Source: a virus
Lineage: Duplodnaviria; Caudoviricetes
IMG/VR virus record: IMGVR_UViG_3300036952_000026
Span: 1,547 to 65,546 of that record
Direction: 5' to 3' (one strand)
Length of the DNA stretch: 64,000 bases
This document shows positions 1 to 64,000 of the stretch, in pieces; positions within the stretch are counted from its first letter, which is position 1; each line of letters begins with the position of its first letter. A program made the position numbers and the translations under genes. Below the pieces are notes generated by a model that was not told where the DNA came from, ran no database searches, and worked only from the letters and a program-made list of their open reading frames with translations.

Positions 1-37
1 TCTGACAGACACTCGGAAAGATCTTTTCTTCAAGCAT
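1..37 (-). CDS. 5' end of a gene running off the window (MLEEKIFPSVCQ...), possibly head-tail connector
   Basis: ATG at 37 preceded by AAGGAGGTGA SD; follows the HNH gene; product inferred only from position. Confidence 0.4.
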   Translation of the reverse strand, partial: MLEEKIFPSVCQ

Positions 38-48
38 GGTTCACCTCC

Positions 49-468
49 TTACCAGAGTTTGGTGTCGCCTGGATGTCGTTCAATGAAACCGACCGGTCTT
101 TGAAGGTCTCGGCCATAATGGATCGCGTTGTGCGTGTCCAATGTGACCGTGATCAAGAACTCGGGGTCGATGATCGCCATGTTTCCATGGATGATGTCTT
201 CCGTTGTGATCGGATTCATGTGATGAACGTGAGCATTCTCGAATATGTCATGACCAGGAATGCCCAGGTCACAGCCATTATCTCGCCGAAGAACGAACGC
301 TCGAGCCTCATGCCACTCATACGAGTGGTAGAAGTCCTGAGACAATCCACCCAACGTTCTTTCACCTACGATTCCGCCAAGACGCAGGTATTCGTATCGC
401 TCTTCGAACGTTCCAAGTGTTCTCAACTCAGAATATGACCTAGTACGAGTCATAGATCGCATCCTCAT
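49..468 (-). CDS. HNH endonuclease (packaging-associated)
   Basis: RRDNGCDLG...HVHHMNPI...HNAIHYG HNH-type motif; next to the putative small terminase. Confidence 0.8.
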   Translation of the reverse strand: MRMRSMTRTRSYSELRTLGTFEERYEYLRLGGIVGERTLGGLSQDFYHSYEWHEARAFVLRRDNGCDLGIPGHDIFENAHVHHMNPITTEDIIHGNMAIIDPEFLITVTLDTHNAIHYGRDLQRPVGFIERHPGDTKLW

Positions 469-778
469 CTGGATAGTCGTCTTCGTCGAAGTTACCTGAG
501 TACCTCTTGAACGCGTTGAGCGCTTCTCCGATGAGGCCTTCGACCCGCTTGGCCGACTCCATGGCGTCTACCTTGGCGCTTAGGAGCAGATTCTCGTTCT
601 TCAGACGCTCTCGCTCGAGTGCTTCTCTTCCGGTGCCCGCTTTGATGAGCAGCGTGGTCTCGGCTGCCGTCGCCGTCCCATCGAGAAGACGTTCTTCTAC
701 AAGGTCATAGGCGAGGGAGACGAGCTGGTCTTCGCGTTCCTCCGCTGATGCGGCGGGAGGCATCTTTCGACGGCCCAT
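440..778 (-). CDS. putative terminase small subunit
   Basis: 112-aa helical protein with AAGGAGGGA SD just upstream of the HNH; position-based inference. Confidence 0.45.
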   Translation of the reverse strand: MGRRKMPPAASAEEREDQLVSLAYDLVEERLLDGTATAAETTLLIKAGTGREALERERLKNENLLLSAKVDAMESAKRVEGLIGEALNAFKRYSGNFDEDDYPDEDAIYDSY

Positions 779-804
779 CTCCCTCCTTCCTACGAGTTGT
801 TGAC

Positions 805-1602
805 CTACCTGCTCAGGTTCTGGACCGCGATGGGTGCCCAGAATGCGATGTGATTGAGCGTCGATTCATCGGCAATACCGGTGACCTTGGGTTCCGGGCC
901 CTTCTTGCCGCCAAGCTTCCACATGACGACGAAGTAGCGCTGGAGTTCCCTCACTCGCTCTTGGATTGCCCCGTTGTAGGTACACAGCTTCCTGCGAGCA
1001 GGTGACTGTGGGATCGGGATCTGAACCCGGCTTCGATCGCCGCGCTTGTTGAGCGCCATCCCGGCCTTCGCCATGAGGTTTCCGAGGTCGCCGATGAAAG
1101 CAACTCCTTCGCCCTTGGAGCCAGGACCGAAACCTTCTCGCTTCGGAGCGGAAGACGGCCGAAGACCCCAAGACTTGTTGGAGTCGTATCCCTTCGCGTT
1201 GAGCGAGAACGACACATGAACGTGCTGCTTGTGTGCATTCGCGCCGGTGTACGGACGAGCTGCCCAGTTGTTCTTCTCGCTGTAGATGTGGCCCTCATAA
1301 ATGAGGTAACCGCCGCCGTTCAGTCGAGGATCGCCAGCCTTCGCCAGGGCCAGCAACTTGTCGAACAGCGACTTCGCGTCATAGGTACCAGGAGCGGTGT
1401 TGCCGTCCAGGTCCTCGTCGATGTCGCGAGCACGAACCACACCCACGCCGTTTCCGTCCTTCACCCAAGGGTTATGATCGCTCTTGCGTGAAGCGTGAGC
1501 GGCATCCCCAATGGTTCCGTCCGACGACTTGTCCCGAAGGTCATAGACGTCATTCAATTCTTGTGCGAGCACGACGCTCGTTACGCAGTTACGCCAAACC
1601 AT
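805..1602 (-). CDS. endolysin, Zn-peptidase (M15-like) domain plus basic C-terminal cell-wall-binding region
   Basis: GDAAH..SDHNPW..VRARDID and HKQHVHVSFS motifs; start moved to MVWRNC (AGGAGAA SD). Confidence 0.7.
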   Translation of the reverse strand: MVWRNCVTSVVLAQELNDVYDLRDKSSDGTIGDAAHASRKSDHNPWVKDGNGVGVVRARDIDEDLDGNTAPGTYDAKSLFDKLLALAKAGDPRLNGGGYLIYEGHIYSEKNNWAARPYTGANAHKQHVHVSFSLNAKGYDSNKSWGLRPSSAPKREGFGPGSKGEGVAFIGDLGNLMAKAGMALNKRGDRSRVQIPIPQSPARRKLCTYNGAIQERVRELQRYFVVMWKLGGKKGPEPKVTGIADESTLNHIAFWAPIAVQNLSR

Positions 1603-1610
1603 GGCTTCTC

Positions 1611-2186
1611 CTAGTTCTCGAGATCTTCCTCGCCGACGATCGGTTCGCCGCACAATTCATTGAGTGTCGGTTGCAGCAACTTCTTGGATGCTGCTTCTGA
1701 CTTCGCATTAGCTGCCAAACCCTTATGGAGGTACTCAGCAGCAAGTTCGCCCTGCATGTCTGCGTCAATGACCGTCTTCCCATCTTCGTTGATGTACCGA
1801 GGAAGGGGCTCGCCGGTCTTCGGATTCGTTCCGTCCAGGATCACCAGACGGTTTAGAACTGCAGACAAAACTTCGCCGCGGGCAGCGTCGGACTCGTTTC
1901 GGAGATCCGTCAAGCACGCGTTTCGTTTCTGAGTCTTGAATCCTGTCGTGATCAAGTCGTTGCCGGTATTCGAGCTGATGCGGCTACTGTTGGCGATGAT
2001 GCCGACAACAATGACCGAGAGAACGATGACGATTACGCCCGTTACCATCAAGACCACGTTTCGAACTAGGAGACGACGGAGCTCGTCGTGTCCATCTTCT
2101 GCGGAACCATCAGACCCGGACTCGGCTTGAACGGGCCCGGGTCCGGCACTTCCTTCGCCCGAAATCGAGCTTGTTCGGTCTGCCAT
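1611..2186 (-). CDS. single-pass membrane protein (possible lysis accessory)
   Basis: TM segment VVLMVTGVIVIVLSVIVVGIIA; AAGGAG SD; upstream of endolysin. Confidence 0.6.
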   Translation of the reverse strand: MADRTSSISGEGSAGPGPVQAESGSDGSAEDGHDELRRLLVRNVVLMVTGVIVIVLSVIVVGIIANSSRISSNTGNDLITTGFKTQKRNACLTDLRNESDAARGEVLSAVLNRLVILDGTNPKTGEPLPRYINEDGKTVIDADMQGELAAEYLHKGLAANAKSEAASKKLLQPTLNELCGEPIVGEEDLEN

Positions 2187-2503
2187 TGAGCGTACTCCTT
2201 ATCGAGCTTGAGCTGACGGATCTCCACATCCTTCTTTGCGATCTCCTTGTCCTTTGACCGGACAATGTCCCAGATCGCCCCTTGGTTCTTGATGACCATT
2301 CGCAGGATTAGACCCGCGAACGTCACCGAGACACCGAGCGTCGTTCCAATAGCGATCGTGTTTCCTTCGGGCCCACTAACCACCGCTGTTACTCCCGCAT
2401 AGACAGCGCCGAATGTGGAGACCGTAGTCAACGCCATAACTTTCACAGCATTGATCGCGAGCATCATTGCTGATTCGCTTAGTACCACGGGCGTCTCACT
2501 CAT
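2066..2503 (-). CDS. membrane protein with two hydrophobic segments (holin-like candidate)
   Basis: Two hydrophobic stretches then a charged coiled-coil tail; AAGGAGGAAG SD. Confidence 0.55.
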   Translation of the reverse strand: MSETPVVLSESAMMLAINAVKVMALTTVSTFGAVYAGVTAVVSGPEGNTIAIGTTLGVSVTFAGLILRMVIKNQGAIWDIVRSKDKEIAKKDVEIRQLKLDKEYAQWQTEQARFRAKEVPDPGPFKPSPGLMVPQKMDTTSSVVS

Positions 2504-2539
2504 TCCTTCCTCCTTACAGCGAATATGCTCGCTGATGGA

Positions 2540-2860
2540 TTACGCTGTCACGACGTTCTTGAAGATGACAGGGATTGGGTTGTCGAGGACGCTGACCGGT
2601 TCTCCACCAGTGACACGCTTCAGGTCCATGTAGCCACCGAAGACGGTGATGTTCTTTGTGATGTCGTCGTCGAGAGTGAACGTGAGCTTTCGCCCGTTCG
2701 GACTGACCTCGATGTTCCACGTAGCGATGAGGGGAGAAGTCGGATTGACTCCGGCTCGGATCTCGCTAGTAATGGTGTCGCCTAGAACGCTGTACGCAAG
2801 TCGCATGTCGAACTTACACGTACGTCCTTTTTCGACGATGATTGCACTTTGTTCTTCCAT
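2540..2860 (-). CDS. hypothetical beta-rich protein, possibly virion-associated
   Basis: 106-aa ORF with AGGAG SD in the late-type operon. Confidence 0.55.
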   Translation of the reverse strand: MEEQSAIIVEKGRTCKFDMRLAYSVLGDTITSEIRAGVNPTSPLIATWNIEVSPNGRKLTFTLDDDITKNITVFGGYMDLKRVTGGEPVSVLDNPIPVIFKNVVTA

Positions 2861-2873
2861 GGTCAGACTCCTC

Positions 2874-4511
2874 TCAGTCTAGAACAGCGTCGATGGTTGG
2901 AGCTGATTCGCCACCCATGACTACGAGCCAGAAGTTGTCGTCGTAGCCATCCGGCACACCCAGACTTGGTGGGAAGTGATTCGCCGTGCAGTCGAAGTTC
3001 AATGACTTGGTCGATCCTGTGTTGTTGAAGACCCGTAGACGGAGAGTCACCCACCGGCCAACACCAGGGTTGGGCACATGCATGACCTGATCATCGGCTT
3101 CCACCTCAGTCGTGAGACTGTCGATCGGGAGCTCGTTGTCGACCGGGGGCCGTTGCGCATGCGCATAAGGCAGAGGTCCAGTGACAGCCGGAGCTGACAC
3201 GATACGCCTGTACGCGATCTCGAGGACGGACAAGTCCGGGTGGTGGTCTTCGGGTGGCGCCGGAGGACGTGCCAGAATCGAGAAGTAGTAGACATCGCCT
3301 GGGTGGATGGTTATCGACGTTCCCGAAGATTCCGATCCAACCAGAGTGAGCGACTTTGCCTCGGTACCACCACGAGCAATCATCACGACAGCTCGTGTCA
3401 ACCCGTTGTTCAGAAAAGACACATTCATGTCTTCGGTCATGTCCGCCCAGATGTGGGGAACTTGCCCCGGCTCCATCGTGAACGCTGAGTAAGCGTCATA
3501 GGATGGTGCCACGTACGCGGCCCCACCAGTACCTTCGGGTAGATCGCCAAAACGAACCACATCCAGGGGGCCAACTGGCTCAGCGCTCACTCGGAGCCTT
3601 GATGCTTGGAGAAACAGCTTCGTGGTTTCTCCTTCGGCTTCATCCATCTCGACGGTGATAGCGCGTAGATCGGCCAATCCATCTTGAATGAACCCGGCAT
3701 CCTCGACCTTGAAGTGCCCCCAATGCATGCCGTTCGGGGTGATCATGCTCACGATGTCCTCCCCACCTCGCACCATCTTGATTGCATTGAACTGTGGCGT
3801 AGTCAACCCAGAGAGGGTGTAAGGCGAGGCCAAGTCGAGCCTAGGGACGATCCCTGACTCGCCCTCCCAAATGGAGGTTCGAACGACCGCGACATTCCAA
3901 GTGGATTCCTCGAACGGTGTTCCATCTTCATTCACGATCATCAAACGGAGGCCGATGATCCTCTTACCCTCAGGAAGGGTAATGGATGTCTCGTACGTAG
4001 CGGATTCTGCTATCTCGACCATCATCTCGGCGGAAGGTGAGCCTTCTCCTGGTGATAGCGCGTAGATCGGCTCATCGATGAGTTCAATCATCGCTGTACC
4101 ATCGGTAGCTGAATGCGCCACCCCGATAACCTTGATCCTTGCCGACGCCACGGCTTCTGGGATCTCGGTTACTTCTTCCCTCAACGGGACGAGGAGCGCC
4201 ATCATGGCAATGTTCTTTGCTACACCATCGCCCAAAAGGAGGGGGCCATAACCCTGGTCGGTATAGCTGAGAAGTGTCATCTCGGTCGTTGAGAATCCGA
4301 TCGTGAACCGATGCTCATCCATGGCGTACGTGTACAACGGGACCCCGTTAAACTGGGTCCAACCAGTCCAAGGAAGGCTTCTGCTTTGGGCGACACCAAG
4401 CATCTCGACGGGTGTATCATCAACTGCTCCACCGAAACCTGCGGGTCCTACTGGGCCGGCTTCGCGGATCCTAACGTTGTTGTTCTCGTCAATGTAGACG
4501 GATTGTGGCAT
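2874..4511 (-). CDS. large hypothetical protein (possible minor tail/receptor-binding protein)
   Basis: Long ORF; likely start MPQSVY at 4511 (AAAGGA SD); no recognised family. Confidence 0.6.
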   Translation of the reverse strand: MPQSVYIDENNNVRIREAGPVGPAGFGGAVDDTPVEMLGVAQSRSLPWTGWTQFNGVPLYTYAMDEHRFTIGFSTTEMTLLSYTDQGYGPLLLGDGVAKNIAMMALLVPLREEVTEIPEAVASARIKVIGVAHSATDGTAMIELIDEPIYALSPGEGSPSAEMMVEIAESATYETSITLPEGKRIIGLRLMIVNEDGTPFEESTWNVAVVRTSIWEGESGIVPRLDLASPYTLSGLTTPQFNAIKMVRGGEDIVSMITPNGMHWGHFKVEDAGFIQDGLADLRAITVEMDEAEGETTKLFLQASRLRVSAEPVGPLDVVRFGDLPEGTGGAAYVAPSYDAYSAFTMEPGQVPHIWADMTEDMNVSFLNNGLTRAVVMIARGGTEAKSLTLVGSESSGTSITIHPGDVYYFSILARPPAPPEDHHPDLSVLEIAYRRIVSAPAVTGPLPYAHAQRPPVDNELPIDSLTTEVEADDQVMHVPNPGVGRWVTLRLRVFNNTGSTKSLNFDCTANHFPPSLGVPDGYDDNFWLVVMGGESAPTIDAVLD

Positions 4512-4544
4512 GTCTAGTCCTTTCGGATCCGGGAGAAAAGTTGA

Positions 4545-4637
4545 AAAGTTTTTCCGGAGATCCCCCCGGAGCAAAAATATAGAGCCGGGCGATGCAGAGG
4601 GGGGGTGGGTTTTGCGAGACCCCTCCCCCCACCCTGC
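4545..4637. promoter_or_regulatory. intergenic G/C-tract inverted repeat and A/T-tract-flanked TCCCCCCGG at a module boundary
   Basis: GGGGGGGTGGG-TTTTGCGAGA-CCCCTCCCCCC imperfect IR; TCCCCCCGG (4561-4569) recurs at 44773-44781. Confidence 0.45.
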
Positions 4638-4642
4638 TGCCG

Positions 4643-4900
4643 TCAGCTTGTGGTCTTCTGGCGTGTCACAATGGTGTGAACACCGCTGATGTTGAATTCA
4701 ACGATCTCTCGCATTGCGTGACGCATCGCCTCCGACTGATCAGCATCACTCAACTCTTCTGATGTGAAGGTAAGCCGAGCGAGTAGACCCATCGTGTTGT
4801 ATCCCTTGGCCATGTCCCATGCCATCCATGCCTTGAAGTCAGCGAATGGATCGAATGGATTGTCCGTTGTTGTGATCATCCACTCTTCGTTGTCATCCAC
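4643..4900 (-). CDS. hypothetical protein (MITTTDNPFDPF motif)
   Basis: ORF downstream of the RNAP; GTG start at 4900 with AAAGGAG SD. Confidence 0.65.
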   Translation of the reverse strand: MDDNEEWMITTTDNPFDPFADFKAWMAWDMAKGYNTMGLLARLTFTSEELSDADQSEAMRHAMREIVEFNISGVHTIVTRQKTTS

Positions 4901-4988
4901 CTCACCACTCCTTTCTTCTTGGCGTTGAGTAGTTGCTACACTACCTGATGACCCAGCACTGGTTGGTCTGCGATCTAGTACAGCCATC

Positions 4989-7736
4989 CTATTCCTCACC
5001 GTTCATGGCTCGGTCCAGTGTGGATACTGACACACCCAACGCTGCTGCTACCTGCTGCCTCGTGTACTTACCAGATGCAAGCATGGACTCAGCCCTTGCT
5101 GCCTTGGTGTTGGACATCAGTCGCTTAGGCTTTGGTGTAGCCAGCTTCTTGACCTTGTCAATGTCCGTGTGTTTGAGGATGTCCTTGAGCCTGGCATTAC
5201 TAACAGCACCAGCCTGGATAGCTTCCCACTCACGATCACTGATCTCGATCATTGTCTTACCTGCACCAGTACGCTTACGTGCCAGCTCTAGGTGGCGGAA
5301 CTCAATGCGCTGAAGGTGTTCTCTATCAAGGTTCTTGTTGGACTGTTTGATAGCCCGAACCTGGGCACCGGCGATTACCTGGGCGGCTCGCTCACGAGGG
5401 GCGTTAAGCTGGGCGGTGTGCAACTTAGACGCCAACGATTCCACCTCACCAGCATACACCTTCTTGGCATGGCTGGATTGGGTAAGGTTGGGGGTCTTAG
5501 ATGCCTCGAGCCTAGCCTTGTTGGCCATACCCTTGAACTTGTTCGAATGATCTGCATACAACTTCTCAATGGGGTGCTTAGTAGAGAGGGTGTGTGCATC
5601 ATCCGTGTTAGCCAGACGCTTAACTTCAATCGTCTTAGGAACCACAGTACCATCACGACTGGTCCTTGTCTTACCCGTAGGTACGTACACAAGAGCGCCG
5701 GTCTTCGGATCGATAGGGCCGCCATCCTTAGCAGGCCGCAGCTTGCGATCAGGAATCCGTTCCTTAGCACCAGCCCTAGAGATCAGGGTAGATGCACCAC
5801 GACTATCAGGGTTAGAGGGATCGAACTGGAACTCATCCTTCAAAGCCTGAATACCAAAGTCCTTCTTGGCCTGCTTGTAATCAAGGTGGTGCTTCTCTGC
5901 ATCGATCGTCACCATCGAATACTTAACAGCCCGAAGAATCTTGTCATCAGACGCACCACGAATGGTCATGTCAGTAATGAGGTTTGAGGCCTCACCCATG
6001 ATTCGACCAGTCGTAGCAGAAGGATCCTTGTGATCCCTAATGCCAGGGGCATCATCTGCCAGCTTGTACAGACGCTTAGGTTCGAACCCCTTAAGTCCTT
6101 CAAGCATTGGCTTAGAGCGCAGCTTTCCAGAGTTGTTGGGAATCACGATGACCGTATCGCCATCGAAGTCCGCACCAGAAAGACGTTCAGCCACATCGGG
6201 GTGAATACCGATAGCATCAATCGAATCTAGACCAATCATCTTTCGTGCAGCACGATGTGCGTTGTTCACCACGAGTTCAGGAATCTCAAACGGCCCGCCA
6301 TGGGGATACCGAATGAGCGCAACCCTTGTGCCGTCTGCGTAACCAGGAGCAAACACTTCTGTCGGCTTCATCTTGTCAACTGGAAGGATTACGTGCCAAG
6401 CACTATCCTTGGTCAACGACACAGCATTGAGATGCACAGCGGCGTTATCGGTCTCACCAGCAAACGCCTCAAGCAACTTCTTCTTAACCGTAGGGTTGGT
6501 AAGACCCTTGATCTCATCGAACTCTTTCTGTCGCTTGTCTTGCGTCTTAGCCAGTTGCTCTCGAACAAGAGCGCCACTCTGCTTTGACAAGACCTGCGTA
6601 GAGATCGACTTTGACCAATCCTTCCATGCGCCTTCACCATTGACGATGTTCATCGCCGAGATGTTGACTTCGTTCTCTTCGCCGGTATTCTTGGTGATCT
6701 GTCGAACTACGGCGCCGAAAGGGAGTTCGCTGTCCTTCTTGATCTCCTTCATTGCCCCGAGCTTACCGTTCTCGAGAACCTTAGGATCGGTCTTACTCTT
6801 GTTGGTATTGAACTCGAGATCCACACCAGCAGGAAGATCGTCCTTGTAAATCGCCATACCCTTGAGGTAATGACCATCACCGACCTGGATTCGAACCTGC
6901 GCATACCGGTTCTCACCGAGCGACAGATCCTTTGCGCCGGGACGGACATAGATCACACCATCAGCCTTCGTTCCACCTTCTTCGGCATAACGAACCTTGA
7001 CCCGCTTGGGGTCCACAGGAATTGGGTCGTGCTTCTTCGACCACTTCTTACCACCATCAATGGAGAAACGATCGAGTTGCTGAACCTCATAGCGATTCAT
7101 GAAGAGATCGTGCTGTGTCGTACCAGGAGGACACAACACCTTGAGTTCGGTCTCATGCTTGGTACCGAGCTGAGGGATCTTCACCTTTTCAACGACGTAT
7201 CCCTGCTGCTTCAAGACATCAACGGAAGCGCGAAGCTTTTCCTTACTGATGCCGAGATGGTTCTCCACACCCTCACCGATGTCGATGTACTGCTTGCGAT
7301 CGACTTCATCCTTGAGCATGTTGGCTGTACCGATGAGAGAAGAGGCCTTCTCTGCGGCATCGGGTGCCAAGAGGGTACGTACGGTAGACTCTTTGGTCTT
7401 GGATCCGTACATTTGCAGAGCAATCTCACTATTGGACATTCCCTTGTCCTTGAGTTTCCTTGCGGTGTGGATCTGCTCTTGCTTTGCCGCATTACGTTCG
7501 ATGGTCATCCGGGCACGGAACTCTCCGCTCTTCATGCCCATGCCTTCGTAGATCTGCTTGTCGGTGAGGTTGTTTGGTGGCCTACGACATTCCTTCACCA
7601 GATCTAGCCACGTGAGGTTTCTCTGATTCATGTAGGACTGATGGTCCCCACCACTACCCCATGGGTAACGGCCCGACTTACGAGGCGTCCCGTAGTGCTT
7701 GATCTCTTCTGCTTTGAATACCACCACAGGGTTCAC
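4989..7736 (-). CDS. single-subunit double-psi-beta-barrel RNA polymerase (YonO/QDE-1-like superfamily) with N- and C-terminal HTH motifs
   Basis: Catalytic LSGADFDGD (DFDGD at 6156-6170) preceded by VALIRYPH; first-barrel motifs ADGVIYVR and QVRI..YLKGMA; HTHs KGMSNSEIALQM and YTRQQVAAALGVSVSTL. Confidence 0.82.
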   Translation of the reverse strand: MNPVVVFKAEEIKHYGTPRKSGRYPWGSGGDHQSYMNQRNLTWLDLVKECRRPPNNLTDKQIYEGMGMKSGEFRARMTIERNAAKQEQIHTARKLKDKGMSNSEIALQMYGSKTKESTVRTLLAPDAAEKASSLIGTANMLKDEVDRKQYIDIGEGVENHLGISKEKLRASVDVLKQQGYVVEKVKIPQLGTKHETELKVLCPPGTTQHDLFMNRYEVQQLDRFSIDGGKKWSKKHDPIPVDPKRVKVRYAEEGGTKADGVIYVRPGAKDLSLGENRYAQVRIQVGDGHYLKGMAIYKDDLPAGVDLEFNTNKSKTDPKVLENGKLGAMKEIKKDSELPFGAVVRQITKNTGEENEVNISAMNIVNGEGAWKDWSKSISTQVLSKQSGALVREQLAKTQDKRQKEFDEIKGLTNPTVKKKLLEAFAGETDNAAVHLNAVSLTKDSAWHVILPVDKMKPTEVFAPGYADGTRVALIRYPHGGPFEIPELVVNNAHRAARKMIGLDSIDAIGIHPDVAERLSGADFDGDTVIVIPNNSGKLRSKPMLEGLKGFEPKRLYKLADDAPGIRDHKDPSATTGRIMGEASNLITDMTIRGASDDKILRAVKYSMVTIDAEKHHLDYKQAKKDFGIQALKDEFQFDPSNPDSRGASTLISRAGAKERIPDRKLRPAKDGGPIDPKTGALVYVPTGKTRTSRDGTVVPKTIEVKRLANTDDAHTLSTKHPIEKLYADHSNKFKGMANKARLEASKTPNLTQSSHAKKVYAGEVESLASKLHTAQLNAPRERAAQVIAGAQVRAIKQSNKNLDREHLQRIEFRHLELARKRTGAGKTMIEISDREWEAIQAGAVSNARLKDILKHTDIDKVKKLATPKPKRLMSNTKAARAESMLASGKYTRQQVAAALGVSVSTLDRAMNGEE

Positions 7737-8281
7737 CCCCTCAGGGACTCGACGTAGTTATCGAACTCGACGATCTTCAGCATGATTGCTGCAACGTCGT
7801 CTGGGTTTGCGTCATCTTCCAGTTTGGCATCCCTTTGATAGATGGCGACATGGATGTTGATTGTGTGAGGGTCGATCTGATACTCGAGACAGAACAGTGC
7901 GGCGTAAACCATCAACTGCTCCAGCTTAGCCGGGGTGATGCCCGTTTTCAGATCGTGGATGATGAGATTCTCTCCATCAAAGCAGATCGTGTCTGCTGAG
8001 CCGAAGCAATTCTCGGAATAGACGAGCGTTTGCTCGCACACCATCCCAAGGTTAATCGCATCTGAGACATACGCGGCCAGAGCCTGATTGTCACTATCCA
8101 GTTTGATCCCCAAGCGAATCGCCTCATGGGCAAGTGCGTGGAGATCGGTTCCCCTTTTCGCAGCCTTCCAACTATGGAAGCGCGTTTCCAGCTGCTGATA
8201 GTCATACCTCAACCAGCTCGATTTACTCGGACTGAGGAAGGCGTGTTTATCGCGCAGAGCATAGTGCTCGTTGAATTCCAT
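7733..8281 (-). CDS. PD-(D/E)XK (Cas4-like) exonuclease
   Basis: HAFLSPS, GTDLH, EQTLVYS..FGSADTI..IHDLKTG..QLMVYA motifs; start trimmed to MEFNEH. Confidence 0.8.
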   Translation of the reverse strand: MEFNEHYALRDKHAFLSPSKSSWLRYDYQQLETRFHSWKAAKRGTDLHALAHEAIRLGIKLDSDNQALAAYVSDAINLGMVCEQTLVYSENCFGSADTICFDGENLIIHDLKTGITPAKLEQLMVYAALFCLEYQIDPHTINIHVAIYQRDAKLEDDANPDDVAAIMLKIVEFDNYVESLRG

Positions 8282-8552
8282 GAAGAACCTCGATTTCGTT
8301 TTCTGGAAAGATGAAAGCGGCATAGTGCATGTCGTCAAACATCTCGATGTAGTAGTCCTGATTCGGGCGGTGGCTTGCGTCCCATGACGCTTTCACCTCT
8401 AGCATTACCCAATAAGGACCGTACAAGACGATCAAGTCAGGGATGCCCTGTATCTCGTCGGGGTTGTTCTTCATCACGAATGAACCAGGCAGAACGCGCT
8501 GGATTTCGTCGATGAGGTAGTTCTGGTAACGGGTTTCGGCTTTTGTCGTCAT
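8247..8552 (-). CDS. VRR-NUC / Holliday junction resolvase-like nuclease
   Basis: GIPDLIVL..LEVKAS..RPNQ motif. Confidence 0.8.
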   Translation of the reverse strand: MTTKAETRYQNYLIDEIQRVLPGSFVMKNNPDEIQGIPDLIVLYGPYWVMLEVKASWDASHRPNQDYYIEMFDDMHYAAFIFPENEIEVLHGIQRALCSAR

Positions 8553-8640
8553 AGAACGCCTCTAGTGAAAAAGGGAAATGACGTGTGTGCGACATTTCCT
8601 CCTATTAGATGCCTTGTATGCGAGCCGACCCTATACCCTT

Positions 8641-9150
8641 TCATTCAACCACGACGAAAATGCTTCTTGTGGGGAAGGTTTCGTCTCCAGTGAAGGTGGA
8701 ACGCCACACATCCTTGAACAGAAGGCCCTGGTGAGCTGCTGCTTCCACGATGTTCGGGTACTCGACCTCATGCACGATGTCAGCGACCTTCAGGTTCACA
8801 TAGTGGAGTGGTGGTTGTCGCTTAAACTGGTTTGCGTACTCCCAGGCGAACCCGTCGGGCCTCCATGCGAGATTCTCAGCCCTCAAGTCGTCGTAATCCA
8901 TGTTCTTGATGATGACGTGGTCACAGTTGTCGTATTCGGGTTGCACGAAAGCCGTGGCCACGATTACTGCCGCTGAACGAGTCCTTCTTGCTCCATCACA
9001 GTCCAGTAGACCGATTTTGTTGTGCCCAGCCATCGTTCGGCTGACGCTCATGGGGTGATCTGTCCGACCAGGCCTCGAAATGCGCCCGTAGTTACTTACG
9101 ATGTAACCAGGGTGTCCTTCGATCTCAGTCCATACTTCGGGGTAGTCCAT
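8641..9150 (-). CDS. NUMOD4-domain HNH-like protein (degenerate HNH)
   Basis: WTEIEGHPGYIVSNYGRI NUMOD4 motif; DHVIIKNMDYDDLRAENLAW lacks the canonical His. Confidence 0.7.
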   Translation of the reverse strand: MDYPEVWTEIEGHPGYIVSNYGRISRPGRTDHPMSVSRTMAGHNKIGLLDCDGARRTRSAAVIVATAFVQPEYDNCDHVIIKNMDYDDLRAENLAWRPDGFAWEYANQFKRQPPLHYVNLKVADIVHEVEYPNIVEAAAHQGLLFKDVWRSTFTGDETFPTRSIFVVVE

Positions 9151-9320
9151 CAACTCTCCTTTTCGTTGATCCAGTAATCAAGACCGAACCAAACTGCTTC
9201 TAGGAACCCATAGGCGGCCATGATCAGCACAGCCGTCCAGTCATACTTGTTCAACATGATACTGATACAACCAGCACCAAGCATGAACACCACGATTTTC
9301 ATCAACTTAGCCCACAACAT
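9150..9320 (-). CDS. small membrane protein (56 aa, MLWAKLMKIVVFML...)
   Basis: Translated by hand; AGGAG SD; stop overlaps the next ATG. Confidence 0.6.
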   Translation of the reverse strand: MLWAKLMKIVVFMLGAGCISIMLNKYDWTAVLIMAAYGFLEAVWFGLDYWINEKES

Positions 9321-9354
9321 CTAGTCTCCTCTCAGGACACACCGAAAGGCCGTG

Positions 9355-9501
9355 TGCCACATGCCAGATCCGAAAATGAAAAAGTCTTTGGAGAAACACT
9401 ACCCTATACCCTCTTACGCGTGTGTGAGAGGGTATAAGGTATTGGTGTATTTCTGGAACTTTTTCATTTCCGGATCTGACATGTGGCAGACCCTATACCC
9501 T
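9355..9501. repeat. long imperfect inverted repeat with ACCCTATACCCT copies; candidate replication origin
   Basis: Arms 9355-9414 and 9427-9488 around a 12-nt loop; ACCCTATACCCT at 9401, 9490 and 8628, inverted variant at 9429. Confidence 0.7.
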
Positions 9502-9567
9502 ATTGGCCAGAAAGGGGCTCTGACCTGGGCGTTTGTACTCACTCCCGCGCTTGCCAGTTCTGCCAGT

Positions 9568-10842
9568 TTAGGCTGCAGCAGGCAACTCCCTAGATGGGAA
9601 GAGCTCCACAACATCTGCCGTACCGAACAGCTCACGCGCCGCTTTCCGCTCATTAAACGCCTTTTTCTCACTCAAACTGCGCTTAATCGCACGGTCTATG
9701 AGAGAATCTGACATCAGAACGTAGTAGTACAGGTTCGTAAACGGCGTATCTAGGCGATCGATCCGCCCTTGCGCCTGCTCGAAGTTCTTCCAGCTGTATG
9801 TCTGGCTGTAGAACACCATCGCGTCCGTCTCTGTACAGTTCCATCCTTCAGCGCCGGCAACGTACTGGACCAGGTAGATCCATTCGTCGGTATCCGGAAT
9901 AGGCTCCTTCTTGTGGCCGTTCCACTCAGCAACCTTGAAGTCGACGCCAGGACGATGGAAGGCGAAATCCCGTCGCATAGCCTCGAGCTCGTAGTCGAAG
10001 TTGTAGAAGACGATCAATTTCTTGTGCATGTCTTGTAACTTCCACAGCGCGTCAAGACGTGACTCGTCCTCGTTCACCACACGCCTCATCAAGCGGAACA
10101 TCTCTGCGACATCACGAATAGGTCGGTCCTCGTACACGTTCCAGCGATTGATCGCCACCTGCTTGAAGAGATCCTTGTCGTGCATCACTGGCCACTCGTT
10201 GACGAATCGGGTGGTGTGTTTCTCGTATGGCATCTCTACCAATACGTGGTTACGCATCAGCTCGAGCTTGGTCTCGTTGAGATAGCCCTTGATCTTGGGG
10301 AATTTGGAGAAGGGCTCCATGATGACGTGCTTTGCCCGGAACTCCGTGATGTTCTTGAAGAAGCCGTTGGCGATGAAGACGGGCGCGTAGTCCATCCACG
10401 TATCACCAGGCGTACCACTGAGGAGAATCCAGTTGTTCTTGGACTCTGGCTGCTGGGACTCGACGTGGAGGGTGGTGTTCCGCTTGACGATCTTGTAGAA
10501 CGCCTTTACCCACGCCCCCGTTCCCACGAGTCGCTGCTCGTCGAAGATGAAGAACGCGCCTTCGATATCGATGTACTTGTGGATGTTGTTCCACGAGTCT
10601 ACCGTGAGCTTACCGTGTGCAGTATGTTCAGTGCCGCACGCGATAGCTCCGAACTCACGTTCCCAGTCCCAGCTGTCTCGCTTCTTGGCCGTCGTGATGA
10701 CGTAGACGTCCTTCGGCGATTCGTACTTCTCGTAGTAGGCTACTGCTGTCCTGGACTTCCCCGTACCGACCAGCCCATACAAGATTGACCCGTTGCGAAG
10801 TTTGTCTCTGGCCGTGATTTGGTGTTCTCGTAAATCTAGCAA
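9568..10842 (-). CDS. SF2 (SNF2/DEAD-like) DNA helicase
   Basis: GLVGTGKSRT Walker A, FIFDEQ, LLSGTPGD, QAQGRIDR motifs. Confidence 0.9.
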   Translation of the reverse strand: MLDLREHQITARDKLRNGSILYGLVGTGKSRTAVAYYEKYESPKDVYVITTAKKRDSWDWEREFGAIACGTEHTAHGKLTVDSWNNIHKYIDIEGAFFIFDEQRLVGTGAWVKAFYKIVKRNTTLHVESQQPESKNNWILLSGTPGDTWMDYAPVFIANGFFKNITEFRAKHVIMEPFSKFPKIKGYLNETKLELMRNHVLVEMPYEKHTTRFVNEWPVMHDKDLFKQVAINRWNVYEDRPIRDVAEMFRLMRRVVNEDESRLDALWKLQDMHKKLIVFYNFDYELEAMRRDFAFHRPGVDFKVAEWNGHKKEPIPDTDEWIYLVQYVAGAEGWNCTETDAMVFYSQTYSWKNFEQAQGRIDRLDTPFTNLYYYVLMSDSLIDRAIKRSLSEKKAFNERKAARELFGTADVVELFPSRELPAAA

Positions 10843-10997
10843 ACTTCACCTCCTCGTGGTCTAGTGGGCGGGTACCTGGTTCACCACCTTCTTTACACGT
10901 GCAGGGTCTCGTAGAGAGATGGCCGTACACGTAATGGTGGTGATGTGGTCTCAAATTTGGTCTGGTGCAGCCCTGAAGCGTGCACTTTGTGGGGAAC

Positions 10998-11153
10998 TCA
11001 CTCATTGGCGGCCTCGACAAGATCGTCGTAAGCTTCCTTCGAGAGAACAACTCCAACGACCTCGTCGCCGTTCTTCAGCTCAATCGGTTCGGTCAGATCA
11101 GGACTAACCGTGTCAGGAATTGCTTCCATCAGCTGTCGTACCTTGCTCTTCAT
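10998..11153 (-). CDS. small hypothetical protein (51 aa), Phd/YefM-like appearance
   Basis: MKSKVRQLMEAIPD...EPIELKNGDEVVGVVLSKEAYDDLVEAANE; AAGGAGG SD. Confidence 0.5.
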   Translation of the reverse strand: MKSKVRQLMEAIPDTVSPDLTEPIELKNGDEVVGVVLSKEAYDDLVEAANE

Positions 11154-11445
11154 GTGTTTCCTCCTTTCGTGTGTCAGTCAGCCGTCCAAGACTCGTGTCC
11201 ATCCAACGTTGAGGCATACCGTCGGTTTGCTCATAGTCGTCATGGAGCCGATGTGGTCCTTTCACGCGGCATGTAAAGATCTTCCCACAATGCTCGAGTC
11301 GATCTCCACACTCCTTCTCGTTTGCTTCCTTGGTTTCTACCTCGAGTTCTTCGACCATCTCGATCGCGTCGTCGAATGCGGAATCCCAACGCGCATCTGC
11401 GATGTTGAGTAGTCGCAACTTCAACTCTTCACTATCGATCAGCAT
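11113..11445 (-). CDS. hypothetical protein
   Basis: ORF, start MLIDSEE with GGAGG SD. Confidence 0.5.
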   Translation of the reverse strand: MLIDSEELKLRLLNIADARWDSAFDDAIEMVEELEVETKEANEKECGDRLEHCGKIFTCRVKGPHRLHDDYEQTDGMPQRWMDTSLGRLTDTRKEETHEEQGTTADGSNS

Positions 11446-11914
11446 GATCCTCCGATCTGAACTTTCGGTCAGGCCATTCGTCCATGTCAAGCCAAGGCTC
11501 ATCATCAACGAAGGTGTAGTGGACGGTGTTTCCCGATGGACCAGCGAGATCTACTCCGAGGTGTACGTGCTCGCTTCGACGCGGGGGCGGTTTGGTCACT
11601 TCGATACCCATCGCCGCGGCATACATCTCGATTTGTTGAGCAATCCGCTGCTTCTCAGCTTGACGGGCCGCAACCGAATGCATGTAGTAGGGAGGACGGC
11701 AACCGTTCCTGATCCAGCTCTGCCACGTGTCGAAGTCGAAACCAGACCACTTGTAAAGGTTGAAACGTGCCTCTTCCCACTTGACGCGGAGACGGAGCTC
11801 GGGAGACCTCAGGAATCGCCAGTTCCCAAGGTCCCACGAGACAACCGTCACCTTCAAGTCCGCGTCGTACGGAATCTCATGATCTTTCCTCCACTGCTCG
11901 AGGGACTTAGTCAT
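11432..11914 (-). CDS. hypothetical protein
   Basis: ORF, start MTKSLEQW with GGAGGG SD. Confidence 0.6.
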   Translation of the reverse strand: MTKSLEQWRKDHEIPYDADLKVTVVSWDLGNWRFLRSPELRLRVKWEEARFNLYKWSGFDFDTWQSWIRNGCRPPYYMHSVAARQAEKQRIAQQIEMYAAAMGIEVTKPPPRRSEHVHLGVDLAGPSGNTVHYTFVDDEPWLDMDEWPDRKFRSEDHADR

Positions 11915-12446
11915 TATCGAACCCTCCATGTCTCTTCCTACCAAGAAGATCCGGGATGAAGTCCCATCGGTCCAAAGCCCCACCGTACGCAAGCTCACGC
12001 GGAGACTCCGGATGTGGTTCCTGAACGCAGAGTCCATCCACGCGGAAGAACTCCTTGACCTCATGCGCCTCGATGAGGATGACCATCTCCCAGATCTGAG
12101 ACACGATCAAGAGCTCATCAAGGACCGCGATGTCGTGGGTCTGGAAAGGAATCTCACGCCACACCATCGTCTTGGATTCTCGCGTGGGCATTGGGACATG
12201 CTCGGACTCGTAGGGCCTTGGTGACCACTCGAAGTAGCCCGAAAGCTGTCGTTCCTTCCAAAGCGCCTGCTGACGCTCTTGCTCGATCCGCTGTTCTGGA
12301 TTCTGCTCCATGGTGGTCAGACAAACGCCAACCACGATCTGGTTGCGGTCCCTCTTTTCCTGGACCTCGAACTGCCATCCCGGCTTGTACCTGATCCGAG
12401 CGACCAACGACTCCATCGCCTCGAAGGGTGTCGTCTTGATTTCCAT
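11907..12446 (-). CDS. hypothetical protein, paralog of 15921-16385
   Basis: ARIRYKPGW...HEVKEFFRVDG..PHP motif. Confidence 0.7.
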   Translation of the reverse strand: MEIKTTPFEAMESLVARIRYKPGWQFEVQEKRDRNQIVVGVCLTTMEQNPEQRIEQERQQALWKERQLSGYFEWSPRPYESEHVPMPTRESKTMVWREIPFQTHDIAVLDELLIVSQIWEMVILIEAHEVKEFFRVDGLCVQEPHPESPRELAYGGALDRWDFIPDLLGRKRHGGFDND

Positions 12447-12916
12447 CAGTCCCCCTTAACGGCCGGTCTCGTGGACAGAGAGAACGCGGTGATCTTGTAA
12501 CCACGCTTGGGCTCGAATTCCTTGGGCTCGAGCCGTGCGCCGAGCTCGAATCCCATGTGCGAGACGTAGCCCTCAGCCATCTCGTCGAGGATATGATCGT
12601 TGTGGATGATCAACATCCCTACCGGAGGAGCTTCCATGTCGAAACCGTAGAGGAGAGGCAACTTGTGCCCTTCCTCCTGGTCAAGCCTGATCGCTCGACC
12701 TTCCTCCACGGCTCGCAACACGTCGTACACGTCGCGAATGCGCTCGACGCTCGACGGCCCCACCTCGCGGTAGTAGGGCATGGCTCCGTTGTGGGACAGG
12801 TAGAAGTACCCACCCATTCCGAGTCGTTCCGTGAAGTGGTACATCCCAGACCCCTTCCGCTGCCGAAGCAGTTCAAAAGAGGGGTGGGGGTACATCCTTG
12901 CTGCGTTCAGTTCCAT
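12446..12916 (-). CDS. hypothetical protein
   Basis: ORF translationally coupled to its neighbour. Confidence 0.65.
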   Translation of the reverse strand: MELNAARMYPHPSFELLRQRKGSGMYHFTERLGMGGYFYLSHNGAMPYYREVGPSSVERIRDVYDVLRAVEEGRAIRLDQEEGHKLPLLYGFDMEAPPVGMLIIHNDHILDEMAEGYVSHMGFELGARLEPKEFEPKRGYKITAFSLSTRPAVKGD

Positions 12917-13909
12917 CTTCTTCTCCTATTTCGTCGTCATTCCCGTATCCGAGAATCTCGTTCTTGACCCATTGGATAAGGATCTCACGCGCCTTGCAGA
13001 GATCCTGGCATTCGTGCTTCTCTTTGCAGATCAGCTCTTGCGGGCATTCGTTACTCGGAGGTGGAGACCAGTTCGCCATTGGCTTCCTCCTTCGGGTGTA
13101 GCTTCTCTGCGCATTCGACACAGACGATCTTGGGTCCTCGTTCAGGGGTGTGCTCTGGGCAACACTTGACTCGGACCTGATCGGGCAGAATGTCGTTTCC
13201 GCAGTTGGTGCACTCATCATGTGAAACCACAATGATGATGTCATCCGTCATGGGCTCGAGAAACATGGTCGTATTGGGAGGAGCCATCAACACATCATCC
13301 GAAGAAATCCTGATGACGCCACCAGCCGCCTTTACTGCAGCGGCGAGAACCAGGCCAGGATTCTCCTTGTAGATACTTCTTGAAGGACCAGTGAGCGCCT
13401 CATACATGAGGTCGAGTGAGTTGGGCTCACTCATGGTGACCACATTGCCGACCGGTCTTGGTCTTCGTTCTCGGGGTGCTTCCCCGTCACGCAAAGACAC
13501 CGACCCTTGTAATGGTGCTTCTTCACCTTCTCGAAGCGTTCACCATCAGTAACGCCCCAGTTGATCTCGTCAACCTTACCGTCACGAAGCAGCCGAAGCA
13601 CGTCGGGTCCGCTCCAATCCATCCAAGCGATAAAGTTGTCTTCATCTTCCTGCATGGGGATCTCGGTGATCATACAACCGCCAGTACTCGTCCGGTAGCC
13701 CGTTCCAGCTCGACGTGCTCTTCTCGAGTGAGAGCCATCGATCCAGAGTTGGGGCTGGGGGACGTCACGACGTTCGCGGAACACGCAGCGGATCCACCTT
13801 CATCGAACTTGCCAGGGCACTCGACGGGTGTTTCGCCGAGCGTCCAATCATGGGGAGCATGAATCACTCCCATTTGATAGTCAATACAGGGATGAAGCAT
13901 TACAACCAA
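12873..13909 (-). CDS. run of four small hypothetical CDSs (12873-13079, 13051-13434, 13431-13673, 13670-13909), several Cys-rich
   Basis: Overlapping stop/start arrangement and SD sites; CxxC motifs. Confidence 0.55.
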
Positions 13910-14421
13910 CCTCTCTTGAGTAGGTCCCAGATGGGGTGTTTCTTCTTTCGATCCGACCAGAAACGATCGTGTTCAAGCATGACGTCCATGAGTTCGACAT
14001 CGGCCACGCAGTAGTTCGGAACAAGTCTGTTGTCTTCCAACCCAGCGAAGTACTCGGTCATGTCGGCCTCGACTTTGTTCCAAAGTGCCCGTCCGAGAAT
14101 TTTTAGGACATCGATTTCGGGATCCATTTCCACAACCGTCGGATCTTTTACGTATGTCTTCGCCGGGGGCTCAGCAACCCGAAAGAACTCAACGTCTTGT
14201 GCGTACGCGGTCTGTAGGTGTGGCCATTGAGCAGCGTCGTTCTGGAACTCGTCGCCGAACATGTACTTGAACTTGGTAGACCAGCAGAGTGCGCAAATGT
14301 GGAACTTCTCCACGTATACCTCTTTTGTTCCGTTCGGAAGTGGGGGTGAGATCAGCACCGCCCCAGGCATGGTCATTGGCAGACCACACGAAGGGACAGA
14401 GCAATTGACTTCGAGTGCCAT
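13900..14421 (-). CDS. hypothetical protein with CxxxxC/CxxC motifs
   Basis: Start MALEVNC overlaps the thyX stop (TGATG). Confidence 0.6.
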   Translation of the reverse strand: MALEVNCSVPSCGLPMTMPGAVLISPPLPNGTKEVYVEKFHICALCWSTKFKYMFGDEFQNDAAQWPHLQTAYAQDVEFFRVAEPPAKTYVKDPTVVEMDPEIDVLKILGRALWNKVEADMTEYFAGLEDNRLVPNYCVADVELMDVMLEHDRFWSDRKKKHPIWDLLKRGWL

Positions 14422-15191
14422 CAGGGAGCCACCCGACCGTTCTGCACGTACAGCGAGTGCGTCAGCGGGAAGAGCTGAGCGAAGACCTCTTCCATCTGGT
14501 TGGCGCACTGGTTGATCTCCCACTGGGGGTGCGACACAAACGCCGCGTCGGGGTGGTGCTGTCGAAGAGACAAAAACGCCATGCAGGAACGAGGGTTGAG
14601 CGTGGTGATCATGTCGGAGTACAAACCCACACCAAGCACTGCTCGAGCACTCTCCTTCGCGATACCAAGATCACGAACCTGATGGACATATCGCTCCCAA
14701 GCAAATTCAGCAACCGCCATTTGATCACGGACATAAGCGAGGTATGTTTCACGATCGGCCGGCACCCACGTCGGGTTGCTGTGCTTGCCCTCTTGGATCA
14801 GAGGTCTCTCAGGTGGGGCGATGTAGAACTCCGGAGGCATCACCTTGTAGCGAGCCGATGCCTCGTTGTAGCTGAATCCGATGCGGTGACGATGCCATTC
14901 ACGGAAGACCATGATGGGTGCCTTGACGTAGAGCTTAATCGACGCCTGCTCGAACGGGGATCCATGCTTGTGGGACATCATGAAGTCGAGGCGCGGCTGA
15001 CGCGAACGCTTGTACTTCTCCAGATCTTCAGCCATCTCAGCGTCTTGAGTAGAAACAAGCATAGCTTCAAGGATGGCGTCATCGTCGCCCATGTGATCCT
15101 TATAAGTACAGATGAGTTCGGTGTTGAAAGATGGCTTTCTTTCAAGCGCTTCCAGCTCAGCCGGCTTCAGGTTGTGGCGATTGTCCGTCAT
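14421..15191 (-). CDS. thyX: FAD-dependent thymidylate synthase ThyX
   Basis: HGSPFEQ, REWHRHR, NEASARY signature, LSLR...AQ/PQWEI region. Confidence 0.93.
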   Translation of the reverse strand: MTDNRHNLKPAELEALERKPSFNTELICTYKDHMGDDDAILEAMLVSTQDAEMAEDLEKYKRSRQPRLDFMMSHKHGSPFEQASIKLYVKAPIMVFREWHRHRIGFSYNEASARYKVMPPEFYIAPPERPLIQEGKHSNPTWVPADRETYLAYVRDQMAVAEFAWERYVHQVRDLGIAKESARAVLGVGLYSDMITTLNPRSCMAFLSLRQHHPDAAFVSHPQWEINQCANQMEEVFAQLFPLTHSLYVQNGRVAP

Positions 15192-15498
15192 TCGGTTCTC
15201 CTTGTTGTTCGATGATTCGATCTAGGCCTTCGTCGATGGTTTGAGCAACCGCCAACGCCGCCTCTTCCTTTTCTCGACGCTCGATTTCGTCGTTGAGATA
15301 CCAAGCAGCCTTTTTGAGATCCTGGATGGTCGGAGCTTCATCCTTGTGGCCAGCACGCCAAACGTACTTAACCACGTTTCCAAGATTGAAGTTCATGTGG
15401 CGGGTAATAACAATGCACTCGACACCACTAGGGTGTCCGGTGTAATGCTTTGGATGGTTCACCGCGTCGTGTTCGGGTGCTGTTTCACCCATCGGCAT
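15157..15498 (-). CDS. DUF3310-type phage protein
   Basis: DAVNHPKHY...FNLGNVVKYVWRAGHK...DLKKAAWYL. Confidence 0.85.
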   Translation of the reverse strand: MPMGETAPEHDAVNHPKHYTGHPSGVECIVITRHMNFNLGNVVKYVWRAGHKDEAPTIQDLKKAAWYLNDEIERREKEEAALAVAQTIDEGLDRIIEQQGEPNDGQSPQPEAG

Positions 15499-15931
15499 CT
15501 CCAGTCTGGGGTGGGTGGTCAGGAGACTTCCAGCCGGCGAGTTCGTCCACGATCATGATGGCGCCACGAAGAGCGACAACCGCGTACGATTCTCCGATCC
15601 GGGATTCGTTCTCCATCTCTTGCTCAAGGCGTTGCCTAAGCTCGATTGCCGAGATCTTTACGTCGTGCTTGCAGGCCAAGCAGTTGAGATTCGCGTCGGA
15701 GTAGGGGTATCCGTCACATGTGTGCTCGTACGTGCTCGCTTCCACGCTGGGAAGCTGAGGAGAGACCAACGCGCCGAGCACGCCACCATCTCCGATGATC
15801 TGAACTACGTCGACCATGTCCTGCTTGAAGAAGTCGCTGAACCGCCCAACGTCTTCCTTCTCCCAGAGCACCGCCATGCGGATCCGTCCTAGACGGAAGT
15901 CTTCCTCTGTACTTATGTTCTCAAACTTCAT
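15485..15931 (-). CDS. hypothetical protein
   Basis: ORF, start MKFENIS with AAGGAG SD. Confidence 0.6.
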   Translation of the reverse strand: MKFENISTEEDFRLGRIRMAVLWEKEDVGRFSDFFKQDMVDVVQIIGDGGVLGALVSPQLPSVEASTYEHTCDGYPYSDANLNCLACKHDVKISAIELRQRLEQEMENESRIGESYAVVALRGAIMIVDELAGWKSPDHPPQTGDADG

Positions 15932-16385
15932 CTTTCTCCTTTGGCTGGAGCGTCCAGATCGTCCCATGCTCATGCATGTAGTAGCCATGCATCGGGTCTT
16001 CGAATGGGTGAGGGTTGCGAACGTGCTTCCCACCAACCTTGAAGAACTCCATGGTCTCGTGCGTTTCGAAGCACGCCGTGTTGTTCATGAGCCAAATGAC
16101 GAGCTCGTCGTCCGTCTGTTGCGCGATCAGATCGTACGAAGCCCACATGTAGAAACGACCCATGTAGGGAGTCTCTGGGTGGTTGGAGTCAACCGTCGGA
16201 ATCCAGATGTTGACGCAGATCTCTGTCTTCTCGGCTTCAACTCGGATGATCGTTCCGGGCTTGTAGGTCACACGCGCAAAGAGATTGTGGACACGGAAGA
16301 ACTGAGGGTTAAGCCCCGAATCTCTCGCGTCCGTGCACGAAAGGTTCTCGACCGTTCTCCATCCACTGAAATCAGGCTTCTTCAT
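15921..16385 (-). CDS. hypothetical protein, paralog of 11907-12446
   Basis: ARVTYKPGT...HETMEFFKVGG..PHP motif. Confidence 0.7.
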   Translation of the reverse strand: MKKPDFSGWRTVENLSCTDARDSGLNPQFFRVHNLFARVTYKPGTIIRVEAEKTEICVNIWIPTVDSNHPETPYMGRFYMWASYDLIAQQTDDELVIWLMNNTACFETHETMEFFKVGGKHVRNPHPFEDPMHGYYMHEHGTIWTLQPKEKDEV

Positions 16386-16394
16386 TCGTTCTCC

Positions 16395-16844
16395 TTACTG
16401 GTACTCTACCTCTCGATAGATCCAGCGGTTGTTGGTATCGTCCCATGAGGACAGTTCGAAGCACCGATCTCGGCGCGAGTCGTCTTCCATGGTGAGCTTG
16501 AGCTCGTCGGTCACACGAAGCTTGATGAGCCCCTTTGGAAGACTATTTGCCATCGTCTTGAGCGTGACCTCTCGGTCGTACTGCGGAAGGTATGCAGCAC
16601 CCGTGGTTGGCTGCCAGGAGTACGTCCAGCAGTACGTCTTCTCATCGACTGTTGTCTCGGTTTTCACGACGTGATCTCTGTGAAGTCTTACGCCAAACAG
16701 ACCGCCCGCGGCTGTGATGAAACTCGTGAGAAGTTCATCACTGAGAACATCGACACGCGGATCATTTCTCTCTGTCCTGTTGATGTAGAACTTCACCTCG
16801 AAGTCACGCATCGCCAGGAGCTGCTCATTCACCCATAGGGCCAT
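16395..16844 (-). CDS. hypothetical protein
   Basis: 149-aa ORF with AGGAGG SD. Confidence 0.65.
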   Translation of the reverse strand: MALWVNEQLLAMRDFEVKFYINRTERNDPRVDVLSDELLTSFITAAGGLFGVRLHRDHVVKTETTVDEKTYCWTYSWQPTTGAAYLPQYDREVTLKTMANSLPKGLIKLRVTDELKLTMEDDSRRDRCFELSSWDDTNNRWIYREVEYQ

Positions 16845-16853
16845 CAGTTCCTC

Positions 16854-17147
16854 CTATCTGAACTCTACATGGCCGTACTCCACATCGGGAGATGCGTGCC
16901 ACTCGTTGACCTTCACGTTACAGACGACACCAGTACCAAGGTGGTGTCCGTCCCAAATCGCGGACTCGATGATCGCTTGTCGGTATCGTTCCTTCCACCA
17001 ATCAGGCACACCATCGAAGCCCCAGTCATACAGGACCTCGGAAACGATCGCCATGACGGCTTCCTCATCTGTCTCGCCGTGGAAAGCCTCACAGAGATCT
17101 TCGTCGATTCCTGTAGCGGTTCCATCTGGGAACACGAAGATGGTCAT
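16854..17147 (-). CDS. hypothetical protein, tandem paralog A (MTIFVFPDG...WWKERYRQAII)
   Basis: AGGAG SD; clear similarity to the adjacent gene. Confidence 0.7.
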   Translation of the reverse strand: MTIFVFPDGTATGIDEDLCEAFHGETDEEAVMAIVSEVLYDWGFDGVPDWWKERYRQAIIESAIWDGHHLGTGVVCNVKVNEWHASPDVEYGHVEFR

Positions 17148-17155
17148 CTTTTCTC

Positions 17156-17446
17156 CTATCCGAATCCGACGCGTCCTACGGGCACGTCTTTTGCTGCGTA
17201 CCATTGATCGTGTATCGGGTCGTGTCTGACCCCACAATCAAGTACGTACGCATCGTCTATCGCGACATCAATGATCGCGTTTCTGTATCGGTGTTTCCAC
17301 CAACTAGGAAGTCCGCTCTGACCATTCTCGAACACGATTTGGCCAACAACATGGAGAAGCGCTTCTTGGTCGGTGATGGTGTCGTAATGGAACGAGAGGT
17401 CCTCTAACGTCACCCACTCCCCATTGGGGAATACGAAGTCGCGCAT
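17156..17446 (-). CDS. hypothetical protein, tandem paralog B (MRDFVFPNG...WWKHRYRNAII)
   Basis: AGGAG SD; clear similarity to the adjacent gene. Confidence 0.7.
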   Translation of the reverse strand: MRDFVFPNGEWVTLEDLSFHYDTITDQEALLHVVGQIVFENGQSGLPSWWKHRYRNAIIDVAIDDAYVLDCGVRHDPIHDQWYAAKDVPVGRVGFG

Positions 17447-17454
17447 GGTTTCTC

Positions 17455-19753
17455 CTACTTGTAGCGCTTGAGAATCCTCTTCCGAACACGCACGACGCGA
17501 ATGTTCGAGAACTCTTCTTCCTTGTCTCGAGCCGCAGCGAAAGCCAGGGCTACCTTCTTGGTGAGCTCCCACTGAGTGAAGCGGTCGGTGGTCGTAACGT
17601 TCCTGAAGTCGGTAACGTCGTACCAGACCTCGTAGTACTTGCGTCTGAACATGTGCCCTCCTAGGGGTGTTGGTAGCCTTCCGGCATGCGGTTCTTTTCA
17701 GCAGCTGTCCAGTAGTTCTCACCACTGCGCGCTCGATCGCGCATACGATACGCGTCTTTGATCTGAGCTTCTAGGCCCTCCAGCTCGACACGAAGGAGAA
17801 CGTACTCGTTGTCCAACGTAGTCTTGTACCGACCGATTGCTCGTTGGGCCTGCTTTCGGTTCTTGTTCATCTTCCGCTCAACGCGAACGATTGCTGGACG
17901 AAGCGCACGAATCAGATTGTTGTAGAGCTTAGAGCGCTTCATGCGACTCGCTGCCCCCGGAAGTGCTTGTGTCCTACGTGGAAAGAACCGTCAGCATCGT
18001 CGCGAGACCCTCCCGAAGAAGAACCACTCCCACTGATCGTACCCCCGCTCGCTCCACCAGCAAAGCTGACAGGCATCACGCCGACGTGCAAAGAGATGTC
18101 GTGCCCGTGTCGTCGCATGAGCTCCTTCATTCGAGCAGCTCGAGCTTGGATGCACTTGTTGCCTTGGCCGACTACGTACGGAATTTCTTCCGCCACGAAC
18201 TCTTTGATCTGTTCGATGGTCATGTGTTCGCGCTTCTTACCCATTAGAGCCTCCTGATTGGTTGTAGTTACTCATCCAGATGATGTTGTGCCACGAATAC
18301 CGCCGACCGCGATCGTCAACGAACCACAAAGGACCGCCCATGTGGTCTTCTACGACTTGTACGATGACGATGATCTGAGCAGGTCCGCTTACGAACTGAA
18401 CCCACTTCCGTCCGATCCAGGACCACTCGTCGTCATCGATCATGCGAGATCTCCTTGATCGTACACTCAGGGTTGGGTGGATCGAGAACCAAGTTGATGC
18501 TGTACAGCCTGGCTATGTGTTGCGTGCGGTTCTTCCAGCTACGGCGATTGTCCTGAAGGTCTTGCAACCACTCGGGTCGCCACGCGGGACTCTTCAACCG
18601 AAGCATCACTTGCGTCTTCGTGGGATCGGCCTTACCGGCACGCTCGAACGTAAGCTCGAGATTCGTCTTCGGTCCGTCGTCGGCAGGGTGGGTGGTGAAA
18701 CCAACGGACACGCAATCCGAAAGGTCAGTCATTACTTTTCTCCTCTGGTGCTGGACGCCAACTGATGACTTTTCCCCAGTCATAGTGAGCGCCGTTTTCG
18801 TCGATGATGTCGAGCATTCGGCCCAACGCGTCGTACCGGATGTCGGTGATGACGATTGGTGTGGGATCTTCTTCGAAGGAGCCCATCCACCTGAAGTAGA
18901 TCGGCATTCTCATGTACTCAGCAACGGAAGCCATTACACGAACCGGTTGTTCATGATCGGAAGGGGCTTCTTGGTGACCTTGTAGAAGTAACCCTGGCAG
19001 GTGTCGCACCACACCAGATCAGGATGACCAGGCACCTCTTCGAGATCTGCTTCCTTGCAGTCGGGACCGTGTTCGTAATACTCGAGATCTTCTTCGGTGA
19101 AACTCATATCAACTCCTTGGGAGTCGGAAGGGGGCCTTGGTCTTACCTTGACCGTGGTCTGGTTCTGGTTCGTCGAACACGTTGGTGTGTCCGATGAGAA
19201 GAGACGTGCCGTCAACATCGTGACCGAACATGACGTCGTAGAGCTCTGGACTCATCTTGTCGCGTTTGAACTCCGCGTCGTACGTCACATTGCCCGCGTC
19301 ATCCACGTCGATATCGCATGTACCCACTGGCACGCCTGCGATCTTGAGCACAACACCCTTCTTGGGCTTGAACGCGTGTGGTGCGATCGTTGTTCCTTCG
19401 GGAAGATCCTCCAAGTAGACAACTTCTTCGGATGATGGCTTCATGTTTCTCCTTAAGGGTATAGGGGTACAAGTCAAAAGTCCGTGTAGGACTCTCGACC
19501 TGGCCGATCAGACCTTGGCGACTTCCTTCACCAGGGTGCGGACCGTGCCGTTGGCAAGGCGGATCATGATGACCGACGCGCCGTCCTCGCGGAGGAGCAG
19601 GTCAGCGCTCTTGATCGCAGCGCCCTTGAGGGCCTCATGCGTCAGGAACTTGCACGCCGCGAAGCCTGCGCCCACACCGATGGTGTAGCCGAAGACGTAT
19701 GCGCGGAACGATTCGGGATCTTCCTTGATGCTCTGTCGGGTCTTCTTGAACAT
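17455..19753 (-). CDS. operon of about 10 small hypothetical CDSs (17455-17652, 17661-17942, 17939-18244, 18237-18443, 18433-18783, 18725-18934, 18934-19107, 19109-19444, 19508-19753)
   Basis: Tightly packed or overlapping minus-strand ORFs, most with AGGAG SDs. Confidence 0.6.
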
Positions 19754-19844
19754 TGCTTTCTCCTTGGGTTGGTTTGAGATCGACACACGCCTATGCACCG
19801 TGTGGGTAACGGGCATAGGGTGGGGGGAACCGAGCAGGGGTGGC

Positions 19845-19928
19845 TCAGTCGTTGGTCTTCGCGTAGACGACTCCGGCCACGCCGAGGGCGGCGAGGACGA
19901 TGGCGACGATGGCGATGATCTTCTTCAT
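19845..19928 (-). CDS. cassette gene, 27-aa hydrophobic peptide MKKIIAIVAIVLAALGVAGVVYAKTND
   Basis: Promoter motif, SD and hand translation. Confidence 0.7.
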   Translation of the reverse strand: MKKIIAIVAIVLAALGVAGVVYAKTND

Positions 19929-20037
19929 GGGTTTCTCCTGTTGTGGGGTTCTCATTACACGCGTTGTAAAACTTGCGAGAAGCCTACACCGCATGTGGGG
20001 GCATGGGTGTAGGGTGGAACTTCACCTGACGGGATAG

Positions 20038-20199
20038 TCAGGCTCGTCGGAACGAGCGCACGAGGTTCGCGAGGCCATCGAGCACGTCCCGGAGGGCGTT
20101 GCCCACGGCGCGGAAGATGGACTTCACGCCGAGGACGGCAGCCAGGAACGTGGCGATGACGATCACGGCCAGCGTGAGCATGATTGCGATGATGAGCAT
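20038..20199 (-). CDS. cassette gene, 53-aa membrane protein MLIIAIMLTLAV...
   Basis: Promoter motif and SD. Confidence 0.75.
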   Translation of the reverse strand: MLIIAIMLTLAVIVIATFLAAVLGVKSIFRAVGNALRDVLDGLANLVRSFRRA

Positions 20200-20325
20200 G
20201 GGTTTCTCCTGATGTGGGGTTGGGTTCTCATTACACCCCATGTAAATGCTGCGACAGGCTTACACCCCGTGTATTGCGGGGGCTTGGGCCCGAGTTCACT
20301 GCTCCGTGCAGCGAGCTCATGTTGT

Positions 20326-20487
20326 TTACGGGTTGTCGTGCGACTCCTTGAGCTCTTCTTCGAATCTCCACAACCCTTCACAGAAATCGCACCACCGATC
20401 AACGGCGGCACTGATGTAGCGTTGGGCAATGAAGAACAGCGGAAATAGCACAATGAATCTGACCACGACGAATGCCGTGTGCAGCAT
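20326..20487 (-). CDS. cassette gene, 53-aa membrane protein MLHTAFVVVRF...
   Basis: Promoter motif and SD. Confidence 0.7.
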   Translation of the reverse strand: MLHTAFVVVRFIVLFPLFFIAQRYISAAVDRWCDFCEGLWRFEEELKESHDNP

Positions 20488-20579
20488 GTTGCTCCTGGGT
20501 GGTTGGATGTTCTCATTACATCCGTTGTAGGGGTTGCGGAACGACATAGATGCCTTGTGGGGCACCCAGAGGTCGTGGA

Positions 20580-20738
20580 TCAACGGCGGTAGTAGGTCCG
20601 CGGGGGTCCGTAGTTGCGCTGGACACCCAGGCGCTTCTCGGCGTACCGGTTGATCAGTCGCGTCAGGGTTCTGACGGTCTTGATGATCTGGTACATCAGG
20701 AAGGCGCGGGTGACGAACGAGCAAAAGCGGTTCTTCAT
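20580..20738 (-). CDS. cassette gene, 52-aa basic protein MKNRFCSF...
   Basis: Promoter motif and SD. Confidence 0.7.
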   Translation of the reverse strand: MKNRFCSFVTRAFLMYQIIKTVRTLTRLINRYAEKRLGVQRNYGPPRTYYRR

Positions 20739-20824
20739 GGGTTTTCTCCTGTGGTTGATTCTCATTACACCCCTTGTAGAGAATGCGAAAGAGAGATGCC
20801 TTGTATGGCAGAGCTCCCATTGCA

Positions 20825-21001
20825 CTAGCTGACGGGGGTCAGGTGGGGTGGATCGGTCTGGTCGTCCTCGGTCTTCTTGAGGCCCAGCGGGTCGTTCATG
20901 TACGTCGCGTAGAACCAGGCAGCGAGGGTGCTGCCGGTCAACACGCCGATCGTGAACAACACGATGGCTCGGTAGAATGCGAGGGCGGTCTTCTGGATCA
21001 T
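20825..21001 (-). CDS. cassette gene, 58-aa membrane protein MIQKTALAFY...
   Basis: Promoter motif, AGGAGG SD, hand translation. Confidence 0.7.
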   Translation of the reverse strand: MIQKTALAFYRAIVLFTIGVLTGSTLAAWFYATYMNDPLGLKKTEDDQTDPPHLTPVS

Positions 21002-21087
21002 GATTCCTCCTAAGAATCAGTTAATGTCATTATACCCTATGTAAACCGTGCGAAAGAGAGATGCTTTGCAGCAGAGCTCTCCTTCGA

Positions 21088-21300
21088 TTACTTCTTCTCG
21101 AAGGTGAAGGACACGACCTTCTGGTCGGCGTCGAACGTGGTGGTCAGCTTGACGATGCCGAACGCCGGGACGATGTTGTTCCGCACAGCGAGGATCAAGA
21201 GCTCCTCATTGAGGGTCTTGGGCCGGTGTGCGAGAATGTCGTCGTGGGCGCCCAGCTCGAAAAGAGTGGACTTCTGGGATTCGATCAGACGAAGGGCCAT
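21088..21300 (-). CDS. cassette gene, 70-aa protein MALRLIESQ...
   Basis: Promoter motif and SD. Confidence 0.75.
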   Translation of the reverse strand: MALRLIESQKSTLFELGAHDDILAHRPKTLNEELLILAVRNNIVPAFGIVKLTTTFDADQKVVSFTFEKK

Positions 21301-21386
21301 TGTTTCTTCTCCTTGATTGGGTTCTCATTAAGAGCCGTGTATAACCCGCGAAACAGAGATGCCTTGTGGGGCAGAGCTCCGTTCGA

Positions 21387-21599
21387 TCAGTACGGGCCGT
21401 TGGCTCGCATGTGGTCGACGATCGTGCTGGTGAGGCCCATCTCTTCCACGGCGGCCTCCACCTGGTGGAACTTCTCACGCTCGAACATCAGGAAGAACAG
21501 CGCGAGGCTGGTTCCTGAGATCAAGACGTAGGTCGTTCCCTGGTAGAGGTCGGCGCGGTTGTCTGGGTTGTTGTACCAGCGTCGGATCTTCTTCAACAT
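21387..21599 (-). CDS. cassette gene, 70-aa membrane protein MLKKIRRWY...
   Basis: Promoter motif and SD. Confidence 0.75.
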   Translation of the reverse strand: MLKKIRRWYNNPDNRADLYQGTTYVLISGTSLALFFLMFEREKFHQVEAAVEEMGLTSTIVDHMRANGPY

Positions 21600-21689
21600 G
21601 GGTTTCTCCTTGGGTTGAACTTCTCATTAGAGGCATTGTAGAGAATGCGAAAGAGAGATGCCTTGTGGGGCAGAGCTCCCGTTGAAGGG

Positions 21690-21917
21690 CTACTTCAACA
21701 CGGTGAACGGGGTGTCCTGGGGGACGATGAGGCGCAGCTCCATCAGGTCCTGGTGCTTGCGGCAGAGGTGCTTGGCGCCGACGGGCCAGACCACCACGAT
21801 CACCTGATCCCGGGCGTTGAGGCCGAGGTTGGTGATGCGGTAGTCGTTCCCGCCGAGCTGCACGAACTGGTTGAGCTTCAGGTCGATGGCGTTGAGGGTC
21901 TTCGTCTTCTTGGGCAT
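21690..21917 (-). CDS. cassette gene, 75-aa beta-rich protein MPKKTKTLNA...
   Basis: Promoter motif and SD. Confidence 0.75.
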   Translation of the reverse strand: MPKKTKTLNAIDLKLNQFVQLGGNDYRITNLGLNARDQVIVVVWPVGAKHLCRKHQDLMELRLIVPQDTPFTVLK

Positions 21918-22002
21918 GGAGTTCTCCTTGTTGTTGTCTCCATTACATCCCTTGTAGGAAATGCGAAACAGAGATGCCTTGTAGGCAGAGCTCCGTCTGG
22001 AA

Positions 22003-22245
22003 TCACTTCCAGAATTGCCAGAACTTCTTCTTGCGAGGTTCGGACTTCGACCAGGTGGCCAGGTCTTGGGCGACGAGGCGCATCTCAGCGATGGACTCCG
22101 CCAGGTCTCGGTGGGCATCGAGGATCTCTCCGCGGGTGAGCGGGTTGACATCGACGCTTCCGAGGCGCTGGTTGAGGTCCTTCAACTTGTCTGCGTATCG
22201 CCGAAGCTGGTCGCGGCCGTAATCCATCTCGAATTGACGGTTCAT
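22003..22245 (-). CDS. cassette gene, 80-aa coiled-coil protein ending KKKFWQFWK
   Basis: Promoter motif and SD. Confidence 0.75.
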   Translation of the reverse strand: MNRQFEMDYGRDQLRRYADKLKDLNQRLGSVDVNPLTRGEILDAHRDLAESIAEMRLVAQDLATWSKSEPRKKKFWQFWK

Positions 22246-22331
22246 GGTGTCTCCTGTGGTTGGTTCTCATTACACGCGTTGTACCTCATGCGACAAAGAG
22301 AGATGCTTTGCAGCAGAGCTCCCCTGGTGAA

Positions 22332-22493
22332 CTACCAGTTGTTCTTCATGTAGCGAAGCAGGGACGTCTCGCCGGTCCGCGCCTCGACCACCTGGGGCCA
22401 GATCTGTCGCGCCCGCCGCAGGTTGCGGGGGAACGAGAACAGGCCTTCGATGATGAGGGCGAGGACGACGAATCGCCCGATGAGCTTGAGCAT
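22332..22493 (-). CDS. cassette gene, 53-aa protein MLKLIGRFVVLAL...
   Basis: Promoter motif, SD, hand translation. Confidence 0.7.
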   Translation of the reverse strand: MLKLIGRFVVLALIIEGLFSFPRNLRRARQIWPQVVEARTGETSLLRYMKNNW

Positions 22494-22584
22494 GGTTTCT
22501 TCTCCTGGTTGATGGTTCTCATTATGAGGCGTGTAATCTATGCGAAAGAGAGATGCCTTGTGGGCAGAGCTCCCTTGGAACGGA

Positions 22585-22776
22585 CTAGAGGGACTGGCCG
22601 AACGTGATTCGCTTCAGGCGGATCAGGAACGCCACCGGCGCCAGGGCCACCGGGTACAGGTACAGCTTGTACGGGTTGGTCTCGAAGGACTTGGCCTCGT
22701 TCTTGATGTACAGGTACTGGGTGACGATGGTGTAGGGGGCGAGGATGATCTCACCGATCAAGCGGATGATCAGCAT
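22585..22776 (-). CDS. cassette gene, 63-aa hydrophobic protein MLIIRLIGEI...
   Basis: Promoter motif and SD. Confidence 0.7.
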   Translation of the reverse strand: MLIIRLIGEIILAPYTIVTQYLYIKNEAKSFETNPYKLYLYPVALAPVAFLIRLKRITFGQSL

Positions 22777-22877
22777 GGGTTTCTCCTTGTTGTGGGTTCT
22801 CATTATGAGACGTGCAGGATATGCGACAAAAGGAAAGGCGTTGTCTAAGCCCCGTGTGGGGGCGTAGACGTCGGGAA

Positions 22878-22991
22878 CTACCAGTGGTAGTTCGGTCGGA
22901 CGAGGTCGTTGTCCACCGAGTACTCGCGGGCCCGGTCGCTGCCGAAGCAGGTTCCGAACGCGTAGTACAGGGCGGTGACGATCTTCATCAT
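22878..22991 (-). CDS. cassette gene, 37-aa peptide MMKIVTALYY...
   Basis: Promoter motif, SD, hand translation. Confidence 0.65.
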   Translation of the reverse strand: MMKIVTALYYAFGTCFGSDRAREYSVDNDLVRPNYHW

Positions 22992-23081
22992 GACTTCTTC
23001 TCCTGGGGGTTGGTTCTCATTACAACCACTGTAGGATATGCGAAGACCGTTGTACCTTGTGGGGTACGCTGGCCTCGAGGG

Positions 23082-23231
23082 TCACTCGGGGTAGATCTTC
23101 TTCAGGGTCTCGCTGTGCTTGTCGTAGATGTCGCTGTTCAGCCGCTCCCCCAACTCGTGGGCCTTGAGGCCGTATGAGTCGAGAGCGCTGGCGAACGACG
23201 AGATGATGCGGACGTACATGATGCGGATCAT
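23082..23231 (-). CDS. cassette gene, 49-aa protein MIRIMYVRII...
   Basis: Promoter motif, SD, hand translation. Confidence 0.65.
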   Translation of the reverse strand: MIRIMYVRIISSFASALDSYGLKAHELGERLNSDIYDKHSETLKKIYPE

Positions 23232-23330
23232 GGGTTGAATCTCCTGTTGTTGGTTCTCATAATAAGGGCTGTAAATCGTGCGAGAAAATACAAGACCATT
23301 GTGCCTTGTAGGGCACGCCGGCCTTGGACA

Positions 23331-23370
23331 TCAGCCTCGGGGCTGGGTCACGTCGATCTCGATCGATCAT
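23331..23370 (-). pseudogene. collapsed cassette gene relic
   Basis: ATG ATC G joined out of frame to ATC GAG ATC GAC GTG ACC CAG CCC CGA GGC TGA, between an intact promoter and hairpin. Confidence 0.5.
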
Positions 23371-23479
23371 GATTTCTTCTCCTGGTGGTTGGATGTTCTC
23401 ATTATGACCCTTGCAGATTATGCGAAAGCGATAACCCTTGCCCCATGCGCGAGGCACGGGGGTTGGGTTGGTTGAGGGA

Positions 23480-23614
23480 CTACTGGGGGTCGGCTCCGAA
23501 GAGCATCATCACGAGGCCGATCACGGTCAGCACCATCCAGAGCCCGAACAAGCCGGCGAGCAGCTTGAGGGTGTTGGTGGCGATGAAACGGACGGCGTTG
23601 TTGATGGCGGTCAT
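23480..23614 (-). CDS. cassette gene, 44-aa membrane protein MTAINNAVRF...
   Basis: Promoter motif, SD, hand translation. Confidence 0.7.
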   Translation of the reverse strand: MTAINNAVRFIATNTLKLLAGLFGLWMVLTVIGLVMMLFGADPQ

Positions 23615-23657
23615 GGGTTTCTCCTGGTGTAGGGTTCTCATTATTAGGGCTGTAATT

Positions 23658-23801
23658 CCTGCGAGAACAAAAGGAAAATACGTGTAGGAACAACGAGCGG
23701 GGCCAGAATAGAGGCTTACGAGTGATCAACTCGCAATCTCTAAACCGGCCCCGCCGTCTGTCAGAGGACTACCTCCTCGCTATCACCCCGGGGGATGACC
23801 C
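23658..23801 (-). repeat. structured element copy 1 (conserved 53+61 nt flanking a variable 30-nt hairpin)
   Basis: Near-identical to 24304-24438; GCGGGGCC/GGCCCCGC stem. Confidence 0.85.
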
Positions 23802-23837
23802 ATGTACCATGCACGAGGCATAGTACTGGGGTCTGGG

Positions 23838-23966
23838 TTACTTGTAGGTGTGGTGCATCTTGAGGATGAACACCGCAACCGCGAAGAGGTCCAGCAGGAT
23901 GTAGGCGAAGAATCGCCGACGGTCCGTATGGAACATCTTGAGGTTGGGGATGATCATGAACAGCAT
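23838..23966 (-). CDS. cassette gene, 42-aa membrane protein MLFMIIPNLK...
   Basis: Promoter motif, AGGAGGT SD, hand translation. Confidence 0.65.
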   Translation of the reverse strand: MLFMIIPNLKMFHTDRRRFFAYILLDLFAVAVFILKMHHTYK

Positions 23967-24050
23967 GATTGATACCTCCTAGTATCTCATTACAAGGCCT
24001 GTAATTCCTGCGAGAAACAGAGGTGCCTTGTAGGCAGAGCTCCGTCGGAA

Positions 24051-24260
24051 CTAGTCCTGGATCTTGCATTCGCTGATGTAGTTGATCTGGTCCTGGATCT
24101 TCGCGATCGTCAGCGTGAGGTCGTTCATGATCGACCCGCAGATCTCCTCCAAGGAACGGTCATCGTAGTCGATGAACATCTTGGCGAGGTCCGCGTAGTC
24201 GGCCTTGTACTTGTCACGAAGGGTCACGAGTTGATCTCGGATGGTCTTGTAATCAGGCAT
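24051..24260 (-). CDS. cassette gene, 69-aa coiled-coil protein MPDYKTIRD...
   Basis: Promoter motif and SD. Confidence 0.75.
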   Translation of the reverse strand: MPDYKTIRDQLVTLRDKYKADYADLAKMFIDYDDRSLEEICGSIMNDLTLTIAKIQDQINYISECKIQD

Positions 24261-24303
24261 GGGTTTCTCCTGGGGGTTGGTTCTCATTACAACCGCTGCA
24301 GAT

Positions 24304-24438
24304 CCTGCGAGAACAAAAGGAAAATACGTGTAGGAACAACGAGCGGGGCCAGAATAACAAGTGTGGACACCACCTGTTAAACCGGCCCCGCCGTCTGTCA
24401 GCGGACTACCTCCTCGCTATCACCCCGGGGGATGACCC
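24304..24438 (-). repeat. structured element copy 2 (variable 21-nt hairpin)
   Basis: One mismatch to copy 1 across 114 conserved nt. Confidence 0.85.
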
Positions 24439-24461
24439 GAATCGGAGGGCTCCACTGCGTC

Positions 24462-25037
24462 CTAGTACCGCTCTTCTCCTCGGATGCCCAGCGCGTCACG
24501 CTGTTCACGCGAGAAGGTCTTTCCACCCTCACCTTCGCGACGCGGAAGAACCAGCGACTTGACCGCCCACATGACGGTCTCCTCGAGATGGACCTTGGCT
24601 TGCGCGGTCTCGGGGGTGTCTCGGGTCACGCGATCGATCAGCTCACAGAGCTCGTCGGCCTTGTGACGGATCTCCATGATGCGCTCGAGGTTGGCTTCAT
24701 CCGGGGCGTGGTTGGTCAGCGACATGGCGAGGCTGGACTGAAGCGGCTCGTCGAGCTCCTTGGACCGATGCTTGGCCCGGATCGATCGCACCGACTGCTG
24801 GGTGATCCCAAGTGCTTCGCCGATGTCCGCATCGTTGAGACCTTCTTCGGTCATGTCGAGGATGCGTCGAAGCCTCCACTGGGCTTCGGTCTCGTCGTAC
24901 TGACGAAGCTCCTGAGCTCGGTAGTCCTGGGGCAGTCCAGCGTCGCTCTTCTCACCCTCGTCGGGGTCGGGCTTCACGTCTTGGACTGGGCACGCGTGAT
25001 CGGGATCGTCAGATCCACACTTGGCGCATTGGTACAT
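24462..25037 (-). CDS. HTH plus Acb2/Tad1-like helical hairpin fusion protein
   Basis: GLNDADIGEALGITQQSV (HTH); TNHAP..ERI.EIRHKA.EL..LI...ETAQAKVHLEETVMWAVK. Confidence 0.6.
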   Translation of the reverse strand: MYQCAKCGSDDPDHACPVQDVKPDPDEGEKSDAGLPQDYRAQELRQYDETEAQWRLRRILDMTEEGLNDADIGEALGITQQSVRSIRAKHRSKELDEPLQSSLAMSLTNHAPDEANLERIMEIRHKADELCELIDRVTRDTPETAQAKVHLEETVMWAVKSLVLPRREGEGGKTFSREQRDALGIRGEERY

Positions 25038-25052
25038 GCTTTCTCCTTTTTG

Positions 25053-25585
25053 TTATGAGTAGAACTGTTCTCGGTTGAGAACGATCCTGCTTCCTTGGTC
25101 GTTGAGCTCGGAAGTCCAGCCTTCGACGTCTCGATCGATGCCTTGGCTGTCGTAGACCTGCACTCTGGTGTCGGGTGGGACCTTCTGCAGAATTTCGATG
25201 AGCTCTGCAGCGGTCATCCGTGTGACCGCCATCTTGCGTTGGGGTGTTCCTGCGAAGCCTGCCGCATCCGCTTGAGGATCGGGACCAGCTCGTCGTAGTT
25301 GTCCCAACCATTACTCGGGTTCATGGCGCGGTACTTCTCGGGGTCTTTCTCGAGCTGCACGATGGTGGCGTCGAGGAAGGCTGCTCCGAGGTTGGCGTTG
25401 AGCCCATCGAGAACTCGGTACCAGCTGTCCTCACCCATCAGGTCGATGAAGTCCTGATCACCCGATGCCTTGATGGCTTCGAAGAGCATTCCTCCAAGGT
25501 TGTGGGTGCAGTCCTGCGTGATGACCGTTGCGCTGAACTCACTATCGATAGGGCCCGGGTACTCGAGCGTTGCATCCCATCCCAT
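25053..25585 (-). CDS. two small phage proteins (25053-25217 MTAAELIEILQKVP; 25214-25585 MGWDATLEY...NPSNGW)
   Basis: Coupled ORFs with SD; motifs typical of phage hypotheticals. Confidence 0.65.
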
Positions 25586-25679
25586 GTGTTTCTCCTTTGT
25601 TGTTTTCGGTCTACCCCGGCGTCTGGACAACCACCGGGGAGAGGGGCGTTTAACCCCTAAGCATCAGGATCACCTCCTT

Positions 25680-26575
25680 CCGCTATTACGATCTGGTCCG
25701 TACGCCCACGGTGGACCAATCCGCTGAGACACCGCGAGCCCAGGAGGAAGCTCTGCAGGTGGGGCATTCTCCGCGCTAGGTCATGCCAAGCAGCGGGAGA
25801 TTCATGCACGGCCGGGTCTCTACTCACGCAGTCCTCTCCTATGTAGGAGACAAAAGCCTTTGGATTCCGACATTAACCGGGCGACACTCCGGTCTGTGTA
25901 TCGCCTCGCAAACCACGATGTCACTCGTAGCGGATGCATCCCGCGAGGGTACGTGCACGGCATTAAGAACTTATCCGAGTGTGGTATTCGAAACCACGGG
26001 GTCCTCTCATAGAGCCATCAACGCTCGAGGGCAGACCTCTTGTTGACGTCACCTTTTGTCCACTCAGGCAACTCGGATATGCAAGGCTAACTAGCTGTCG
26101 ACTGGGCTCGCCCACCCACTAGCTTCCTCTAACCACTTCGATTCTCCATAACCCGTTGATAGCCCCCTCCGATGAACGGCAGGTACAGGTGGGTCATTCC
26201 GGCTTAGTGATGGATTATCAGGCTAGCTAACCAGTATGCGATCGAAGCCAGGATCACAGGTTTGCCTGGCGTGTGCGAATATGCCCTGTACATCGGACTG
26301 TCTACCGATTGTATCGCACTCATAATTCCCGCATCGGCCGACGGTGCACTCAGGCCTTGCAGTTAAAGAACTCACCCGGACGTCGTGGGCCGGATCCAGC
26401 TTCGACAGCTGATCTGATCCATGTTCACGCGACGATCTAGAGAACCTCCCTTCCTTGCGGTTTAGGGACGTCCAGGACTTGAGCACAGACGGCTTCAGAC
26501 GCATCGTCCACCATCTGCTACTCGGCGATTCGGATCAGGGTCCACGTAGGGGCGCGACCTCCTTCACCATCTACC
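25680..26575 (-). ncRNA. candidate large structured non-coding RNA (about 0.9 kb)
   Basis: No credible ORF; many hairpins, GNRA loops on the minus strand and a 9-bp long-range helix; boundaries approximate. Confidence 0.6.
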
Positions 26576-26578
26576 GAA

Positions 26579-26875
26579 CTACTTGCTGAGCGAGCCGGGG
26601 CGGTAGACCTCGGTGTACGAGCCCTCGTTCTTGCGCTTGTCAGCGACAGCGCCGGTGGCGTACAGCTCGAACTGCTTGACGCGGCGTGCGAGCCGGGACT
26701 GGGCCTTCGTCATCGGACGCTGCTTGTGCTTGGCCGCCTGGGCCTTGCGTGCGTCGTCCTCGGGGCTGCCGTCGCCAGTCACGATGATGCGCCCTGCTCC
26801 GGTGCCGCCGGGGACGCTGTGGGGGTTGAGCTGTCGCGTACGGGCTTCACCGTTCCGCTTCGCGTTGCCCTTCAC
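26579..26875 (-). CDS. basic (K/R-rich) hypothetical protein, 98 aa
   Basis: GTG start overlapping the upstream stop (GTGA). Confidence 0.7.
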   Translation of the reverse strand: MKGNAKRNGEARTRQLNPHSVPGGTGAGRIIVTGDGSPEDDARKAQAAKHKQRPMTKAQSRLARRVKQFELYATGAVADKRKNEGSYTEVYRPGSLSK

Positions 26876-27039
26876 TTGCGACCACCCTTCTTCGCACCAG
26901 CCGGCGTGCGACGACGAGCCGCAGCGCTGCCGGGGATGGTCGAGCCGAGGCCCGTCTGTCCGAGGAAGCGGTTGAAACGGGTTGCGTCGCTCTCACGCGG
27001 CGGAGCCGTCTTCGTCTGCTTGTCCTTTTCCTTACCCAT
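26872..27039 (-). CDS. basic 55-aa protein MGKEKDKQTK...AKKGGRK
   Basis: Hand translation; AAGGAG SD; directly downstream of the promoter at 27128. Confidence 0.7.
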   Translation of the reverse strand: MGKEKDKQTKTAPPRESDATRFNRFLGQTGLGSTIPGSAAARRRTPAGAKKGGRK

Positions 27040-27127
27040 TGGGTTTTCTCCTTGTTGTGTGTGAGACGTTAAGAGAACTGTAGTATGGCGTCCTCATCAG
27101 CTAGGCTGATAAGGTACTACAGTATCT

Positions 27128-27155
27128 CTCATTATGAGGGTTGTAGATCTTGCGA
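27128..27155 (-). promoter_or_regulatory. phage promoter motif with structured 5' leader
   Basis: TCGCA-AGATC-TACA-ACCCTCA-TAATGAG. Confidence 0.85.
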
Positions 27156-27156
27156 G

Positions 27157-30100
27157 CTACCGCACGGTCTTGAACGCGGCGGTCGCGTCATCATGGTTGA
27201 ACCAGTGACGTACGGACTCCTGGGCCCGCTGTCGATCCCAACCCCAGGCGAGGAGCTGCATGTACCACTGCTTGGCGTTCATTCCTGGTTCTCCTTGTTG
27301 TGTTCGATCTCGAACGACACCTGAACGTGCTGTCCGATCTTGTGGGTTCCTGCCGGGGCCGCGAACGTGAACTTCTGCGCGCTCCCCCAGCGGGTGCTGT
27401 TGGAGTTGCAGATCACGAACTCGGTGTTCTCGTCGGGGTGCTTCTTGAGGAGCGTCACGGTCAGTTGCGTGATCGCCGGAGCGGGTGCTTCTGGGGGCAT
27501 TTTTCCTCCTGGTTTCTTGGGTAGGTGAACCGTCGGATTACGGTCACCATTTGATGAAAGGTAAAGCAGAATCCGGATGCGTAGTTTCCATCGACCGACC
27601 AGTGCCAGCCGTACCAGGTCTTGCGCATCCAGACTCGCTTACCCGTCGAGGCCGGCATCCGGTCGTTTGTGATCGACCGCTCGCAGTTCACCCGAGGATG
27701 GAGAGCGAGGAGTCGTTCGGGGGGCAGTCACATGCGTACCAGTCGCCTCGGCAACGGTTGCAACGGTACGAGCCATCCCTGAGCTGCGTCGCCTCATCTT
27801 CTGTCGGAACTGGACAGCCTTCCATTGCTCCTCCTGGTTGCGGATATAGTCGCTGACGACGGGTGCGACCAACGCGGTAAGCACGAAGAACACCGTCGCG
27901 ACTTGGAACAGGAACCGAACCACGAGCCAGAAGCCCGTGTGGTAGTCCTGCCCAAGGGTGAACCCCGTGGCAAACACCAGGAAGATCACCCACTTGAAAC
28001 GCTTGTCTTGATTCATATGGCGAAAGCCTTTCCGTCCATCTTGATTGTTCTTCCTGTGACCCACCGAAGGCCCTCGCACTGACGACAGACCAACTCCACG
28101 GGAGTATCGAGTCGTAGCGAAGAGCTTCGGATGGAGACGTCTTCCTCTTCTTGGTAGTGACCACATTCCTGGAACTCGAATATGACGGAAGTACGAATCT
28201 TCTCGTCGTCCTCGAGCACCCGATGATCACCGTAATCCACGACGGCTACCATCCGAATATGACCATCCCGATGTAGTTGAAGAACCTGCGTAGCCGCCTC
28301 ATCCGAAGTTCCGGTAGAGGAGGTACGTGATTCCCAACAAGAAGAAGCCGAACGCGAGTCCGATTGCCAACACTGAGTAGAAGATCACCGCCGGGGCTTC
28401 ATCGACCCAGCTCGTCATCTGCTCGTAGAGACTGAGCTCTTCCTCGGGTGCCAGGGCTTCGGCCATTCGTCGGCGATCTTCCGCGGCAACGACCTGGTCC
28501 CAGTTCACCTTGCTCCAGTCGACCTCGTCCAACCAGCTGATGGCGGCTTGATCGATTGGGGTGTTCTCGATGCCCTCGCCGTCACACCAGAAGACCTGGT
28601 CGGCATGGGTGTAGTCGTGGGGTGGATGATCCTCGCCATCGAGAGCGAGATCGCACGGGGTGCTAGTGGTCCATCGGGCCATGTTTTCTTCTCCTGTTGT
28701 TGGGGCTTAGAAAGCCCAGTCCCACACGGCGTCAACCGCTGCGAACATGAGGATGCAGAAGATCACGAAGATCGCAATCCAGAACACGCATCCGAAGCAG
28801 CCGACTTCCTTGGTTTGGGTTGTTGCCATCAGTAGTTCTCCCATCCGTTGTTCCACATCTCCGTCTTGATGGCGAGGATGTCGTCTTGGTTGTGGTAGTT
28901 GCAGTCCTGAGCGATCTCAAGGGATCCTTGTCCCTGCTTGAGGCCTCTCTGGATCCTGGTCTTCTCGAGGTCCTTCCGAACCCGGTCGGTCCAGTCGATG
29001 ATGCGCTGGCCATACACACGGAGGATGATCAGCTTCCAGACCACCTGCCAGATGACACAGCCGATGATGACGCCAAGAAGGACGGTCTTCATCGGTTCGC
29101 CACCCGGCTCTTGTGCGCGATCTTGCCGCGACGACGGTTGCGCTCCTTGCGCTTGGCCGGCGGGGACTGTGTGGGCTTCCACTCCCAGCGGTCGCGCATG
29201 ACCGTTCCGTCCGCCTTGTGACGGGTGCGCCACTGCCAGAACTTCTTCTGCCGGCGGTTCTCGGCTCGCCGCTCGGCCCGGTTGGGCTCACGGTAAGCAG
29301 GACGAAGATCGAGGTCCGGGTTGGTGTCCTTGGTGATCGTCTTGCCGAGCATGTGCTTGAAGGGATTTTCCATGTTCTTCTCCTGTTGTTGGGTGAATTA
29401 CTTCTTGAAGATGTGCTTCAACGGCTTGATCTCGATCTGCGTCGAGCCTCCGGAAACGATCGACAGAGCGACCGCGGCAGTGAGGACGTAGCCAACGTAT
29501 CGGGTGACCTTGAGCGCGGCTCGAGCCGCAGTGGAATTACGCATCGACATCGATGTCTCCGTTCAGTTCTCTGGCGGTCTCCAGACGCTCACCAACGGCT
29601 TGCATCATGAAGTTGAACTCGCTGCCGATCCGGCGGACGACCTCTTCTGGCACGAGATCGGGATCGTCAACGATGTCAGAACACGCTTCCGCGCAGTTCT
29701 GCGTGACCGTGAGCACCTCTGCGACGAGGTGCGCGTTCTTCTCGGCGACCTTGTTGGCCTGCCGGAGCTTGATCACAGCAACCGTGGTGCTCACGGCCTG
29801 CATGGCCACCGAACCCAAGGCGACTTCTCGCCAAGGCACCACGTTGAGATTGATTCTCTTCATTCGTTTCTCCTTTGTTGGAATATGAGCGGCATACGTT
29901 CGCCCCAGGTATGCCAGCCGGGTAGGAGGGTGCAGGTCTCAGCCGGAGCCCACACCAGCGATCAGCCAGCGTTGAACGATGCGAGAACAACGCCGGGTGG
30001 GACCTTGCCCGTGGGCACGCCAAGCTTGAGGCAAGTCGTCTGGGTTCGGTCCAAGAACTCGGGGTTGAGGGCCCGAGTGCTGTCTTCTTCTCCACCCCAT

Positions 30101-30727
30101 CGTGACGCCATCTTGCGGGCATCACGTGCGCTCTTGGCCACCACGACGAAGCCGTCATGGTAGTCGAGGTGATTGCGGGGGTGGATCATGAGGTGCAGCT
30201 CGTAGATGTTCATGGCTTCCGTCCGATCTCGTGGAAGACGACGCCGTCGACGTTGAAGTCGAGAGCAATTCGTCCTTCGGCCATGCTGATGAAGTCGAAC
30301 TCGACGAACGTGTCGTTGTTCACCTGCTGGGACCAGCCGAGCACTGAACCAGGAGCCGTGGCCTCGAATCCGAGCGCCTGGTAGACGTCGTTCAAGAGGA
30401 TATGCCCTTTGGCTCGAAGGTGATGGTTCATGTGGTTTTGGACGGTGCGAAGGAACACCTCGTTCATGTCGGGGCTAGCCGACCAACTTGGGCAGCTCTC
30501 GTCGAACCACTTGGACGTCTGGTCGATCATCACGCCACCGTCACGGCGGGGCTCTGGGTGAGGGCGAGCCATCCGAAGAAGATCTGGCCCTTGGTCGTCA
30601 GCGCCTTGAAGTGAGCCGAGGTCTCCGTCTGGCCGACTTCACCGACGTGCCCTTCGCGGATCATGGTCCGGAAGATCCGGTAGTGACCAGCGGTGAACTT
30701 GTTGGGGAACTGGAGGTTCAGGTACAT
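27157..30727 (-). CDS. operon of about 13 small hypothetical CDSs (e.g. 27157-27282, 27279-27500, 27639-28016, 28013-28252, 28299-28682, 28829-29092, 29089-29373, 29537-29863, 29962-30213, 30530-30727)
   Basis: Coupled minus-strand ORFs with AGGAGAA SD and C/A-rich leaders. Confidence 0.55.
30210..30530 (-). CDS. stand-alone copy of the C-terminal domain of 40516-41391 (DUF6353-like)
   Basis: LRAKGHILLNDVYQALGFE..GW..LDFNVDGV. Confidence 0.7.
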   Translation of the reverse strand: MIDQTSKWFDESCPSWSASPDMNEVFLRTVQNHMNHHLRAKGHILLNDVYQALGFEATAPGSVLGWSQQVNNDTFVEFDFISMAEGRIALDFNVDGVVFHEIGRKP

Positions 30728-30858
30728 TCTTGTTTCTCCTGTTGTTGGGTTGTGTTGGTATTACATTTGAGGACCCGTAGGGACACCTAATCCCCTCTTC
30801 CACGACTTCACAGGGAGCGGTCGCAGGCGTGCTTAAAGGCTATACACTAGGGGTCCAG

Positions 30859-31308
30859 TGGAGGTGGGGGGAATCGAACCCCCGTCCACGATGGCTTTCT
30901 GTACACACATCTACATGGTAGCTGGTTTGATGAGCCAGCACTCGGGGCCAAACCGGGTAGGGTTTGACGCTCCACCACTCAGTCTTTCCTGAGAGTCAAT
31001 GTTTTAGCCAGTGTTGCTGTTTCAAACCCGCTGGCAGGTCATGCGAGCAGTCTGACTAGGTCAGACGGCGACCGAAGCATCGGCGAAGAACGCCTCAGCC
31101 TCAGCGTCGAAGTTAGCCATGGCGTCAGCCACAACCAGATCCTCGACAGCAGCCTCGAAGGCTGCATCATTCGCAACGGCAACGTGATCGTTGGCGTTTA
31201 ATGGTTGAAGTAGCTGTTGTTTAGGCCGAAGCCAACCAGTCTGCCACTTCCTAACTGGTCATGCAGTGCGTACGTACTCGTTCCACCATGTCGAAACCGG
31301 TCACCCCC
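30859..31308 (-). ncRNA. ssrA: phage-encoded tmRNA (450 nt), tag ORF 31061-31195
   Basis: 5' GGGGGTGACCGGTTTCGAC; 3' GGACGGGGGTTCGATTCCCCCCACCTCCA; 7-bp acceptor stem with G3.U and A discriminator; ATTAAAC precedes the GCC resume codon. Confidence 0.95.
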
Positions 31309-31351
31309 TGGGGCGGTCTCCATTTAAGGATAGAGACCAACTCCTCACTTC

Positions 31352-31993
31352 CTAGCCCTCGGTCGGAGGGTCCACCGGTCCGGGGTCCGCAGCCACGGAG
31401 TCACCCACGGGCGAATCCTCCGGCGTGTCGAGCGGGGGTGCGATGGTGCCGTTCTCGACGAGCTCGTCGATCGTGATCTCACCAGCATCCTCAGGCTCCT
31501 GGTCGTGGGGGACGTCCTCGACGACCTCGGGGATGGGCTCGGAATCGCCCTCCTCGGGGGTGGGGTCCGTTGACTCGAGCACCTCGGCCACACCTTCCGA
31601 GTCCACAGCGACCGTGACGCCGGTGTCGATGGCCTGCTCCGTCTGGATCTCGACCGGCTCGGAAGAGGGGCTGAGACCGGCGACGACGCTCTCGAGGTCG
31701 CTGAGGGTGATGGCGTTGCCGTCGTCCGAGAGGGACACCCGACTCAGGGTCGGGTCGAATCCCAGAACCTCAACCACGCTGTCCAGAAGGAAGCTCAGCG
31801 CCTGTGCCTGCTCCGGGTCGTAGTCGGCGAGGAAGAGCCCCAGGTCGGGGATCGAGTTGTTCTCACCGCTTTCCGGAAGAGCGCGCCGGAGGTCGAGGAC
31901 GAGAACGACCTGCTCCTGGCCCTCGGGAAGTGCGTTGGTGGTGCTGGTCTCCTCAACGGAGTCGGCACCGGGGTCATTCGGGGTGATCTGCAT
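31352..31993 (-). CDS. acidic low-complexity hypothetical protein
   Basis: 213-aa D/E/P-rich ORF, AAGGAG SD, immediately upstream of the tmRNA. Confidence 0.7.
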   Translation of the reverse strand: MQITPNDPGADSVEETSTTNALPEGQEQVVLVLDLRRALPESGENNSIPDLGLFLADYDPEQAQALSFLLDSVVEVLGFDPTLSRVSLSDDGNAITLSDLESVVAGLSPSSEPVEIQTEQAIDTGVTVAVDSEGVAEVLESTDPTPEEGDSEPIPEVVEDVPHDQEPEDAGEITIDELVENGTIAPPLDTPEDSPVGDSVAADPGPVDPPTEG

Positions 31994-31996
31994 GTA

Positions 31997-32848
31997 TTAC
32001 TCCTTGGTGTCTGGGTTTGGTGTTGGGTCTTCGTCTTCCTCGTTGAAGACGTCGATCGTGAGGTTGATGGCAGTCACACGCCGACCTTTGTGGGGACCAT
32101 CCAAGGTTCCCTCAATGGTGAATGTGTGACCTTCCTCCAAAAATGGCAGGATCTCCTTCGGAAAGGTGATCAGCCCTGCTTGGACTGTCGTGTGTTCCCC
32201 GACGGTAAGGGGGAACGTCACGCAACCTCTCGACCACTCGGGTGGGCCGGGCTTGATGTCCGAAGACGGCCTAGCCACCGCGTACCGCCAGGATCGATGT
32301 CACGTCCTTGCTGGGGAGCCCGAAGATGCGCCCATCCTTGGCCCGGAACCAGAAATGCGGCTCAGAGACGGTGGACTGCGCATTGTCGTGAACCGCTTGG
32401 TCCGTGAGCAAACCGTAAAGACCACCATGGGTCTTTCCAGTCTCATCGATCCACTCGATGCGGACGTCGCACATCAGGCCACCCGCTTCACGTTGCGGTG
32501 CTGCCGGCCCATCTGCTGCGCCTTGCCCTGCTTGATCCACACGCCGGGGGCGGGGATGAACAGGAAGCGCGTGTTCGCGGCCGGACCGTTGACGTGCTCG
32601 CCGACGTACTTGTAGATCTGCTCGGTCGTCTTGAGGGGACGGGCCCGATCCGCCTTGGGGTCGAGGATCTTCGCCATCACGGCATCGCGAACGAGCCGCA
32701 TGTGCGAGAGGGGCTGGTCCCGAAGGACGTGGCGCATGACCGCCGACTTCCCCTTACCTTCGACGACGTCTTCGTTGACGAAGTTGAAGAAATAGAAAGT
32801 GCCGATCTTGCACGTGAACTTGGTGTAGCGACGAGGGGTGGTGGACAT
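31997..32848 (-). CDS. three hypothetical CDSs (31997-32278, 32271-about 32477, 32474-32848)
   Basis: Coupled ORFs downstream of the promoter at 32945. Confidence 0.6.
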
Positions 32849-32944
32849 GTTTTCTTCTCCTGGGTTGAAAATGGAAATGAGAAGTACCAAGCAAAGTTAG
32901 TGGGAAGCTAACTAATATTGGGGTCAAGATATTGCTATCTCCTT

Positions 32945-32972
32945 CTCATTAAAGGGCTTGTAAATCTTGCGA
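32945..32972 (-). promoter_or_regulatory. phage promoter motif with structured 5' leader
   Basis: TCGCA-AGATT-TACA-AGCCCTT-TAATGAG. Confidence 0.85.
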
Positions 32973-33011
32973 GCCCTGGCCAGCCGAACTGAATACCAGG
33001 GCCCACGAGAT

Positions 33012-33647
33012 CTACGACTTGATGACGGAATCGAGTCCTGAGCGGTACTTCTCGAGAGCAGAGGGCTCTTCGGAAGGCTCCGGAATGTCGTCCCCGCCCT
33101 CGCACTTCTTGTAGATGCACTCCTGAGCGAGGGGCGTGCCATGCTCGCACGTGGGGCCCTCATCGGCCTCGACCGCGGCTACGGGCTCCTCAGGGGCCTC
33201 TGTGGTCACCTCAGATGCGGCGAAGCTTCCGGTCTCTGCGATGGTTGCCTCCTCGTCGAGACGTTCGACCACCGGTTCGGGGACCAGTGGCTCGGAGTCG
33301 ATGACGGGAGCGACCGCGAGACCAAGCTCCTCGTAGGTCAGACGACCGTGAAGGAACTCGACCACGGGTGCGGTCTTGTCGTTCAGCTCACCGAACTGCT
33401 CGAAGAACGTCTTGCGGGAGTAGCAGCGAACGTGCCCCTTCAGGACGGTCGCGAAGAAGCCAGGCCACACCTTGAAGTTGTTGCCCACCTTCTTCTTGTC
33501 CGACTTGATGAACGGGGTGCCCTTGTCATCGCACAGCTCCCCCACGTGAGGAGCAAGCTCGGCGATGTTGTCCTGGGTGATCTCGAACGCCTGGACCTGG
33601 AACGGACGGCGGACGTAGGTGTCGGTTTCGAACTCTTCGAGCTTCAT
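33012..33647 (-). CDS. hypothetical protein; N-terminal domain resembles 34326-34610, acidic tail
   Basis: YVRRPFQVQAF...FFEQF versus YTKKPVKIEA...IFEQTY. Confidence 0.65.
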   Translation of the reverse strand: MKLEEFETDTYVRRPFQVQAFEITQDNIAELAPHVGELCDDKGTPFIKSDKKKVGNNFKVWPGFFATVLKGHVRCYSRKTFFEQFGELNDKTAPVVEFLHGRLTYEELGLAVAPVIDSEPLVPEPVVERLDEEATIAETGSFAASEVTTEAPEEPVAAVEADEGPTCEHGTPLAQECIYKKCEGGDDIPEPSEEPSALEKYRSGLDSVIKS

Positions 33648-34326
33648 TCGGTGTTCTCCTTCTTGGCATCGCTGCCATCGTCATCGTTGTTGGATTCTCC
33701 CGCAACCGGCCGCTTCTTTGCCGTTGCGTAATTCAGTACCTCTTCGGGGATCTCACGAAGCATGACTTCACCGATCGCACCGAGCTTTCGCTCTTCTTCA
33801 CAGGTTGGGCCAGTCCCTTCGAGACCTACTTCACCTCTGCTCTTGAGTTCTTCCAGCAGTTCACGCGTCGTTGCCAACCCGAGCAGCGGTTCATTGTCGA
33901 GCAGCCCAGCTTCCTTCAGCTGAGTCAGAACGCGAATGGCGACGATCTCTGACATCGCCACGTCCTTGGGATCGATGGTGATCTCTGCCTCGTCGTCGTT
34001 GCCGTAGATCGCCCACGCGGCAGCATTGGTAGCTACAGCAAGGCGCTTACGTCCACGCTCTCGGATTTCATTCAGGATTGGAGACGGTGTCTCGGCTTCC
34101 GATACTTCAGTTTGTTCGGTCATCAGTCCTCACTGAATTCGCTAAGGGCCGACAGAATATCGTCAGCCATTCCTTGGGCTATCTCGAGTTGCTCTTGATC
34201 CACGTCAACGAAGCCGCGTTCTTTTGCAACCGGATCGTCTTTGGCAAAGAGCGACCACAGGATAACCTGGGTAACTATCTCTCGCTTCAGATCGAGTCCG
34301 CCTAACGGTTTCGGGACGCGGATCAT
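33644..34326 (-). CDS. two hypothetical CDSs (33644-34123, 34123-34326)
   Basis: Coupled ORFs. Confidence 0.6.
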
Positions 34327-34610
34327 TAGTCCTCACTCTTTTCGTAGGTCTGCTCGAAGATGTCCGGCTTGCAGGGGTAGAACTCGCCCTGGACACCCTT
34401 GATGATGTAATCGCCAAAGCTCGCAGTCATGACCCCTTCCAGAGTCGTGATTTCGAGATATGACGTACCTTGTTCGAGATCCTCCTTGAAGTGGAACACG
34501 CCCTCGCACCAGTTGGCGAGTTGCGTGCCCACTTCGAGAACCTGATCCGGTCCCATGCCGACGAGACGTCGAGCCTCGATCTTCACGGGCTTCTTCGTGT
34601 AGAACCCCAT
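34326..34610 (-). CDS. conserved phage protein (PGDYG-like: ITTLEG..GDYIIKGVQGEFYPCKPDIF)
   Basis: Recognisable motif. Confidence 0.75.
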   Translation of the reverse strand: MGFYTKKPVKIEARRLVGMGPDQVLEVGTQLANWCEGVFHFKEDLEQGTSYLEITTLEGVMTASFGDYIIKGVQGEFYPCKPDIFEQTYEKSED

Positions 34611-35110
34611 CAGAAGGGCTCCTCATTGGCGGGCGCATCAGCCTTGGCGACGCCTGCGGTGAAGCCGTACTTCATCATGAGGGGGTCCTCATCGATGGTG
34701 ACGTAGGCCGTCTTCAGATATGCAGCACGCCCGGTGCCCATACCGCTGTTGTGGTCGTACGGTCGAAGCACGCAGTCGAACTGCTTGATGTCGACCGAAT
34801 CGAGGATCGCGACCATGTCCTCGGTGAGGATCGTGTGACCCTTGGAGGTGATCATCACGATGACGGGTGGCTTGTAGCCCTGGAACCCGCACTTCACCTG
34901 GAGGAAATGGAACCCCTCCGACCCTTCGTGGTCGCTGGGCTCCTTGAACTTGACGTTCCACTTGCGGGTCGCCATGTCTGCTGCCTCTTCTGGGGTCAGC
35001 ACGAGACAGAAGGTACGCGTGCCTGCCGGGTTGAAATCCGTTGCCCTACCCTCGAAGTTGGAGTAGACGATCGGATGATCTTCGAAGGTTTCGAGACCTG
35101 CTTCAGTCAT
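34610..35110 (-). CDS. single-stranded DNA-binding protein
   Basis: YSNFEG..FNPAG.RTFCLVL..AYLKTAYVTI, acidic C-terminus ending EEPF; next to the replicase. Confidence 0.7.
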   Translation of the reverse strand: MTEAGLETFEDHPIVYSNFEGRATDFNPAGTRTFCLVLTPEEAADMATRKWNVKFKEPSDHEGSEGFHFLQVKCGFQGYKPPVIVMITSKGHTILTEDMVAILDSVDIKQFDCVLRPYDHNSGMGTGRAAYLKTAYVTIDEDPLMMKYGFTAGVAKADAPANEEPF

Positions 35111-35305
35111 TGGTTGGCTCCTTCAGTTGTAGCCAGTATGTGTTCGGCTCCGCATCGTCTTCGACGAACCCCAAGAGTTCAAGACGAATGCGCATTCTTT
35201 GTTCAAACGCCCAAATATCGGCACGGATTCGATTGGTCTGTCGGTACATCATGCCGGCATGGACGCCGTTGTAGTTGATTGGCGCTTCTTCCCAAGCGAG
35301 TTCTT

Positions 35306-38300
35306 TCATGAAACGAACCACTCGTAAGTACGACCGCTGGCTTCCGCCTGCTTAACGATCGCTGCCTGTGCGCTATCCAGGAGCTTCTGGAAATATGTCA
35401 TGTCGACAATGAGATCCTGCTCCTTGTTTCTGAACTGTGCCATGTCTCGGGTAATCCACTTGAACCCCTTGGTACCTGAGACGGTAGACATCTTTCCATC
35501 CGGCGCGATACGCCAGACATCTGCACCACCGGTAGCCACTGGCATGAACGAACCAGTTCGACCGATATGGATCATCTCTTCGGGCTTGCCGTTCCCCTCG
35601 AAGTCGAGGTACATGCCGCTCTGGACAACGCTCTTTCTCTCGCAGTAGTCATCGAATACGACCTCTTCACCCGAGAACAGGGTCTTGAAGACGTACGGGT
35701 GCTGGAACTGTGCACCAACCGCTTCCCACTTCTGCTTATCAGGATCGTGCGCGATATAGACCGCGTCGTTCGTGAGGCAGAACCGGTCGTAGGTCGACTC
35801 ATGCTCGAAGTCGTAGCCGTAGTGCCGTCCGAACTCGAAGACGATCGGGATCGGGTCCGCCATCCCCTCAACGAGAGGAATCTTGATCGAGTCCGTCTTG
35901 ATATGGACGACCTGGTAGCCCAAGCTTTGCATGTGGTTCTTCAGGTCGATCATGAACAAGGCACCACGCTTTGCAACGATGTTGTCCTTGTTCCTGAGGT
36001 CCCGGAAGGCGTTGTCAAACTTCGCACTCGTCAGACCGTAGACGATGTTAATCACGATCTTCAGAGCGTACGAGAGCTCCTTCGCCTCATCGTCATTACC
36101 CGTGAGGAAGGGTGCGAGCTTCCCATCCAGCATCGTCTTGGCCGTCTCGTAATCACGAGCCTTGATGGCCAAGCGTGCGTCGAGCAGATCCTTGAACCGT
36201 GGGGTGTACGGTCCGAACAGATTCAACTCAACAATGCTGGTCGGATGCATACTTGCCACATCCAACACGGCGACGTTCTCGTACATACCAGGCTCGGCGT
36301 AGACGTAGCCGCCTTCGCTCGGGTTCTCGCCACGATATGTACTCACCCCTTGGTCGTACTCGTAGCCAGGGAACATGTCCGCAAGCTCCGTGTAGACGAA
36401 GGCATTCGATGGATTCGGATCATCTCCGAACAGGATCTTGGCGGTGTGGTTCTGCGTCGTGTGATTCACGGTGAGCCCGGACAACTCAGCAAGGATTTGC
36501 CTCGCCACGAAGTCCTGAGCACGATCCTTGAACACGGCCTCGGTGGCCATCACGTCGTTGACGCAGTATTCCTCAACACGCTTCCACAACTCCTGCGGAA
36601 CAGGCTGATCCCAGGGGAGGTCCAGCTCCGAGTGGTGAATTCCCAGCTCGATCTCAAACCACTTCAAGCTCTTCTTGACGGAACTGAAGTCGAAGATGTC
36701 GGCATAGGACAAGTTGTAAGCCTGTGCAAGGAACGCGCCCCTGTTCTCGTTCCCACCAGAAACGATCTTCTGACTACGCGCATAGAGCTCGGCGTTGCTT
36801 TCGCCAAGATATGCCGCGAGCAGAATGTGGTTGTCATACCGACGATTGTTGAAGCCGACCAACCTCTTCTGCAGGAGCGATTCAAGCTCCGAGCTAGATG
36901 GATTGATCAATCTCGCCACACCGTCGATGTCGAGTGCCTTCCAGCACACCACGAACAGGTTCGGATATACCTCGATGTCGTAGAAGACGATCGGTTCTTG
37001 TGATGCCTCGTCTCGCCCTGAGTCAGGAATCGATTCGAGATCTTTCTGTCCAACGAACTTCATCGACTGAACGATCTTCACCGATTCAGCAGACTGGTTC
37101 GTGCTCGTAAGAGCAAAGGTCAAGAGGACGGGTTTCATGTCCTCCACGTTGTAAGCGAGTCCCTCGTTGTAAGCGTCGTCGAGAACCTTCTTGATGAAAT
37201 CGACAGACGGCTTGGTATGGGGATGGAACTCTTTCCGAAGGTTCCTCTCGATCATCTCGCGGAGTCCCCGTTCTGATTGGATGCTCTTTGGTCCGATCAA
37301 AGACTTCTCCTTCTTCGGTAGACTGCCCTCGGGAAGGGGCATGATTTGCACGTTGTTGTGTGTGCTCAACTTCCTCCGAAGTGAAGCATCCCCGCGCGAA
37401 ACGAGGATATCGATTCCTGGTGCGAATTCCTTCTTCAACTCTGACGTGTCGCCAGAATATGTGTAATGGAGGTGCACCCCTCTACCACTCTTACTCGTTT
37501 CGGTGTATGTAGGTGGCCACTTAGAAGCCTCTTCGAGGTTGAGTCCGAGGTCCTTTTCGCCTTCGGCGTTTCGGAGATCGAAATCGATCACGACCAGGTT
37601 CTGTGGAACCTTGACGTAGTGCAATTGGTTGGTGTCGATGTCTGAGAGCGTCGTACTTGCCGTCGCCCACGGCTTCGGAGGAACGCCATACTCGTTTGCG
37701 GTTTGAGCAGGCGCTGTGGCGAATACCTCGTCAAATATGGACGATCCGGCCCCCAGAATGATCTCGTAGACACCCTCTGGCTTGATGGGCGTCTCCGTAG
37801 ATGGAGGAACGGGTTCCAGACCCTTGTACCCCTGGAAGTACTTTCGTACTGAAACCCCATCGACAGTTGTGCGGTCGTGGAACTCATAGAAGTAGTTACG
37901 CAGCTCCTCACGGAACTTGTACTGAGGAAGCATCTGCTTATCCACGTTCGTGGCCGTGCAGTACTCCTTGTACAAACCCCAAGCCTTCAACAGGGAGACC
38001 CCATCGTACTTTGAGAATATGTCGTTACATGCCTCTACGAAGTTGTAGAACACGTCCGTTTGCAACATCATCTGTGTCGGTCGGTACGAGCTGTAGTAGT
38101 TCTTACCCATAGCTTGGTACCTATCCAGACAATGCTTCGCAATCGCTCCAAGTTCGAACTTGACCTGGTCCATGAGTGAATGGTACAGGTCGTGCTCAAT
38201 CGTGAGACCGGTAGGGACCACGTCGATGAGCCGCCGGAGGATTCCCGACTTCGCATCTGTGATCTTCACCGGCAAGTTTGTGCCCATGAGCAAGAAGGTG

Positions 38301-39106
38301 TTAATCAGCATCCCGTAGGCTGACTTGTACTTCTCATTCATGGGAATGACCTCGTGGGCCACGATCGAGTTCAGCTTGGTGTTGTCGTAGATCTTCGACA
38401 GATCCCCGTCGTGCTGAATACCGACAAGAGGATTATCCTTGAATGCGCTGGCAGCGAAGCTGTTGTTGTTTCCAGCGAGTTCTCGGGCGTCGAACACCGT
38501 CGAATAACCCTGAAAGAGTTGTTCGATGATGTTAAGGATCGTTGACTTTCCACTACCTGGAGGTCCGTAGAACACCAGGAACTTCTGGAGGGACTTCGAA
38601 TCGCCCGACACGATTGCGCCAATAGCCCACTCAATCTTTGCTCGTTCTTCCTCGTTGTAGAGAGTACCTACGATGGTATCCCAAGCAGCATGATTCCCAT
38701 CGGCAAGAGAATATGGCAGCCGCTTCGAGGCGTAATCGGTCTTCTTAACATCGCTGTTGGCAAAGACCAGGTGTTCATCCAATGCGTGGAAGCTGTTTCC
38801 GCTGATACGGATGTAGTTCACGAACTCGCTCCACACCTTGGTGCTGTGCGATGACATGGTCGCTACCTTGTAGGGCACGCCATGCTTCGCTTCCAACTCC
38901 TGCTTTCGCCGCATGAGGTCTTCATCTACGAGTCTCACAACGTCGTAGACGTTCGTAGACCACAGTTGGCGCTCCTCGTCCCAGATCGCGTAGAACGATC
39001 CTCCACGAGTCATCAAGTCGGTCGTCGGACCAACTATCCAGTCGGGACGAAGTCGGAGAGAGCCGTCTTTCTTGTCTTCGATGATTGCAATTCTATAGAA
39101 ATCCAC
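35306..39106 (-). CDS. fused replicase: SF3 (D5-like) helicase, AEP primase and family B DNA polymerase with 3'-5' exonuclease
   Basis: YGPPGSGKST; ETSKSGRGVHLHY; FYDIEVY/GFNNRRYD (Exo I/II); LDVASMHPT, KIVINIVYG, IKTDSI (PolB A/B/C). Confidence 0.9.
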   Translation of the reverse strand: MDFYRIAIIEDKKDGSLRLRPDWIVGPTTDLMTRGGSFYAIWDEERQLWSTNVYDVVRLVDEDLMRRKQELEAKHGVPYKVATMSSHSTKVWSEFVNYIRISGNSFHALDEHLVFANSDVKKTDYASKRLPYSLADGNHAAWDTIVGTLYNEEERAKIEWAIGAIVSGDSKSLQKFLVFYGPPGSGKSTILNIIEQLFQGYSTVFDARELAGNNNSFAASAFKDNPLVGIQHDGDLSKIYDNTKLNSIVAHEVIPMNEKYKSAYGMLINTFLLMGTNLPVKITDAKSGILRRLIDVVPTGLTIEHDLYHSLMDQVKFELGAIAKHCLDRYQAMGKNYYSSYRPTQMMLQTDVFYNFVEACNDIFSKYDGVSLLKAWGLYKEYCTATNVDKQMLPQYKFREELRNYFYEFHDRTTVDGVSVRKYFQGYKGLEPVPPSTETPIKPEGVYEIILGAGSSIFDEVFATAPAQTANEYGVPPKPWATASTTLSDIDTNQLHYVKVPQNLVVIDFDLRNAEGEKDLGLNLEEASKWPPTYTETSKSGRGVHLHYTYSGDTSELKKEFAPGIDILVSRGDASLRRKLSTHNNVQIMPLPEGSLPKKEKSLIGPKSIQSERGLREMIERNLRKEFHPHTKPSVDFIKKVLDDAYNEGLAYNVEDMKPVLLTFALTSTNQSAESVKIVQSMKFVGQKDLESIPDSGRDEASQEPIVFYDIEVYPNLFVVCWKALDIDGVARLINPSSSELESLLQKRLVGFNNRRYDNHILLAAYLGESNAELYARSQKIVSGGNENRGAFLAQAYNLSYADIFDFSSVKKSLKWFEIELGIHHSELDLPWDQPVPQELWKRVEEYCVNDVMATEAVFKDRAQDFVARQILAELSGLTVNHTTQNHTAKILFGDDPNPSNAFVYTELADMFPGYEYDQGVSTYRGENPSEGGYVYAEPGMYENVAVLDVASMHPTSIVELNLFGPYTPRFKDLLDARLAIKARDYETAKTMLDGKLAPFLTGNDDEAKELSYALKIVINIVYGLTSAKFDNAFRDLRNKDNIVAKRGALFMIDLKNHMQSLGYQVVHIKTDSIKIPLVEGMADPIPIVFEFGRHYGYDFEHESTYDRFCLTNDAVYIAHDPDKQKWEAVGAQFQHPYVFKTLFSGEEVVFDDYCERKSVVQSGMYLDFEGNGKPEEMIHIGRTGSFMPVATGGADVWRIAPDGKMSTVSGTKGFKWITRDMAQFRNKEQDLIVDMTYFQKLLDSAQAAIVKQAEASGRTYEWFVS

Positions 39107-39119
39107 GGCTCTCCTTTCG

Positions 39120-39641
39120 CTAGATCAACCTGTTCTCGTCCACGTATTCTGCTAGCTGATACCAGATTTCAACCATCCTCTGATCGTGCTCGGTCATGCG
39201 CAGCGGGAAGAGCCCGCCGAAACCGTTCACATCGTATTGCCTCCACACGAATGCGTAAAGCTTTTCTTCGATGTCCGGAATATCGTCAGGGTCTACTCGC
39301 CTGTAATCCTCGAGTTGAAGGTTTTGTATGAACCTCCAGAACCATACCCGCAACGGCTCGGAAGTTAACCATGAAGCGTCGTTCGCGAGAGCCATAAGCA
39401 TCTCGAACACCGAACAACCCACGTGATCCCAATCCGGTCCTCGACCGTACTGAGTTACACGTATGAACTCCTGGCGCACTTCCAAGCCGCTCGATGCTCG
39501 GTTGTGGTCACCTTGCACCGTGGGTACGAACTCGTAGCGATGGAGAATCGAAAGTAAGTCCCAGTAGTTCGGGCGCTCTTGATCCTCAATCACCTTAGCG
39601 CACAGCCAGTTGAAATATAGCTCTTCAACTGGGTCGTGCAT
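39120..39641 (-). CDS. hypothetical protein (YFNWL..GGLFPL..EIWYQ)
   Basis: 173-aa ORF upstream of the replicase. Confidence 0.7.
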   Translation of the reverse strand: MHDPVEELYFNWLCAKVIEDQERPNYWDLLSILHRYEFVPTVQGDHNRASSGLEVRQEFIRVTQYGRGPDWDHVGCSVFEMLMALANDASWLTSEPLRVWFWRFIQNLQLEDYRRVDPDDIPDIEEKLYAFVWRQYDVNGFGGLFPLRMTEHDQRMVEIWYQLAEYVDENRLI

Positions 39642-39643
39642 GG

Positions 39644-40516
39644 TCAGTCGTCTTGACTGAGCCGGGGGAGCCGACGCGAGTGTCGAACTTCCTCAGCCGA
39701 CGCCTTGGCCTCTGCTTCGATACCCAGGATGGCATGGGCGTAGGACTCGTACGATCTGGCGATCTCGTACTCAGCCTCGAGGCGTGGGTTGCGGGCGTAG
39801 AACAGGTCTCCGTTGTTGGAACCATGACCCCACATGAGCGGGCCGATGATCTCTTCGAAGTTGAAGACCGGCTGATCGTCTTCGTCGGTCATGACATCGT
39901 CGCCGGCGTAGTAGGTCAGCGTTGCTTGACGGAACTTCGACTCTTCCGAGTGGTACTCGTCCGCATGGATGACGTAAGGATCACGATCTCCGCGCTTCCT
40001 GACCTCTTCGTCGTAATTCCACTCGCCTGCTGGGGTCGTGAAGATGTTCTCGATCTCCGTCTCTGCTTCTGGTTCCGCAGCGGCGTAGATGGACATTGCA
40101 GTCCTTGCTTCGAGTTCGGCGTCAGCTTCCGCCTTCAACCGAGCGCCTTCTTCATCGAGTTCCATCGTCACGACGGTCTCATCTCCTTCTTCCTTCACCT
40201 CAGTGATACGACCGAGGTGCTTCATGATCTTGGACCGGTCTTCCGGGCTCACTTCCTCTGCTGGCTCCAGCAACTCCTTCTTGGCAGGAGGGTTGTCGAA
40301 CGACAGAGACTCTTCAGCCTCCATGTCGGGAAACCGAAGGGTGAACTGGTCTGGGTTGGCAAGAGCCTCTTCGACAGTGACGTCGCCACCTTCGACCAAC
40401 GGATTCTTCGCTGCTCTGCGAGTCCCCACAAGGTAGCCCGCCGCTACCCCATAGAGAGCCGTCATCGCAGGAAGAGCCGCCGGATGCGCGAACGCGTTCA
40501 GCAACTGCTTCTTCAT
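39644..40516 (-). CDS. hypothetical protein with N-terminal TM segment and acidic region
   Basis: 290-aa ORF coupled to its neighbours. Confidence 0.7.
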   Translation of the reverse strand: MKKQLLNAFAHPAALPAMTALYGVAAGYLVGTRRAAKNPLVEGGDVTVEEALANPDQFTLRFPDMEAEESLSFDNPPAKKELLEPAEEVSPEDRSKIMKHLGRITEVKEEGDETVVTMELDEEGARLKAEADAELEARTAMSIYAAAEPEAETEIENIFTTPAGEWNYDEEVRKRGDRDPYVIHADEYHSEESKFRQATLTYYAGDDVMTDEDDQPVFNFEEIIGPLMWGHGSNNGDLFYARNPRLEAEYEIARSYESYAHAILGIEAEAKASAEEVRHSRRLPRLSQDD

Positions 40517-41391
40517 CAGAATTCCTCCAGCAGATTCTCGATGACCCCGTCGACGTTGAAGTCGAGCCAGGCCTCCTTGTTGGTGCCGTCAACCAGACCG
40601 GCGTTGTGGATCTCTTGGAGTCCGAAGTCGATGTAGCCATCGCCGTCCCCGTTCCGAACCCACCCGACGTGCTGCCCAGCCTTCGTCCGTTCGAAGCCGA
40701 GGGCCTCGTAGACGTCGTTCAGGAACACGTATCCACGAGCATTGAGATCGTGGTTGGCGATGTCCTGCTGGATCTGGATGAAGGCTCGGTTCATCTCCGA
40801 GTTCTTCTGCCACTTCGGGTTGGTCCTGTCGAACTGCTTGGCATAGAGCGACAGGCCTGGACGGGTCCGGATCTTCACGAGCTCCTTTGTGCCGTCTGGG
40901 TGCTTGATGGTCTGGCTTTCAAGACCATTGAACAGGTCCTTTTCCTTCTCTTCACCCAAGACCTCACGGACTCGGCCTCTGTACTCGCTGAAGGCCAGCA
41001 TCGTTGCCGCCAACGTGCCCTTGAGAGCGGTGTTGCGACGTGTCAACTGGACATGAGAGCCTGTGAGAGCAGCGACGGACAGACCGCCGATGATGATGGC
41101 AGGCGCGTAGACGTGAACGATGTGACCAGCACCCTTCGCATACACGAGAGCAACTGCTCGAGTTTCTTCCTTCTGGCTGGCGTACGGACCGCGTTCCTTG
41201 GTTGCCTCGACCTCGTTCTTGATCTGATCGAGCATCGGTTCTGCTTGGAGCGTGGCCTTGCATGCCATGACGGTAGCGACTGCTGCGCCACCAAGACCTG
41301 CACCGAAGAGGATGTGCGGAGAGTTCCGCTTGGTCTTCAGGATGGTCTTTGAGAGCTGCCGGGAAACCCCAGCAGGCAAGATCTTCTTCAC
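40516..41391 (-). CDS. DUF6353-like membrane-anchored protein
   Basis: SPHILFGAG...ACKAT, RRNTAL...F.EYR.RV; GTG start with GAAGG SD. Confidence 0.7.
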   Translation of the reverse strand: MKKILPAGVSRQLSKTILKTKRNSPHILFGAGLGGAAVATVMACKATLQAEPMLDQIKNEVEATKERGPYASQKEETRAVALVYAKGAGHIVHVYAPAIIIGGLSVAALTGSHVQLTRRNTALKGTLAATMLAFSEYRGRVREVLGEEKEKDLFNGLESQTIKHPDGTKELVKIRTRPGLSLYAKQFDRTNPKWQKNSEMNRAFIQIQQDIANHDLNARGYVFLNDVYEALGFERTKAGQHVGWVRNGDGDGYIDFGLQEIHNAGLVDGTNKEAWLDFNVDGVIENLLEEF

Positions 41392-41549
41392 TTGATCCTT
41401 CCTTCTCGCACGAGACGTGCGTATACGGCGAGTACTTGAGCATCGCTCATCTTGTTGACACGGCCCGTCCACTTCTCTGACCCGGAATATGCCTCGATGA
41501 TGCGCATCTTCTTCAGTTCGATGTCGTTTGCCATGTCACTCCTCTCGGA

Positions 41550-42197
41550 TTACTGCAAGACGATCGGCTGCGGAAGCACCATGATCCAACCATGCGGTGA
41601 TGGATCGATCTTGGCGCCTCGGAGGTTGTCCCAACCCCACTTGTTCTCGGCGTGATTGGTTGCGAGACCAAGCATCTTCTTCAGTTCGTAGACGGAGACC
41701 GTCCCGTACGACTGAAGACGGTCGTTGACCGCTTCGATGATGACCTCGGCGTCTTCACGTGTTGGCAAGACGAAGTCGTCAGGCGAAGCCGGCTGAAGAC
41801 CGGGCGCCTGGAACATCCGCTGTCCCACGGTGGAGGTTTGGACGCCGCCCATTCCGAACATGCGGTTGACGGGGGTTGCGTACGGAGTCTTGACGCCACC
41901 GAACGTACCGCCACCAATGCCAGGAACTCGTCCACGCTCGCCATACATGAGACGACCGATGCCCTTGTTGATGGCGTCGTAGAGAACGTCACGGGCGGAC
42001 GGGAACAGCACCTCGTTGATGACGTAGGACGCTGCCGTCTTTGCGTCGGTCGCCAAGAAGGTCTCACGGAACTTCTGTCCGAAAGGCTTCTTCTTGACCT
42101 TGACGGCTCCAGACACCACCTTCTCGACCGCAGGCTTTTCAGCTGGCGCGGCCTTTGCCTGTTGGCTGTTGCCCGAGTAATCGGTCTTTTCTGCCAT
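41550..42197 (-). CDS. hypothetical protein with related C-terminal domain
   Basis: YGTVSVYELKKMLG..KWGW. Confidence 0.7.
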   Translation of the reverse strand: MAEKTDYSGNSQQAKAAPAEKPAVEKVVSGAVKVKKKPFGQKFRETFLATDAKTAASYVINEVLFPSARDVLYDAINKGIGRLMYGERGRVPGIGGGTFGGVKTPYATPVNRMFGMGGVQTSTVGQRMFQAPGLQPASPDDFVLPTREDAEVIIEAVNDRLQSYGTVSVYELKKMLGLATNHAENKWGWDNLRGAKIDPSPHGWIMVLPQPIVLQ

Positions 42198-42224
42198 GTT
42201 TTCTCCTCAGTTTGGTTGGTTGTC

Positions 42225-42632
42225 TCAGGCCGACGGCTTGTCGGGATCCGAGGAAGCCTCAGCGGGAAGCTCCGGAAGCACGTTCTTCATGAACTCCGCA
42301 GCCTTCTCGTCGTCAGTGGCCAGCTCCATGAAGAGCACGTTGTACGCCATGGTCTCCGCGAAGCGCTGACGGATCTCATCGCTCTTCTGGAAGCGAAGGA
42401 TGCCGTTGTCCATGACCTGGTCACCCACGCCCATGAGGACGATGCGCTTGAAGATCTTGACGAGCCCCTTGCGGTCCTTGGTGTCGATGATCTTCTGGAT
42501 CATGCCCTCGAAGCCGGCGTCGAACTCGACTTCCAGCTCCACGAGCTCGGGCTGCGAGATGTCGAAGTACCAGGTGGAATCGCGGGTTTCGCCGTCGAAA
42601 TCCTTGTACGGGCCGATGGTTCGCTTGAGCAT
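42225..42632 (-). CDS. hypothetical protein (Y.DFDG...YF.IS..EL; chaperone-like)
   Basis: ORF with AAGGAG SD. Confidence 0.65.
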   Translation of the reverse strand: MLKRTIGPYKDFDGETRDSTWYFDISQPELVELEVEFDAGFEGMIQKIIDTKDRKGLVKIFKRIVLMGVGDQVMDNGILRFQKSDEIRQRFAETMAYNVLFMELATDDEKAAEFMKNVLPELPAEASSDPDKPSA

Positions 42633-42699
42633 TCGTTGTTCTCCTTGTGGATATGGCATGACCTAGGCTCCTTGTAGGGAGCTTTCGGCCATGATGGGA

Positions 42700-42930
42700 C
42701 TACTGGGGGACTTCGTCGTCCTCCTCGTCTTCATCGGTGATGCGGTCCTCGAACGAGAACTTGATCTCCTCCAGATCGAAGAGCTTCCGACCGAGAGCAC
42801 TCACTCCGAGCACCACGAGACCGCTGGCGATGCCGCCGACGATTGTGGTGAAGAGTGCGTACTTCAGCGGAGCGTCTTCGATGACGGTGATCTCCTTCTT
42901 GTTGAGAGCGTTTCTCACTGAGTCATGCAA
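42700..42930 (-). CDS. small membrane protein with acidic tail
   Basis: TM segment YALFTTIVGGIASGLVVLGVSAL. Confidence 0.65.
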   Translation of the reverse strand: MHDSVRNALNKKEITVIEDAPLKYALFTTIVGGIASGLVVLGVSALGRKLFDLEEIKFSFEDRITDEDEEDDEVPQ

Positions 42931-42964
42931 GGGGGTCTCCTTGGTTCTTGTGGTTGTCTTCTCA

Positions 42965-43738
42965 CTACATACTATGTAGCGTGTGCGATCCGAGCGGCTT
43001 CGTGTAGTTGAACGTGAACGCCAGACACGGAACGCCCTTGTCGGTGAGCGTTGGCGTGAACACGAGATCCATCAGTCCGGTTTCCACATCCCAACCGAGG
43101 TTGTCGATATGGTGATTCGGATAGACTTCGATTTCGTGGTAGAACTCCTTCACTGACATCCAACGCTCCTTGAGCAGCCGTTCGTTCACACGATTCACGG
43201 CTGCCTTGAGCGTTTGCATGTCGGACTCGAAGTATCTACCCGTCGTTAGGTCGCAACACAAACTGTCCCCACCCGCAGCCATGATGACCTCTCGGGCCTG
43301 ACTATGCGGATGAACGGTCTGCATCTGCTCTTCGACGACGGCGGCTTGAACCTTTTCCGCCTTACTCTTGCCCAAGGTTTCCTCAACCTTGGCTCGGTAC
43401 TCAGCGAATGCACGCTCAGTAAGCGAATATGCCGCGACAGCCGCAGCAGTACGACGCGTATGTACTCGATGGGAACCGATCACGCAGGCGACGGTGGTGC
43501 CACCGACAATTGCCGCCGGAACGAACTCCGGCCACACGATCTTTGCCTTGTCCATGAACGTCTGTTGATCCCAGGGGTTCGCGTCTTCGCGATTGAGCTT
43601 CTTGGACGCTTCGAAGGCGCCCTTCGCGCTCAAATATGCCGTGGCGATGACACCGCCGGCGGCACACGCGGTCATGATCTCTGGCGAATTGATCTTGGCT
43701 TTCTTGATCATCCGATTCAGCATTACGTTGTAGTTCAT
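42965..43738 (-). CDS. DUF6353-like protein, paralog of 40516-41391
   Basis: NSPEIMTACAAGGVIATA..RRTAA..FAEYRAKV..GRYFES. Confidence 0.7.
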   Translation of the reverse strand: MNYNVMLNRMIKKAKINSPEIMTACAAGGVIATAYLSAKGAFEASKKLNREDANPWDQQTFMDKAKIVWPEFVPAAIVGGTTVACVIGSHRVHTRRTAAAVAAYSLTERAFAEYRAKVEETLGKSKAEKVQAAVVEEQMQTVHPHSQAREVIMAAGGDSLCCDLTTGRYFESDMQTLKAAVNRVNERLLKERWMSVKEFYHEIEVYPNHHIDNLGWDVETGLMDLVFTPTLTDKGVPCLAFTFNYTKPLGSHTLHSM

Positions 43739-43990
43739 CGGCGATTCCTGGATTCACGAATGAAGATCCAGATGAGCCAAAAGCCGGCAGTGATGCAGAC
43801 CATGAAGCAGTCAAACAGAAATGCCATACATCCGTACTTGCGCATGGTTCATTCCTTTCTTGGTTGGGGCGAAATTGAAATGAGAAGCAAGGGCTGCTGA
43901 CCCATCTAAAATCAGCCGTTAAGTGCTATCAGCACCGCCAGGTAGGCAAGCTCTTGCTGTGGGCTTGCGCCTTAAGTGTCTTACCTTCTT

Positions 43991-44018
43991 CTCATTAGGG
44001 TCGCTGTAGAACTTGCGA
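43991..44018 (-). promoter_or_regulatory. phage promoter motif with structured 5' leader
   Basis: TCGCA-AGTTC-TACA-GCGACCC-TAATGAG. Confidence 0.85.
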
Positions 44019-44113
44019 GAAAAAGACATACCATGGGGGAGCGTCTTGGCTTATCCAATAACTCCCCCATGGGGTCTGTCTCTTCTGTTAGTTGGTTGTG
44101 TGAGGATTGGTTC

Positions 44114-44141
44114 CTCATTATGGCCGCTGTAAATCCTGCGA
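44114..44141 (-). promoter_or_regulatory. phage promoter motif heading an empty cassette
   Basis: TCGCA-GGATT-TACA-GCGGCCA-TAATGAG. Confidence 0.85.
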
Positions 44142-44196
44142 GACGCCCCTATACCAACTGTAGCTCGGGGGCTAGAGTTGGTACGGGGGTGAGGGA

Positions 44197-44451
44197 CTAC
44201 TCCCCGGCGGTCTCGGACTCGGGGGTCTCGGACTCGGGGGTCGGGGCCTTCTCGGCCTTCCCGGCCTTGTAGGTGGCGATCTTGTCACGGCCGAAGTTGA
44301 CGACCTTCTTGCCGACGGTCACGACGCCGACGACGGCTGCTCCGGTGAACAGCACGGCGCCGACGGTGGCGGCGGCAGAGGTGGCATCCTCTTCCGTGAG
44401 CACGATCTCCTCCTCAGGGGTGGGGTCGGTCTCGGTGGTCTCGTCTTCCAT
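44197..44451 (-). CDS. cassette-type small membrane protein (84 aa)
   Basis: Promoter at 44491, AAGGAG SD, central TM segment. Confidence 0.75.
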   Translation of the reverse strand: MEDETTETDPTPEEEIVLTEEDATSAAATVGAVLFTGAAVVGVVTVGKKVVNFGRDKIATYKAGKAEKAPTPESETPESETAGE

Positions 44452-44490
44452 GTCTTTCTTCTCCTTGTGATGGGATCTTGGGGTTGGTTC

Positions 44491-44518
44491 CTCATTATGG
44501 CCGCTGTAGAACTTGCGA
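44491..44518 (-). promoter_or_regulatory. phage promoter motif
   Basis: TCGCA-AGTTC-TACA-GCGGCCA-TAATGAG. Confidence 0.85.
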
Positions 44519-44890
44519 GTGCGTGAAAGCTCGAAAGCCCGTGTAGGGGCTCGCGAACTGAGGTTGTCATTACAGTCCTTGCGGCTTTTGCGACCTCTTC
44601 ACACGTATGTGCGCGTCAGATGAGGCCAAATATACCCATTTCTCCGCATTGCCCTCTAGGTCGCCGTCTAAGCGATTCCATACGAGTTAAGGGACAATCA
44701 TACAACTTTGATGCTGAGAGGCCGGCACAGCGCATTCTAGAGGGGTGTTTTTCCTGGAGATTGGTCAAAATTTCCCCCCGGGCAATTTTTACGAGAAAAA
44801 TGACATGCCTTGTAGGAAATTCGAGGGACGAACCCAGAAGCCGTGTAGATTTGGGTCTAAACAGCTTCTGGGCTCATTCCTTCCGTGGGA

Positions 44891-45172
44891 TCAGTGCTTC
44901 TTGCCGATGAAGGGCAGCGGGATCTTCGAGGTCCAGACGTTGTGCGTCTCGAACAGCATCACGCCGACTCCCAGGGCGAGGTTGAACAGGCCGGTGCCGA
45001 TCACGTCGCGACTCATGGGTTCAGCCTTCTTGGGCTTCACCTTGTTGAGGCGCTCGGTGACCGACAGCAGGTCCTTGTACTCGTCGGTCCGAGGGTCGAG
45101 TGCTGCCATCTCAGAAACGACTCGCGTCTGTTCCTCTTCGATGGGCTGAGGCTTCTTGAGCTTTTCCAGCAT
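44891..45172 (-). CDS. hypothetical protein (93 aa) with C-terminal hydrophobic segment
   Basis: Promoter variant at 45192, AAGGAG SD. Confidence 0.7.
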   Translation of the reverse strand: MLEKLKKPQPIEEEQTRVVSEMAALDPRTDEYKDLLSVTERLNKVKPKKAEPMSRDVIGTGLFNLALGVGVMLFETHNVWTSKIPLPFIGKKH

Positions 45173-45191
45173 TCTTCTCCTTATGGTTGGT

Positions 45192-45219
45192 CTCATTATA
45201 GGCTATGCCTATCTTGCGA
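45192..45219 (-). promoter_or_regulatory. phage promoter motif variant (GGCA replaces TACA)
   Basis: TCGCA-AGATA-GGCA-TAGCCTA-TAATGAG. Confidence 0.7.
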
Positions 45220-45226
45220 GCCCAAC

Positions 45227-45643
45227 CTACCCCTTTCGCTGCGGATTCGGTGGTCGCTGAGCGAGTCGGGAGGATTCCACGTTCTGCACACGCAGCGTCA
45301 CGGTTTCCTTGTCCTTGAATTCGTCAGGGTGTTCGTTCCATGCGGCAGTGAGATCCGGATTCTCTCCCTCGCCGGGGGAGATATAGAGATCACCATCGAA
45401 GTTGTTCGGATTACTCATCTCTGCCTGATACAGAGTTGCGAGGTCAATGGCGTAGTTGTCGTTGCTCTTCTTGAGCAGAAGGCCGAGGAATGCGTCAACC
45501 GCGGCGATCGAACCAACGATCTTACCCGTGGTGTCGAATCCCCAAACGCCGCTGAGGGCGAACACGAGGGCGCCAAGCGCCGGGAGGAAGATCTGTGCCA
45601 CCCACTTGAGGCGGTCATAGAGCTTTTCGTCAGTGATGAGCAT
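45227..45643 (-). CDS. holin (Dp-1-like)
   Basis: LYDRLKWVAQIFLPALGALVFALSGVWG..IVGSIAAVDAFLGLLL. Confidence 0.8.
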   Translation of the reverse strand: MLITDEKLYDRLKWVAQIFLPALGALVFALSGVWGFDTTGKIVGSIAAVDAFLGLLLKKSNDNYAIDLATLYQAEMSNPNNFDGDLYISPGEGENPDLTAAWNEHPDEFKDKETVTLRVQNVESSRLAQRPPNPQRKG

Positions 45644-46752
45644 TAATCGTCTTCTCCTTCGAGTAGTTCGAGTGTTGGGTATGAGGTGAACCCGTTTTCG
45701 TCCAGAATCTCTGCGTGTTCCGTAACGCGCATCTTGGTTCCTGGAATACCGTCCGCTCGGATAGTGACGATGTCACCAAGGTTGTAATCAGTCCGGTACC
45801 TAATGCTCAATCCATTCTGGGAAATGTCAGCACTAGATAGCGAGATCTTCCTTTGCTTCGAGAGGGCTTGTCTGCCACGAGTCGCCAAGCGAGAGGCGAT
45901 GGCTGTGACTTCCGTTCCTGTTAGCGGTTCTTTGTACTTCTCGTCGACATCCTTGGCGTCGATGATCATCCATCGCCGAGAATATCCACTGGTCGAGCCT
46001 TGGTGGACCACGACCTGCACGTGTGTCCCCACCACCAGGGCGGAGTTCTTGAAGTTGCGAAGGCTCTCGAGCGCTTCGTATTGCTCGACATCGCCTGAGT
46101 CCATTGACAACACGACCGAAGACGACCTATCGATCCCTCGATGAACCTTGAACGTCACGTTGGTGCCGGTGTACGAGGGGCGGATCGTCTGAATTCCGAG
46201 GTTATCGATGGCAAGAAGTTCCAAGACGCGTTCGTGAACGTTACCCGCCTGGATCTTTCTTGCTTCTGACGTTAGCACGGTCCCGATGTCGGTGGTCGTC
46301 GTCAGATATGGCACCTCGTCATTGTCGTCTACGAGAAGTGAGGCTTCGGTGTGCGCACGGATCAACCCCACCGCCTGGGTCTGTGTGGAGTTGTCGTTCA
46401 TGTTGAAGTCGGTGTCGTCACCCACCTTAGGGAAGGCACCTTCCGCGCCAACGACTCGATTCTCGAGCACCGGAGCTTCCAGGCTTCTACCCGTCGTGTT
46501 TACCGTCGCTTCGCCTTCGATGTCTTTGTTAGTAATATGGTCTTCCACCATCATCACCTCATCGGTCCCAGTATGTGAGACAAAGCACCCGGTCGGAAGA
46601 AGGGTCTTGAATCCTTCTTCGATGTTGCTGACGATCTTCAACTCACCAGCTTCTCTGAACTTTTCAACCCACGTGACGCTCTTGACTGCCGGAAGAAGCA
46701 GACCGTTTCGCATTGGCTGGTTCGAGGCGCTGAGAAATCTGAACAGATCCAT
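45643..46752 (-). CDS. tail hub/Tal-type minor tail protein (ReqiPepy6 gp37-like)
   Basis: SVTWVEKFREAGEL, Y.YRTDYNLGDIV; second gene after the TMP. Confidence 0.75.
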   Translation of the reverse strand: MDLFRFLSASNQPMRNGLLLPAVKSVTWVEKFREAGELKIVSNIEEGFKTLLPTGCFVSHTGTDEVMMVEDHITNKDIEGEATVNTTGRSLEAPVLENRVVGAEGAFPKVGDDTDFNMNDNSTQTQAVGLIRAHTEASLLVDDNDEVPYLTTTTDIGTVLTSEARKIQAGNVHERVLELLAIDNLGIQTIRPSYTGTNVTFKVHRGIDRSSSVVLSMDSGDVEQYEALESLRNFKNSALVVGTHVQVVVHQGSTSGYSRRWMIIDAKDVDEKYKEPLTGTEVTAIASRLATRGRQALSKQRKISLSSADISQNGLSIRYRTDYNLGDIVTIRADGIPGTKMRVTEHAEILDENGFTSYPTLELLEGEDD

Positions 46753-47607
46753 CTACACCCCCCAATATGTCACGTAATGATCGATCTTGTTCCACTGAAC
46801 CGTGTGGTTCGTGTGAAACGCGTTGGACCCCGGAAAGATGATCGGCCAGATCGAGCTGGACTGGATCGCGTCACCGAGATGGATTGTTGCTCCCGCCCTC
46901 TTGATGTAGAGGTACTTGTTTCGGATCTCACTTGAGAAGTGAAGCACGTCACCGTTCAAGAATCCACCGTAGGGGCGAACGTCGAACGTCCATTCGGGGG
47001 TGCCGGGAGGAGACATGACGAAAGACGAGTACGCACCACTGAATTGCGCTTCGAACCGGAACCCATGAGCCGCAGTTGAAGTTTGATCCACGATCGTGAT
47101 GTCGTCTTCGCTAATTGCTGGGCCCGCAGGAGGACCGGCGAGGACAAACCTTGATGGGCTTTGAAGCATCGGGTTTGAACAATTGAACGTGATCTCCACC
47201 TCGGGGGTCGCAGTGAAGTGACCAGCCTTGATCTTTGAGACCGTTCCCGAGATGAGAGCCACGTCTTCACCGTCTGCTTGAAAGACGATTTGGACAACTC
47301 CCGTCCGAGACGACTGAATCAACCGGTAGAGTCGATCCCGAAGCTCGGAGTAGGAGTTGTCGTCTGGCTCCCCGAAGCGGGGATTCAAACCAATCAGCGC
47401 CACCGGTTCACGCTTCTTCTGCGCCATCTGGTAGTACTGCTTGGTCGAATCCCCGCTCGTTCCGTAGAACTGGGGAGTGAGTTCATCAGCATCAAGAGGC
47501 GCGATGCTCTTGCACTGAAAAGGGTTGAGGCTTCTTGGATCCCTGAAGCTCAGCTGAATGACGTCGGAGGATCCTTCCGGGCGCAGTTCGACACTTGTAA
47601 CTCTCAT
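46753..47607 (-). CDS. distal tail protein (Dit)
   Basis: First gene after the TMP; WPIIFPGSN.F..Y..YWGV. Confidence 0.75.
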   Translation of the reverse strand: MRVTSVELRPEGSSDVIQLSFRDPRSLNPFQCKSIAPLDADELTPQFYGTSGDSTKQYYQMAQKKREPVALIGLNPRFGEPDDNSYSELRDRLYRLIQSSRTGVVQIVFQADGEDVALISGTVSKIKAGHFTATPEVEITFNCSNPMLQSPSRFVLAGPPAGPAISEDDITIVDQTSTAAHGFRFEAQFSGAYSSFVMSPPGTPEWTFDVRPYGGFLNGDVLHFSSEIRNKYLYIKRAGATIHLGDAIQSSSIWPIIFPGSNAFHTNHTVQWNKIDHYVTYWGV

Positions 47608-50600
47608 ACGGCGATCCCTAGCTCCTTCGCAGCCCTTGCAACTTGGCCGTTGGTGTTCCGATAGATGTCAGCTTCCGACAGAGCCCTGGGAGAGTGGTTG
47701 TTCTGGATAAACGTGACTCCACCACTGCCTGCCTCGGGCCGAATTACCTCTTCCTTGGTAGCAGAAGTTGAGGCGGAAATCAACCGAGCGTTGTCAAGCG
47801 ACACGCCGGCGTCAATGCTCGTCCCATCCATCATCGAACCGATGGCATCTACTCCCATTTTGACGTTTGACAGATCGATGACTGGAGCAATTGTCGGTTG
47901 CATTCCGTCCATCTCTGCCAGCATGCTCTTCAACTTCTCGCCGAAGTTTGAAGAGTTGTCCGTCATTTCAGCGGCTGGATCGAGATCGCTGAGCCAGCTC
48001 TGTGTTGCTTTCCACGACTGCTTCATACCGTTGAGCAGGCCGGTGATGATCAAACGACCATTGTCGACGAGCATGATCGCATCGTAAGCCGGCGGGCCCT
48101 TCTTCTCGATGATCTTTCCGCCAAGACCACCAAGCCATCCGGTAACGTCATTCCACTTGTCCTTCATACCGTTCCAAAGACCACTGATGATCTTGGTACC
48201 AGCATCCTTGAGCCAGTTGATAGCGTTAGAGAAGACCTCGACGACCCTATCCTTCCTACCACTGATCCAATCCTTGACGGAGATCCACGCGTTCTCAGCA
48301 CCATTCTTGATGCCCTTGATGAGATCTGCACCCTTGTGCCACAGTGTGCTGAGGGTGTTGCCAACAGCTGCGAGAGCCTTGCCGGCAAGTTCCCCAACCC
48401 AGCTGCTGACGCTGGTCCAGATGGCCTTGGCCCCGTTCCACAAACCGCTGAGCAAATCAGAACCCTTCTGCCACAGAAGCGACAGAAGATCACCGATAGC
48501 CCCAACGATCTTACCGGGAAGCGTGATGAAGAAGTTTAGAACTGCCCCGATCATTCCACTAAGCCCGTTGATGAGTCCCTGAAGGATATCACCACCAAAC
48601 CCAGAGAAGACGGTCGAGGGGGACTGAATCCCAAGTAGTTCCTTGAACCAATCAATCATACCGCTGACAACGTTCCCAATGGCTTCTTGTACGCCTTCAG
48701 GAATGAGTGCGTTGATGATGCCGTCAAGAATCGACTTCGCGAGATGCCGACCCTTTTCGCCGATTTCTTCTGCGTGCTCGTCGATGGCTGTCGACAATGC
48801 GTCCATGAAGTTGAGTAGGAGAGTGACCGCTGATTCGGTCAGGCCTTCGACATTCTCGCCAAGACCATCAAGCAACGCTTGAATGAGACCAATACCCGCG
48901 TCAACCCACCCCTGCGTGTTGTCCTTGATCAACTGAATAAGACCCTTTAGGACCGTATCCAGAACGTCAAAGAGCTTTGGCAGATTCTCGTTCGCTACAT
49001 CGAGAAGTTTGCCGATGATGACGCCCAACAGGTCAATGAGTTCTGGGGTACCGGAAAGGAAATGCTTGATCCCCTCTACGACTGCATCACCAAGAACCCC
49101 CAACCATCGAGGCATCGCACCGACGAACGTATCCATCGCGTACATGAACGCGTCAAGCCCCTCGCGTCCTGCTTCGGCCAGATTCTTAATGGCGTTTCCA
49201 AGCAAGTAGGCGCCCGCGCCGAACGCGAGAACGCCGACACCGACAAGCGCAAGCGCAATGCCGAATGCGAGAATGAGCGGGGACAGAAACCCAAGTACCG
49301 CCATTGTCAGCCCAAGAGCCAGCAACGACACCACCATGAGTCCGAGCCCCTTTGCCACGTCGCCGAACTTCATCTTGGCGAATATCCCGATAGCGTCTGC
49401 GAGAAGCAGCAACGCGTACGCCGTGATGAGAAGGCTACCCGCCGCAGCGATAGCGCCGATCCCCATTTGTCCAATGGCGTAGAGGGCCGCTGAGACAGCG
49501 AGAAGCGTAACAACCAACCCAAAGAGACCCTTTCCAAGCTCTCCGCCATCCATCTCTCCGAAGATCTGAACGACGTCCGCAATACCCCTAAGAGCAAACG
49601 ACATCGCAAGCAAACCGAGGCTCGCCTTTTCAATCTCGAGTTTCTTCATGATCGCCATGGCTGCGAGAAGGATCGCAAGACCGCCAGCAAGACCACTCAG
49701 GCCTCGCTTAATGTTGTCACCTTCCAGTTCACCCATGCTCTTCACTGCTCTAGCGAGCAGCAGCATTGCTAGTCCGATACCGAGAAGCGCAAAGGCAACT
49801 CCCGCCAGTTCTGCCTTGCTACCCATGAGCCTGATTGCTCCACCGAGACCTACGAGGAGGACGGTGACGGCAGCGAGCCCTTGCGCGAGGTCGCCCTTAT
49901 CGTTCATCTTTCCGAGCGTCTTAACCGCGAAGGTCAAGAGTAGGATGGCGGCGGCCAAACCCAGGAGGGTCGCAGCAACGCCAACCATCTTGATCTTTTG
50001 ATCGTCCATGAGTTGGGTAGCAGCCGCAATACCATCCATCAAGATGGTGACCCCAACCAATCCTTGCGCGAGATTTCCACGATCCTTCATGTCGCCAAGG
50101 ACCTTTACGGCCGCTGCGAGAATCAGGATGGAGATAGCCATCGTCCTAATCATGTGAGCCATGGCTACCATCTTCTTGGTGCCCATACCCATCTTGTCCA
50201 TGTTTCGCATCGACACGACAATGCCGAGCAGTGCCGCACCAACCGCCCCCGCACCTTGTGCGAGTTTGGCAGGATCGATGAACGACATTGCGATCATCGA
50301 GGCTGCGAGCAGACCAACCGAGATAGCGATCTTCTTGAGAACGTTCCACTTAAGAGTCTTCTGGTAAGTCTTAAGGGTTCCCTTTGCCTGGTTCATGGCG
50401 CCCGTGACGGACTCCATCGTGTTCTTGAACGCGCCCGCGGCCCCTCCGAAGTTCTTGAAGAGGCTCGAGATGTTTAGTCCTATTTTGACGAGACCGAGGA
50501 TCGCGCCAGACTTGACTGCCTTCTCAAGGTTGTCGCTAGCCAAAGCATCTCCAATACCACCGAAGAGCTCGTGCATCTTGTCACCAATCCAGGAGAAGGC

Positions 50601-53045
50601 GCCCTTGATGGCGTCCCAACCCTTCTTGATGCCTTCGGCAATACCCTGAGGAATCGCTAGCGCCGCGTCGATGAACATTCTCGAGGGAGAGTGTGCGTCG
50701 ATCGCTTTCATGAAACTTTCATACAGCTGGTGTCCTACGTCGCTGAGCATTCCGAGCCAGTCGGCCTCGGTGACGGACTTCTTAATGCCGTCAAAGATGG
50801 CAGTGCCACCGCCGGCAAACTCCTTGACCTTGTTCCAAGCTTCTCCGAACGCTACGCCAATCTTGACGATGGTGCCAAGAAGACCAGGAGGTGCGGTGAA
50901 CTTGGCAAGAGGGTTCTCGAAACCGGCCGTGAAGGCCGCCTTGACCTCGAGGATCTTGTCCTTGAGTGTCTTGAGCTTGTCTCTGAGCTTGAAGAGGGAG
51001 GCGACGATGGGCGAATCTTCTGCAAACGGGCCGCCAACAAAGTCGCGATCAAGGAAGATGGCCTTGATCTGCTTGAACGCGCCAGGGATGTCTTTGAGCC
51101 CCACGGCAAATTCCTTTATCAAGCCGGCGCTACCCTGCAGCTTCTCACCAAACAGGTTGATGTAGTAGACCGCGTAGACCATTCCTCGAGTGATCTTATC
51201 GAGGAACGCAGCCACGCTATCCGCAGCACCCTTGCCTTCCTTAGCCGCACCACCAAACAGTTCTCGGAACAAACCGATAACGACGCTGAGTGCTGCACTC
51301 AAGACACCACCAACGACCTTGCCGATCGCGATGAACACTTGAATGAGGCCCTTGAATGGCCCAAGGATGTGGTGGATCGCACCCTGAAGCGCGGCGAAGA
51401 AGTTCTTCATTCGGCCGCCTTCCGACAAGAACCTAGACACCGTCGTGATGATGTCTCCGAGTCTTGCCGCGAAAGGTACGAGACTACTTCTAACCGTTCC
51501 GCCGAACGCGTCCTTGAAGACTGCTACTATCAGCTTTCCGACTTCCCAGATGACTGAAATGCCGATCTTGATGATCGAGAACAGTCCTCTGAAGATCCTC
51601 GTCATCGCCATCGTGGTTTCCTTGGCCGGCATCAACGTCTTTGTGAAGTCCCGGAACATCTTCGTGGCCCGCATGAGTTGGCCAACGCCAACCTTGGGGA
51701 ACACGTTGCGGAAAGCTTCTTGCACGGGCTTGACTACAGCGAGCAGTGCTGCCCAAGTGCGAATGACACCTTCAATAGCGATGTTTCGTCCACCGAAGTT
51801 GGCCCAAATCTCGAGCAGATCGTTTCGATGTTCGGCCGACTTTCCTACGATTCCACCGATGGTGTTGTTGATCCCCGTGAAGAGCGTAGTCGCTCCTTCG
51901 AAGTCGCCAATGACGGTGCGGAAGGTCTCAGACCAACCTGAACCAATCGATTCCTTAACGGCTCCGATCAACTGAGTGAAGGTACGGACCTTAGTGGCCG
52001 ATTCCTCAGCGATCTTCTGCTGGCGCTTAAACCATTCGATCTGCGTCTTGTCAAGACCGAGCGTCGCAAGCTGCGCATCGTCCATGTCGCCAGCCATGAT
52101 CTTCAGGTAGTTCGACATGACGTCGGCCGAGAGCCAACCCTTCTCCAGCGTACCGGTGAAGTTCGAAGTTACCTCTTCGGCAGAGAGTCCTGCCTTATCG
52201 AGGGTACCCATCGATTCCGCGAGCTCGATGATGCCCTGCTGCATGTTCTTGTTACCCATACCAACGTTGCTGAGCGAACGCCAATCCATGAGTCGAATCG
52301 TGCCGGTCGACAGAGCCTGTGACAGCTGGTATGCCGCACCGGCAGCGCCTTCGGCAGTGGTACCCGACGCCGCGGCAGCGTTCGAGAAACCCTTGATCAT
52401 CGACGTTGCGTCACCGACACGGATGCCCGCATTGGTGAAGAGACCGATGTTCTTAACCATCTCACCGAAGTTGTAGATGGTCTTGTCGGAGTACTCATTC
52501 AACTCATCGAGGTTCGCCGTAACCTCTGGAAGCTTGGTGCCGTATCGATCCGTGTTTGCCAAGATCGTCTGGATGGCCCCGATGTTGGTCTGGTATTCGG
52601 AGAAACCATCCTTGAGTGGCCCGAGAGTGAAGCTGCTTCCAATACTTGCAAACTTGCTACCGATTTGCGTTACAAGACCACTGACCACGGCAAATATGCC
52701 CGCGGCCATGGCTACCCACTTGGCGCTGATCTTGTCCGCCTGGTCACCCATGTTGGAAGCGTCAAACTTGTTGACGGCACCTTGTGCGTCAGCAACAGCG
52801 TTCACGACCGGAGTCGCATTGAACTTACCCATTGCGCCTTGGGCGTCGGCAACCGTCTTCTTCACGCCGTCCATCTTGAAGGAGTTGACTTGCTTCTGAG
52901 CGTCAGCCATACCCTTGACACCCTCGACCATCTTCAAGCTCTGACTCAGCTTTTCGAGACCCTTGATCGTCTCTTCCATCTTTGCTGCGAACTTTGCGTT
53001 GTCGAAGGTCATTGTTACGACCTTGTTATCGACGTCGTTGCTCAT
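47604..53045 (-). CDS. tape measure protein
   Basis: 1813 aa, Ala/Gly-rich helical protein; tape-measure domain (LNEYSDKTIYNF..YQLSQAL). Confidence 0.93.
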   Translation of the reverse strand: MSNDVDNKVVTMTFDNAKFAAKMEETIKGLEKLSQSLKMVEGVKGMADAQKQVNSFKMDGVKKTVADAQGAMGKFNATPVVNAVADAQGAVNKFDASNMGDQADKISAKWVAMAAGIFAVVSGLVTQIGSKFASIGSSFTLGPLKDGFSEYQTNIGAIQTILANTDRYGTKLPEVTANLDELNEYSDKTIYNFGEMVKNIGLFTNAGIRVGDATSMIKGFSNAAAASGTTAEGAAGAAYQLSQALSTGTIRLMDWRSLSNVGMGNKNMQQGIIELAESMGTLDKAGLSAEEVTSNFTGTLEKGWLSADVMSNYLKIMAGDMDDAQLATLGLDKTQIEWFKRQQKIAEESATKVRTFTQLIGAVKESIGSGWSETFRTVIGDFEGATTLFTGINNTIGGIVGKSAEHRNDLLEIWANFGGRNIAIEGVIRTWAALLAVVKPVQEAFRNVFPKVGVGQLMRATKMFRDFTKTLMPAKETTMAMTRIFRGLFSIIKIGISVIWEVGKLIVAVFKDAFGGTVRSSLVPFAARLGDIITTVSRFLSEGGRMKNFFAALQGAIHHILGPFKGLIQVFIAIGKVVGGVLSAALSVVIGLFRELFGGAAKEGKGAADSVAAFLDKITRGMVYAVYYINLFGEKLQGSAGLIKEFAVGLKDIPGAFKQIKAIFLDRDFVGGPFAEDSPIVASLFKLRDKLKTLKDKILEVKAAFTAGFENPLAKFTAPPGLLGTIVKIGVAFGEAWNKVKEFAGGGTAIFDGIKKSVTEADWLGMLSDVGHQLYESFMKAIDAHSPSRMFIDAALAIPQGIAEGIKKGWDAIKGAFSWIGDKMHELFGGIGDALASDNLEKAVKSGAILGLVKIGLNISSLFKNFGGAAGAFKNTMESVTGAMNQAKGTLKTYQKTLKWNVLKKIAISVGLLAASMIAMSFIDPAKLAQGAGAVGAALLGIVVSMRNMDKMGMGTKKMVAMAHMIRTMAISILILAAAVKVLGDMKDRGNLAQGLVGVTILMDGIAAATQLMDDQKIKMVGVAATLLGLAAAILLLTFAVKTLGKMNDKGDLAQGLAAVTVLLVGLGGAIRLMGSKAELAGVAFALLGIGLAMLLLARAVKSMGELEGDNIKRGLSGLAGGLAILLAAMAIMKKLEIEKASLGLLAMSFALRGIADVVQIFGEMDGGELGKGLFGLVVTLLAVSAALYAIGQMGIGAIAAAGSLLITAYALLLLADAIGIFAKMKFGDVAKGLGLMVVSLLALGLTMAVLGFLSPLILAFGIALALVGVGVLAFGAGAYLLGNAIKNLAEAGREGLDAFMYAMDTFVGAMPRWLGVLGDAVVEGIKHFLSGTPELIDLLGVIIGKLLDVANENLPKLFDVLDTVLKGLIQLIKDNTQGWVDAGIGLIQALLDGLGENVEGLTESAVTLLLNFMDALSTAIDEHAEEIGEKGRHLAKSILDGIINALIPEGVQEAIGNVVSGMIDWFKELLGIQSPSTVFSGFGGDILQGLINGLSGMIGAVLNFFITLPGKIVGAIGDLLSLLWQKGSDLLSGLWNGAKAIWTSVSSWVGELAGKALAAVGNTLSTLWHKGADLIKGIKNGAENAWISVKDWISGRKDRVVEVFSNAINWLKDAGTKIISGLWNGMKDKWNDVTGWLGGLGGKIIEKKGPPAYDAIMLVDNGRLIITGLLNGMKQSWKATQSWLSDLDPAAEMTDNSSNFGEKLKSMLAEMDGMQPTIAPVIDLSNVKMGVDAIGSMMDGTSIDAGVSLDNARLISASTSATKEEVIRPEAGSGGVTFIQNNHSPRALSEADIYRNTNGQVARAAKELGIAV

Positions 53046-53416
53046 CGACTCACCTCCTTCCAGACATCACTAGCGATTTTATCGAAGACTGGCCGCATAG
53101 CGGGGTTGATGTAATCTCGCCCTTCGACCCAACCTCCCGTACCGGTACCATGACCGTATTGCAGAAGGATTGCGATGTTCGAACCATCCTCCTCGTGAGT
53201 GTTGTACCACTCGATTCGAACTCTTCCGCTCTCACGAACGATTCTATACGCCCATTGCGCGGCCGTCTCTCCTGATTCTTTAGGGGTGGCGGCTTGTAGA
53301 GCTCGTACTCCTCTTTCGCCGTACGAGTCTAGGTTACCGATTGAGTCCTGTTTGGCCGATCGATTCAGGAACTTGAGGATGTGATCAAACGATCCAGAGG
53401 TCTTCACCCCAATCAT
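53042..53416 (-). CDS. tail completion / HK97 gp10-like protein
   Basis: ATPKESGETAAQW..LQYGHGT..GRDYINPAM. Confidence 0.7.
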   Translation of the reverse strand: MIGVKTSGSFDHILKFLNRSAKQDSIGNLDSYGERGVRALQAATPKESGETAAQWAYRIVRESGRVRIEWYNTHEEDGSNIAILLQYGHGTGTGGWVEGRDYINPAMRPVFDKIASDVWKEVSR

Positions 53417-54021
53417 CAGGGCACGAAGTGGGTGACCACGATGCTCGATGAAATAAACGAGTTGTCAGCGTACGACGCCGGTGAAGACGCCGTAGTGCTA
53501 CGAGCTCGCATGGTGAACACCTGAGCCGTAGTCGCTGCGGCGATGAAGTAGTACCGCCCGGAAGCCACTACCGTACGTTCACTATTGGGCGCAAAGGCGT
53601 TTGCCCGATGCACCGGGGTGCCGCCACGAAGCAACTCCACGTCCCAGTTTGTGAGGTCACTATGGCTGGTGAGTGGGCAGTAGTAATCCACTGCGTACCT
53701 GTGCCCGACGACGAGCGCGGGTGTGGTGGCTGTAACGCCCGCAAGCGTGTACCACGTATCGGCAGCGGTGCCGAGAGGATCATCAGCGGCCCCTGCGGTG
53801 TCGGCTGCAATGACCAACGAGCCACTGCCTGGGTTTCCCTGGAGGCCTTGACCACCAATGACCGATCCGGCATCGATGAACGTGCCTGCGGCGGTTGGGA
53901 ATGCTGGATTCCAGTTACGCCGGCGAAGGATGAGGTGGCCACCGGTAATGACGGCGTCGACGATATTCTCGTCGGCAAGTTCGAGTGACTTTTCTGCAGT
54001 TAGTGAGGTAACTTGTCCCAT
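53416..54021 (-). CDS. putative minor structural protein
   Basis: Inside the tail operon; short GQGLQGNPG collagen-like stretch then a beta-rich domain. Confidence 0.6.
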   Translation of the reverse strand: MGQVTSLTAEKSLELADENIVDAVITGGHLILRRRNWNPAFPTAAGTFIDAGSVIGGQGLQGNPGSGSLVIAADTAGAADDPLGTAADTWYTLAGVTATTPALVVGHRYAVDYYCPLTSHSDLTNWDVELLRGGTPVHRANAFAPNSERTVVASGRYYFIAAATTAQVFTMRARSTTASSPASYADNSFISSSIVVTHFVP

Positions 54022-54036
54022 GAGATCTCCTTGGGG

Positions 54037-55005
54037 TTAGGACTGTGACTTGAGTCGGAACATGTCTGGGCCAGAGAAGACGGGGTTCACATTGGTCAAC
54101 GTAAAGACCCCGTCTGTCACTTGGATTTCATCTTCGGATATGGCGACCCAAGTGCCATCATCGTTAACTCGAATCTCCAACTTCTCGGGGTCACCCGTAA
54201 CGTCAGAAATCACGTACTTCTCGTCTACCTCACCGACAACCCAAATGGCGTTTGCATTCCGGAGTTCGTAGACATCTGGGTCGTCTTCGCTCTGGAATAT
54301 GTACGTATTGGGCCGTAGCTCAGTGGCTGTCCATGTGCCATCGCCGTGGTCAACGATCGTCATTCGAGCCCAGTCCCTCATGAAGACGAGGAGGTCGCTT
54401 AGTTGGGGCAAATATGGATTGCTTTCAAACGTTCCATACAGCTTCTTCTCAATCTCTTCCAACAACCATGGGTCTACTTCGTCCGATTCGATAATGAAGT
54501 GCGCCGTAGGCCTAAAGCCCGGCAGCTCTTCCGGAACCGACGCGAGTTCCCACTCCATTTCGACGAGTGAGGGATCGTCAGACTTTGTTTCGTGTTCTCG
54601 ATCGGACGGAGTTGCGATCAGATTGTATGCGACATTGACCTTGTATGCCGCTTCTGGACCTTGTGCTTCGTTGCCCTTAAAGGTTCTCCACGACATGCCG
54701 AAGAACTGAGGGATTTGATCACGCAGTTTTACGCCCTTGCGAAGATTCGCGTATCCTTGGATCTCGTCGAACTCTTTGGGGTATGACGCCGCCTTAAGTG
54801 TCGCCTCGAAATCCCCCGAGCTAACGATAACGCTGATCTTCATACCGTCGAAGTAGACGGTTTCGCTGTCTTGTTTGAACTTCTCGGAGACGGAAATCAG
54901 ACCGTTCCAAGGAACAGCTGAGCCATCTGGCAAGTAGAGCACGCCCTTATCGAGGCCGCTCTCATAGCGCTTGTCTAGTGGGTTTCCCCAAATCAGCTCA
55001 GGCAT
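54037..55005 (-). CDS. second tail-tube-like protein (paralog of the major tail protein)
   Basis: WGNPLDKRYESGLDKGVLY..WNGL matches the MTP N-terminus. Confidence 0.75.
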   Translation of the reverse strand: MPELIWGNPLDKRYESGLDKGVLYLPDGSAVPWNGLISVSEKFKQDSETVYFDGMKISVIVSSGDFEATLKAASYPKEFDEIQGYANLRKGVKLRDQIPQFFGMSWRTFKGNEAQGPEAAYKVNVAYNLIATPSDREHETKSDDPSLVEMEWELASVPEELPGFRPTAHFIIESDEVDPWLLEEIEKKLYGTFESNPYLPQLSDLLVFMRDWARMTIVDHGDGTWTATELRPNTYIFQSEDDPDVYELRNANAIWVVGEVDEKYVISDVTGDPEKLEIRVNDDGTWVAISEDEIQVTDGVFTLTNVNPVFSGPDMFRLKSQS

Positions 55006-55017
55006 GTTGCTCCTTAA

Positions 55018-55560
55018 CTATCCAGGTTTCCCTGAGGCCGCGAGTCGTCTTGCGTTTTCTTCTCGGTACCACTGGGCAAGTTCCTGTTGAGATCTCTTCT
55101 TCGGCGGGTTTGACTTGACGTTGCAGACGCGAATCAGCGTCAAGAGCTTGTTGAGGTGCCAGTGCTGTGCTTGCCAATCAATTCGAAAGGCGGTCATCCA
55201 GTAATAGACAAGCTCTGCAGTAACCTTCTCCACCGGCCCTTTCTCGGGCGGACCAGGTGGGAAGGTCGTTGCGGTTTCTGACGAGTTGATGTACGCCTCG
55301 ATTGTTGCGTAATCTTGGGTCGTAAGCCAACCAAAGACTTCATCACTAACTCCTGGCGTTAGAACCATGAATCGAATGTAGTCTTGGATCTGCTCCTTCG
55401 TCTTTTGGTCGTTGTCCAGGAACGCTACCTGGTACTTTGACTCCCATTTTGACAGAGAGACCAGAGAATGCTCGAACTCTACCTCGACAGCATCGGGGCA
55501 AGTGAATTCGTTGGTCTCTCGGTTGTAAGCCTCCGGACCTTGGATGTTGATTGTGAGCAT
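55018..55560 (-). CDS. tail assembly chaperone
   Basis: Start MLTINIQG; LEHSLVSLSKWESK..TAELVYYWM..WHLNKLLTLI; follows the MTP. Confidence 0.65.
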   Translation of the reverse strand: MLTINIQGPEAYNRETNEFTCPDAVEVEFEHSLVSLSKWESKYQVAFLDNDQKTKEQIQDYIRFMVLTPGVSDEVFGWLTTQDYATIEAYINSSETATTFPPGPPEKGPVEKVTAELVYYWMTAFRIDWQAQHWHLNKLLTLIRVCNVKSNPPKKRSQQELAQWYREENARRLAASGKPG

Positions 55561-55580
55561 TCTCTGGTCTCCTATCTTTC

Positions 55581-56453
55581 CTAGTAGCTGTAGCCCCAGT
55601 CGTAATCGGGACCATCGGGGAACACGTAGCCCGATGCGGGGATGGCAGCGACGACAACCGTCTCGCCAACCTCGAGCGTGATCGTTCCAGCAGGAACGGT
55701 GTCGCCACCGACCTGGTAGACCACACCAGTGACCGACGGGATGGTGATCTCGTGATCGACAGCGTCGTACGCCGGAACGGTCGGAGTCGCCACAGTGACG
55801 CCCGACTCGAACATGGCGATGATCTCCGCCGGCATGGGCAGACGGGGGTTGAGGCCCGCGGTGCCGTAGATGATGTCCTTGAACGCCGCGTAGACATCCG
55901 CATCGACGGTCCGAGAATCGACGGTGAGGGTGGCGCTGGGGTCGTAGTTCGGGACCGGCACCGGGGTGGTGGAGATCGCCCAACTCATGGCCATTGCCTC
56001 GGGGGAATCGTTCACCGTGGTACGAGCCCGCTCGGACGGAGCAGCCACGCAGTTGTACACCACATGGATCTTCTCGCCGGCCTTGTTGCCCTGGATGGCA
56101 TCGCCAACGAGGGATCGGTAAGCGAAGCCGAACTTCTTTCGCGTCTGCTGACCGACGGTAACGCCCTCGGTCGGAGCAGCCAGACCGTCGAACAACTCGA
56201 ACTCCTTGGGGAAGGAGAGCGCCTCGATGGTGGCCGCGAAGACCTCCGCCGAGATGAGGTTCAGGTACTGGATGTTGTCCGCGTACTGCGGGTTGGACTC
56301 TGCGCCAGTCGGCGACTCGGTAACGGTGGTGAGACCGTTCCAAGCAACGCCAGTGACGTAGTTTCCGTTGTTATCGGGGATGTAGAGGACCCCGTGATCG
56401 ACACCGGTCTCGTAGACCCGCTCATCGACCTGGTCCCACACGATCTTTGCCAT
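55581..56453 (-). CDS. major tail protein
   Basis: YETGVDHGVLY..AWNGLTTV.ESPTGAE..YADNIQY; C-terminal beta domain. Confidence 0.88.
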   Translation of the reverse strand: MAKIVWDQVDERVYETGVDHGVLYIPDNNGNYVTGVAWNGLTTVTESPTGAESNPQYADNIQYLNLISAEVFAATIEALSFPKEFELFDGLAAPTEGVTVGQQTRKKFGFAYRSLVGDAIQGNKAGEKIHVVYNCVAAPSERARTTVNDSPEAMAMSWAISTTPVPVPNYDPSATLTVDSRTVDADVYAAFKDIIYGTAGLNPRLPMPAEIIAMFESGVTVATPTVPAYDAVDHEITIPSVTGVVYQVGGDTVPAGTITLEVGETVVVAAIPASGYVFPDGPDYDWGYSY

Positions 56454-56468
56454 GTTGGATTGTTCTCC

Positions 56469-56777
56469 TTATGAAGGGAAGAGGTTGAAGACATGGTGGT
56501 TTAGCCCAGATGCTCTGTAGTGTCGACTGAACGAACACATAGGTAGGGCTGCCACTTTGTCGGGGATCGCGCTATCAGGATTTCGATCGATGATCGTCAC
56601 CAAGTACCGCTTATCAGATCTCCACGGAATGTTGTCCGCATGTTCGACGTCCACGTCATCCAGTTCGTACCGAATGCATGGGTACACCATCTTCTTGTCG
56701 ACGGGTGGTTGGAAGTAGACATTCTCGGTGCCAAGGATGTCTTCCAACATTGCGTGGAATTCAGCTCTTGGGACCAT
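56469..56777 (-). CDS. tail terminator
   Basis: VYFQPP..MVYPCIRY. Confidence 0.75.
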   Translation of the reverse strand: MVPRAEFHAMLEDILGTENVYFQPPVDKKMVYPCIRYELDDVDVEHADNIPWRSDKRYLVTIIDRNPDSAIPDKVAALPMCSFSRHYRASGLNHHVFNLFPS

Positions 56778-57084
56778 TGTACGTACCCCCCAGGATCAGA
56801 GTGAGACGAGGACTAATGAGTTCGGTCGAAACCACTTCCCAGAAATCCTCGCCCCACTCAACGAACCTGATCTCGTCGGAGTGTTGGATGGCATACTTAT
56901 CAGCACGAATGCTGACCGTTTTAGAGGCGTCGATGGTTCCTTCGATCTCTTCGTCAACCCGAATCGAGTTGCCGTTTCGAACGATATCACCTTTGTATGG
57001 CCTTTTGGTAATCACCTTTTCCCATACCCCAGGGGCGGTCAAAGTGCTTACTCCAAAGCCCACATTGCCACTGAAACGTGCCAT
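56761..57084 (-). CDS. head-tail adaptor / head closure protein
   Basis: MARFSG.VGF..APGVW..ISIRAD.YA..IRFVEW. Confidence 0.75.
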   Translation of the reverse strand: MARFSGNVGFGVSTLTAPGVWEKVITKRPYKGDIVRNGNSIRVDEEIEGTIDASKTVSIRADKYAIQHSDEIRFVEWGEDFWEVVSTELISPRLTLILGGTYNGPKS

Positions 57085-57102
57085 CGTTACCTCCTAAGGG
57101 TG

Positions 57103-59175
57103 TCAGACGGTGACGCCCGTGAAGACCCACTCGTCGTCATCGCTGGTCGCGAAGTAGTAGCCATCGGCTGCCACGGCGATGACCTTGAGACGCTCGCCCG
57201 GGTCGAGGGTGATGGTGCTGTTGCTGATCGTCGAACCGTCAGCGTCGTTCTTGAACGTGACGTTGGCCTGGAGCGGGACGGTGACCTTGCTGGTCGCCGG
57301 GTCGAAGGTCGGAGCAGTTGCGGTGATGAACGTGTCATCTCCGGCATTGCGGAAGACGATCGCCGACTTCAGCTTGGTGAGAGCGCCGCAGCAGCGGGTC
57401 TCGATGAGGTACTTCTGCTGGTTGAAGTCGATGTCGAACTGGTCGAACATCGTGACTTCGCCACCGCGGTTGGCACCGAAGGTGTAGTCCATGGGGTTGA
57501 CGAGCACCGCGATGATGTCGTCGTACTCCTCCATGATCTCGACTGCCACGATCTCGCGGACGCGCAGCTTGGAAGCCACTTCCTCGACAGAGCGATAGAG
57601 ATCGCGCCCGAGGGTGTCCTTGAGCAGGAGGAAGGCCGAGATGACCGACTCCGTGGTGTACATGGTGGGCTGACCGGTGCCCTTGTACATGACGCGGCCC
57701 TTGACGACGGCGTCGATGAACGCCTGCACGGACCCGGAGATGTTGACGTTCACGACCGAGGTGAAGAACTCGTTGTCCTTCGCGATCGGGCGGATGCAAT
57801 CCTCCTTGATCTTGTCGGGCGAGGTCACGTCACGGCCGTCACCGACAAGCGCGGCGCGAGCGATTTCCTCGTCCAGCATAACCCGCATCTCCATCTTCAG
57901 CCACGCAACGACGTCGAAGTCGGTGATATCGAGGATGTCGTCGCGGTCCAGCTTCTGCTTCTTGTAGATGGTGGTCGGTCCGGTAACTCGCTTGGCGACG
58001 TTGAAGAACTCTTCCTTCTTCTCGTTGCCCTTGATGTAACCCTTGGCACGAGCCTCGTCCTCCGTGATGTCCGCCCAGAGGTTCTTGATCTTGGAGAACG
58101 GGGTCTTGGTGCACTGGTCCATGAAGTTGGCCACCCATTCGGTGCGGCGCTTCAGGAACTGAGGGGTCTGATCGAGGTTGCGAGCATCCGGGAAGAGGAT
58201 GTCGATCTCGTCGATCCCGTGCTGGATGCAGTACGCGTCGACGGCGTCCTTCATCGAGCCAAGGCGCATCGCGTCGTGGAAGATCGCGTCCTTGGACTTC
58301 TTGGTGAGAACGTGCTTGGCCGTCGTCTCATCATCCTTCGGTTCGAACACGTTGGTGTGCTCGAGGGTGCTGTCCTTCGACATGTTGGTATCGCCTTCCT
58401 GGCTCTCGTTGGTATTGGTGTCGTCACCGGCGTCGCCGCCGTTTTCATCAACCGTGGGCTCTTCGTCCTCGGTCTCCTGATCGTCGGTGGACTGGGCGTC
58501 ATCAGCAGTGCCAGCGTCGTCGCCGATGGCGCTGTGCTGGGCTGAATCACCGGTGTCGGCAGTGCCGAGTTTCTCTTCGGCCTTCACGAGACGATCGAGG
58601 ACCGTGTAGAAGGCTTCTTGCTGCAGATCGTCCATGGTGTCGACAACCTGCTCGATGGTCTTCTCCCCCTCAGAAGCCGGAGCATCAGTCGATGCAGCAG
58701 CGTCCGCGGAGTGCTCGAGAACGATTTCGTCACCCGTGTAGATGATGGCTTCGCCTTCGACCTGTTCGATCCAGTCAGAGTGCTCGATCGTGACCGCGTC
58801 AATCATGGCACCAGGATTGGCACCGGCGATGACGAGGCTGAGCTCGCAGATCTTCCCGTGAAGGATGTTGTTCCCACGCTTGATCAGCTCGTTGGCGTAG
58901 ATCGAAAGCGCCTTGATGTCTCCGTGTTGAACGGCGGCCTTAGCGGCCTGAGCAGCGGGAGTGTCGTTGAAGAAGCCGTACGCGTACGTTCCTTCATCGC
59001 GTTCCATGAGGATCGCGTGCCCCAGAATTTCTGTTGGGGACTTGTGTCCGTGCTGGTAGACGAGGGTGACCTGATCTCCGTCCTGGCCCTTGAAGGCTCC
59101 AGGAAGAATCGTCACGCCGTCAGCGCACAGCAGATTGGCCTTGGTTGCCCAACCGCCGAAGTCTGCACCTTCCAT
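57103..59175 (-). CDS. prohead protease-major capsid fusion protein
   Basis: Protease motifs LVYQHGH..LSIYAN..ELSLVIAGANPGA; acidic linker; HK97-fold capsid region (FDIDFNQQKYLIETR). Confidence 0.88.
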   Translation of the reverse strand: MEGADFGGWATKANLLCADGVTILPGAFKGQDGDQVTLVYQHGHKSPTEILGHAILMERDEGTYAYGFFNDTPAAQAAKAAVQHGDIKALSIYANELIKRGNNILHGKICELSLVIAGANPGAMIDAVTIEHSDWIEQVEGEAIIYTGDEIVLEHSADAAASTDAPASEGEKTIEQVVDTMDDLQQEAFYTVLDRLVKAEEKLGTADTGDSAQHSAIGDDAGTADDAQSTDDQETEDEEPTVDENGGDAGDDTNTNESQEGDTNMSKDSTLEHTNVFEPKDDETTAKHVLTKKSKDAIFHDAMRLGSMKDAVDAYCIQHGIDEIDILFPDARNLDQTPQFLKRRTEWVANFMDQCTKTPFSKIKNLWADITEDEARAKGYIKGNEKKEEFFNVAKRVTGPTTIYKKQKLDRDDILDITDFDVVAWLKMEMRVMLDEEIARAALVGDGRDVTSPDKIKEDCIRPIAKDNEFFTSVVNVNISGSVQAFIDAVVKGRVMYKGTGQPTMYTTESVISAFLLLKDTLGRDLYRSVEEVASKLRVREIVAVEIMEEYDDIIAVLVNPMDYTFGANRGGEVTMFDQFDIDFNQQKYLIETRCCGALTKLKSAIVFRNAGDDTFITATAPTFDPATSKVTVPLQANVTFKNDADGSTISNSTITLDPGERLKVIAVAADGYYFATSDDDEWVFTGVTV

Positions 59176-59193
59176 TTTGATGGTTCCTTTCGG

Positions 59194-59766
59194 TTAACCC
59201 GTTGGTCGTTTGCTGACGAATTGAACGGCAGCCTTTCGTCTTGCTGTCTTGACAGACTTGAGAAGTTCTTCTCGCTTCTTCTCAATCTTCTTCTGAACAT
59301 CAGCAATTTGTGTCAGCAGCGCCGCTTCTGGGTGGAGCTTGTCGTACCGCTCCTTCGCTGCCTTAGCTGCCTTATCCTTTTCCGACTGCGACCTGGGCTT
59401 CTCCTTAGTGGCAGCAGACTTCGTCTGTCCGGCCTTGGGTTGCGGGTCGTCCTTTTGTGGGGTGGTGACACCACTTCGCTTCTTCGCTTCTTCAACCAAA
59501 CCCTTGAGTTCGTTTCGAAGCTTCTCGAGGCGAGCTTTCAAAGCCATAACCCGCTGATCAGCTGCCGCTTTGATTGCGGCGTTGCTTGGATGCTTGGTGG
59601 CAACCATCTTATGGGTTGGCTTTCGTGCCATTTGACCTGGTCGCCCTTGAGCTTGGCGAGGTTGTGGGGCTGGCGGGGCTTCCCCCGGCTTCCTACCCTT
59701 CAACTTGCGAGTCCGCATGTAGTACAGATGCGCTTGAACTGGGTCGTATTCATGGCGAATGTCCAT
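59194..59766 (-). CDS. basic hypothetical protein between portal and capsid (possible internal head protein)
   Basis: HEYDPVQAHLYYMRTRKLKGR N-terminus; K/A-rich coiled coils. Confidence 0.7.
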   Translation of the reverse strand: MDIRHEYDPVQAHLYYMRTRKLKGRKPGEAPPAPQPRQAQGRPGQMARKPTHKMVATKHPSNAAIKAAADQRVMALKARLEKLRNELKGLVEEAKKRSGVTTPQKDDPQPKAGQTKSAATKEKPRSQSEKDKAAKAAKERYDKLHPEAALLTQIADVQKKIEKKREELLKSVKTARRKAAVQFVSKRPTG

Positions 59767-59768
59767 CG

Positions 59769-61145
59769 CTAGACCCCCAAGCCCTCGAAGGTCTTTTCGA
59801 TGTCGCTCTCAACGGCATCGAACGCCGCGTTCATGATCGACATGGCTTCACCATCCGGGCTTTGTGCCGGTTGGGTCTGATCTGTTGCCGCTTCCTCTGT
59901 AGGAACTGGCGGGTTGGGCATCGGTGTGCCGTCCGCAGACAACGACATCCCCGAGGGGTTGATGTTGCTGTTCATGAGTTGATCGGCCTTCGGATCGGGA
60001 TGCGGCGCAAGCCCGAGGAACCTGTCTCGGATCTCGTTCGCGTCCATGATCTCGTTTCGGTTGAGCTTGTCGATGATGTCGGCCAGCTGAGAGAGCGGGA
60101 CGAGCTTGAACGGGTTCATGTAGTAACGAATCCGCTCGTGATCGAGAAGACCCTGATACCCAACAAACGAACGCATCATCGACTCGGTGATCGAGGTGAG
60201 AATGGGCTCAATGGTTCGGTTCAGGTAGTTCAGCATCGCCTTTTCATCGGCGGTGCCATCCATGATCTCTTCGGTCAAACCGAGCTGACCATACAGCATC
60301 TTCGTCAAGAACTGGATCTGCGCGAGCAGGTTGTTCTCTGCAGGACGGTTCAGCTGCACAATCTTCTCTGTTGCGTCCGCGAACGCGATGCCGTACTTAC
60401 TTCCGGTCATCTGTTGTTCGATTTCCGCCCTACGTCGTTCTGCTTGCTCTCGCTTGACGTCGGTACGAATTGTGTACGGAAGTTGAATGATCAGGTCGAG
60501 CTTTCCAGAACTTGACTGTTCGTCGACAACGTCCAGAAGGTTGAGCTTCCGAATGAGCCGATTCAGAGTCGAGTTTGGTCCATTCATCACGGTATAGAGA
60601 GGGTTGTCCGGGAGGGCAACCTTCGTCTTTTCGATGATGATCTCTTCTCGGCGAGCCTTTGCCTCGTTGTAGACGCTCACCTTGACGTGCTTCGGATACC
60701 AAGTGACTACACGACCCACACGAACGGTGAGGATTTCGGTCTTCCCCGTTTCAGGGTCGCGAACGGTGTCAACGGGCACAATGCAGGCCTGATCGCTGTC
60801 CAACATCGTCAACGCGATGTCTTGGCGGAACGCCCGTGGGCTTTGATCAAGGTTCGCTTCAAAGCTAAGGCAGCGGTTCAACCCGCTATCGACCTCGTCT
60901 TTGTACCGACCCTTGTCGTCTAGCCCCACGTGGCGAATATCGATTGACGCAACATCGATACTGATCCGAGTGAGAATCGAGGCGATGATCGATCTCTCGT
61001 TTGTCGCGTGCATGAGCGTGCGATCTGGTCGCGAGCCGTAACTCGCACCAATACCGGTAGGCTCTGGTGTGTAGACACCTGTTTCGTTTCCGAGAAAGGC
61101 GTTTACACGACGCTTGACATTATCCAAGATACCCAAATCAATCAC
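59769..61145 (-). CDS. portal protein
   Basis: LNRCLSFEANLDQ, GKLDLIIQLPY, QLNRPAENNL; follows the terminase. Confidence 0.9.
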   Translation of the reverse strand: MIDLGILDNVKRRVNAFLGNETGVYTPEPTGIGASYGSRPDRTLMHATNERSIIASILTRISIDVASIDIRHVGLDDKGRYKDEVDSGLNRCLSFEANLDQSPRAFRQDIALTMLDSDQACIVPVDTVRDPETGKTEILTVRVGRVVTWYPKHVKVSVYNEAKARREEIIIEKTKVALPDNPLYTVMNGPNSTLNRLIRKLNLLDVVDEQSSSGKLDLIIQLPYTIRTDVKREQAERRRAEIEQQMTGSKYGIAFADATEKIVQLNRPAENNLLAQIQFLTKMLYGQLGLTEEIMDGTADEKAMLNYLNRTIEPILTSITESMMRSFVGYQGLLDHERIRYYMNPFKLVPLSQLADIIDKLNRNEIMDANEIRDRFLGLAPHPDPKADQLMNSNINPSGMSLSADGTPMPNPPVPTEEAATDQTQPAQSPDGEAMSIMNAAFDAVESDIEKTFEGLGV

Positions 61146-61173
61146 CTCCTTTCGTCTAGTCGGTTATGGGGTG

Positions 61174-61740
61174 TCAGCTCTCGAGAGCTTCGAGACGCTC
61201 TTCGATCTCGTTGATGCGAGCTCCGTTGTAGAGAGTTCCCCACACGCGCCCTGCTCCGGTGTCGACGGAACCGAACATGAATCCGCCCTCACGTGCAAGC
61301 GAAGTCAGCTCGGTGACGTCCTCAGCATCGAGGGGGTCTTCGACGTTGGTTTCTCCGATGGCGTAGACCGCACCAACAACTGCGTCATCGACCGGAAGAT
61401 CCGAGATCCGCTTCATCCTCTGAGGTCCTTCGGTGTCTGGAGCACCGGTCTGGCCTTGGTAGAGACCGTTGCGGGACGCGGGACTCTGGTTGATGATCGC
61501 GATGGTCAGCGGATAGGGAAGGGGGTAGTCGCCACCCGTCAGCGCTTCGAAGGCGTCGTCGGTCAGATCCTGAGCCACGAGGACCATGGTGCTGAAGACC
61601 GTAGCCGTATCGGCCAGGAACGGGGTGCCGTCCTGCTTGAACAACGACACCTTCATAGGCGCGGTGTTTGGATCCATTACTTCCTGCGATACGACGACCG
61701 CTTGCGTGACTGACTGGCCTTGGCCAAGTGTGTCTGACAT
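61174..61740 (-). CDS. hypothetical protein between terminase and portal
   Basis: 188-aa ORF with AGGAG SD. Confidence 0.65.
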   Translation of the reverse strand: MSDTLGQGQSVTQAVVVSQEVMDPNTAPMKVSLFKQDGTPFLADTATVFSTMVLVAQDLTDDAFEALTGGDYPLPYPLTIAIINQSPASRNGLYQGQTGAPDTEGPQRMKRISDLPVDDAVVGAVYAIGETNVEDPLDAEDVTELTSLAREGGFMFGSVDTGAGRVWGTLYNGARINEIEERLEALES

Positions 61741-61752
61741 GAATTACTCCTA

Positions 61753-63510
61753 TTACTCGAACTCGTCTTTGTGCAGTTTCCAAGCGATAAACGCGTCCAT
61801 TAGAGCAGAGACGTTATCGATCTTCTCATCCGTACGCTTCTTACTGAGCTTACGGTTTCCATTCGTATCTTCCAGCGTGATGGAGTTACCCATTGCGAAA
61901 GACATCAGCGTTTCATCGAAGATCAACGCTCTTTGCTCGGCCAAGATCTTGAGTTCGCCCAGAGGGACCGACTCAGTCTTTGCTCCCTGAATCACCTTCT
62001 CAACCCCGAAGGGACCGTTCTCTTGCGTCCACCGCTCGACGAACTCCTTCGCATTGTAGGGGTCGAACCCAAATGCACGAACGTCAAACTCTTGTCCAAT
62101 GATGTAGTTGTCGAGATCGTCGTACACCTGCATCATGTCAAGAAGGTTGCCGGGCATGATGATGAGCGTTCCTTCTTGGATGAACTCATCATACTTTGCT
62201 CGCATTGCCCCAGGGAGTTTGTAGTGGGTTAGCTCTGTGATGTAACTTCGCGTCTTTACACCAAACTCCCCCGTTCGAAGCGGGAAGAGGAAAGTGAACG
62301 CGCAGAAGTCATCACCTTTCGATAGGTCTGCGCCCAACGCGCATGGTGCAGACCAGAATTCCCTCGGTGGATGAGGGATCGTTTCTTCGTACGTGAAGAA
62401 GTAAGTGAATCCCTCCATGGGGATCCCGAACCTCTTGGCTAGAATATCGTTGCGAGCGGCCGGCGCCTTCTCAGCACGCTCGACATCCAGCTGGTACGTT
62501 TCGTAGGTGACCGTGAGCCCGATGTTCGGGTTCGCCTTCGGCCACATCGCGGGGTTCGCCACCTCTTCGATTGCGTCGAGCTTGTAGTGCCAGATCGAGA
62601 TATGCGGGGCGTCATACTCGCCCTTCAAGATCTTAGCAAGCTCCATCTTCGCGGTATCGCCAGCACCGTTTCGAATTGTTCCCTCAGAGCTGATGGCCAC
62701 GATCAAGTAGTCATCGAGCTTTGAAGCGCCCTGTTCGATTGCGCCAACGACATCCTCTCGAATATCGCCAGACAACCACTCATCGATCGTGGAGAACTTA
62801 GGGCGAAGACCCTGCAGCTTGTTGATCGACATAGGGCGGATCTCGAGTAGAGACCCAGTCAGGAAGTTCTCGATGCCCTTCTTGGTGGGCACCAACTTCT
62901 GTCTCAGTGCTGAAGAACCAGCCGTGTTCCTAACCGACCCTTCGGTCAAGAATCGGAACAACGGGCCACGAGCACGAGTGATCGCGGTCCTAAACGGAGA
63001 CATCACCTCTTCCGCCTGCTTCATCGTAGGCGCAGTGGTGATCTGGTGTGTGGTTGACGTATCGATGTTCAGGAAGTACGCTTGGAGGCAATACGCGTAC
63101 ATCGACTTCGCCGCGCCGCGAGCAACGATCAGGTATTGCTTCGTGATCAATCGCTTTCGAATCGTCTTCTGGACATACTGACCCGGCTCTCCATTTTGAC
63201 CAGGTTGGTAAACCGTCCGCTCAATGAAATGATACCAACCGAAGATCTGCTCTGCCCACAGCTTGAAGCTTGGGAGCAGATGGAGATCCCCACCATCGGT
63301 CAGTGTCAATTCCGATTCGCAGTACTCTATGAACCCTTCAACCGGACGAGGGTCATAGTAGTAGTTTGGGTTGGCAATGAGGTCGTCGATGCGGTTCATC
63401 TCAAGAGAGACTTCTTGGTTGACAGGGATCTCTCTCCTGATAACGGCATCCCGGAACTCCCCATAGTACCTTGGGACCGCTTGATTTGCCAGCATCAACA
63501 ACTTCATCAC
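61753..63510 (-). CDS. terminase large subunit
   Basis: VARGAAKS Walker A, TIDEW Walker B, GADLSKGDDF and KIDNVSAL nuclease motifs. Confidence 0.95.
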   Translation of the reverse strand: MMKLLMLANQAVPRYYGEFRDAVIRREIPVNQEVSLEMNRIDDLIANPNYYYDPRPVEGFIEYCESELTLTDGGDLHLLPSFKLWAEQIFGWYHFIERTVYQPGQNGEPGQYVQKTIRKRLITKQYLIVARGAAKSMYAYCLQAYFLNIDTSTTHQITTAPTMKQAEEVMSPFRTAITRARGPLFRFLTEGSVRNTAGSSALRQKLVPTKKGIENFLTGSLLEIRPMSINKLQGLRPKFSTIDEWLSGDIREDVVGAIEQGASKLDDYLIVAISSEGTIRNGAGDTAKMELAKILKGEYDAPHISIWHYKLDAIEEVANPAMWPKANPNIGLTVTYETYQLDVERAEKAPAARNDILAKRFGIPMEGFTYFFTYEETIPHPPREFWSAPCALGADLSKGDDFCAFTFLFPLRTGEFGVKTRSYITELTHYKLPGAMRAKYDEFIQEGTLIIMPGNLLDMMQVYDDLDNYIIGQEFDVRAFGFDPYNAKEFVERWTQENGPFGVEKVIQGAKTESVPLGELKILAEQRALIFDETLMSFAMGNSITLEDTNGNRKLSKKRTDEKIDNVSALMDAFIAWKLHKDEFE

Positions 63511-63514
63511 CTCC

Positions 63515-63994
63515 TTACGGGCCCTTCGGCACTGCGATCAACACGTTAAAGATCTTCTTCGCGGCCTTTGAGTTTGCCTTCTTGGCTGCCTTCTTGATGG
63601 CCAGCTGTGCGACCGGCTGCTGAGTTGCCTTGAATGTCTTCTCGATCAACCCAAGAGTCTCGAGATGGTTCTCGATCTTCTTCTTACGACGAGCGCTCTT
63701 TGCGGGGTTGAGCTTCGCGTAGTTGGCTTCCAGTTGACGACGCTGATTGACGAAAGCAAGCTCCTCGTTACTGAGAGTGCTCACCTTCTTCTTCATCAGT
63801 TCTCGAGCACGCTGATGGTCTTGGTGCCTTTGAGTTTCTTCCTTCTTCGCGTTTGCTCGCTGCTCACGACTTCTACGAACGCCCCACTTCATGCCCTTGA
63901 CGCCGAAGTGCTGGAGGTAGTCATCGATAGCAGAATGCTCAACTTCGTCGGAGTCGTCTTCCGGGATCCCGTCAAGACGAAGGCTCTTGATCAA
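63515..63994 (-). CDS. HFGVKGMKWGVRR-motif protein (DUF7211-like, probable virion protein)
   Basis: YLQHFGVKGMKWGVRR; basic C-terminus; true start may lie near or beyond the window edge. Confidence 0.75.
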   Translation of the reverse strand: MIKSLRLDGIPEDDSDEVEHSAIDDYLQHFGVKGMKWGVRRSREQRANAKKEETQRHQDHQRARELMKKKVSTLSNEELAFVNQRRQLEANYAKLNPAKSARRKKKIENHLETLGLIEKTFKATQQPVAQLAIKKAAKKANSKAAKKIFNVLIAVPKGP

Positions 63995-64000
63995 ACCGTT

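Follow-up and report, generated by a model that had tools for sequence, protein, structure and literature searches.

A predicted single-chain two-barrel RNA polymerase with terminal helix-turn-helix modules, and a promoter-like motif, in a phage carrying a Lactococcus phage 1706 gp75 homologue

The window analyzed here, a whole stretch of 64,000 nucleotides (positions 1,547 to 65,546 of IMG/VR record IMGVR_UViG_3300036952_000026, a virus of the Caudoviricetes), carries on its minus strand a gene (P0001, positions 4989..7736) for a predicted RNA polymerase of 915 amino acids that starts at a GTG codon. The assignment draws on the open reading frame (ORF), a match to phrog_4291, an AlphaFold2 model, and matches of that model to QDE-1 in Foldseek and VIA-align. 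The public gene call begins at Met36 and gives a protein of 880 amino acids; we prefer the form of 915 amino acids, because the first 35 residues, HYG..RYPWGSG among them, are conserved in homologues. The initial annotation had described both double-psi beta-barrel (DPBB) signatures within a single chain of 915 amino acids, and the reading frame indeed occupies exactly these positions and contains all of the quoted strings: ADGVIYVR (residues 258–265), QVRI (280–283), YLKGMA (290–295), VALIRYPH (472–479), and LSGADFDGD (519–527).

By sequence, the protein is a member of the Lactococcus phage 1706 gp75 / PHROG 4291 family, with residues 8–913 aligning to positions 8–907 of the 909 positions of the phrog_4291 profile (E-value 0, 1138.7 bits). 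The family comprises at least 7,998 homologues with E ≤ 1e-10. Identity to the proteins of isolated phages is 36–54% over 98–100% of the length, with the protein of Streptomyces phage Bilo being the closest (about 52–54%), and at the nucleotide level no near relative turned up in the phage collection. The family provides the signature protein of an actinophage supercluster (clusters BI, AM, AU, AW, DJ, CC, and EL); this signature protein also occurs in Lactococcus 1706-like phages and in Faecalibacterium FP_oengus phages. The kind of enzyme is not new, as the family was earlier predicted from sequence analysis: it was entered as YonO-like in 2010 (Ruprich-Robert & Thuriaux 2010, PMC2919709), and its DxDGD loop and terminal helix-turn-helix (HTH) motifs have already been reported (Koert et al. 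2021, bioRxiv 10.1101/842583). The new part here is the link to a promoter. In public records the family is mostly annotated as 'helix-turn-helix DNA-binding domain protein' and in a few cases as 'RNA-dependent RNA polymerase', which is also the PHROGs label of phrog_4291. We found no biochemical tests of family members in the literature.

A search of the PDB with the protein sequence gave no match, and with the family profile it gave a borderline match to a repeat HTH (E = 0.0017) and otherwise noise; the comparison of folds is the sole link to solved polymerases. The top Foldseek matches of the AlphaFold2 model (pLDDT 79.4) are all two-barrel polymerases, namely QDE-1 (E = 3.8e-8), the Thermus phage proteins P74-26 gp62 (E = 2.7e-7) and P23-45 gp64, and RDR2. 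VIA-align, which is independent of Foldseek, aligned residues 237–746 of the model with QDE-1 (Z 16.1 over 374 residues), and further matched maize RDR2 (Z 15.1) and P74-26 gp62 (Z 13.1 over 360 residues, at an identity of ~14%). Over approximately residues 436–649, the model matches barrels of the beta-prime type (Pol I A190, Z 10.4; Pol II Rpb1, 9.8; Mtb beta-prime, 9.2) as well as designed DPBB proteins (Z 9.3–9.6). A fold comparison with QDE-1 and beta-prime had been proposed beforehand, and its outcome bears out the DPBB assignment. In the model, the two DPBBs form one catalytic core. The first, beta-like barrel (residues about 237–310; 6807..7028, minus strand) contains ADGVIYVR, QVRI, and YLKGMA and lies within the core that VIA-align places on residues 681–1186 of QDE-1. 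The second, beta-prime-like barrel (residues about 436–545; 6102..6431, minus strand) contains IRYPH and the predicted catalytic metal-binding loop A-D-F-D-G-D (residues 522–527; 6156..6173, minus strand), which is invariant in the alignments.

In an alignment of 68 sequences, the invariant residues include D259, G260, R265, Q280-V281-R282, and K292-G293-M294-A295 in the first barrel, and R476, P478, H479, and S520-G-A-D-F-D-G-D527 in the second; D259, R282, K292, R476, P478, D523, D525, and D527 are also invariant in five phages, down to 39% identity. Two-barrel polymerases have eight universal invariant residues, made up of DxDGD and R-x-P in the beta-prime-like barrel and of an Asp and two basic residues in the beta-like one (Ruprich-Robert & Thuriaux 2010, PMC2919709). 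The candidates D259, R282 (or R265), K292, and R476-Y-P478 are invariant and have a spacing like that of D709, R738, K743, R962, and P964 in QDE-1, with an inferred pairing of the two basic residues. That none of the active-site residues varies in so large a family argues for retained catalysis. The Pfam RdRP profile (PF05183) matches over the ADFDGD region only, and its 14.4 bits (E about 3e-4) fall short of the cut-off, 23.8 bits, so that this is a remote similarity below the threshold for membership.

According to profile matches and the model, the ends of the polymerase together hold three to four modules of the HTH or winged-helix type, in agreement with the HTH motifs near both termini of the initial annotation. 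The C-terminal DNA-binding region (residues 830–911; 5004..5249, minus strand) comprises two predicted HTHs, with model helices at residues 834–866 and 876–911 and a significant match to Pfam HTH_7 (E = 1.7e-6, residues 876–909). Its putative recognition helix, LG(V/I)S(V/T)(S/T)T(L/V), is shared by 11 of 13 relatives; it differs in contig89 and is cut off in ReqiPoco6. The N-terminal DNA-binding region (residues 43–218; 7083..7610, minus strand) is predicted to hold two HTHs and a winged helix. The sequence matches are weaker at this end (phrog_3855, E = 2e-5, residues 72–120; HTH_38, E = 0.16; HTH_7 on the protein fragment, E = 0.055), and the model backs them with matches to the DeoR DNA-binding domain (Z 6.9, residues 79–132) and to the winged helix eWH (Z 7.2, residues 125–218). 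Precomputed domain matches of homologues, which are listed without positions, include HTH_23, HTH_38, and Sigma70_r4_2. Among the ~10 genes common to the phage group, the polymerase alone has sequence-specific DNA-binding modules (Koert et al., bioRxiv 10.1101/842583).

Directly downstream of the polymerase gene lies a conserved ORF of 85 amino acids (4643..4900, minus strand; phrog_4303, E = 3.9e-31), as it does in 20 of 20 IMG/VR relatives, and this small ORF is listed among the universally conserved genes (Koert et al., bioRxiv 10.1101/842583). Its product is a possible accessory factor of the polymerase; a predicted complex with polymerase residues 39–915 scored 0.15 against a mark of 0.32, which is evidence neither way. 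A G-rich stem-loop read from the sequence (4597..4633, minus strand) follows the small ORF and resembles a terminator at the end of a transcription unit. The right genome end of the relatives falls just beyond this position, whereas in this record the polymerase unit is followed by approximately 6 kb of additional genes. The gene order helicase, HNH, VRR-Nuc, Cas4, polymerase, and phrog_4303 ORF matches that of Bilo, Tribby, and Untouchable (in the Lactococcus P092 record, these genes are unnamed). The phage also encodes a primase-polymerase of 1266 amino acids (phrog_4210).

Near its N-terminus the polymerase carries a tag, HYGTPRKSGRYPWGSG (residues 14–29; 7650..7697, minus strand), that is near-invariant in 68 homologues and disordered in the model (pLDDT <50 over residues 13–38). 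The tag and the DUF7211 motif HFGVKGMKWGV share the form H-[YF]-G-x(2-6)-G-x(1-3)-W-G; Pfam gives no match in the first 40 residues of the polymerase at E ≤ 0.1, DUF7211 included, and the relation is one of resemblance only. A protein with a DUF7211 match (Pfam, E = 1.1e-13) and the tag in its canonical form, HFGVKGMKWGV, is encoded just upstream of the terminase gene (63515..63994, minus strand), and also matches phrog_7021 (E = 1.3e-23) and, more weakly, phrog_35934 'virion structural protein'. We found nothing relevant on DUF7211 in the literature. The variant DUF7211-like tag hints that the polymerase may be packaged in the virion. In the ReqiPoco6 record, the homologue bears the name 'similar to Lactococcus phage 1706_gp75 structural protein'. 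The two ends of the present record share just an exact repeat of 37 nt, which encodes the DUF7211 motif at both ends; circular assembly by overlapping the ends was rejected, as the supposed overlap of 217 nt has 130 mismatches.

Elsewhere in the window, a 28-bp motif, TCGCA-N5-TACA-N7-TAATGAG, occurs in many copies. At up to 3 mismatches there are 26 matches compared to 0.27 expected, and none of 100 shuffles reaches 26. A weight matrix separates the sites, with 24 at ≥28 bits, one at 16.7 bits, and the background at ≤7 bits. The motif of the initial annotation is therefore real, while its count of 23 copies has to be raised to 24 good ones. All 24 lie on the gene strand with a short leader behind each, and in 20 of them a ribosome site and start codon follow at a distance of 10–25 nt. 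Seventeen copies form an array (19951..24310, minus strand), each heading a one-gene cassette in which an AGGAG-type ribosome site and ATG come after 10–25 nt; a short hairpin and T-rich tract are present ahead of many of these copies. The other copies, likewise on the minus strand, are located at 27128..27155 (31.2 bits), 32945..32972 (36.3 bits), 42961..42988 (28.2 bits; a copy with TAGTGAG, the one missing from the earlier count), 43991..44018 (42.0 bits), 44114..44141 (41.1 bits), 44491..44518 (43.3 bits), and 45192..45219 (33.5 bits), the last being the first after the tail genes. A match inside the polymerase ORF (7272–7299, 3 mismatches) was rejected as a site; the 36 best minus-strand matches of the weight matrix do not include it, so its score is at background. 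We found no relevant report of the motif sequence in the literature.

No motif is present within 12 kb upstream of the polymerase gene, in the structural genes (45.2–64 kb), or in the 20 kb downstream of 19.9 kb, and the weight matrix revealed no weaker copy upstream of the polymerase operon in the window, unlike in Arthrobacter phage Tribby. As there is no motif near the polymerase gene, another transcriber must express the enzyme first if it is not packaged in the virion; as the structural genes and the 20-kb block are motif-free, a second mode of transcription must exist. Both points speak against the explanation favored below.

The tripartite motif recurs with identical spacing in 12 of 13 relatives, which represent nine host groups and two phyla; a Lactococcus phage keeps the core, TACA-N7-TAATGA. 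The same boxes and spacing are found in Gordonia, Streptomyces (two clusters), Arthrobacter (three clusters), Rhodococcus, Microbacterium, and oral-siphovirus relatives, and in a Curtobacterium relative with TAATAGA as the third box. Lactococcus phage CHPC971 has the enzyme and no recognisable motif, which counts against a link of the two. Two of the P092 copies stand ahead of a tRNA-like sequence, and the motif is therefore a transcription signal, not a translation signal. A co-occurrence of gene and motif across relatives, suggested earlier as a check, is seen in these 12 of 13 relatives and in IMG/VR, where the protein is encoded in 35 of 50 motif-bearing records and in all 15 of those that are ≥90% complete; since the carriers all come from a single phage lineage, common descent is a confounder of this co-occurrence. 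A comparison across 13 genomes also addressed whether HTH recognition helices covary with promoter boxes. Phages with a TCGC box have ES[ST]VRxLL, or small variations of it, in the second N-terminal HTH, and Lactococcus P092 (TTTTA box) has PGSVTNYA there; as this is a single independent contrast we do not count it as evidence. Set against the 1706 gp75 family as a whole, the present phage has the same full-length profile, gene order, DxDGD loop, and HTHs at both ends, and its array of 17 candidate promoter cassettes is unusually large.

The polymerase can be compared with several known enzymes. YonO of the Bacillus prophage SPbeta is likewise a phage-encoded, single-chain two-barrel enzyme on a branch nearer to the eukaryotic RdRPs, and it is a proven, processive DNA-dependent RNA polymerase (PMC5467207). 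The Pfam RdRP profile, which matches weakly here, gives a match in a B. subtilis control search too, whereas pairwise sequence similarity to YonO is not detectable, and Ruprich-Robert & Thuriaux (PMC2919709) put YonO and the 1706 gp75-type enzyme in different families. Fused HTH modules are present here, whereas none are described in the YonO literature that we found. As the best-studied relative, YonO transcribes late genes from a single promoter (PMC5467207), a point against the explanation favored below, whereas here 24 copies of a defined motif lie ahead of small genes; whether YonO recognizes promoters alone was not known to its authors (PMC5467207). The non-virion RNA polymerases P23-45 gp64 and P74-26 gp62 of Thermus phages are also compact, single-chain two-barrel phage enzymes, of about 590 residues; the term 'helix-turn-helix' is absent from PMC10770324, and the promoter motif they use is GC-rich and loosely conserved, in contrast to the sharply defined motif here. 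QDE-1 and plant RDR2 match in both barrels and the connecting helices and have the DbDGD loop in common, but they come from eukaryotes and take RNA as template (DNA as well in the case of QDE-1), are without HTH modules or promoter, and show an identity of 10–15%. With the N4-like and crAss-like virion RNA polymerases, the likeness lies in a possible strategy, that of a particle-borne polymerase firing early promoters with no need of host sigma. The two-barrel fold is shared by crAss phi14:2 gp66, of 2,180 residues and with a weak Foldseek match (E = 8e-3), and N4 vRNAP is a T7-like enzyme with hairpin promoters, unlike the polymerase here.

Taken as a whole, the observations are best explained, in our view and with moderate confidence, by a YonO/QDE-1-like two-barrel RNA polymerase that reads the 28-bp motif via its own HTHs; the sequence evidence suggests that the polymerase probably reads this promoter-like motif itself. 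The enzyme would be DNA-dependent, like YonO and P23-45 gp64, and the TCGCA, TACA, and TAATGAG boxes would be bound by its HTH modules. Melting would take place at the AT-rich TAATGAGAA end of the motif and transcription would start there, giving short C/A-rich leaders, and each cassette would be ended by a short hairpin and T-tract. Small takeover-type phage genes could in this way be expressed without a sigma factor; none is encoded, as the initial annotation held, since there is no Sigma70_r2 match in the whole record. A precedent is offered by the two Thermus phage two-barrel enzymes, each of which has a private promoter motif (PMC10770324). More speculatively, the N-terminal HYG...WG tag might load the enzyme into the capsid, and upon injection the motif promoters would fire first. 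This extended version, a sigma-free, one-chain machine of 100 kDa that finds its promoter with fused HTHs, melts it, and transcribes, and that is packaged via the tag and injected, is tentative and on balance rather doubtful; packaging of the present enzyme is hinted at only by the tag and by the 'structural protein' note on 1706 gp75 in the ReqiPoco6 record.

An alternative retains the two-barrel polymerase and assigns the motif to host RNA polymerase with its primary sigma factor, NNTAAT/TATAAT being the -10 element, a reading that we consider unlikely while giving it serious weight. [quoted passage not shown] Such a division of labor is consistent with the perfect TATAAT inside the third box in most relatives (Gordonia, Arthrobacter, Rhodococcus, Lactococcus, and most Streptomyces-phage copies), which host sigma-A could use as a -10 element, perhaps in a -10-only mode or with help from a phage activator, and the TCGCA box would by our own reckoning centre near -29, near the position of a MotA-type activator. 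A polymerase would still be needed for the structural block and the 20-kb replication block, both motif-free, and in this phage all motif copies are located far upstream of the polymerase gene. However, in this window the motif appears to fit sigma-70 geometry poorly. The base at -11, where a sigma-70-type promoter has A, is A in just 10 of 24 copies with the flanking positions essentially invariant, and the alternative register of the -10-like box would put A at -7 in place of T. TACA lies only about 5–7 nt upstream of the -10-like element, i.e., in the would-be spacer, and no -35 element was found at the canonical spacing of 16–18 nt from the -10-like box at the motif sites. Consensus sites of the sigma-70 type are without enrichment (3 compared to 9.8 ± 3.2, and 4 compared to 4.1, in the shuffled expectation), and a consensus scan at a minimum score of 9 of 12 called a sigma-70 promoter at one of the 24 motif sites (22799–22826). 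The same boxes and spacing are moreover kept across two host phyla, though phages would otherwise adapt to the promoters of their hosts, and besides the polymerase no activator-capable DNA-binding protein is conserved across the group.

That transcription is not the main role of the protein, and that it is instead an HTH regulator with a retained polymerase-like core, an RNA-dependent RNA polymerase, or a priming enzyme of the replication module around its gene, seems to us very improbable. The public labels, mostly HTH DNA-binding with a few for RNA-dependent RNA polymerase, would suit such a role, as would the closest solved folds, which are those of the RNA-silencing polymerases QDE-1 and RDR2, and the adjoining helicase, HNH, VRR-Nuc, and Cas4 nuclease genes. 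Yet the active-site residues are all invariant across the family, YonO is equally near to the RdRP branch by sequence and nevertheless a DNA-dependent transcriptase (PMC5467207), the phage already has the phrog_4210 primase-polymerase, and an RNA-templated polymerase has no obvious use in a dsDNA phage.

The family is very abundant in metagenomes, yet its members are mostly annotated just as 'HTH DNA-binding protein'. It represents a tractable case for how single-chain two-barrel polymerases find promoters, as the HTH modules and the core are fused in one chain, the candidate promoter is a short and sharply defined sequence that occurs many times, and members that can be cultivated exist for Gordonia, Arthrobacter, Streptomyces, and Lactococcus. 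If the extended version with packaging and injection were true, a very large lineage of siphoviruses of Gram-positive hosts, spanning two phyla, would use an N4-/crAss-like 'bring your own polymerase' strategy, and the enzyme would be the smallest known two-barrel enzyme to recognize promoters by itself. If the enzyme works alone, Gram-positive hosts would gain from it a transcription system that is compact and orthogonal, and it would serve as a model of what the ancestor of the cellular RNA polymerases may have resembled.

The source IMG/VR phage record comprises 65,546 bp, of which the window covers bases 1547–65546, and is rated complete by CheckV; the minus strand carries all genes of the window. 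ARAGORN detected no tRNA or tmRNA genes anywhere in the window (1–64000), and a separate tmRNA proposed in the initial annotation at 30859–31308 is therefore not supported. The candidate RNA polymerase is encoded at 4989..7736 (-) by an ORF that starts with a GTG codon and specifies 915 aa, in which we identified every two-barrel (DPBB) signature string quoted in the initial annotation. The key residues are invariant in an alignment of 68 sequences (homologues 51–96% identical to the window's protein). In the public annotation the gene begins at Met36, giving a product of 880 aa. As residues 1–35, including HYG..RYPWGSG, are kept in nearly all homologues, the 915-aa form is the correct one.

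The family of this protein has been described previously. Its member from Lactococcus phage 1706 (gp75, PHROG 4291) belongs to one of five YonO-like families, named after the single-chain enzyme of Bacillus prophage SPbeta and defined by eight invariant active-site residues (Ruprich-Robert and Thuriaux, 2010; PMC2919709). Koert et al. (bioRxiv 10.1101/842583) described the same protein as the signature gene of an actinophage supercluster and of Lactococcus and Faecalibacterium phages; they noted an HHpred match to RdRP, HTHs near the two termini and a DxDGD loop, and judged that it "could potentially have RNA polymerase activity". The word "promoter" is absent from that study. In the literature we found neither a biochemical test of any family member nor a pairing of the enzyme with a promoter. 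The family is very large, with at least 7,998 homologues at E ≤ 1e-10 (7,998 of 8,000 scored candidates), and matches 250 isolated phage genomes, where it is mostly annotated as "HTH DNA-binding protein". Identity to the isolates' proteins is at most about 52–54%, and the window's enzyme is a further member of this known, computationally predicted family.

Among Pfam profiles only the C-terminal HTH was matched (HTH_7, E = 1.7e-6), with a sub-threshold RdRP hit (14.4 bits) over the ADFDGD region, while phrog_4291, labeled "RNA-dependent RNA polymerase" in PHROGs, covers the full-length protein (1138.7 bits). An AlphaFold2 model built from the alignment (mean pLDDT 79.4) was compared with known structures by two independent searches. 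The best Foldseek matches were all two-barrel polymerases: the eukaryotic QDE-1 was listed first (E = 3.8e-8), followed by P74-26 gp62 and P23-45 gp64 of Thermus phages, plant RDR2 and P23-45 gp96, and then by beta-prime chains of cellular enzymes. VIA-align placed 374 residues of QDE-1 on model residues 237–746 (Z 16.1), with RDR2 (Z 15.1) and gp62 (Z 13.1) also aligned, and matched residues 436–649 to the beta-prime-type barrel of Pol I, Pol II and Mtb RNAP (Z 9–10). Structural modeling further predicts an N-terminal HTH matching the DeoR DNA-binding domain (residues 79–132), a winged helix (125–218) and two C-terminal three-helix modules (834–866 and 876–911). The initial annotation had placed two barrels in one chain with HTHs near both termini; both structure searches agree on a predicted two-barrel fold, and the model has putative DNA-binding modules at both ends. 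Taking sequence matches, model and structure searches together, we therefore regard both the barrels and the HTHs as real.

The motif TCGCA-N5-TACA-N7-TAATGAG occurs 26 times at ≤ 3 mismatches, against 0.27 expected. With a weight matrix, 24 sites score 28–55 bits and one weak site 16.7, over a background of ≤ 7; the repeated motif of the initial annotation is thus real and far above expectation, with 24 strong sites rather than 23 copies. All sites lie on the gene strand: 17 in an array at 19951–24310 (-), five just past the tail genes at 42961–45219 (-), and single copies at 27128 and 32945 (-). After every copy come AA and a C/A-rich leader; in 20 of the 24, an AGGAG-type ribosome site and ATG lie 10–25 nt downstream, and upstream of many is a short hairpin with a T-rich tract. 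The motif-headed units are one-gene cassettes. No copies were found in the structural block (45.2–64 kb) or in the 20 kb down from 19.9 kb, a stretch that runs through the replication genes to the polymerase gene and past it.

The three boxes were found with identical spacing in ten relatives encoding the polymerase: Untouchable (Gordonia, about 9–10 copies), Bilo (Streptomyces, 4), DrGrey (Streptomyces, 8 seen, 10 core matches), Tribby (Arthrobacter, 5–6), Stayer (Arthrobacter, 8 seen, about 11 good core matches), Shepard (Arthrobacter, 8 seen, about 9 good core matches), ReqiPoco6 (Rhodococcus, 8 seen, 11 core matches), DizzyRudy (Microbacterium, second box AACA), Siphovirus contig89 (human saliva) and Pippin15 (Curtobacterium, third box TAATAGA). 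In Lactococcus phage P092, TTTTACA-N7-TAATGA(G/A) is retained, with TTTTA as first box; two copies in this phage stand ahead of tRNA-like sequence, an arrangement that identifies the motif as a signal for transcription. Among the relatives examined, Lactococcus phage CHPC971 alone lacks a recognizable version. Conversely, when IMG/VR was scanned for exact matches to the full motif, > 113 stretches were found; the polymerase is encoded by 35 of the 50 records that were tested, including 15 of 15 that are ≥ 90% complete, and nearly all those without it are fragments. The co-occurrence, proposed as a check in the initial annotation, is strong, although it is not independent of ancestry, as all carriers form one lineage. 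At the sequence level, the comparison shows that the motif has hardly changed over a span in which the enzyme diverged to 36–50% identity and hosts changed phylum. An enzyme–promoter pairing, while unproven, is well supported by this comparative evidence.

Other repeated words were observed in these genomes. Untouchable has a second, highly over-represented strand-specific word, CATATTT(G/A) (e.g., at 21284, 22573, 22804, 26837, 39620 and 40037), often shortly before ribosome sites and following a hairpin plus T-tracts, which may be a second signal class; CATATTTG occurs there 14 times on one strand and 0 times on the other. In the window, CTATATTTTTG directly follows the G-rich hairpin downstream of the polymerase gene, at about 4575–4590. 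CHPC971 (about 50.4 kb), which is without the usual promoter motif, carries repeated non-coding AAAAAACTTCGGGAAAACTTCGGGATT units (32439–32815) just upstream of its polymerase gene; these look iteron-like and may mark an origin. In Pippin15, the 8-mers GCATATCT, CGATATCT, CATATCTG and GATATCTC each occur 6–7 times on the gene strand and 0 times on the other, the sites shown lying mostly within apparent coding regions; this might stem from codon-pair bias or from a modification- or restriction-related site.

As to what reads the motif, we favor, with some confidence, direct recognition by the polymerase itself, which among the genes common to the whole phage group alone has sequence-specific DNA-binding modules. 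Reading by the host holoenzyme appears rather unlikely. There is no -35 element 16–18 nt from the -10-like box, and the invariant TACA box falls within the would-be spacer. Only 10 of the 24 window copies have A at position -11 of the NNTAAT box, between invariant neighbors. Consensus sigma-70 sites are not enriched at 19,000–33,500 (4 vs. 4.1), and at 1–20000 they fall short of the shuffled expectation (3 vs. 9.8 ± 3.2). This shortage may be a sign that the block with the replication and polymerase genes avoids host-type promoters. In favor of the holoenzyme, most relatives have a perfect TATAAT as third box, the polymerase gene of this phage has no motif of its own, the motif-free blocks require another mode of transcription, and YonO transcribes late genes.

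In line with the initial annotation, no sigma factor is encoded: sigma region 2 is absent from the whole record, which likewise speaks against reading by the host holoenzyme. The record's sole sigma-4-like match is a 191-aa protein (24462–25037 (-)) that carries both an HTH (HTH_23, E = 3.8e-4; Sigma70_r4, E = 0.006) and an Acb2/Tad1 hairpin domain (Pfam PF24729, E = 1.4e-10). It is a candidate sponge of the anti-CBASS/anti-Thoeris type, joined to a DNA-binding domain.

Directly downstream of the polymerase gene, here and in 20 of 20 IMG/VR relatives, lies an ORF for an 85-aa protein (phrog_4303), followed by a strong G-rich hairpin; the protein may be an accessory factor of the polymerase. 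Just past the terminator of this unit is a 566-aa ORF (2874–4574 (-)) without a Pfam or PHROG family. The right end of the relatives' genomes falls here, so this ORF and later genes may match their left-arm genes.

Polymerase residues 14–29 (HYGTPRKSGRYPWGSG) are near-invariant in the family and disordered in the model. They resemble the DUF7211 motif HFGVKGMKWGV and give no score with the Pfam DUF7211 model. Two proteins with DUF7211 peptides are encoded upstream of the terminase gene: a small one just upstream (63515–63994 (-); HFGVKGMKWGV, E = 1.1e-13) and a LigT/2'-5' RNA ligase-like ORF that is at least 416 aa long and has two peptides (record 2–1249 (-), outside the window; E = 3.2e-23). 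Streptomyces phage Bilo likewise has two motif copies in the gene preceding its terminase. The two ends of the record share an exact 37-nt repeat that encodes the peptide and may have caused the assembly break there. The ReqiPoco6 record describes its polymerase homologue as "similar to Lactococcus phage 1706_gp75 structural protein". These are hints that the polymerase might, speculatively, be packaged in the virion. If it were injected, the cassettes could fire first, and the polymerase gene would then need no early promoter.

Follow-up and report, generated by a model that had tools for sequence, protein, structure and literature searches.

Seventeen tiny genes in tandem, each with its own putative promoter-plus-hairpin linker, in an uncultured wastewater phage

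The window analyzed here is a 64,000-nucleotide stretch of DNA from an uncultured wastewater phage. On its minus strand (19845-24310), 17 tiny genes stand in tandem, each with its own promoter-plus-hairpin linker. The linkers contain 17 copies of the motif TCGCA-N6-ACA-N7-TAATGAGAA, located from 19949 to 24310. Across the whole window, a search allowing at most three mismatches returned 25 copies, all on the coding (minus) strand, whereas shuffled sequence gave 0.13 on average and never more than 1. The units (c1 to c17), the surrounding elements, and the other genes and motif copies considered below are as follows.

24311-24445, minus: structured element, copy 1 (~135 nt), running into the first cassette promoter
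24051-24310, minus: c1, motif 24310-24281, leader, ORF 24260-24051, 69 aa, soluble, helical
23838-24013, minus: c2, motif 24013-23984, ORF 23966-23838, 42 aa, hydrophobic
23665-23805, minus: structured element, copy 2, between c2 and c3
23480-23664, minus: c3, motif 23664-23635, ORF 23614-23480, 44 aa, hydrophobic
23257-23425, minus: c4 ('collapsed'), motif 23425-23396, ORF 23370-23257, 37 aa, without spacer or hairpin, overrunning the c5 promoter
23082-23283, minus: c5, motif 23283-23254, ORF 23231-23082, 49 aa
22878-23043, minus: c6, motif 23043-23014, ORF 22991-22878, 37 aa
22585-22826, minus: c7, motif 22826-22797, ORF 22776-22585, 63 aa, hydrophobic
22332-22545, minus: c8, motif 22545-22516, ORF 22493-22332, 53 aa, hydrophobic N-terminus
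22003-22293, minus: c9, motif 22293-22264, ORF 22245-22003, 80 aa, soluble
21690-21966, minus: c10, motif 21966-21937, ORF 21917-21690, 75 aa, predicted small beta-barrel
21387-21650, minus: c11, motif 21650-21621, ORF 21599-21387, 70 aa
21088-21351, minus: c12, motif 21351-21322, ORF 21300-21088, 70 aa, presence varies among strains
20825-21053, minus: c13, motif 21053-21024 (TATAAT version), ORF 21001-20825, 58 aa, hydrophobic
20580-20788, minus: c14, motif 20788-20759, ORF 20738-20580, 52 aa, basic
20326-20539, minus: c15, motif 20539-20510, ORF 20487-20326, 53 aa, hydrophobic, CxxC
20038-20254, minus: c16, motif 20254-20225, ORF 20199-20038, 53 aa, hydrophobic
19845-19978, minus: c17, motif 19978-19949, ORF 19928-19845, 27 aa, hydrophobic
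19780-19844, minus: closing hairpin after c17, CCCACA loop
4989-7736, minus: single-chain two-barrel RNA polymerase homologue, 915 aa, HTH modules (PHROG 4291, E=0)
7733-8338, minus: exonuclease (phrog_3953, E=9e-66)
34610-35110, minus: single-strand annealing protein (phrog_4787, E=8e-38)
27126-27155, minus: isolated motif copy, then a hairpin leader (motif search)
32943-32972, minus: isolated motif copy (motif search)
42959-45219, minus: second, looser group of six motif copies with small membrane ORFs, one unit 'empty' (44111-44019)

Downstream of every array motif (17/17) lie a C/A-rich leader of 20-28 nt, an AGGAG-type Shine-Dalgarno sequence, an ATG, and a single ORF of 27-80 aa. A hairpin occupies 16 of the 17 spacers, with energies of -11 to -29 kcal/mol, a range that leaves out the 173-nt c2 spacer, which folds at -78.8 kcal/mol. 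These counts bear out the earlier note, which had described self-contained one-gene units with a common motif. Stop codon and following motif lie 34-71 nt apart, except at c2 (173 nt, holding an extra structured element) and c4 (-27 nt, an overlap). Each linker is a composite of promoter and stable stem-loop that ends with the Shine-Dalgarno sequence and start codon of the following ORF. All are direct repeats, 60-90% alike, and the ORFs between them are mutually unrelated, as had been claimed (best pairwise E-value 0.05, between hydrophobic stretches).

Two aberrant units had also been pointed out. The 'collapsed' cassette, c4, is real, but it is actually a 37-aa ORF (23370-23257) that reads through the next promoter. 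The 'empty' cassette was confirmed in the second motif group (upper coordinates 45219, 44593, 44518, 44141, 44018, and 42988), where the promoter at 44141-44112 is followed by 93 nt without a Shine-Dalgarno site or credible ORF, and then by the next promoter at 44018. The structured element, for which no Rfam match was found, comprises in copy 1 a small hairpin, a long GC-rich hairpin with a variable tip, and a U-rich tail; between the two copies the flanks are conserved and the apical stem is swapped yet still paired. The gene after the closing hairpin (19753-19508) has a Shine-Dalgarno site and lacks the motif.

Whole-cassette differences were found in two metagenomic relatives, three wastewater runs, and two cultured DJ phages, with breakpoints inside linkers. 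The cassette order is c11-c13-A-B-C-D-c14 to c17 in relative L198 and c6-E-c14-c15-c16 in L199. L198 lacks c12, and at that point its linker combines parts of the c11/c12 and c12/c13 linkers; four other cassettes separate its c13 from c14, again with breakpoints within the linker. Junction sequences in relatives are such chimeric linkers. The X3 contig (4826 nt) lacks c7, c12, and c13; its c7 skip (22508 to 22795) has both ends 2-8 nt after TAATGAGAA, ~585 nt of new sequence lie between c10 and c11, and ~116 extra letters at 23363-23368 (c4) are deduced from record coordinates. X2 skips c12 (21091 to 21322). The X7 contig joins 23764 to 24497 via 97 other letters, and this variant therefore has one structured element and no c1-c2. 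Among cultured phages, OhMyWard and OlgasClover differ by a single-cassette indel, gp37 of OhMyWard, with motif copies on either side of it (32693 and 33071). Both ends fell in linkers in the same register in 12 of 20 joints, versus 13% by chance, although short-sided joints among those compared may stem from linker similarity rather than true adjacency.

Comparison of cassette content and order thus places the breakpoints in linkers, and the order is not identical across relatives. Because relatives differ by whole cassettes with breakpoints inside linkers, cassette gain and loss are supported. The shuffling that had been proposed alongside them finds no support here: the shared cassettes hold the same relative order in L198 and L199.

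The earlier note had called this architecture integron-like, and the array does recall integrons in its tandem single-gene units, its repeated junctions, and its variable content. Site-specific capture of cassettes at the repeated linker is nevertheless highly improbable. Tyrosine and serine recombinases (PF00589 and PF00239) are absent from the entire 65.5-kb genome, which is estimated to be 100% complete, and a search for attC-like sequence found nothing. Integrons have IntI and promoterless cassettes under one Pc promoter, and the phage array has neither; instead, each unit carries its own putative promoter. Moreover, the breakpoints vary within the linker (hairpin, promoter, or leader), as in homologous exchange. 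The single-strand annealing protein is a candidate catalyst of such short-linker recombination, with the exonuclease as a possible partner.

The cassette ORFs are all orphans, with no protein-family match in Pfam or PHROG. For c1, there was no Pfam match above threshold and none in PHROG; tblastn with c9 returned zero matches in 50,697 phage records, and c10 has only three homologues among 5.8 billion proteins. Homologues of c11 (93% identical) and c6 (flanked by different neighbors) were found in L198 and L199, respectively. About half of the ORFs had been described as hydrophobic, and indeed 9 or 10 contain a hydrophobic 17-residue stretch; approximately half of the array peptides are predicted small membrane proteins. 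The earlier note took them for early host-takeover or anti-defence peptides, roles that are conjectural. Some ORFs may be weakly constrained, because pooled dN/dS versus L198 is 0.54 and non-synonymous changes outnumber synonymous ones in several cassettes.

Such features fit a gene nursery, in which duplicated promoter/Shine-Dalgarno/terminator linkers would express whatever DNA lies between them, and many ORFs would be young or de novo rather than acquired. The orphan status of every ORF, the merely hydrophobic character of about half, the 'empty' and 'collapsed' units, and the several cassettes with dN at least equal to dS agree with it, as does a tandem duplication, in Lactococcus phage CHPC971, of a cassette for a 21-aa membrane peptide, the copies being 97% identical. 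Against these stand c14 and c15, which are under purifying selection (dN/dS 0.14-0.32) with reading frames kept in three genomes, and c10, for which a compact fold, a small beta-barrel, is confidently predicted; a non-coding precursor was found for none of the ORFs. The nursery is compatible with our main explanation and, taken as the principal account, seems unlikely.

The motif extends well beyond this phage, occurring in Gordonia cluster DJ phages and many IMG/VR contigs. The family core, TCRCA-N6-ACA-N7-TA(A/G)T, on the gene strand and upstream of a leader and Shine-Dalgarno sequence, is present here. OhMyWard has 11 copies, in the form TCGCAGGAATTACAnGCCCTATAATGAGAC plus leader, and L096 has 20, each with a leader and Shine-Dalgarno sequence. 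In CHPC971, TTCACAnGTTTTACAnnnnCTATAGTAGAAAG recurs seven times at unchanged spacing, together with T-run terminators and tiny membrane ORFs. The promoter-like motif is a hallmark of a large siphophage family including Gordonia DJ, Arthrobacter, Streptomyces, Lactococcus 1706-like, and many uncultured phages, all of which encode a single-chain two-barrel RNA polymerase that contains HTH modules. DJ phages resemble the present one in the motif itself, in its placement upstream of small, often membrane, genes, and in having all genes on one strand. Their announcements by Vardy and Conley (PMC9671010, PMC10868162) report a 43-50 nt motif containing TATAAT, present five times in a central small-gene region between tail and replication genes, whereas here 17 strictly tandem one-gene units, located downstream of the replication genes, are joined by eight further copies elsewhere. 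Neither turnover at the motif nor a polymerase link is described in those announcements.

This link concerns the PHROG 4291 polymerase, whose gene was found in 250 phage records and whose homologue here has an HTH_7 domain at residues 876-909. Among motif-bearing IMG/VR records with a completeness of 90% or more, all 17 encode it, and strict gene-strand motif copies occur in 13 of 21 polymerase-bearing records, versus one control match. The polymerase is hence a candidate reader of the motif, although co-occurrence may merely reflect joint inheritance in one lineage.

Clusters of small function-unknown genes, many with their own strong promoter and Shine-Dalgarno sequence, are familiar from the SPO1 host-takeover module and T4 early genes, whose promoters are read by the host RNA polymerase immediately after infection. 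The array resembles them in gene size, obscurity of function, and unit-by-unit expression signals. It could be a classical early region of this kind, in which the motif would be a host sigma-A promoter (-10 NNTAAT/TATAAT, weak -35) of unusual conservation, transcribed by host RNA polymerase right after injection, with the phage polymerase serving later genes. Relatives carry a perfect TATAAT, in principle usable by host sigma-A, and the start predicted 7 nt downstream agrees with the RNA contig ends described below. On the array's strand, the polymerase gene follows further downstream, and a search of the window found no motif upstream of it, a T7-like layout. The genome announcements, too, interpret the motif as a sigma-70 -10 element (PMC9671010, PMC10868162).

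Nonetheless, the motif fits a sigma-70 promoter poorly. Only 1 of the 17 array copies passes a TTGACA/TATAAT scan (three sites found versus 2.0 expected), and in the NNTAAT register A occupies -11 in 10 of 25 copies (40%). TCGCA, the box with the strongest conservation, lies near -31 to -27 instead of -35, and GAGAA is as conserved as TAAT. In addition, the same boxes and spacing extend from high-GC actinophages to a Lactococcus phage, which host sigma alone hardly explains, and a search for a separate motif serving polymerase-dependent late genes found none. The early-region account is therefore possible but doubtful. Given how poorly the motif matches sigma-70 and that it accompanies a phage RNA polymerase, the cassette genes may be middle rather than early.

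Expression data came from Logan contigs of one metatranscriptome. Eight RNA contigs match the array at 100% identity, each confined to one cassette; none contains a whole motif (0/8, simulated P about 6e-4) and five start 3-19 nt past one (P about 5e-5), bearing in mind that contig ends cannot prove transcript starts and that the libraries may contain DNA. Examples are c2 (23789-23971), c3 (23476-23632, starting 3 nt after the motif), c5 (23077-23249, 5 nt), and c10 (21668-21933, 4 nt). The ends do not coincide with 31-mer repeats, and DNA contigs, by contrast, cross the promoters. These contigs give a weak hint of separate transcripts per cassette and, with regard to a single polycistronic transcript, show no sign of read-through across promoters.

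Identical contig ends would also arise from RNA processing just past the motif, and the motif could instead be an oriented operator or roadblock, comparable to the stoperators of cluster A mycobacteriophages, or a processing signal in a polycistronic transcript. The copies are oriented, intergenic, and numerous, and processing could take place at the conserved hairpin loop. Yet no repressor or integrase was found in what looks like a lytic phage, the motif has a -10-like core and a fixed spacing to the leader and Shine-Dalgarno sequence, and the RNA contigs stop just downstream of the motif without crossing it. We regard this alternative as improbable.

Among known systems, the closest analog is found in T4-like phages, in their promoter-early stem-loop (PeSL) cassettes (Arbiol et al. 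2010, PMC2839356; Comeau et al. 2014, PMC4122927). There, too, a promoter and stem-loop linker ending in a Shine-Dalgarno sequence and start codon precedes small orphan genes in a hyperplastic region, and insertions, deletions, and replacements among close relatives break within linkers. The present array likewise has orphan genes downstream, hypervariable content, and indel or replacement breakpoints inside the linkers of its cassettes. PeSL promoters follow the E. coli sigma-70 consensus and proved active, and the class traits include demonstrated promoter and terminator activity and excised mini-circles (PMC2839356, PMC4122927). The array, however, departs from the host sigma-70 consensus (-35 and -10), its putative promoter being non-canonical and common to a polymerase-encoding siphophage family. 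Further differences are that the PeSL stem-loop lies in or around the promoter, whereas here it is directly upstream with a conserved loop, and that the hosts here are Gram-positive.

Taken together, we consider it probable (roughly 70%) that the locus is a rack of 17 autonomous expression cassettes with a phage-family promoter, in which linker recombination swaps whole units. The shared part of each unit is a stem-loop with a Y-ACA-A/C loop abutting the putative 30-bp promoter TCGCA-N6-(T)ACA-N7-TAATGAGAA, and the private part comprises the leader, the Shine-Dalgarno sequence, a single small orphan ORF, and a 3' tail of a few bases. Transcription would most likely start a few bases past GAGAA, for which the RNA hint is weak, and would mostly end at the next stem-loop, yielding one short mRNA per gene. 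Termination is assumed here, because most stem-loops lack a U-tract: only 3-4 in the array pass a terminator scan, that is, have a T-rich tail, whereas those of related phages do have T-runs. The polymerase or another phage factor, rather than unaided host sigma-A holoenzyme, presumably reads the motif. Points against this are the perfect TATAAT of relatives and the failure to find a motif before the polymerase gene or a separate one for late genes. As the linkers are 60-90% alike and the ORFs unrelated, homologous recombination between linkers would add, remove, or replace whole cassettes, and the phage's own annealing protein and exonuclease may assist.

A more specific and tentative proposal is that the single-chain two-barrel polymerase uses the 30-bp motif as its private promoter, reading the TCGCA and TACA boxes through its HTH modules, and that the linker is a portable expression socket. 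If so, DNA recombined between two sockets would at once be transcribed, translated, and insulated. The array would then act as an exchange platform and, at the same time, as a nursery of new peptides in a phage family spanning Actinobacteria and Firmicutes.

With up to three mismatches allowed, the promoter-like motif TCGCA-N6-ACA-N7-TAATGAGAA has 25 matches in the window, all on the coding strand, compared with 0.13 in shuffled sequence. Seventeen of them stand head to tail from 24310 to 19949, and each is followed by a C/A-rich leader of 20-28 nt, AGGAG, ATG, and a single ORF of 27-80 aa (cassettes c1 to c17 in coding direction). The distance from stop codon to next motif is 34-71 nt with two exceptions: the 37-aa ORF of c4 extends across the next promoter, and a 141-nt structured element is inserted downstream of c2. 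A stem-loop is predicted in 16 of the 17 spacers, where its 3' arm finishes 0-2 nt before TCGCA; the loop contains Y-ACA-A/C in about 12 of the 16 folding spacers. Comparison of the 17 ORFs with one another revealed no similarity, and nine or ten carry a hydrophobic segment. Motif counts, unit layout, hairpins, and unrelated ORFs thus uphold the earlier note's description of 17 self-contained one-gene units encoding unrelated small proteins, about half of them hydrophobic. Plus-strand GC skew is +0.13 over 20001-24000, versus roughly -0.13 to +0.05 in other 2-kb bins; the cassette coding strand is therefore unusually C-rich.

The structured element occurs in two copies of about 135-141 nt, which flank c1-c2 on both sides:

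24311-24445, minus strand, structured element, first copy
23665-23805, minus strand, structured element, second copy

Between these copies the flanks are identical, and the apical stem is exchanged for a different, still paired sequence, followed by a U-rich tail. One contig of assembly X7, from a sequencing run matching the array, has a single copy and lacks c1-c2. No copy was present in any locus retrieved, and Rfam has no family for either this element or the linker hairpins. It could act as an insulator or strong terminator, or be a small RNA. Outside the array, within 43739-44018, a motif copy precedes a long structured non-coding stretch (about 250 nt before the DUF6353 gene) in place of a Shine-Dalgarno site and ORF. 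Within 27040-27155, another copy is likewise followed by such a stretch, a hairpin leader at 27125 and downstream. Besides ORFs, the motif promoter may serve RNAs or regulated leaders.

The window represents nearly all of a 65.5-kb record (100% complete by CheckV) whose genes all lie on the minus strand. Its structural genes are of siphovirus type, and the large terminase shares approximately 78% identity with its counterparts in Gordonia cluster DJ phages, in Rhodococcus phage ReqiPoco6, and in some Streptomyces phages. The genome also encodes a primase-polymerase, a helicase, thymidylate synthase, and, at 30856-31308, a tmRNA (Rfam RF00023, 89.9 bits) in a siphophage of 65 kb. Directly upstream of the array, the gene at 24462-25037 encodes an HTH together with an Acb2/Tad1 hairpin domain (PF24729, E=1.4e-10), which makes its product a possible anti-defence sponge adjoining the accessory array. 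Searches with this gene and c9 as queries for related loci returned nothing in IMG/VR. At the DNA level, 50% or more of the words sampled from the array recur in wastewater runs from two studies other than the likely source, and array-matching contigs at ≥99% identity came from three studies.

By its distribution the motif is a family trait rather than a single-phage feature. With boxes and spacing unchanged, it recurs in Gordonia phage OhMyWard, whose 11 copies precede a conserved leader, CCCTAYGAAAGGA, and in more than 100 IMG/VR stretches, one of which has 20 copies within 11 kb. The linker pattern specific to this phage is absent from IMG/VR. Lactococcus phage CHPC971 has zero copies of the strict actinophage pattern; a repeat search recovered its homologous variant, TTCACAnGTTTTACAnnnnCTATAGTAGAAAG, with equal spacing of the boxes, downstream of T-run terminators and ahead of tiny membrane ORFs. 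Two DJ genome announcements describe a 43-50 nt motif with TATAAT in 5 copies (PMC9671010, PMC10868162), and a 2026 paper reports that the central part of DJ-type genomes is rich in small transmembrane genes. A second repeated motif ahead of late genes was looked for and none was found. In CHPC971, a 21-aa membrane-peptide cassette occurs twice in tandem (21392-21488 and 21536-21632, 97% identical), and a 124-nt segment nearby is perfectly duplicated (20498-20745). In this cultured member of the family, both appear to be recent cassette duplications.

Comparison with relatives defines how the array changes. Two metagenomic relatives, L198 and L199, were found by searching metagenome contigs with this phage's own linker. 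L198, taken from a contig of 63.7 kb, is collinear with the window at 75-92% identity. Within the c11-c17 half of the array covered by the comparison, L198 reads c11-c13-A-B-C-D-c14-c15-c16-c17, lacking c12 and carrying four other cassettes between c13 and c14. L199 reads c6-E-c14-c15-c16, where c6 stands next to a different neighbour, E. Leader, ORF, and 3' tail, the private parts of a cassette, agree with the window at each junction, and the switch occurs inside the shared hairpin/promoter, generating chimeric linkers. Strains in the wastewater runs behave similarly. A 4.8-kb X3 contig (depth 41) lacks c7 through a 286-nt skip with both ends just past TAATGAGAA. It also lacks c12 and c13, carries new sequence of about 585 nt in the c10-c11 interval, and has about 116 additional letters at the beginning of the "collapsed" c4. 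In X2, the body of c12 is missing. Joints with both ends in linkers and in matching register account for 12 of 20, against 13% by chance; short-sided joints were not counted as proof of adjacency. Among cultured phages, OhMyWard and OlgasClover differ by a one-cassette indel, gp37 of OhMyWard, which has motif copies on both sides; of the OhMyWard central region, the other listed DJ genomes cover only 16-58%. Content thus differs by whole cassettes with breakpoints in the linkers, as had been anticipated. Of the gain, loss, and shuffling proposed earlier, gain, loss, and replacement are seen in L198, L199, X2, X3, and the DJ phages; shared cassettes keep their order, so permutation is not, and "goes back" joints in X7 and short-sided skips were not taken as proof of reordering. 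In the X3 strain, a 117-nt patch of the c9 ORF (22098-22216) is replaced by diverged sequence of equal length between flanks of 95-100% identity, which shows mosaic exchange inside an ORF as well.

The array is not integron-like, contrary to the earlier suggestion: the phage genome contains no integrase or resolvase. It does have genes for an annealing protein and an exonuclease, which makes homologous exchange between linkers the likely route of cassette turnover.

The cassette products are orphans. No ORF matched Pfam or PHROGs, homologues are absent from over 100 motif-bearing loci, and the array itself found no real counterpart among 50,697 phage records by megablast or blastn. For c10 (21690-21917), only three homologues exist among 5.8 billion proteins; in the ESM Atlas model (pLDDT 0.74), its fold is similar to small beta-barrels of the KOW/EF-P-N type (TM 0.72-0.79). 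Assignment of c10 to the KilR cell-division inhibitor family was rejected, with an Atlas feature score of 0.89, below usable level, and no Pfam support. Frames, start codons, and Shine-Dalgarno sites of shared cassettes are kept in the window, L198, and L199. Against L198, pooled dN/dS is 0.54; c14 and c15 are constrained (0.14-0.32), and changes in c11, c13, and c17 are almost all non-synonymous, in small counts. The ORFs look like fast-evolving accessory proteins, some of which may be very young. Membrane-directed host manipulation or exclusion is a guess at their role.

Which enzyme reads the motif can be approached from its bases. In sigma-70-type -10 recognition, the key bases are A at -11 and T at -7. 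Read as NNTAAT, the motif has A at -11 in just 10 of its 25 copies; read as TAATGA, it has A at -7. These mismatches leave the motif, judged by sequence, a poor fit to a sigma-70 promoter. Reading by host sigma-A alone seems less likely than reading by a phage factor: only one of the 17 array copies passes a TTGACA/TATAAT scan, the strongest box, TCGCA, lies at about -31 to -27 and off the -35 position, and GAGAA is as invariant as TAAT. Conservation of the motif across hosts of two phyla also counts against the host factor and argues for a phage-encoded reader. We give a probability of about 0.5-0.55 that the phage polymerase or another phage factor reads the motif.

The candidate polymerase is a 915-aa protein (4989-7736) that matches PHROG 4291 over its full length; this is the YonO-like two-barrel polymerase family of phage 1706 (PMC2919709). 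It turns up in 250 phage records, where its gene is nearly always the last of the large ones. Among motif-bearing IMG/VR records of at least 90% completeness, all 17 carry this gene, and strict motif copies lie on the gene strand in 13 of 21 polymerase-bearing records. Such co-occurrence amounts to co-inheritance and falls short of proving recognition. Work on the phiSASD1 SD13 promoter was considered as a bench test of the motif and set aside, as that phage carries no polymerase gene of the PHROG 4291 family. In CHPC971, the region upstream of the polymerase gene (46000-46475) contains a repeat of about 35 nt, CTATCACGAAAAAACTTCGGGAAAACTTCGGGATTG, in full at ~46026 and ~46165, and a third, partial copy (CTATCACGAAAAAAC only) at ~46286; this may be a control region or origin. 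A few hundred bases after the polymerase gene of the present phage, a very strong G/C hairpin, GGGTGGGGGGAGGGG...CCCACCCCCCCTC, with a T-run stands at 4575-4642. It may mark the physical genome end or the end of the right-arm transcript, because in relatives the polymerase gene is the last before the genome end.

One metatranscriptome run yielded eight contigs of 157-269 nt at 100% identity to the array; the evidence applies to the contig-covered parts only, with parts lacking RNA contigs, both flanks included, left out. All eight are confined to one cassette each and none holds a whole motif (random placement P ~6e-4). Five start 3-19 nt past a motif end (P ~5e-5). Contig ends do not fall at repeated 31-mers, and DNA contigs of other runs cross promoters. 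These data are a weak hint away from a single polycistronic transcript, since contigs cannot prove starts and derive from one RNA study.

The array resembles the PeSLs of T4-like phages, in which linkers of a sigma-70 promoter and a stem-loop border orphan genes and bring about modular shuffling (PMC2839356, PMC4122927), in that it too works as promoter/stem-loop linker cassettes around orphan genes. It differs in its non-canonical, family-specific promoter, in stem-loop placement and conserved loop, and in phage type and host phylum. The 17 orphan peptides and their variable relatives could go straight into screens for toxicity, exclusion, and anti-defence activity, and the linkers offer a candidate promoter/terminator set, compact and orthogonal, for use in Gram-positive hosts. 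With 25 natural copies of a conserved putative promoter aligned, which may belong to an uncharacterised one-chain RNA polymerase, the specificity of that enzyme becomes directly testable. Strains from several wastewater studies differ visibly in their cassettes. The array is a clean natural example, outside T4-like phages, of a putative promoter/terminator linker serving as both expression unit and recombination unit for phage accessory genes. Its interest lies mainly in the link between an expression linker prone to recombination and a phage RNA polymerase yet to be characterised, and in a strain-level cassette flux that public data show directly.

Follow-up and report, generated by a model that had tools for sequence, protein, structure and literature searches.

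Positions 25692–26578 of the window (i.e., the whole stretch of 64,000 nucleotides that was analysed, corresponding to bases 1547–65546 of a 65,546-bp IMG/VR virus record) on balance probably represent a series of three conserved modules of structured RNA, termed A1, A2, and B, which would be transcribed as part of an operon and processed at a tRNA mimic located inside module B. Comparison with related sequences supports the block being a functional, structured, non-coding RNA locus of the minus strand. Most comparisons were made with L150 (metagenome contig ERZ724509 NODE-40), which was found by one exact 21-mer scan, and a second line of evidence came from a more distant phage, G003, in which a homologue of the tRNA-like element is nested in a tmRNA. 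The features of the locus and their divergence from L150 are given in Table 1.

Table 1. Features of the locus and reference genes, with positions in the window and divergence from L150
Feature	Position	Strand	Divergence from L150	Basis or remark
Promoter-like motif, phage-specific	27128..27154	-		Heads the operon containing the RNA block
55-aa basic protein gene, first of operon	26872..27039	-		ORF with AAGGAGA ribosome-binding site
P0001, 98-aa basic protein gene	26579..26875	-	0.40 (fourfold-degenerate sites)	Its stop codon borders the RNA block
Module A1, two hairpins, directly after P0001 stop codon	26471..26578	-	0.167	RNAalifold consensus vs L150
Variable linker	26366..26470	-		Unalignable, window vs L150: 48% mismatches and 43 gap columns
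Module A2, three hairpins	26241..26365	-	0.04	96% identical to L150
Module B, conserved non-coding core, 547 nt	25692..26238	-	0.033	Compared with L150
tRNA-like cloverleaf, 108 nt, inside module B	25972..26079	-		Single-sequence fold; 100% identical in L150
P0004 leader, window-specific	25586..25691	-		~105 nt; absent from L150
P0004, 123-aa gene	25214..25585	-		Present in window
tmRNA, 453 nt	30856..31308		0.086	
DNA polymerase gene			0.33 (fourfold-degenerate sites)	

Genomic setting of the locus

According to phage-database matches, the virus groups with phages of Actinobacteria; its DNA polymerase gene shares 68% DNA identity with those of Gordonia, Arthrobacter, and Streptomyces phages, and a 915-aa single-chain RNA polymerase (phrog_4291) is encoded by the phage itself. 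The promoter-like motif CGCA-N5-YRCA-N7-TAATGAG was found in 25 copies in the window, all of them on the minus strand (0.19 expected by chance), and the orientation of the block agrees with all 25. Downstream of the copy that heads the operon, the next one is located at 24283–24309, and the motif scan of the window returned no copy within 25586–26578; a terminator-like site was likewise not found in the block. L150 carries the same motif at positions 2167–2193.

The 55-aa protein has no Pfam or PHROG family match and is 68% identical to its counterpart in L150 (tblastn). Homologues of P0001 formed eight clusters with 79–99% identity in Logan/ENA assemblies, and the copy in L150 is 87% identical. 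P0004, which matches phrog_4019 at 7e-8, had no tblastn match in L150 or in GenBank phages and retrieved only itself in a word-based search of 5.8 billion proteins; related IMG/VR loci were found neither for P0004 nor for P0001. ARAGORN called no true tRNA in the window, and the tmRNA of the phage lies 5 kb from the cloverleaf. Searches of the block and 7.5 kb around it with blastn against 50,697 GenBank phages gave no match, and blastn and nhmmer searches of the block against 30 RNA-polymerase-related IMG/VR records returned only chance 14–18-mers inside genes. Across 12 related complete genomes, protein homologues of the region from 10.9 to 30 kb of the window are almost entirely lacking.

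Non-coding nature of the block

The block from 25586 to 26578 is non-coding. Codon log-odds trained on the long genes of the window were negative in all six frames of the block and positive in both flanks, and the longest stretch of the window devoid of coding signal (25625–26210; runner-up 274 nt) lies within it, in agreement with the sequence-only reading, which had described the region as the largest ORF-free block. None of the stop-to-stop pieces of the block in six frames was assigned to a Pfam or PHROG family. Because three indels of 1 nt between the window and L150 fuse three frames of the window into one ORF of L150, module B has no conserved reading frame. A protein-coding gene was thus rejected on the negative codon statistics, the lack of a family match, and the frames shifted between the phages. 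A group I or group II intron was rejected as well, since there was no Rfam match, the reading frame on the upstream side is closed by a stop codon, and the two phages have different genes downstream; what is inserted in L150 is a gene for a DUF7448 protein and not for a homing endonuclease. Neither internal nor tandem repeats, nor a DGR-like template, nor a second copy elsewhere in the window were found.

Selective constraint

L150 is colinear with the window, with genes at 80–88% DNA identity and the segments 25690–26241 and 26238–26365 at 96%, and it retains three blocks of the stretch at 83–97% identity. The block diverges ten times less than the neutral sites of neighbouring genes, and the divergence of module B (0.033) compares with 0.037 at the second positions of codons in the DNA polymerase gene. 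In bins of 100 nt, module B was 95–100% identical and among the best conserved parts of the 13.4-kb comparison; positions 25900–26100 are the only 200 nt that are fully identical in this comparison, and only the promoter and leader (27000–27200) come near the conservation of module B. All 19 differences between the two copies of module B lie outside RNA positions 123–371 (249 identical nt), i.e., in the remaining ~300 nt, for which a uniform spread would have a chance of ~1e-5 by our calculation. Such graded constraint argues against a simple recent wholesale transfer. Part of the high identity and of its sharp borders may nonetheless stem from mosaic exchange among phages. Judged by divergence from L150, the stretch is under strong selective constraint and is the best-conserved DNA of its neighbourhood.

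Folding energy, consensus structures, and RNA strand

The helices listed in the sequence-only reading are present, namely TCTCCT/AGGAGA (25835–25850), ACCGG/CCGGT (25876–25893), GTGGT/ACCAC (25981–25997), a 9-bp pair of 25972–80 with 26071–79, GCCAGG/CCTGGC (26247–26270), and TGGTCC/GGACCA (25694–25718). The accompanying description of the block as packed with helices does not go beyond chance, with a minimum free energy (MFE) near that of shuffled sequence: MFE z-scores ranged from −1.6 to +0.7 in 150-nt windows of the minus strand, and were −1.67 (minus strand) and +0.06 (plus strand) for the whole block and −0.98 for module B, compared with −5.3 for the phage's own tmRNA as a control. Since about two exact 9-nt inverted repeats per 1 kb are expected by chance (our estimate), repeats of this kind weigh little. 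In L150, the TCTCCT/AGGAGA stem is retained, with one loop change as the sole difference there. Of the hairpins singled out by eye, GTGGT/ACCAC and the 9-bp helix gained support from covariation, whereas the proposed GNRA hairpin CTGC-GTGA-GTAG is destroyed in L150.

Covariation among homologues had been named as a check of the structure, and compensatory changes were indeed found in three separate parts of the locus (A1, A2, and the cloverleaf); each of the comparisons, with L150 and with G003, comprises two distinct sequences, alignments fitted to the structures under test, and few covariation events. In the RNAalifold consensus of module A1, which contains the conserved GAAGGAGG, two pairs have both partners exchanged (U.G to A-U and G-C to C-G), two further changes are one-sided and preserve pairing, and seven pairs are G.U. 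A hairpin of A1 that had been paired by hand was dropped, as it is not the single-sequence MFE fold in L150 and RNAalifold backs a shorter version. In module A2, all five substitutions keep pairing (C-G to U-A, A-U to G-C, U.G to C-G), and the double changes amount to two compensatory pairs. At the level of sequence comparison, these changes demonstrate the hairpin folds of A1 and A2. The single-sequence folds of the linker between them differ between the two phages. The consensus folds of A1 and A2 are rich in G.U pairs, which would become A.C mismatches on the plus strand, and the minus strand is therefore the RNA strand; together with the orientation of the promoters, this bears out the earlier, hesitant call of the minus strand.

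For module B, substitutions placed on single-sequence MFE folds gave no signal on either strand, with pairs broken as often as kept. The ~440 nt of this module outside the cloverleaf are nearly invariant between the window and L150 and carry no structural support.

The tRNA-like cloverleaf and its homologue in a tmRNA

The 9-bp helix and the GTGGT/ACCAC stem correspond to the acceptor stem and the T-arm of a cloverleaf, which has U8, a D-arm with GG, a T-arm of GUGGU-UUCGAAU-ACCAC, and two further arms. The loops of the lower arms can pair with each other (UCAAC with GUUGA) in a 5-bp pseudoknot. When the anticodon position is read as a 5-bp arm, its loop is CAACAAG with A at position 33, so that U33 is lacking, and the 9-bp acceptor stem is followed by AGUUC with no encoded CCA. 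ARAGORN did not call the cloverleaf at the default, 90%, and 70–85% thresholds, and relaxed runs gave spurious calls only. Searches with the tRNA model RF00005 (gathering threshold 29 bits) at E ≤ 10 did not match the cloverleaf; the sole match in the genome was the tRNA-like end of the tmRNA. Although a cloverleaf with a canonical T-loop and the D-loop GG is present, a tRNA (RF00005) was thus rejected on its score, the ARAGORN result, and the absence of a 7-nt anticodon loop with U33, a 7-bp acceptor stem, and CCA. The element does not look able to read codons and would, by its sequence, be a tRNA mimic.

A covariance model built from the cloverleaf (R1) identified a 124-nt homologue (26 bits, E 9e-5) in the phage G003; the RNA polymerases of the two phages share 49% identity. 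The nested fold has 32 pairs, of which 9 differ in both bases between the window and G003 and still pair. The lower-arm loops of G003 read ACAAC and GUUGU, so that the loop-loop helix covaries between the two phages, and if the 5-bp pseudoknot replaces two inner nested pairs, the fold comprises 35 pairs with 100% of cells paired and 10 compensatory changes; when the partners were slid as a control, only 31–45% of cells paired. The acceptor stem of the G003 element is ~12 bp long. Taken as a comparison of two sequences, this is good, if not conclusive, evidence for the cloverleaf fold.

The homologue is nested in a 595-nt tmRNA of G003 (RF00023, 95 bits), where it sits in a 180-nt insert that replaces the loop of a pseudoknot hairpin; the best match of this tmRNA is the standard (non-permuted) model. 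Because of this nesting, the cloverleaf is associated with a ribosome-rescue RNA. In the block itself, the tmRNA models RF00023 and RF04321 had no match, and local alignment of modules A and B with both tmRNAs gave scores at the level of shuffled sequence, except for a 19-nt stretch inside the cloverleaf. Another match of model R1, in G007, was located inside the DNA polymerase gene and was discarded. A second model (R2) run over 50 related records returned G003 only, plus a weak element in G019, and exact-pattern scans of IMG/VR and GTDB genomes revealed no new member of the cloverleaf family, the matches being due to chance, to the T-arm of one genuine tRNA-Asp, or to the lineage of G003. 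A pistol ribozyme is located 1 kb beyond the tmRNA element of G003.

Modular layout and alternative readings

In both phages, the order of features is promoter, 55-aa gene, P0001, A1, linker, A2, one gene or none, B, one gene or none, and a 100-aa gene. In L150, a gene for a 147-aa DUF7448 protein, which has a separate ribosome-binding site (AAGGAGA), is placed exactly between A2 and B. Directly after module B, L150 has the 100-aa gene homologue, next to which lies a gene with an Acb2/Tad1 domain; in the window, P0004 and its leader come after module B. The leader comprises a 4-codon mini-ORF (25650–25664) and two GC-rich hairpins, followed by the P0004 ribosome-binding site; positions 25667–25679 presumably form a 13-nt perfect complement to the 3′ end of 16S rRNA. 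This end of the block (25586–25691) is a window-specific mRNA leader with no counterpart in L150. Since the DUF7448 gene splits A2 from B, the modules need not be contiguous. The comparison of the two phages shows a modular stretch, in which the RNA modules are fixed and protein genes come and go.

We consider it rather unlikely that the modules are cis-acting parts of the flanking mRNAs that give rise to no independent RNA product, with A1 and A2 as protective or attenuating hairpins at the 3′ end of the basic-protein message and B as a structured 5′ leader or processing site. In favour of this reading, neither a promoter motif nor a terminator-like site was found in the block; A1 starts at the stop codon of P0001, in both phages a ribosome-binding site follows the end of module B by ~20 nt, and the ~97% conservation of the promoter and leader (27040–27160) between the window and L150 shows that regulatory RNA or DNA of this phage can reach a similar level. 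However, the genes after B differ (P0004 in the window vs the 100-aa homologue in L150) and a gene can separate A2 from B, so that the modules are not tied to one message. Moreover, regulation alone hardly accounts for a 547-nt leader whose divergence is as low as that of the DNA polymerase gene at its second codon positions, and in G003 the homologue of the cloverleaf is part of a stable RNA rather than a leader.

Conservation acting at the DNA level, either in a recently exchanged mosaic segment or at an origin, packaging, or protein-binding site, is improbable. A high-identity segment with sharp borders in a mosaic, variable region and with a weak thermodynamic signal would fit such a reading, but the differences are unevenly distributed (0 in 249 nt vs 19 in ~300 nt), the substitutions in A1 and A2 are compensatory and their G.U pairs are a signature of RNA, and covariation of the cloverleaf extends to G003, whose RNA polymerase is no more than 49% identical. 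Iterons, AT-rich stretches, and repeats were not found in the block.

The sequence-only reading had proposed a candidate giant structured RNA of ~0.9 kb; the conserved unit (module B) measures 547 nt, and the full 0.9 kb is split by a gene in L150. That the whole 0.9 kb nevertheless forms a single giant, ornate RNA comparable to GOLLD and ROOL, with the insertion tolerated in a peripheral linker, has a probability lower still. Its size range, its location in a phage, and a layout like that of GOLLD (A1/A2, a variable part, and B with a tRNA-like element) speak for it, as does a whole-block fold on the minus strand that closes end to end. Against it stand the lack of any Rfam match even at E ≤ 10, the complete gene, equipped with a ribosome-binding site, that separates A2 from B in L150, ~105 nt that are unalignable and fold differently in the window and L150, an unexceptional folding energy, and the absence of a long-range helix between modules with comparative support; modules that need not be contiguous argue against one obligatory 0.9-kb RNA.

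Finally, decaying tRNA or tmRNA genes, or several very small proteins, are a very improbable source of the block. In related phages, this region of the genome contains 1–4 tRNAs and in some cases a tmRNA, the cloverleaf fails tRNA models, and a 56-aa ORF after the AGGAGAGG motif keeps its start codon (GUG in the window, UUG in L150), but a rate of change tenfold below that of neutral sites is not that of a pseudogene, a distant phage retains the unusual cloverleaf loops with covariation, codon statistics are negative, and the upstream continuation of the 56-aa ORF shifts frame between the phages.

Comparison with known RNA classes

Membership in the GOLLD or ROOL classes, raised in the sequence-only reading, was not borne out by cmscan against all 4227 families of Rfam 15, which gave no match over 25300–26900 at either the gathering score or E ≤ 10; positions 25685–26245 searched alone gave no match either. 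The presence of GOLLD and ROOL in Rfam was taken from the methods of bioRxiv 10.1101/2024.12.08.627333. GOLLD RNAs are >800 nt long and consist of a variable 5′ region and a conserved 3′ region with a linker that sometimes contains tRNAs, and ROOL RNAs are often located near tRNA islands (bioRxiv 10.1101/2024.12.08.627333).

The locus resembles GOLLD as a large phage non-coding RNA locus whose conserved module holds a tRNA-shaped element, but differs from it in its unit of 547 nt, in an embedded element that is not a working tRNA, and in being split by a gene in L150. Multimeric cages are not indicated for the locus. ROOL RNAs measure ~0.5–0.6 kb and have a pseudoknotted architecture, of which no part was seen here. 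With these, the locus shares its occurrence in phages or prophages and a size similar to that of module B; it differs in having no Rfam match and in its hosts, as the virus groups with phages of Actinobacteria. Its location is of the type known for GOLLD and ROOL, i.e., a 65.5-kb virus genome with a tRNA-like element inside the locus and a tmRNA nearby. The likeness to both classes extends to the level of layout only (a large phage RNA with a tRNA in its linker). To our knowledge, GOLLD, ROOL, and similar large structured phage RNAs have no known function, and the non-decoding tRNA mimics now emerging from RNA loci of phages are not known to have an assigned role either.

The cloverleaf shares with class II tRNAs (RF00005) a 5-bp T-arm with UUCGAAU, the GG of the D-loop, U8, an extra arm that is long, and stacking of the acceptor stem on the T-arm; it is unlike them in its 9-bp acceptor stem, its pairing lower loops, its lack of an anticodon loop with U33, and its lack of CCA. 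YrlA, reportedly described by Chen et al. in 2014 as a Y RNA of bacteria and phages that contains a tRNA-like domain, is similar in being a non-decoding tRNA mimic with an extended terminal stem that is carried by phages of Actinobacteria. It is unlike the block, which had no Rfam match in a library that we take to include YrlA, and no Ro60/Rsr gene was found among the genes examined.

Genes for tmRNA occur in standard, intron-containing, and permuted forms, and one permuted tmRNA carries an intact tRNA-Ala in its intervening sequence (PMC11915505). The nesting of the cloverleaf homologue in the tmRNA of G003 is similar to the latter, but the layout in G003 is not among the three gene forms listed there. 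The cloverleaf of the window differs further, as the tmRNA of this phage lies 5 kb away and the conserved RNA that contains the cloverleaf is a different one.

Proposed explanation and significance

In the favoured reading as a chain of three RNA modules, an operon starting at 27128–27154 would comprise two small basic proteins upstream, the RNA modules, and small accessory genes downstream. The modules would be separate units, between which protein genes are inserted or lost in related phages. The cloverleaf at the centre of module B retains the T-loop, the D-loop GG, and an extended acceptor stem, with lower arms that can be locked by the loop-loop pseudoknot. RNase P and RNase Z, host enzymes which recognise the shape of tRNA, may cut the long transcript at the cloverleaf, as suggested by analogy with tRNA punctuation and with the maturation of two-piece tmRNA. 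Cleavage there would set the flanking RNA pieces free, stabilise them, and make the upstream message independent of the downstream one. Either the tRNA-shaped piece or all of module B may then be a stable RNA that engages factors binding tRNA or acting in ribosome rescue, an idea based on the homologous element built into the tmRNA of G003. We infer transcription and processing of the modules as well as a role in translation or host takeover.

More tentatively, module B might constitute a new class of phage RNA of ~550 nt that carries a pseudoknot-locked tRNA mimic, which could also be plugged into the pseudoknot site of a tmRNA. The mimic would then be a portable domain by which phages of this lineage, with its own RNA polymerase, engage the tRNA-processing or ribosome-rescue machinery of the host, and the surrounding invariant 250 nt would form one functional particle with it.

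If the modules were only signals for the processing or stability of mRNA, they would still be unusually conserved, in a phage with its own single-subunit RNA polymerase and promoter. If the cloverleaf recruits RNase P or RNase Z, or factors binding tmRNA or tRNA, the locus would link the "RNA islands" of phages to the control of host translation or RNA processing, and this would account, too, for the harmless shuffling of genes between the modules. The locus offers a compact and testable case, with an RNA of 547 nt, a tRNA-shaped core of 108 nt, and a homologue in the tmRNA of another phage.

tmRNA genes and tRNA-like elements

One pseudoknot hairpin of the tmRNA of G003, a distant relative of the window's phage, is interrupted by a 180-nt insert, in which a 124-nt tRNA-shaped element homologous to the 108-nt cloverleaf of the window is contained. 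This layout is not included among the tmRNA gene forms given in PMC11915505.

The tmRNA of the window was not called by ARAGORN. It is 91% identical to its counterpart in L150, a related and colinear metagenome contig, and is thus less conserved than module B, the part of the non-coding RNA block that holds the cloverleaf. In G019, the tRNA-like model gave a weak match that has a canonical T-arm and a long terminal stem (folding z = −2.75), and that may be a third, divergent member of the tRNA-like elements or an odd, uncalled tRNA. The match directly adjoins tRNA-Ile(UAU).

Approximately 1 kb downstream of the G003 tmRNA lies a pistol self-cleaving ribozyme; the window itself was without a match to any ribozyme family.

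Coordinates of features in the window and in related sequences
Feature	Location	Strand	Size	Model and score
tmRNA of G003 (IMGVR_UViG_3300020050_010647)	L158 1117-1711 = G003 37101-37695		595 nt	RF00023, 95 bits
Pistol ribozyme of G003	L158 2711-2770 = G003 38695-38754			RF02679, 47.6 bits (gathering score 34.5)
tRNA-like match of G019	L133 4907-5010	−		tRNA-like model, 17 bits
Phage tmRNA	window 30856-31308	−	453 nt	RF00023, 89.9 bits
Phage RNA polymerase	window 4989-7736		915 aa
HTH-Acb2/Tad1 protein	window 24462-25037	−	191 aa	PF24729, 1.4e-10
DUF7448 gene of L150	L150 827-1270	−	147 aa
Operon leader	window 27025-27174	−
AAGGAGGUGAUCC	window 25667-25679	−	13 nt
Mini-ORF AUG CUU AGG GGU UAA	window 25650-25664	−	4 codons

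Promoter-like motif and operon leader

The promoter-like motif CGCA-N5-YRCA-N7-TAATGAG, also found in L150, occurs 25 times between positions 19951 and 45218 of the window, always on the minus strand, with 17 of these copies located within the cassette array at 19.9–24.3 kb; it is presumably read by the phage’s own RNA polymerase. The leader immediately 3′ of the promoter folds far better than shuffled sequences (z = −5.5), was the sole strongly stable local structure across the 3 kb scanned, and is 97–98% identical in L150.

Genes adjoining the RNA block

Downstream of the RNA block and in the same operon, the window encodes a protein that combines an HTH domain with a hairpin domain of the Acb2/Tad1 type and is thereby a candidate sponge fusion acting against CBASS or Thoeris. 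L150 contains the start of this gene as well. In L150, RNA modules A2 and B are separated by an inserted DUF7448 gene, which is bordered on both sides by TCGC(A/T)A, a short direct repeat.

Upstream of the 123-aa gene P0004, AAGGAGGUGAUCC, which is perfectly complementary over 13 nt to the 16S rRNA 3′ end, is followed after 8 nt by a mini-ORF, two GC-rich hairpins, and the P0004 ribosome-binding site. All of these elements are missing from L150. The segment with the 13-mer and the mini-ORF could serve as a ribosome-loading or mRNA-stabilising leader.

Follow-up and report, generated by a model that had tools for sequence, protein, structure and literature searches.

A phage tmRNA with a predicted 44-residue tag that ends in a peptide core of phages of mycobacteria and their relatives

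Why would a bacteriophage bring its own ribosome-rescue RNA, and what is the role of the odd tag that such an RNA encodes? Phage tmRNAs have reportedly been listed ever since the Bxz1 genome, and to our knowledge nobody knows the answer to either question. We analyzed a locus that raises both in a 64,000-nucleotide stretch of viral DNA (the window), which makes up nearly all of the 65,546-bp IMG/VR virus record IMGVR_UViG_3300036952_000026, rated complete by CheckV. A preliminary description made from the sequence had placed a phage tmRNA at 30859-31308 and read from it an unusually long acidic tag.

A search with Rfam recovered this RNA on the minus strand as a match to RF00023, scoring 89.9 bits against a cut-off of 47 (E 1.3e-33) with full-length coverage of the model, and tmRNA was the sole RNA family above threshold in the window. 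The parts of the RNA on which the argument rests are as follows.

30856-31308, minus strand: one-piece tmRNA gene (Rfam RF00023, 89.9 bits, model positions 1-374)
31207-31259, minus strand: pseudoknot PK1 (Rfam structure line and pairing read from the sequence)
31196-31200, minus strand: frame-setting pentanucleotide UAAAC, with U at -5 and A at -4 (sequence)
31047-31069, minus strand: hairpin containing the UGA stop 31061-31063, at the helix 5 position (inverted repeat I6)
30859-30885, minus strand: 3' half of the tRNA-like domain, with T-arm, 3' acceptor strand and discriminator A (maximum Rfam posterior probability; G3.U70 read from the sequence)

The tRNA-like domain is intact, as first described: the acceptor stem is paired at 7/7 positions, the T-arm is canonical and the G3.U70 pair required by alanyl-tRNA synthetase is present. 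The discriminator A at 30859 and the lack of an encoded CCA, both noted earlier, also hold, the genome continuing with CUG; the mature RNA probably runs from 31308 to 30859, with CCA added post-transcriptionally. PK1 is an H-type pseudoknot of two interleaved 6-7-bp stems with an additional UUCG-capped hairpin within its last loop, and its end lies 11 nt from the resume codon. Positions -5 (U) and -4 (A) are the counterparts of U85 and A86 in the E. coli RNA, where A86 contributes most to the choice of frame (PMC2481249). Mycobacteriales tmRNAs carry UUAAGC before their GCC, nearly matching the UAAAC context of the window. The I6 hairpin has arms of 10 nt that are 90% complementary and a loop of 3 nt; from helix 5 to PK4, in the middle of the RNA, posterior probability in the Rfam alignment is low. 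The folding energy of the RNA gave an MFE z-score of -5.3 compared with shuffles. In its score, its tRNA-Ala-like domain, its PK1 with U-5/A-4 ahead of a GCN codon and its stop near helix 5 the RNA is a member of RF00023, and we regard 30856-31308 as almost certainly a genuine tmRNA.

Of the two programs that the preliminary description had named as ways to check the gene, only Rfam found it; ARAGORN reported nothing in the window, and at any sensible threshold found nothing at the tmRNA. We shortened the tag in silico, solely to diagnose this behavior. With 38 codons or fewer ARAGORN calls the tmRNA, and with 33 or fewer it gives the same GCC resume codon in the same frame, so the miss is due to size limits set inside the program and not to any fault in the gene. 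As an independent heuristic, ARAGORN thereby agrees with GCC 31195 as the resume site. Two further full-length phage tmRNAs, L019:1890-2249 and L021:3815-4174, are likewise absent from ARAGORN calls; their open tag frames of ~35 residues, ending LAAA, are consistent with the length limit. ARAGORN is the standard annotator of actinophage genomes, it cannot report tags above 33 codons and it misses some shorter members of the family described below as well. Counts of such tmRNA genes are consequently too low, and at least one stands in the databases as a hypothetical protein.

The phage itself belongs with siphoviruses of actinobacteria, as evidenced by matches of its terminase, portal, capsid protease, tape measure, fused primase-polymerase and helicase. 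The nearest matches are Deejayvirinae phages of Gordonia such as Gravy and Tanis (terminase 78% identity, polymerase 56%), and the host is probably a member of the Mycobacteriales or a neighboring group. The tmRNA gene is placed in the stretch of small, unshared genes from 11 to 35 kb, and ARAGORN found no tRNA genes in the window or the 65.5-kb record. Elsewhere in the genome, a 915-residue ORF at 4989-7736 on the minus strand matches phrog_4291 with 1138.7 bits and is 44% identical to Gravy gp92; the phrog label is RNA-dependent RNA polymerase, and a single-subunit phage RNA polymerase of unusual type is the more likely identity.

No sister copy of the RNA was found in the collections searched. 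A blastn search with the tmRNA against 50,697 phage records and a tblastn search with the tag both gave nothing. There is no tmRNA in 40 IMG/VR records of polymerase relatives, eight of them at least 92% complete, nor in Gordonia phage Gravy or Streptomyces phage ClubPenguin, and the 213-residue ORF upstream has no relative in IMG/VR. A 30-mer from the 3' end was tried as a marker of relationship and set aside as uninformative, being common to many phyla. As possible donors, 401 genomes from a single actinobacterial class were compared; they matched only the tmRNA ends, and the sampled genomes held no close copy of the window RNA. We also scanned metagenomes and genomes for the tag motif: tmRNA ends lie beside the motif in none of the 240 matches listed, and among these, five motif loci checked with Rfam contain no tmRNA. 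In Verrucomicrobia and other bacteria (L251, L343, L358, L205, L336), DAExEAFFA does recur, as the last part of long open frames rich in Gly, Asp and Ala. The composition of these frames (first-position GC ~0.8) points to shadow frames on the strand opposite a conserved gene, not to tags, and the recurring Verrucomicrobia matches were rejected as tags because they look like shadow ORFs.

What the RNA encodes is the unusual part, and two features describe it.

31064-31195, minus strand: tag reading frame, 44 sense codons from GCC, peptide P0001 (Rfam alignment, translation, codon periodicity, ARAGORN on the shortened tag)
31064-31108, minus strand: conserved actinophage tag core, residues 30-44, DAEAEAFFA plus six residues ending VAV (family HMM, Bxz1 match)

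The GCC at 31195, earlier proposed as the resume codon, aligns with the consensus resume codon at high posterior probability, and translation of 31061-31195 on the minus strand returned the identical 44-residue peptide, followed by UGA at 31061-31063. The observation that this tag is far longer than typical stands, published tmRNA tags ranging from 8-35 residues (PMC8012679). It is also acidic, with a net charge of -10, and ends in SVAV and not in (L)AA, both as described; with this C-terminus it does not have the (L/V)AA-COOH of a ClpXP-type signal. Alanine makes up 36% of the peptide, together with Val, Asp, Glu and four Phe. An open 44-codon frame occurs in 1009 of 5000 dinucleotide shuffles (~20%), and openness by itself is not beyond chance. 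The codons of the frame are strongly periodic: position 1 is G in 33 of 44, position 2 is G in none and position 3 is A in one, with G-first codons numbering 16 of 22 in codons 1-22 and 17 of 22 in codons 23-44. The tag starts with the usual Ala-Asn-Asp, and the core motif and the stop fall in the very frame that the tmRNA consensus dictates. Taken together, it is very probable that the 44-residue frame is used as read.

In an alignment-free AlphaFold prediction, residues 2-43 form a single helix (pLDDT 91), which for an Ala-rich peptide is weak evidence of a long single helix. The tag has no match in Pfam, the ESM Atlas or PDB sequences. An internal duplication was considered and rejected: the 48-nt-spaced repeat is equalled in 956 of 2000 codon shuffles, and the first half of the tag has no match to the family profile. 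Likeness to the Mpa-binding helix of Pup was likewise only an idea and found no support.

The preliminary description had likened DAExEAFFA to the tag of mycobacteriophage Bxz1, and the likeness is real: 8 of 9 residues are identical to the Bxz1 tag as read by ARAGORN, a match equalled by 13 of 20,000 composition-preserving shuffles. A BLASTP comparison of the two tags was not significant after composition adjustment. The same core occurs in the tmRNAs of Nappy and Settecandela and of four IMG/VR contigs, three of them with tRNA arrays. From the core-bearing phage tags and the tag of Wildcat we built a family HMM, which matches residues 31-44 of the window tag with 14.9 bits, a score reached by 2 of 1000 shuffles; the match of residues 1-23 to the family profile is equalled by 136 of 1000 shuffles and is not significant. 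Like the family, the window tag has AE-x-EAF(F)A followed by 5-8 residues that end in Leu or Val, then the stop. It departs from the family in length, 44 residues against 25-28 with an A-x-D-x-D-A-T/L-V N-terminal part, and in its genome of 65.5 kb without tRNA genes, the family setting being in or beside a tRNA array of a genome above 130 kb.

The core is conserved at the level of the peptide. The Ala codon after the second Glu varies among members (GCG, GCC, GCT, GCA), and 4 of the 8 residue-identical codons differ between the window and Bxz1, in the third base only. These synonymous changes argue for selection on the peptide, not on the RNA sequence, and the tag has probably been selected as a peptide. 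On comparison of the sequences, its last 14-15 residues are the conserved core of a tag family specific to phages of mycobacteria and their relatives. What seems new in this copy is the ~29 additional residues before the core, for which comparative support is absent.

As in the cluster C mycobacteriophages Bxz1 and Nappy (Bixzunavirus), the tmRNA of the window is of one piece, lacks an encoded CCA and belongs to a phage without SmpB; the tags are likewise acidic, start with Ala-x-Asp and carry DAExEAFFA a few residues ahead of a hydrophobic end. The Bxz1 and Nappy tags are of 25 residues, however, and their genes lie in tRNA arrays of 154-160-kb myoviruses. In Settecandela (Phrappuccinovirus) and the four contigs (L723, L747, L764, L774) the core is present as FAEIEAFAN in tags of 26-28 residues, one of which ends LVAV, resembling the SVAV of the window. 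The tmRNAs of Settecandela, L723 and L747 are missed by ARAGORN like that of the window. L747, L764 and L774 lie in tRNA arrays, and Settecandela and the L723 contig measure 136-145 kb. The tmRNA of Settecandela (L512:401-811; MT114163.1 ~8127-8537; Rfam 66.8 bits) is unannotated, and its CDS gp9 (L512 429-584), deposited as a hypothetical protein, runs in the tag frame and shares the stop of the tag. Wildcat also carries a phage-borne tmRNA with an acidic tag containing aromatics; unlike the window, its tag has 22 residues, no EAF(F)A core and an Ala-Ala end. Host-type tmRNAs of Mycobacteriales (Gordonia, Mycolicibacterium, Rhodococcus), with the tag ADSNQRDYALAA, have the architecture found in the window but a 12-residue ALAA tag and a much higher Rfam score. 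Across 102 tmRNAs of Gordonia, Mycolicibacterium, Rhodococcus, Corynebacterium and others, the tags have 12-13 residues and all end in YALAA.

Outside its ends and the tag, the window RNA is only ~50% identical to phage and host tmRNAs, and its descent can be read in more than one way. Settecandela, the four contigs and Bxz1 form a well-supported clade (98/99) that the window does not clearly join. In a maximum likelihood tree with the tag columns it does join this clade (90/90); without them the tree does not settle its place, on a branch of 2.2 changes per site, and an AU test does not reject the clade (p 0.41), the branch length overall being 1.25-2.2 changes per site. The likeness may reflect shared descent, recombination of a tag module or convergence.

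In the vicinity of the gene, no promoter or terminator consensus adjoining the tmRNA was found on its own strand. The closest candidate is the following.

32944-32974, minus strand: nearest copy of the promoter-like motif, family D1 (84% identical to the reference; 15 copies)

This copy lies 1.6 kb upstream of the tmRNA, and a transcript from it may run through three small ORFs into the tmRNA, which would then be cut out. The 31-nt promoter-like motif, TCGCA, a spacer and then TAATGAGA, occurs 15 times on the minus strand (19950-24312, 27127-27157 and 32944-32974), mostly before tiny ORFs. Separately, 7 nt upstream of the 5' end of the tmRNA, a hairpin of 6 bp with an AU-rich loop of 12 nt (31309-31345, minus strand) has no second copy in the window and could be a processing or transcription signal. 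As for partners, the earlier statement that no smpB is encoded extends to the whole 65.5-kb record; SmpB is missing from Settecandela and Nappy as well, and ClpP from the phage record. No ORF of the window is shared with Bxz1, Wildcat or Settecandela yet missing from Gravy. With no phage-encoded candidate, any reader of the tag would therefore be a host factor. The tmRNA of Wildcat is the highest-expressed lytic gene of that phage (PMC7474061), which indicates that phage tmRNA genes are used.

The explanation that we favor, as somewhat better than even, is a working phage tmRNA, served by the host, whose 44-residue tag has the actinophage core in place of the host ending. From the anatomy of the RNA and its relatives we infer that it is expressed and relies on host SmpB. 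During infection the RNA would be charged by host alanyl-tRNA synthetase and carried by host SmpB and EF-Tu to ribosomes halted on broken mRNAs. Taking up translation again at GCC 31195, these would add the charged Ala and 44 residues in the form of an Ala/Val/Asp/Glu-rich helix of charge -10 that ends in the conserved core. As the core would stand where the host tag has its ...YALAA ClpX-type end, rescued products may be treated differently, being spared, staying soluble or going to a different host factor. The additional capacity would free ribosomes when cleavage of mRNA or tRNA multiplies non-stop complexes, whether by host shut-off or by toxin-antitoxin or abortive-infection nucleases. 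That tagged proteins meet a fate other than that given by the host tag is possible, and we place it somewhat short of even. A missing LAA is not proof of stability, since the C-terminus is small and nonpolar and VAV could be a degron.

This last point opens the most direct alternative, that the tag is an ordinary degron whose SVAV end is recognized by ClpXP, FtsH, Lon or a tail-specific protease, with the long acidic part as a spacer or adaptor site and the phage simply adding rescue-and-destroy capacity. All family members have small or hydrophobic C-terminal residues, the last two of Wildcat being Ala, and in E. coli, ssrA variants with AAV, ASV or LVA as their end slow degradation down without abolishing it. 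Against it, the invariant ...YALAA of the host clade (102 tmRNAs) is found in no core-bearing phage tag, and selection has acted on an acidic-aromatic core of 9 residues for which a ClpX-type signal has no use; we consider the degron reading unlikely. Alternatively, translation may resume elsewhere, or the core alone may matter, so that the real tag has ~20-25 residues and the first half is an untranslated stretch open by chance. The tags of relatives do have 22-28 residues, residues 1-23 have no match to the family profile and one shuffle in five leaves such a frame open. Yet no site other than GCC 31195 has both U-5/A-4 and a PK1 11 nt ahead of it, the internal Ala codons lacking this context, and the G-first periodicity is equal in the two halves (16/22 and 17/22) of a frame with the usual Ala-Asn-Asp start, which makes a shorter tag decidedly improbable.

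Two further readings deny the tag any part. The RNA could act mainly as a decoy, titrating SmpB or AlaRS of the host and switching off its trans-translation. Phage molecules of about the tRNA-like domain only do exist, in DS6A and as 79-82-nt copies in IMG/VR, inhibition by such molecules has been reported for the DS6A type (PMC4131195), and the phage has no SmpB. These IMG/VR copies (L004:6064-6142, L006:107-185 and L018:3630-3711) match only both ends of the tmRNA model, with 65-76 bits, and by this pattern appear to be tRNA-like-domain-only molecules like that of DS6A; a Pistol ribozyme (L018:5916-6012, 50.7 bits) lies 2 kb from one of them. For a decoy, however, PK1, the resume context and an open frame whose core is conserved as a peptide would all be superfluous, and we hold this reading to be very unlikely. 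Least credible is that a captured tmRNA has lost its function and survives as a decaying relic. The very long branch (1.25-2.2 changes per site), an Rfam score well under the 140-166 bits of bacterial tmRNAs and the status of sole copy among the relatives searched would fit decay, but the functionally critical elements are all intact, the core and stop of the tag are kept, and expressed phage tmRNAs score similarly (window 89.9 bits, Wildcat 84.9, Bxz1 73.9).

Overall, the working, host-served tmRNA is our preferred reading, and with 44 residues its tag is a length record past the textbook 8-35. The locus shows that a tmRNA can be carried by a small siphovirus that has no tRNA genes. The 9-residue acidic-aromatic core is preserved, through synonymous codon changes, in phage lineages with hardly anything else in common, which makes it a well-defined peptide for experiments. 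It is conceivable, if unlikely, that the core DAExEAF(F)A...(L/V)V serves Mycobacteriales phages as a portable signal, placed on every rescued polypeptide, that engages a specific host factor. If this were true, the factor would be an adaptor, a chaperone or a non-Clp protease, the phages would reprogram host protein quality control, and the doubled length of the tag would represent a second, lineage-specific binding helix.
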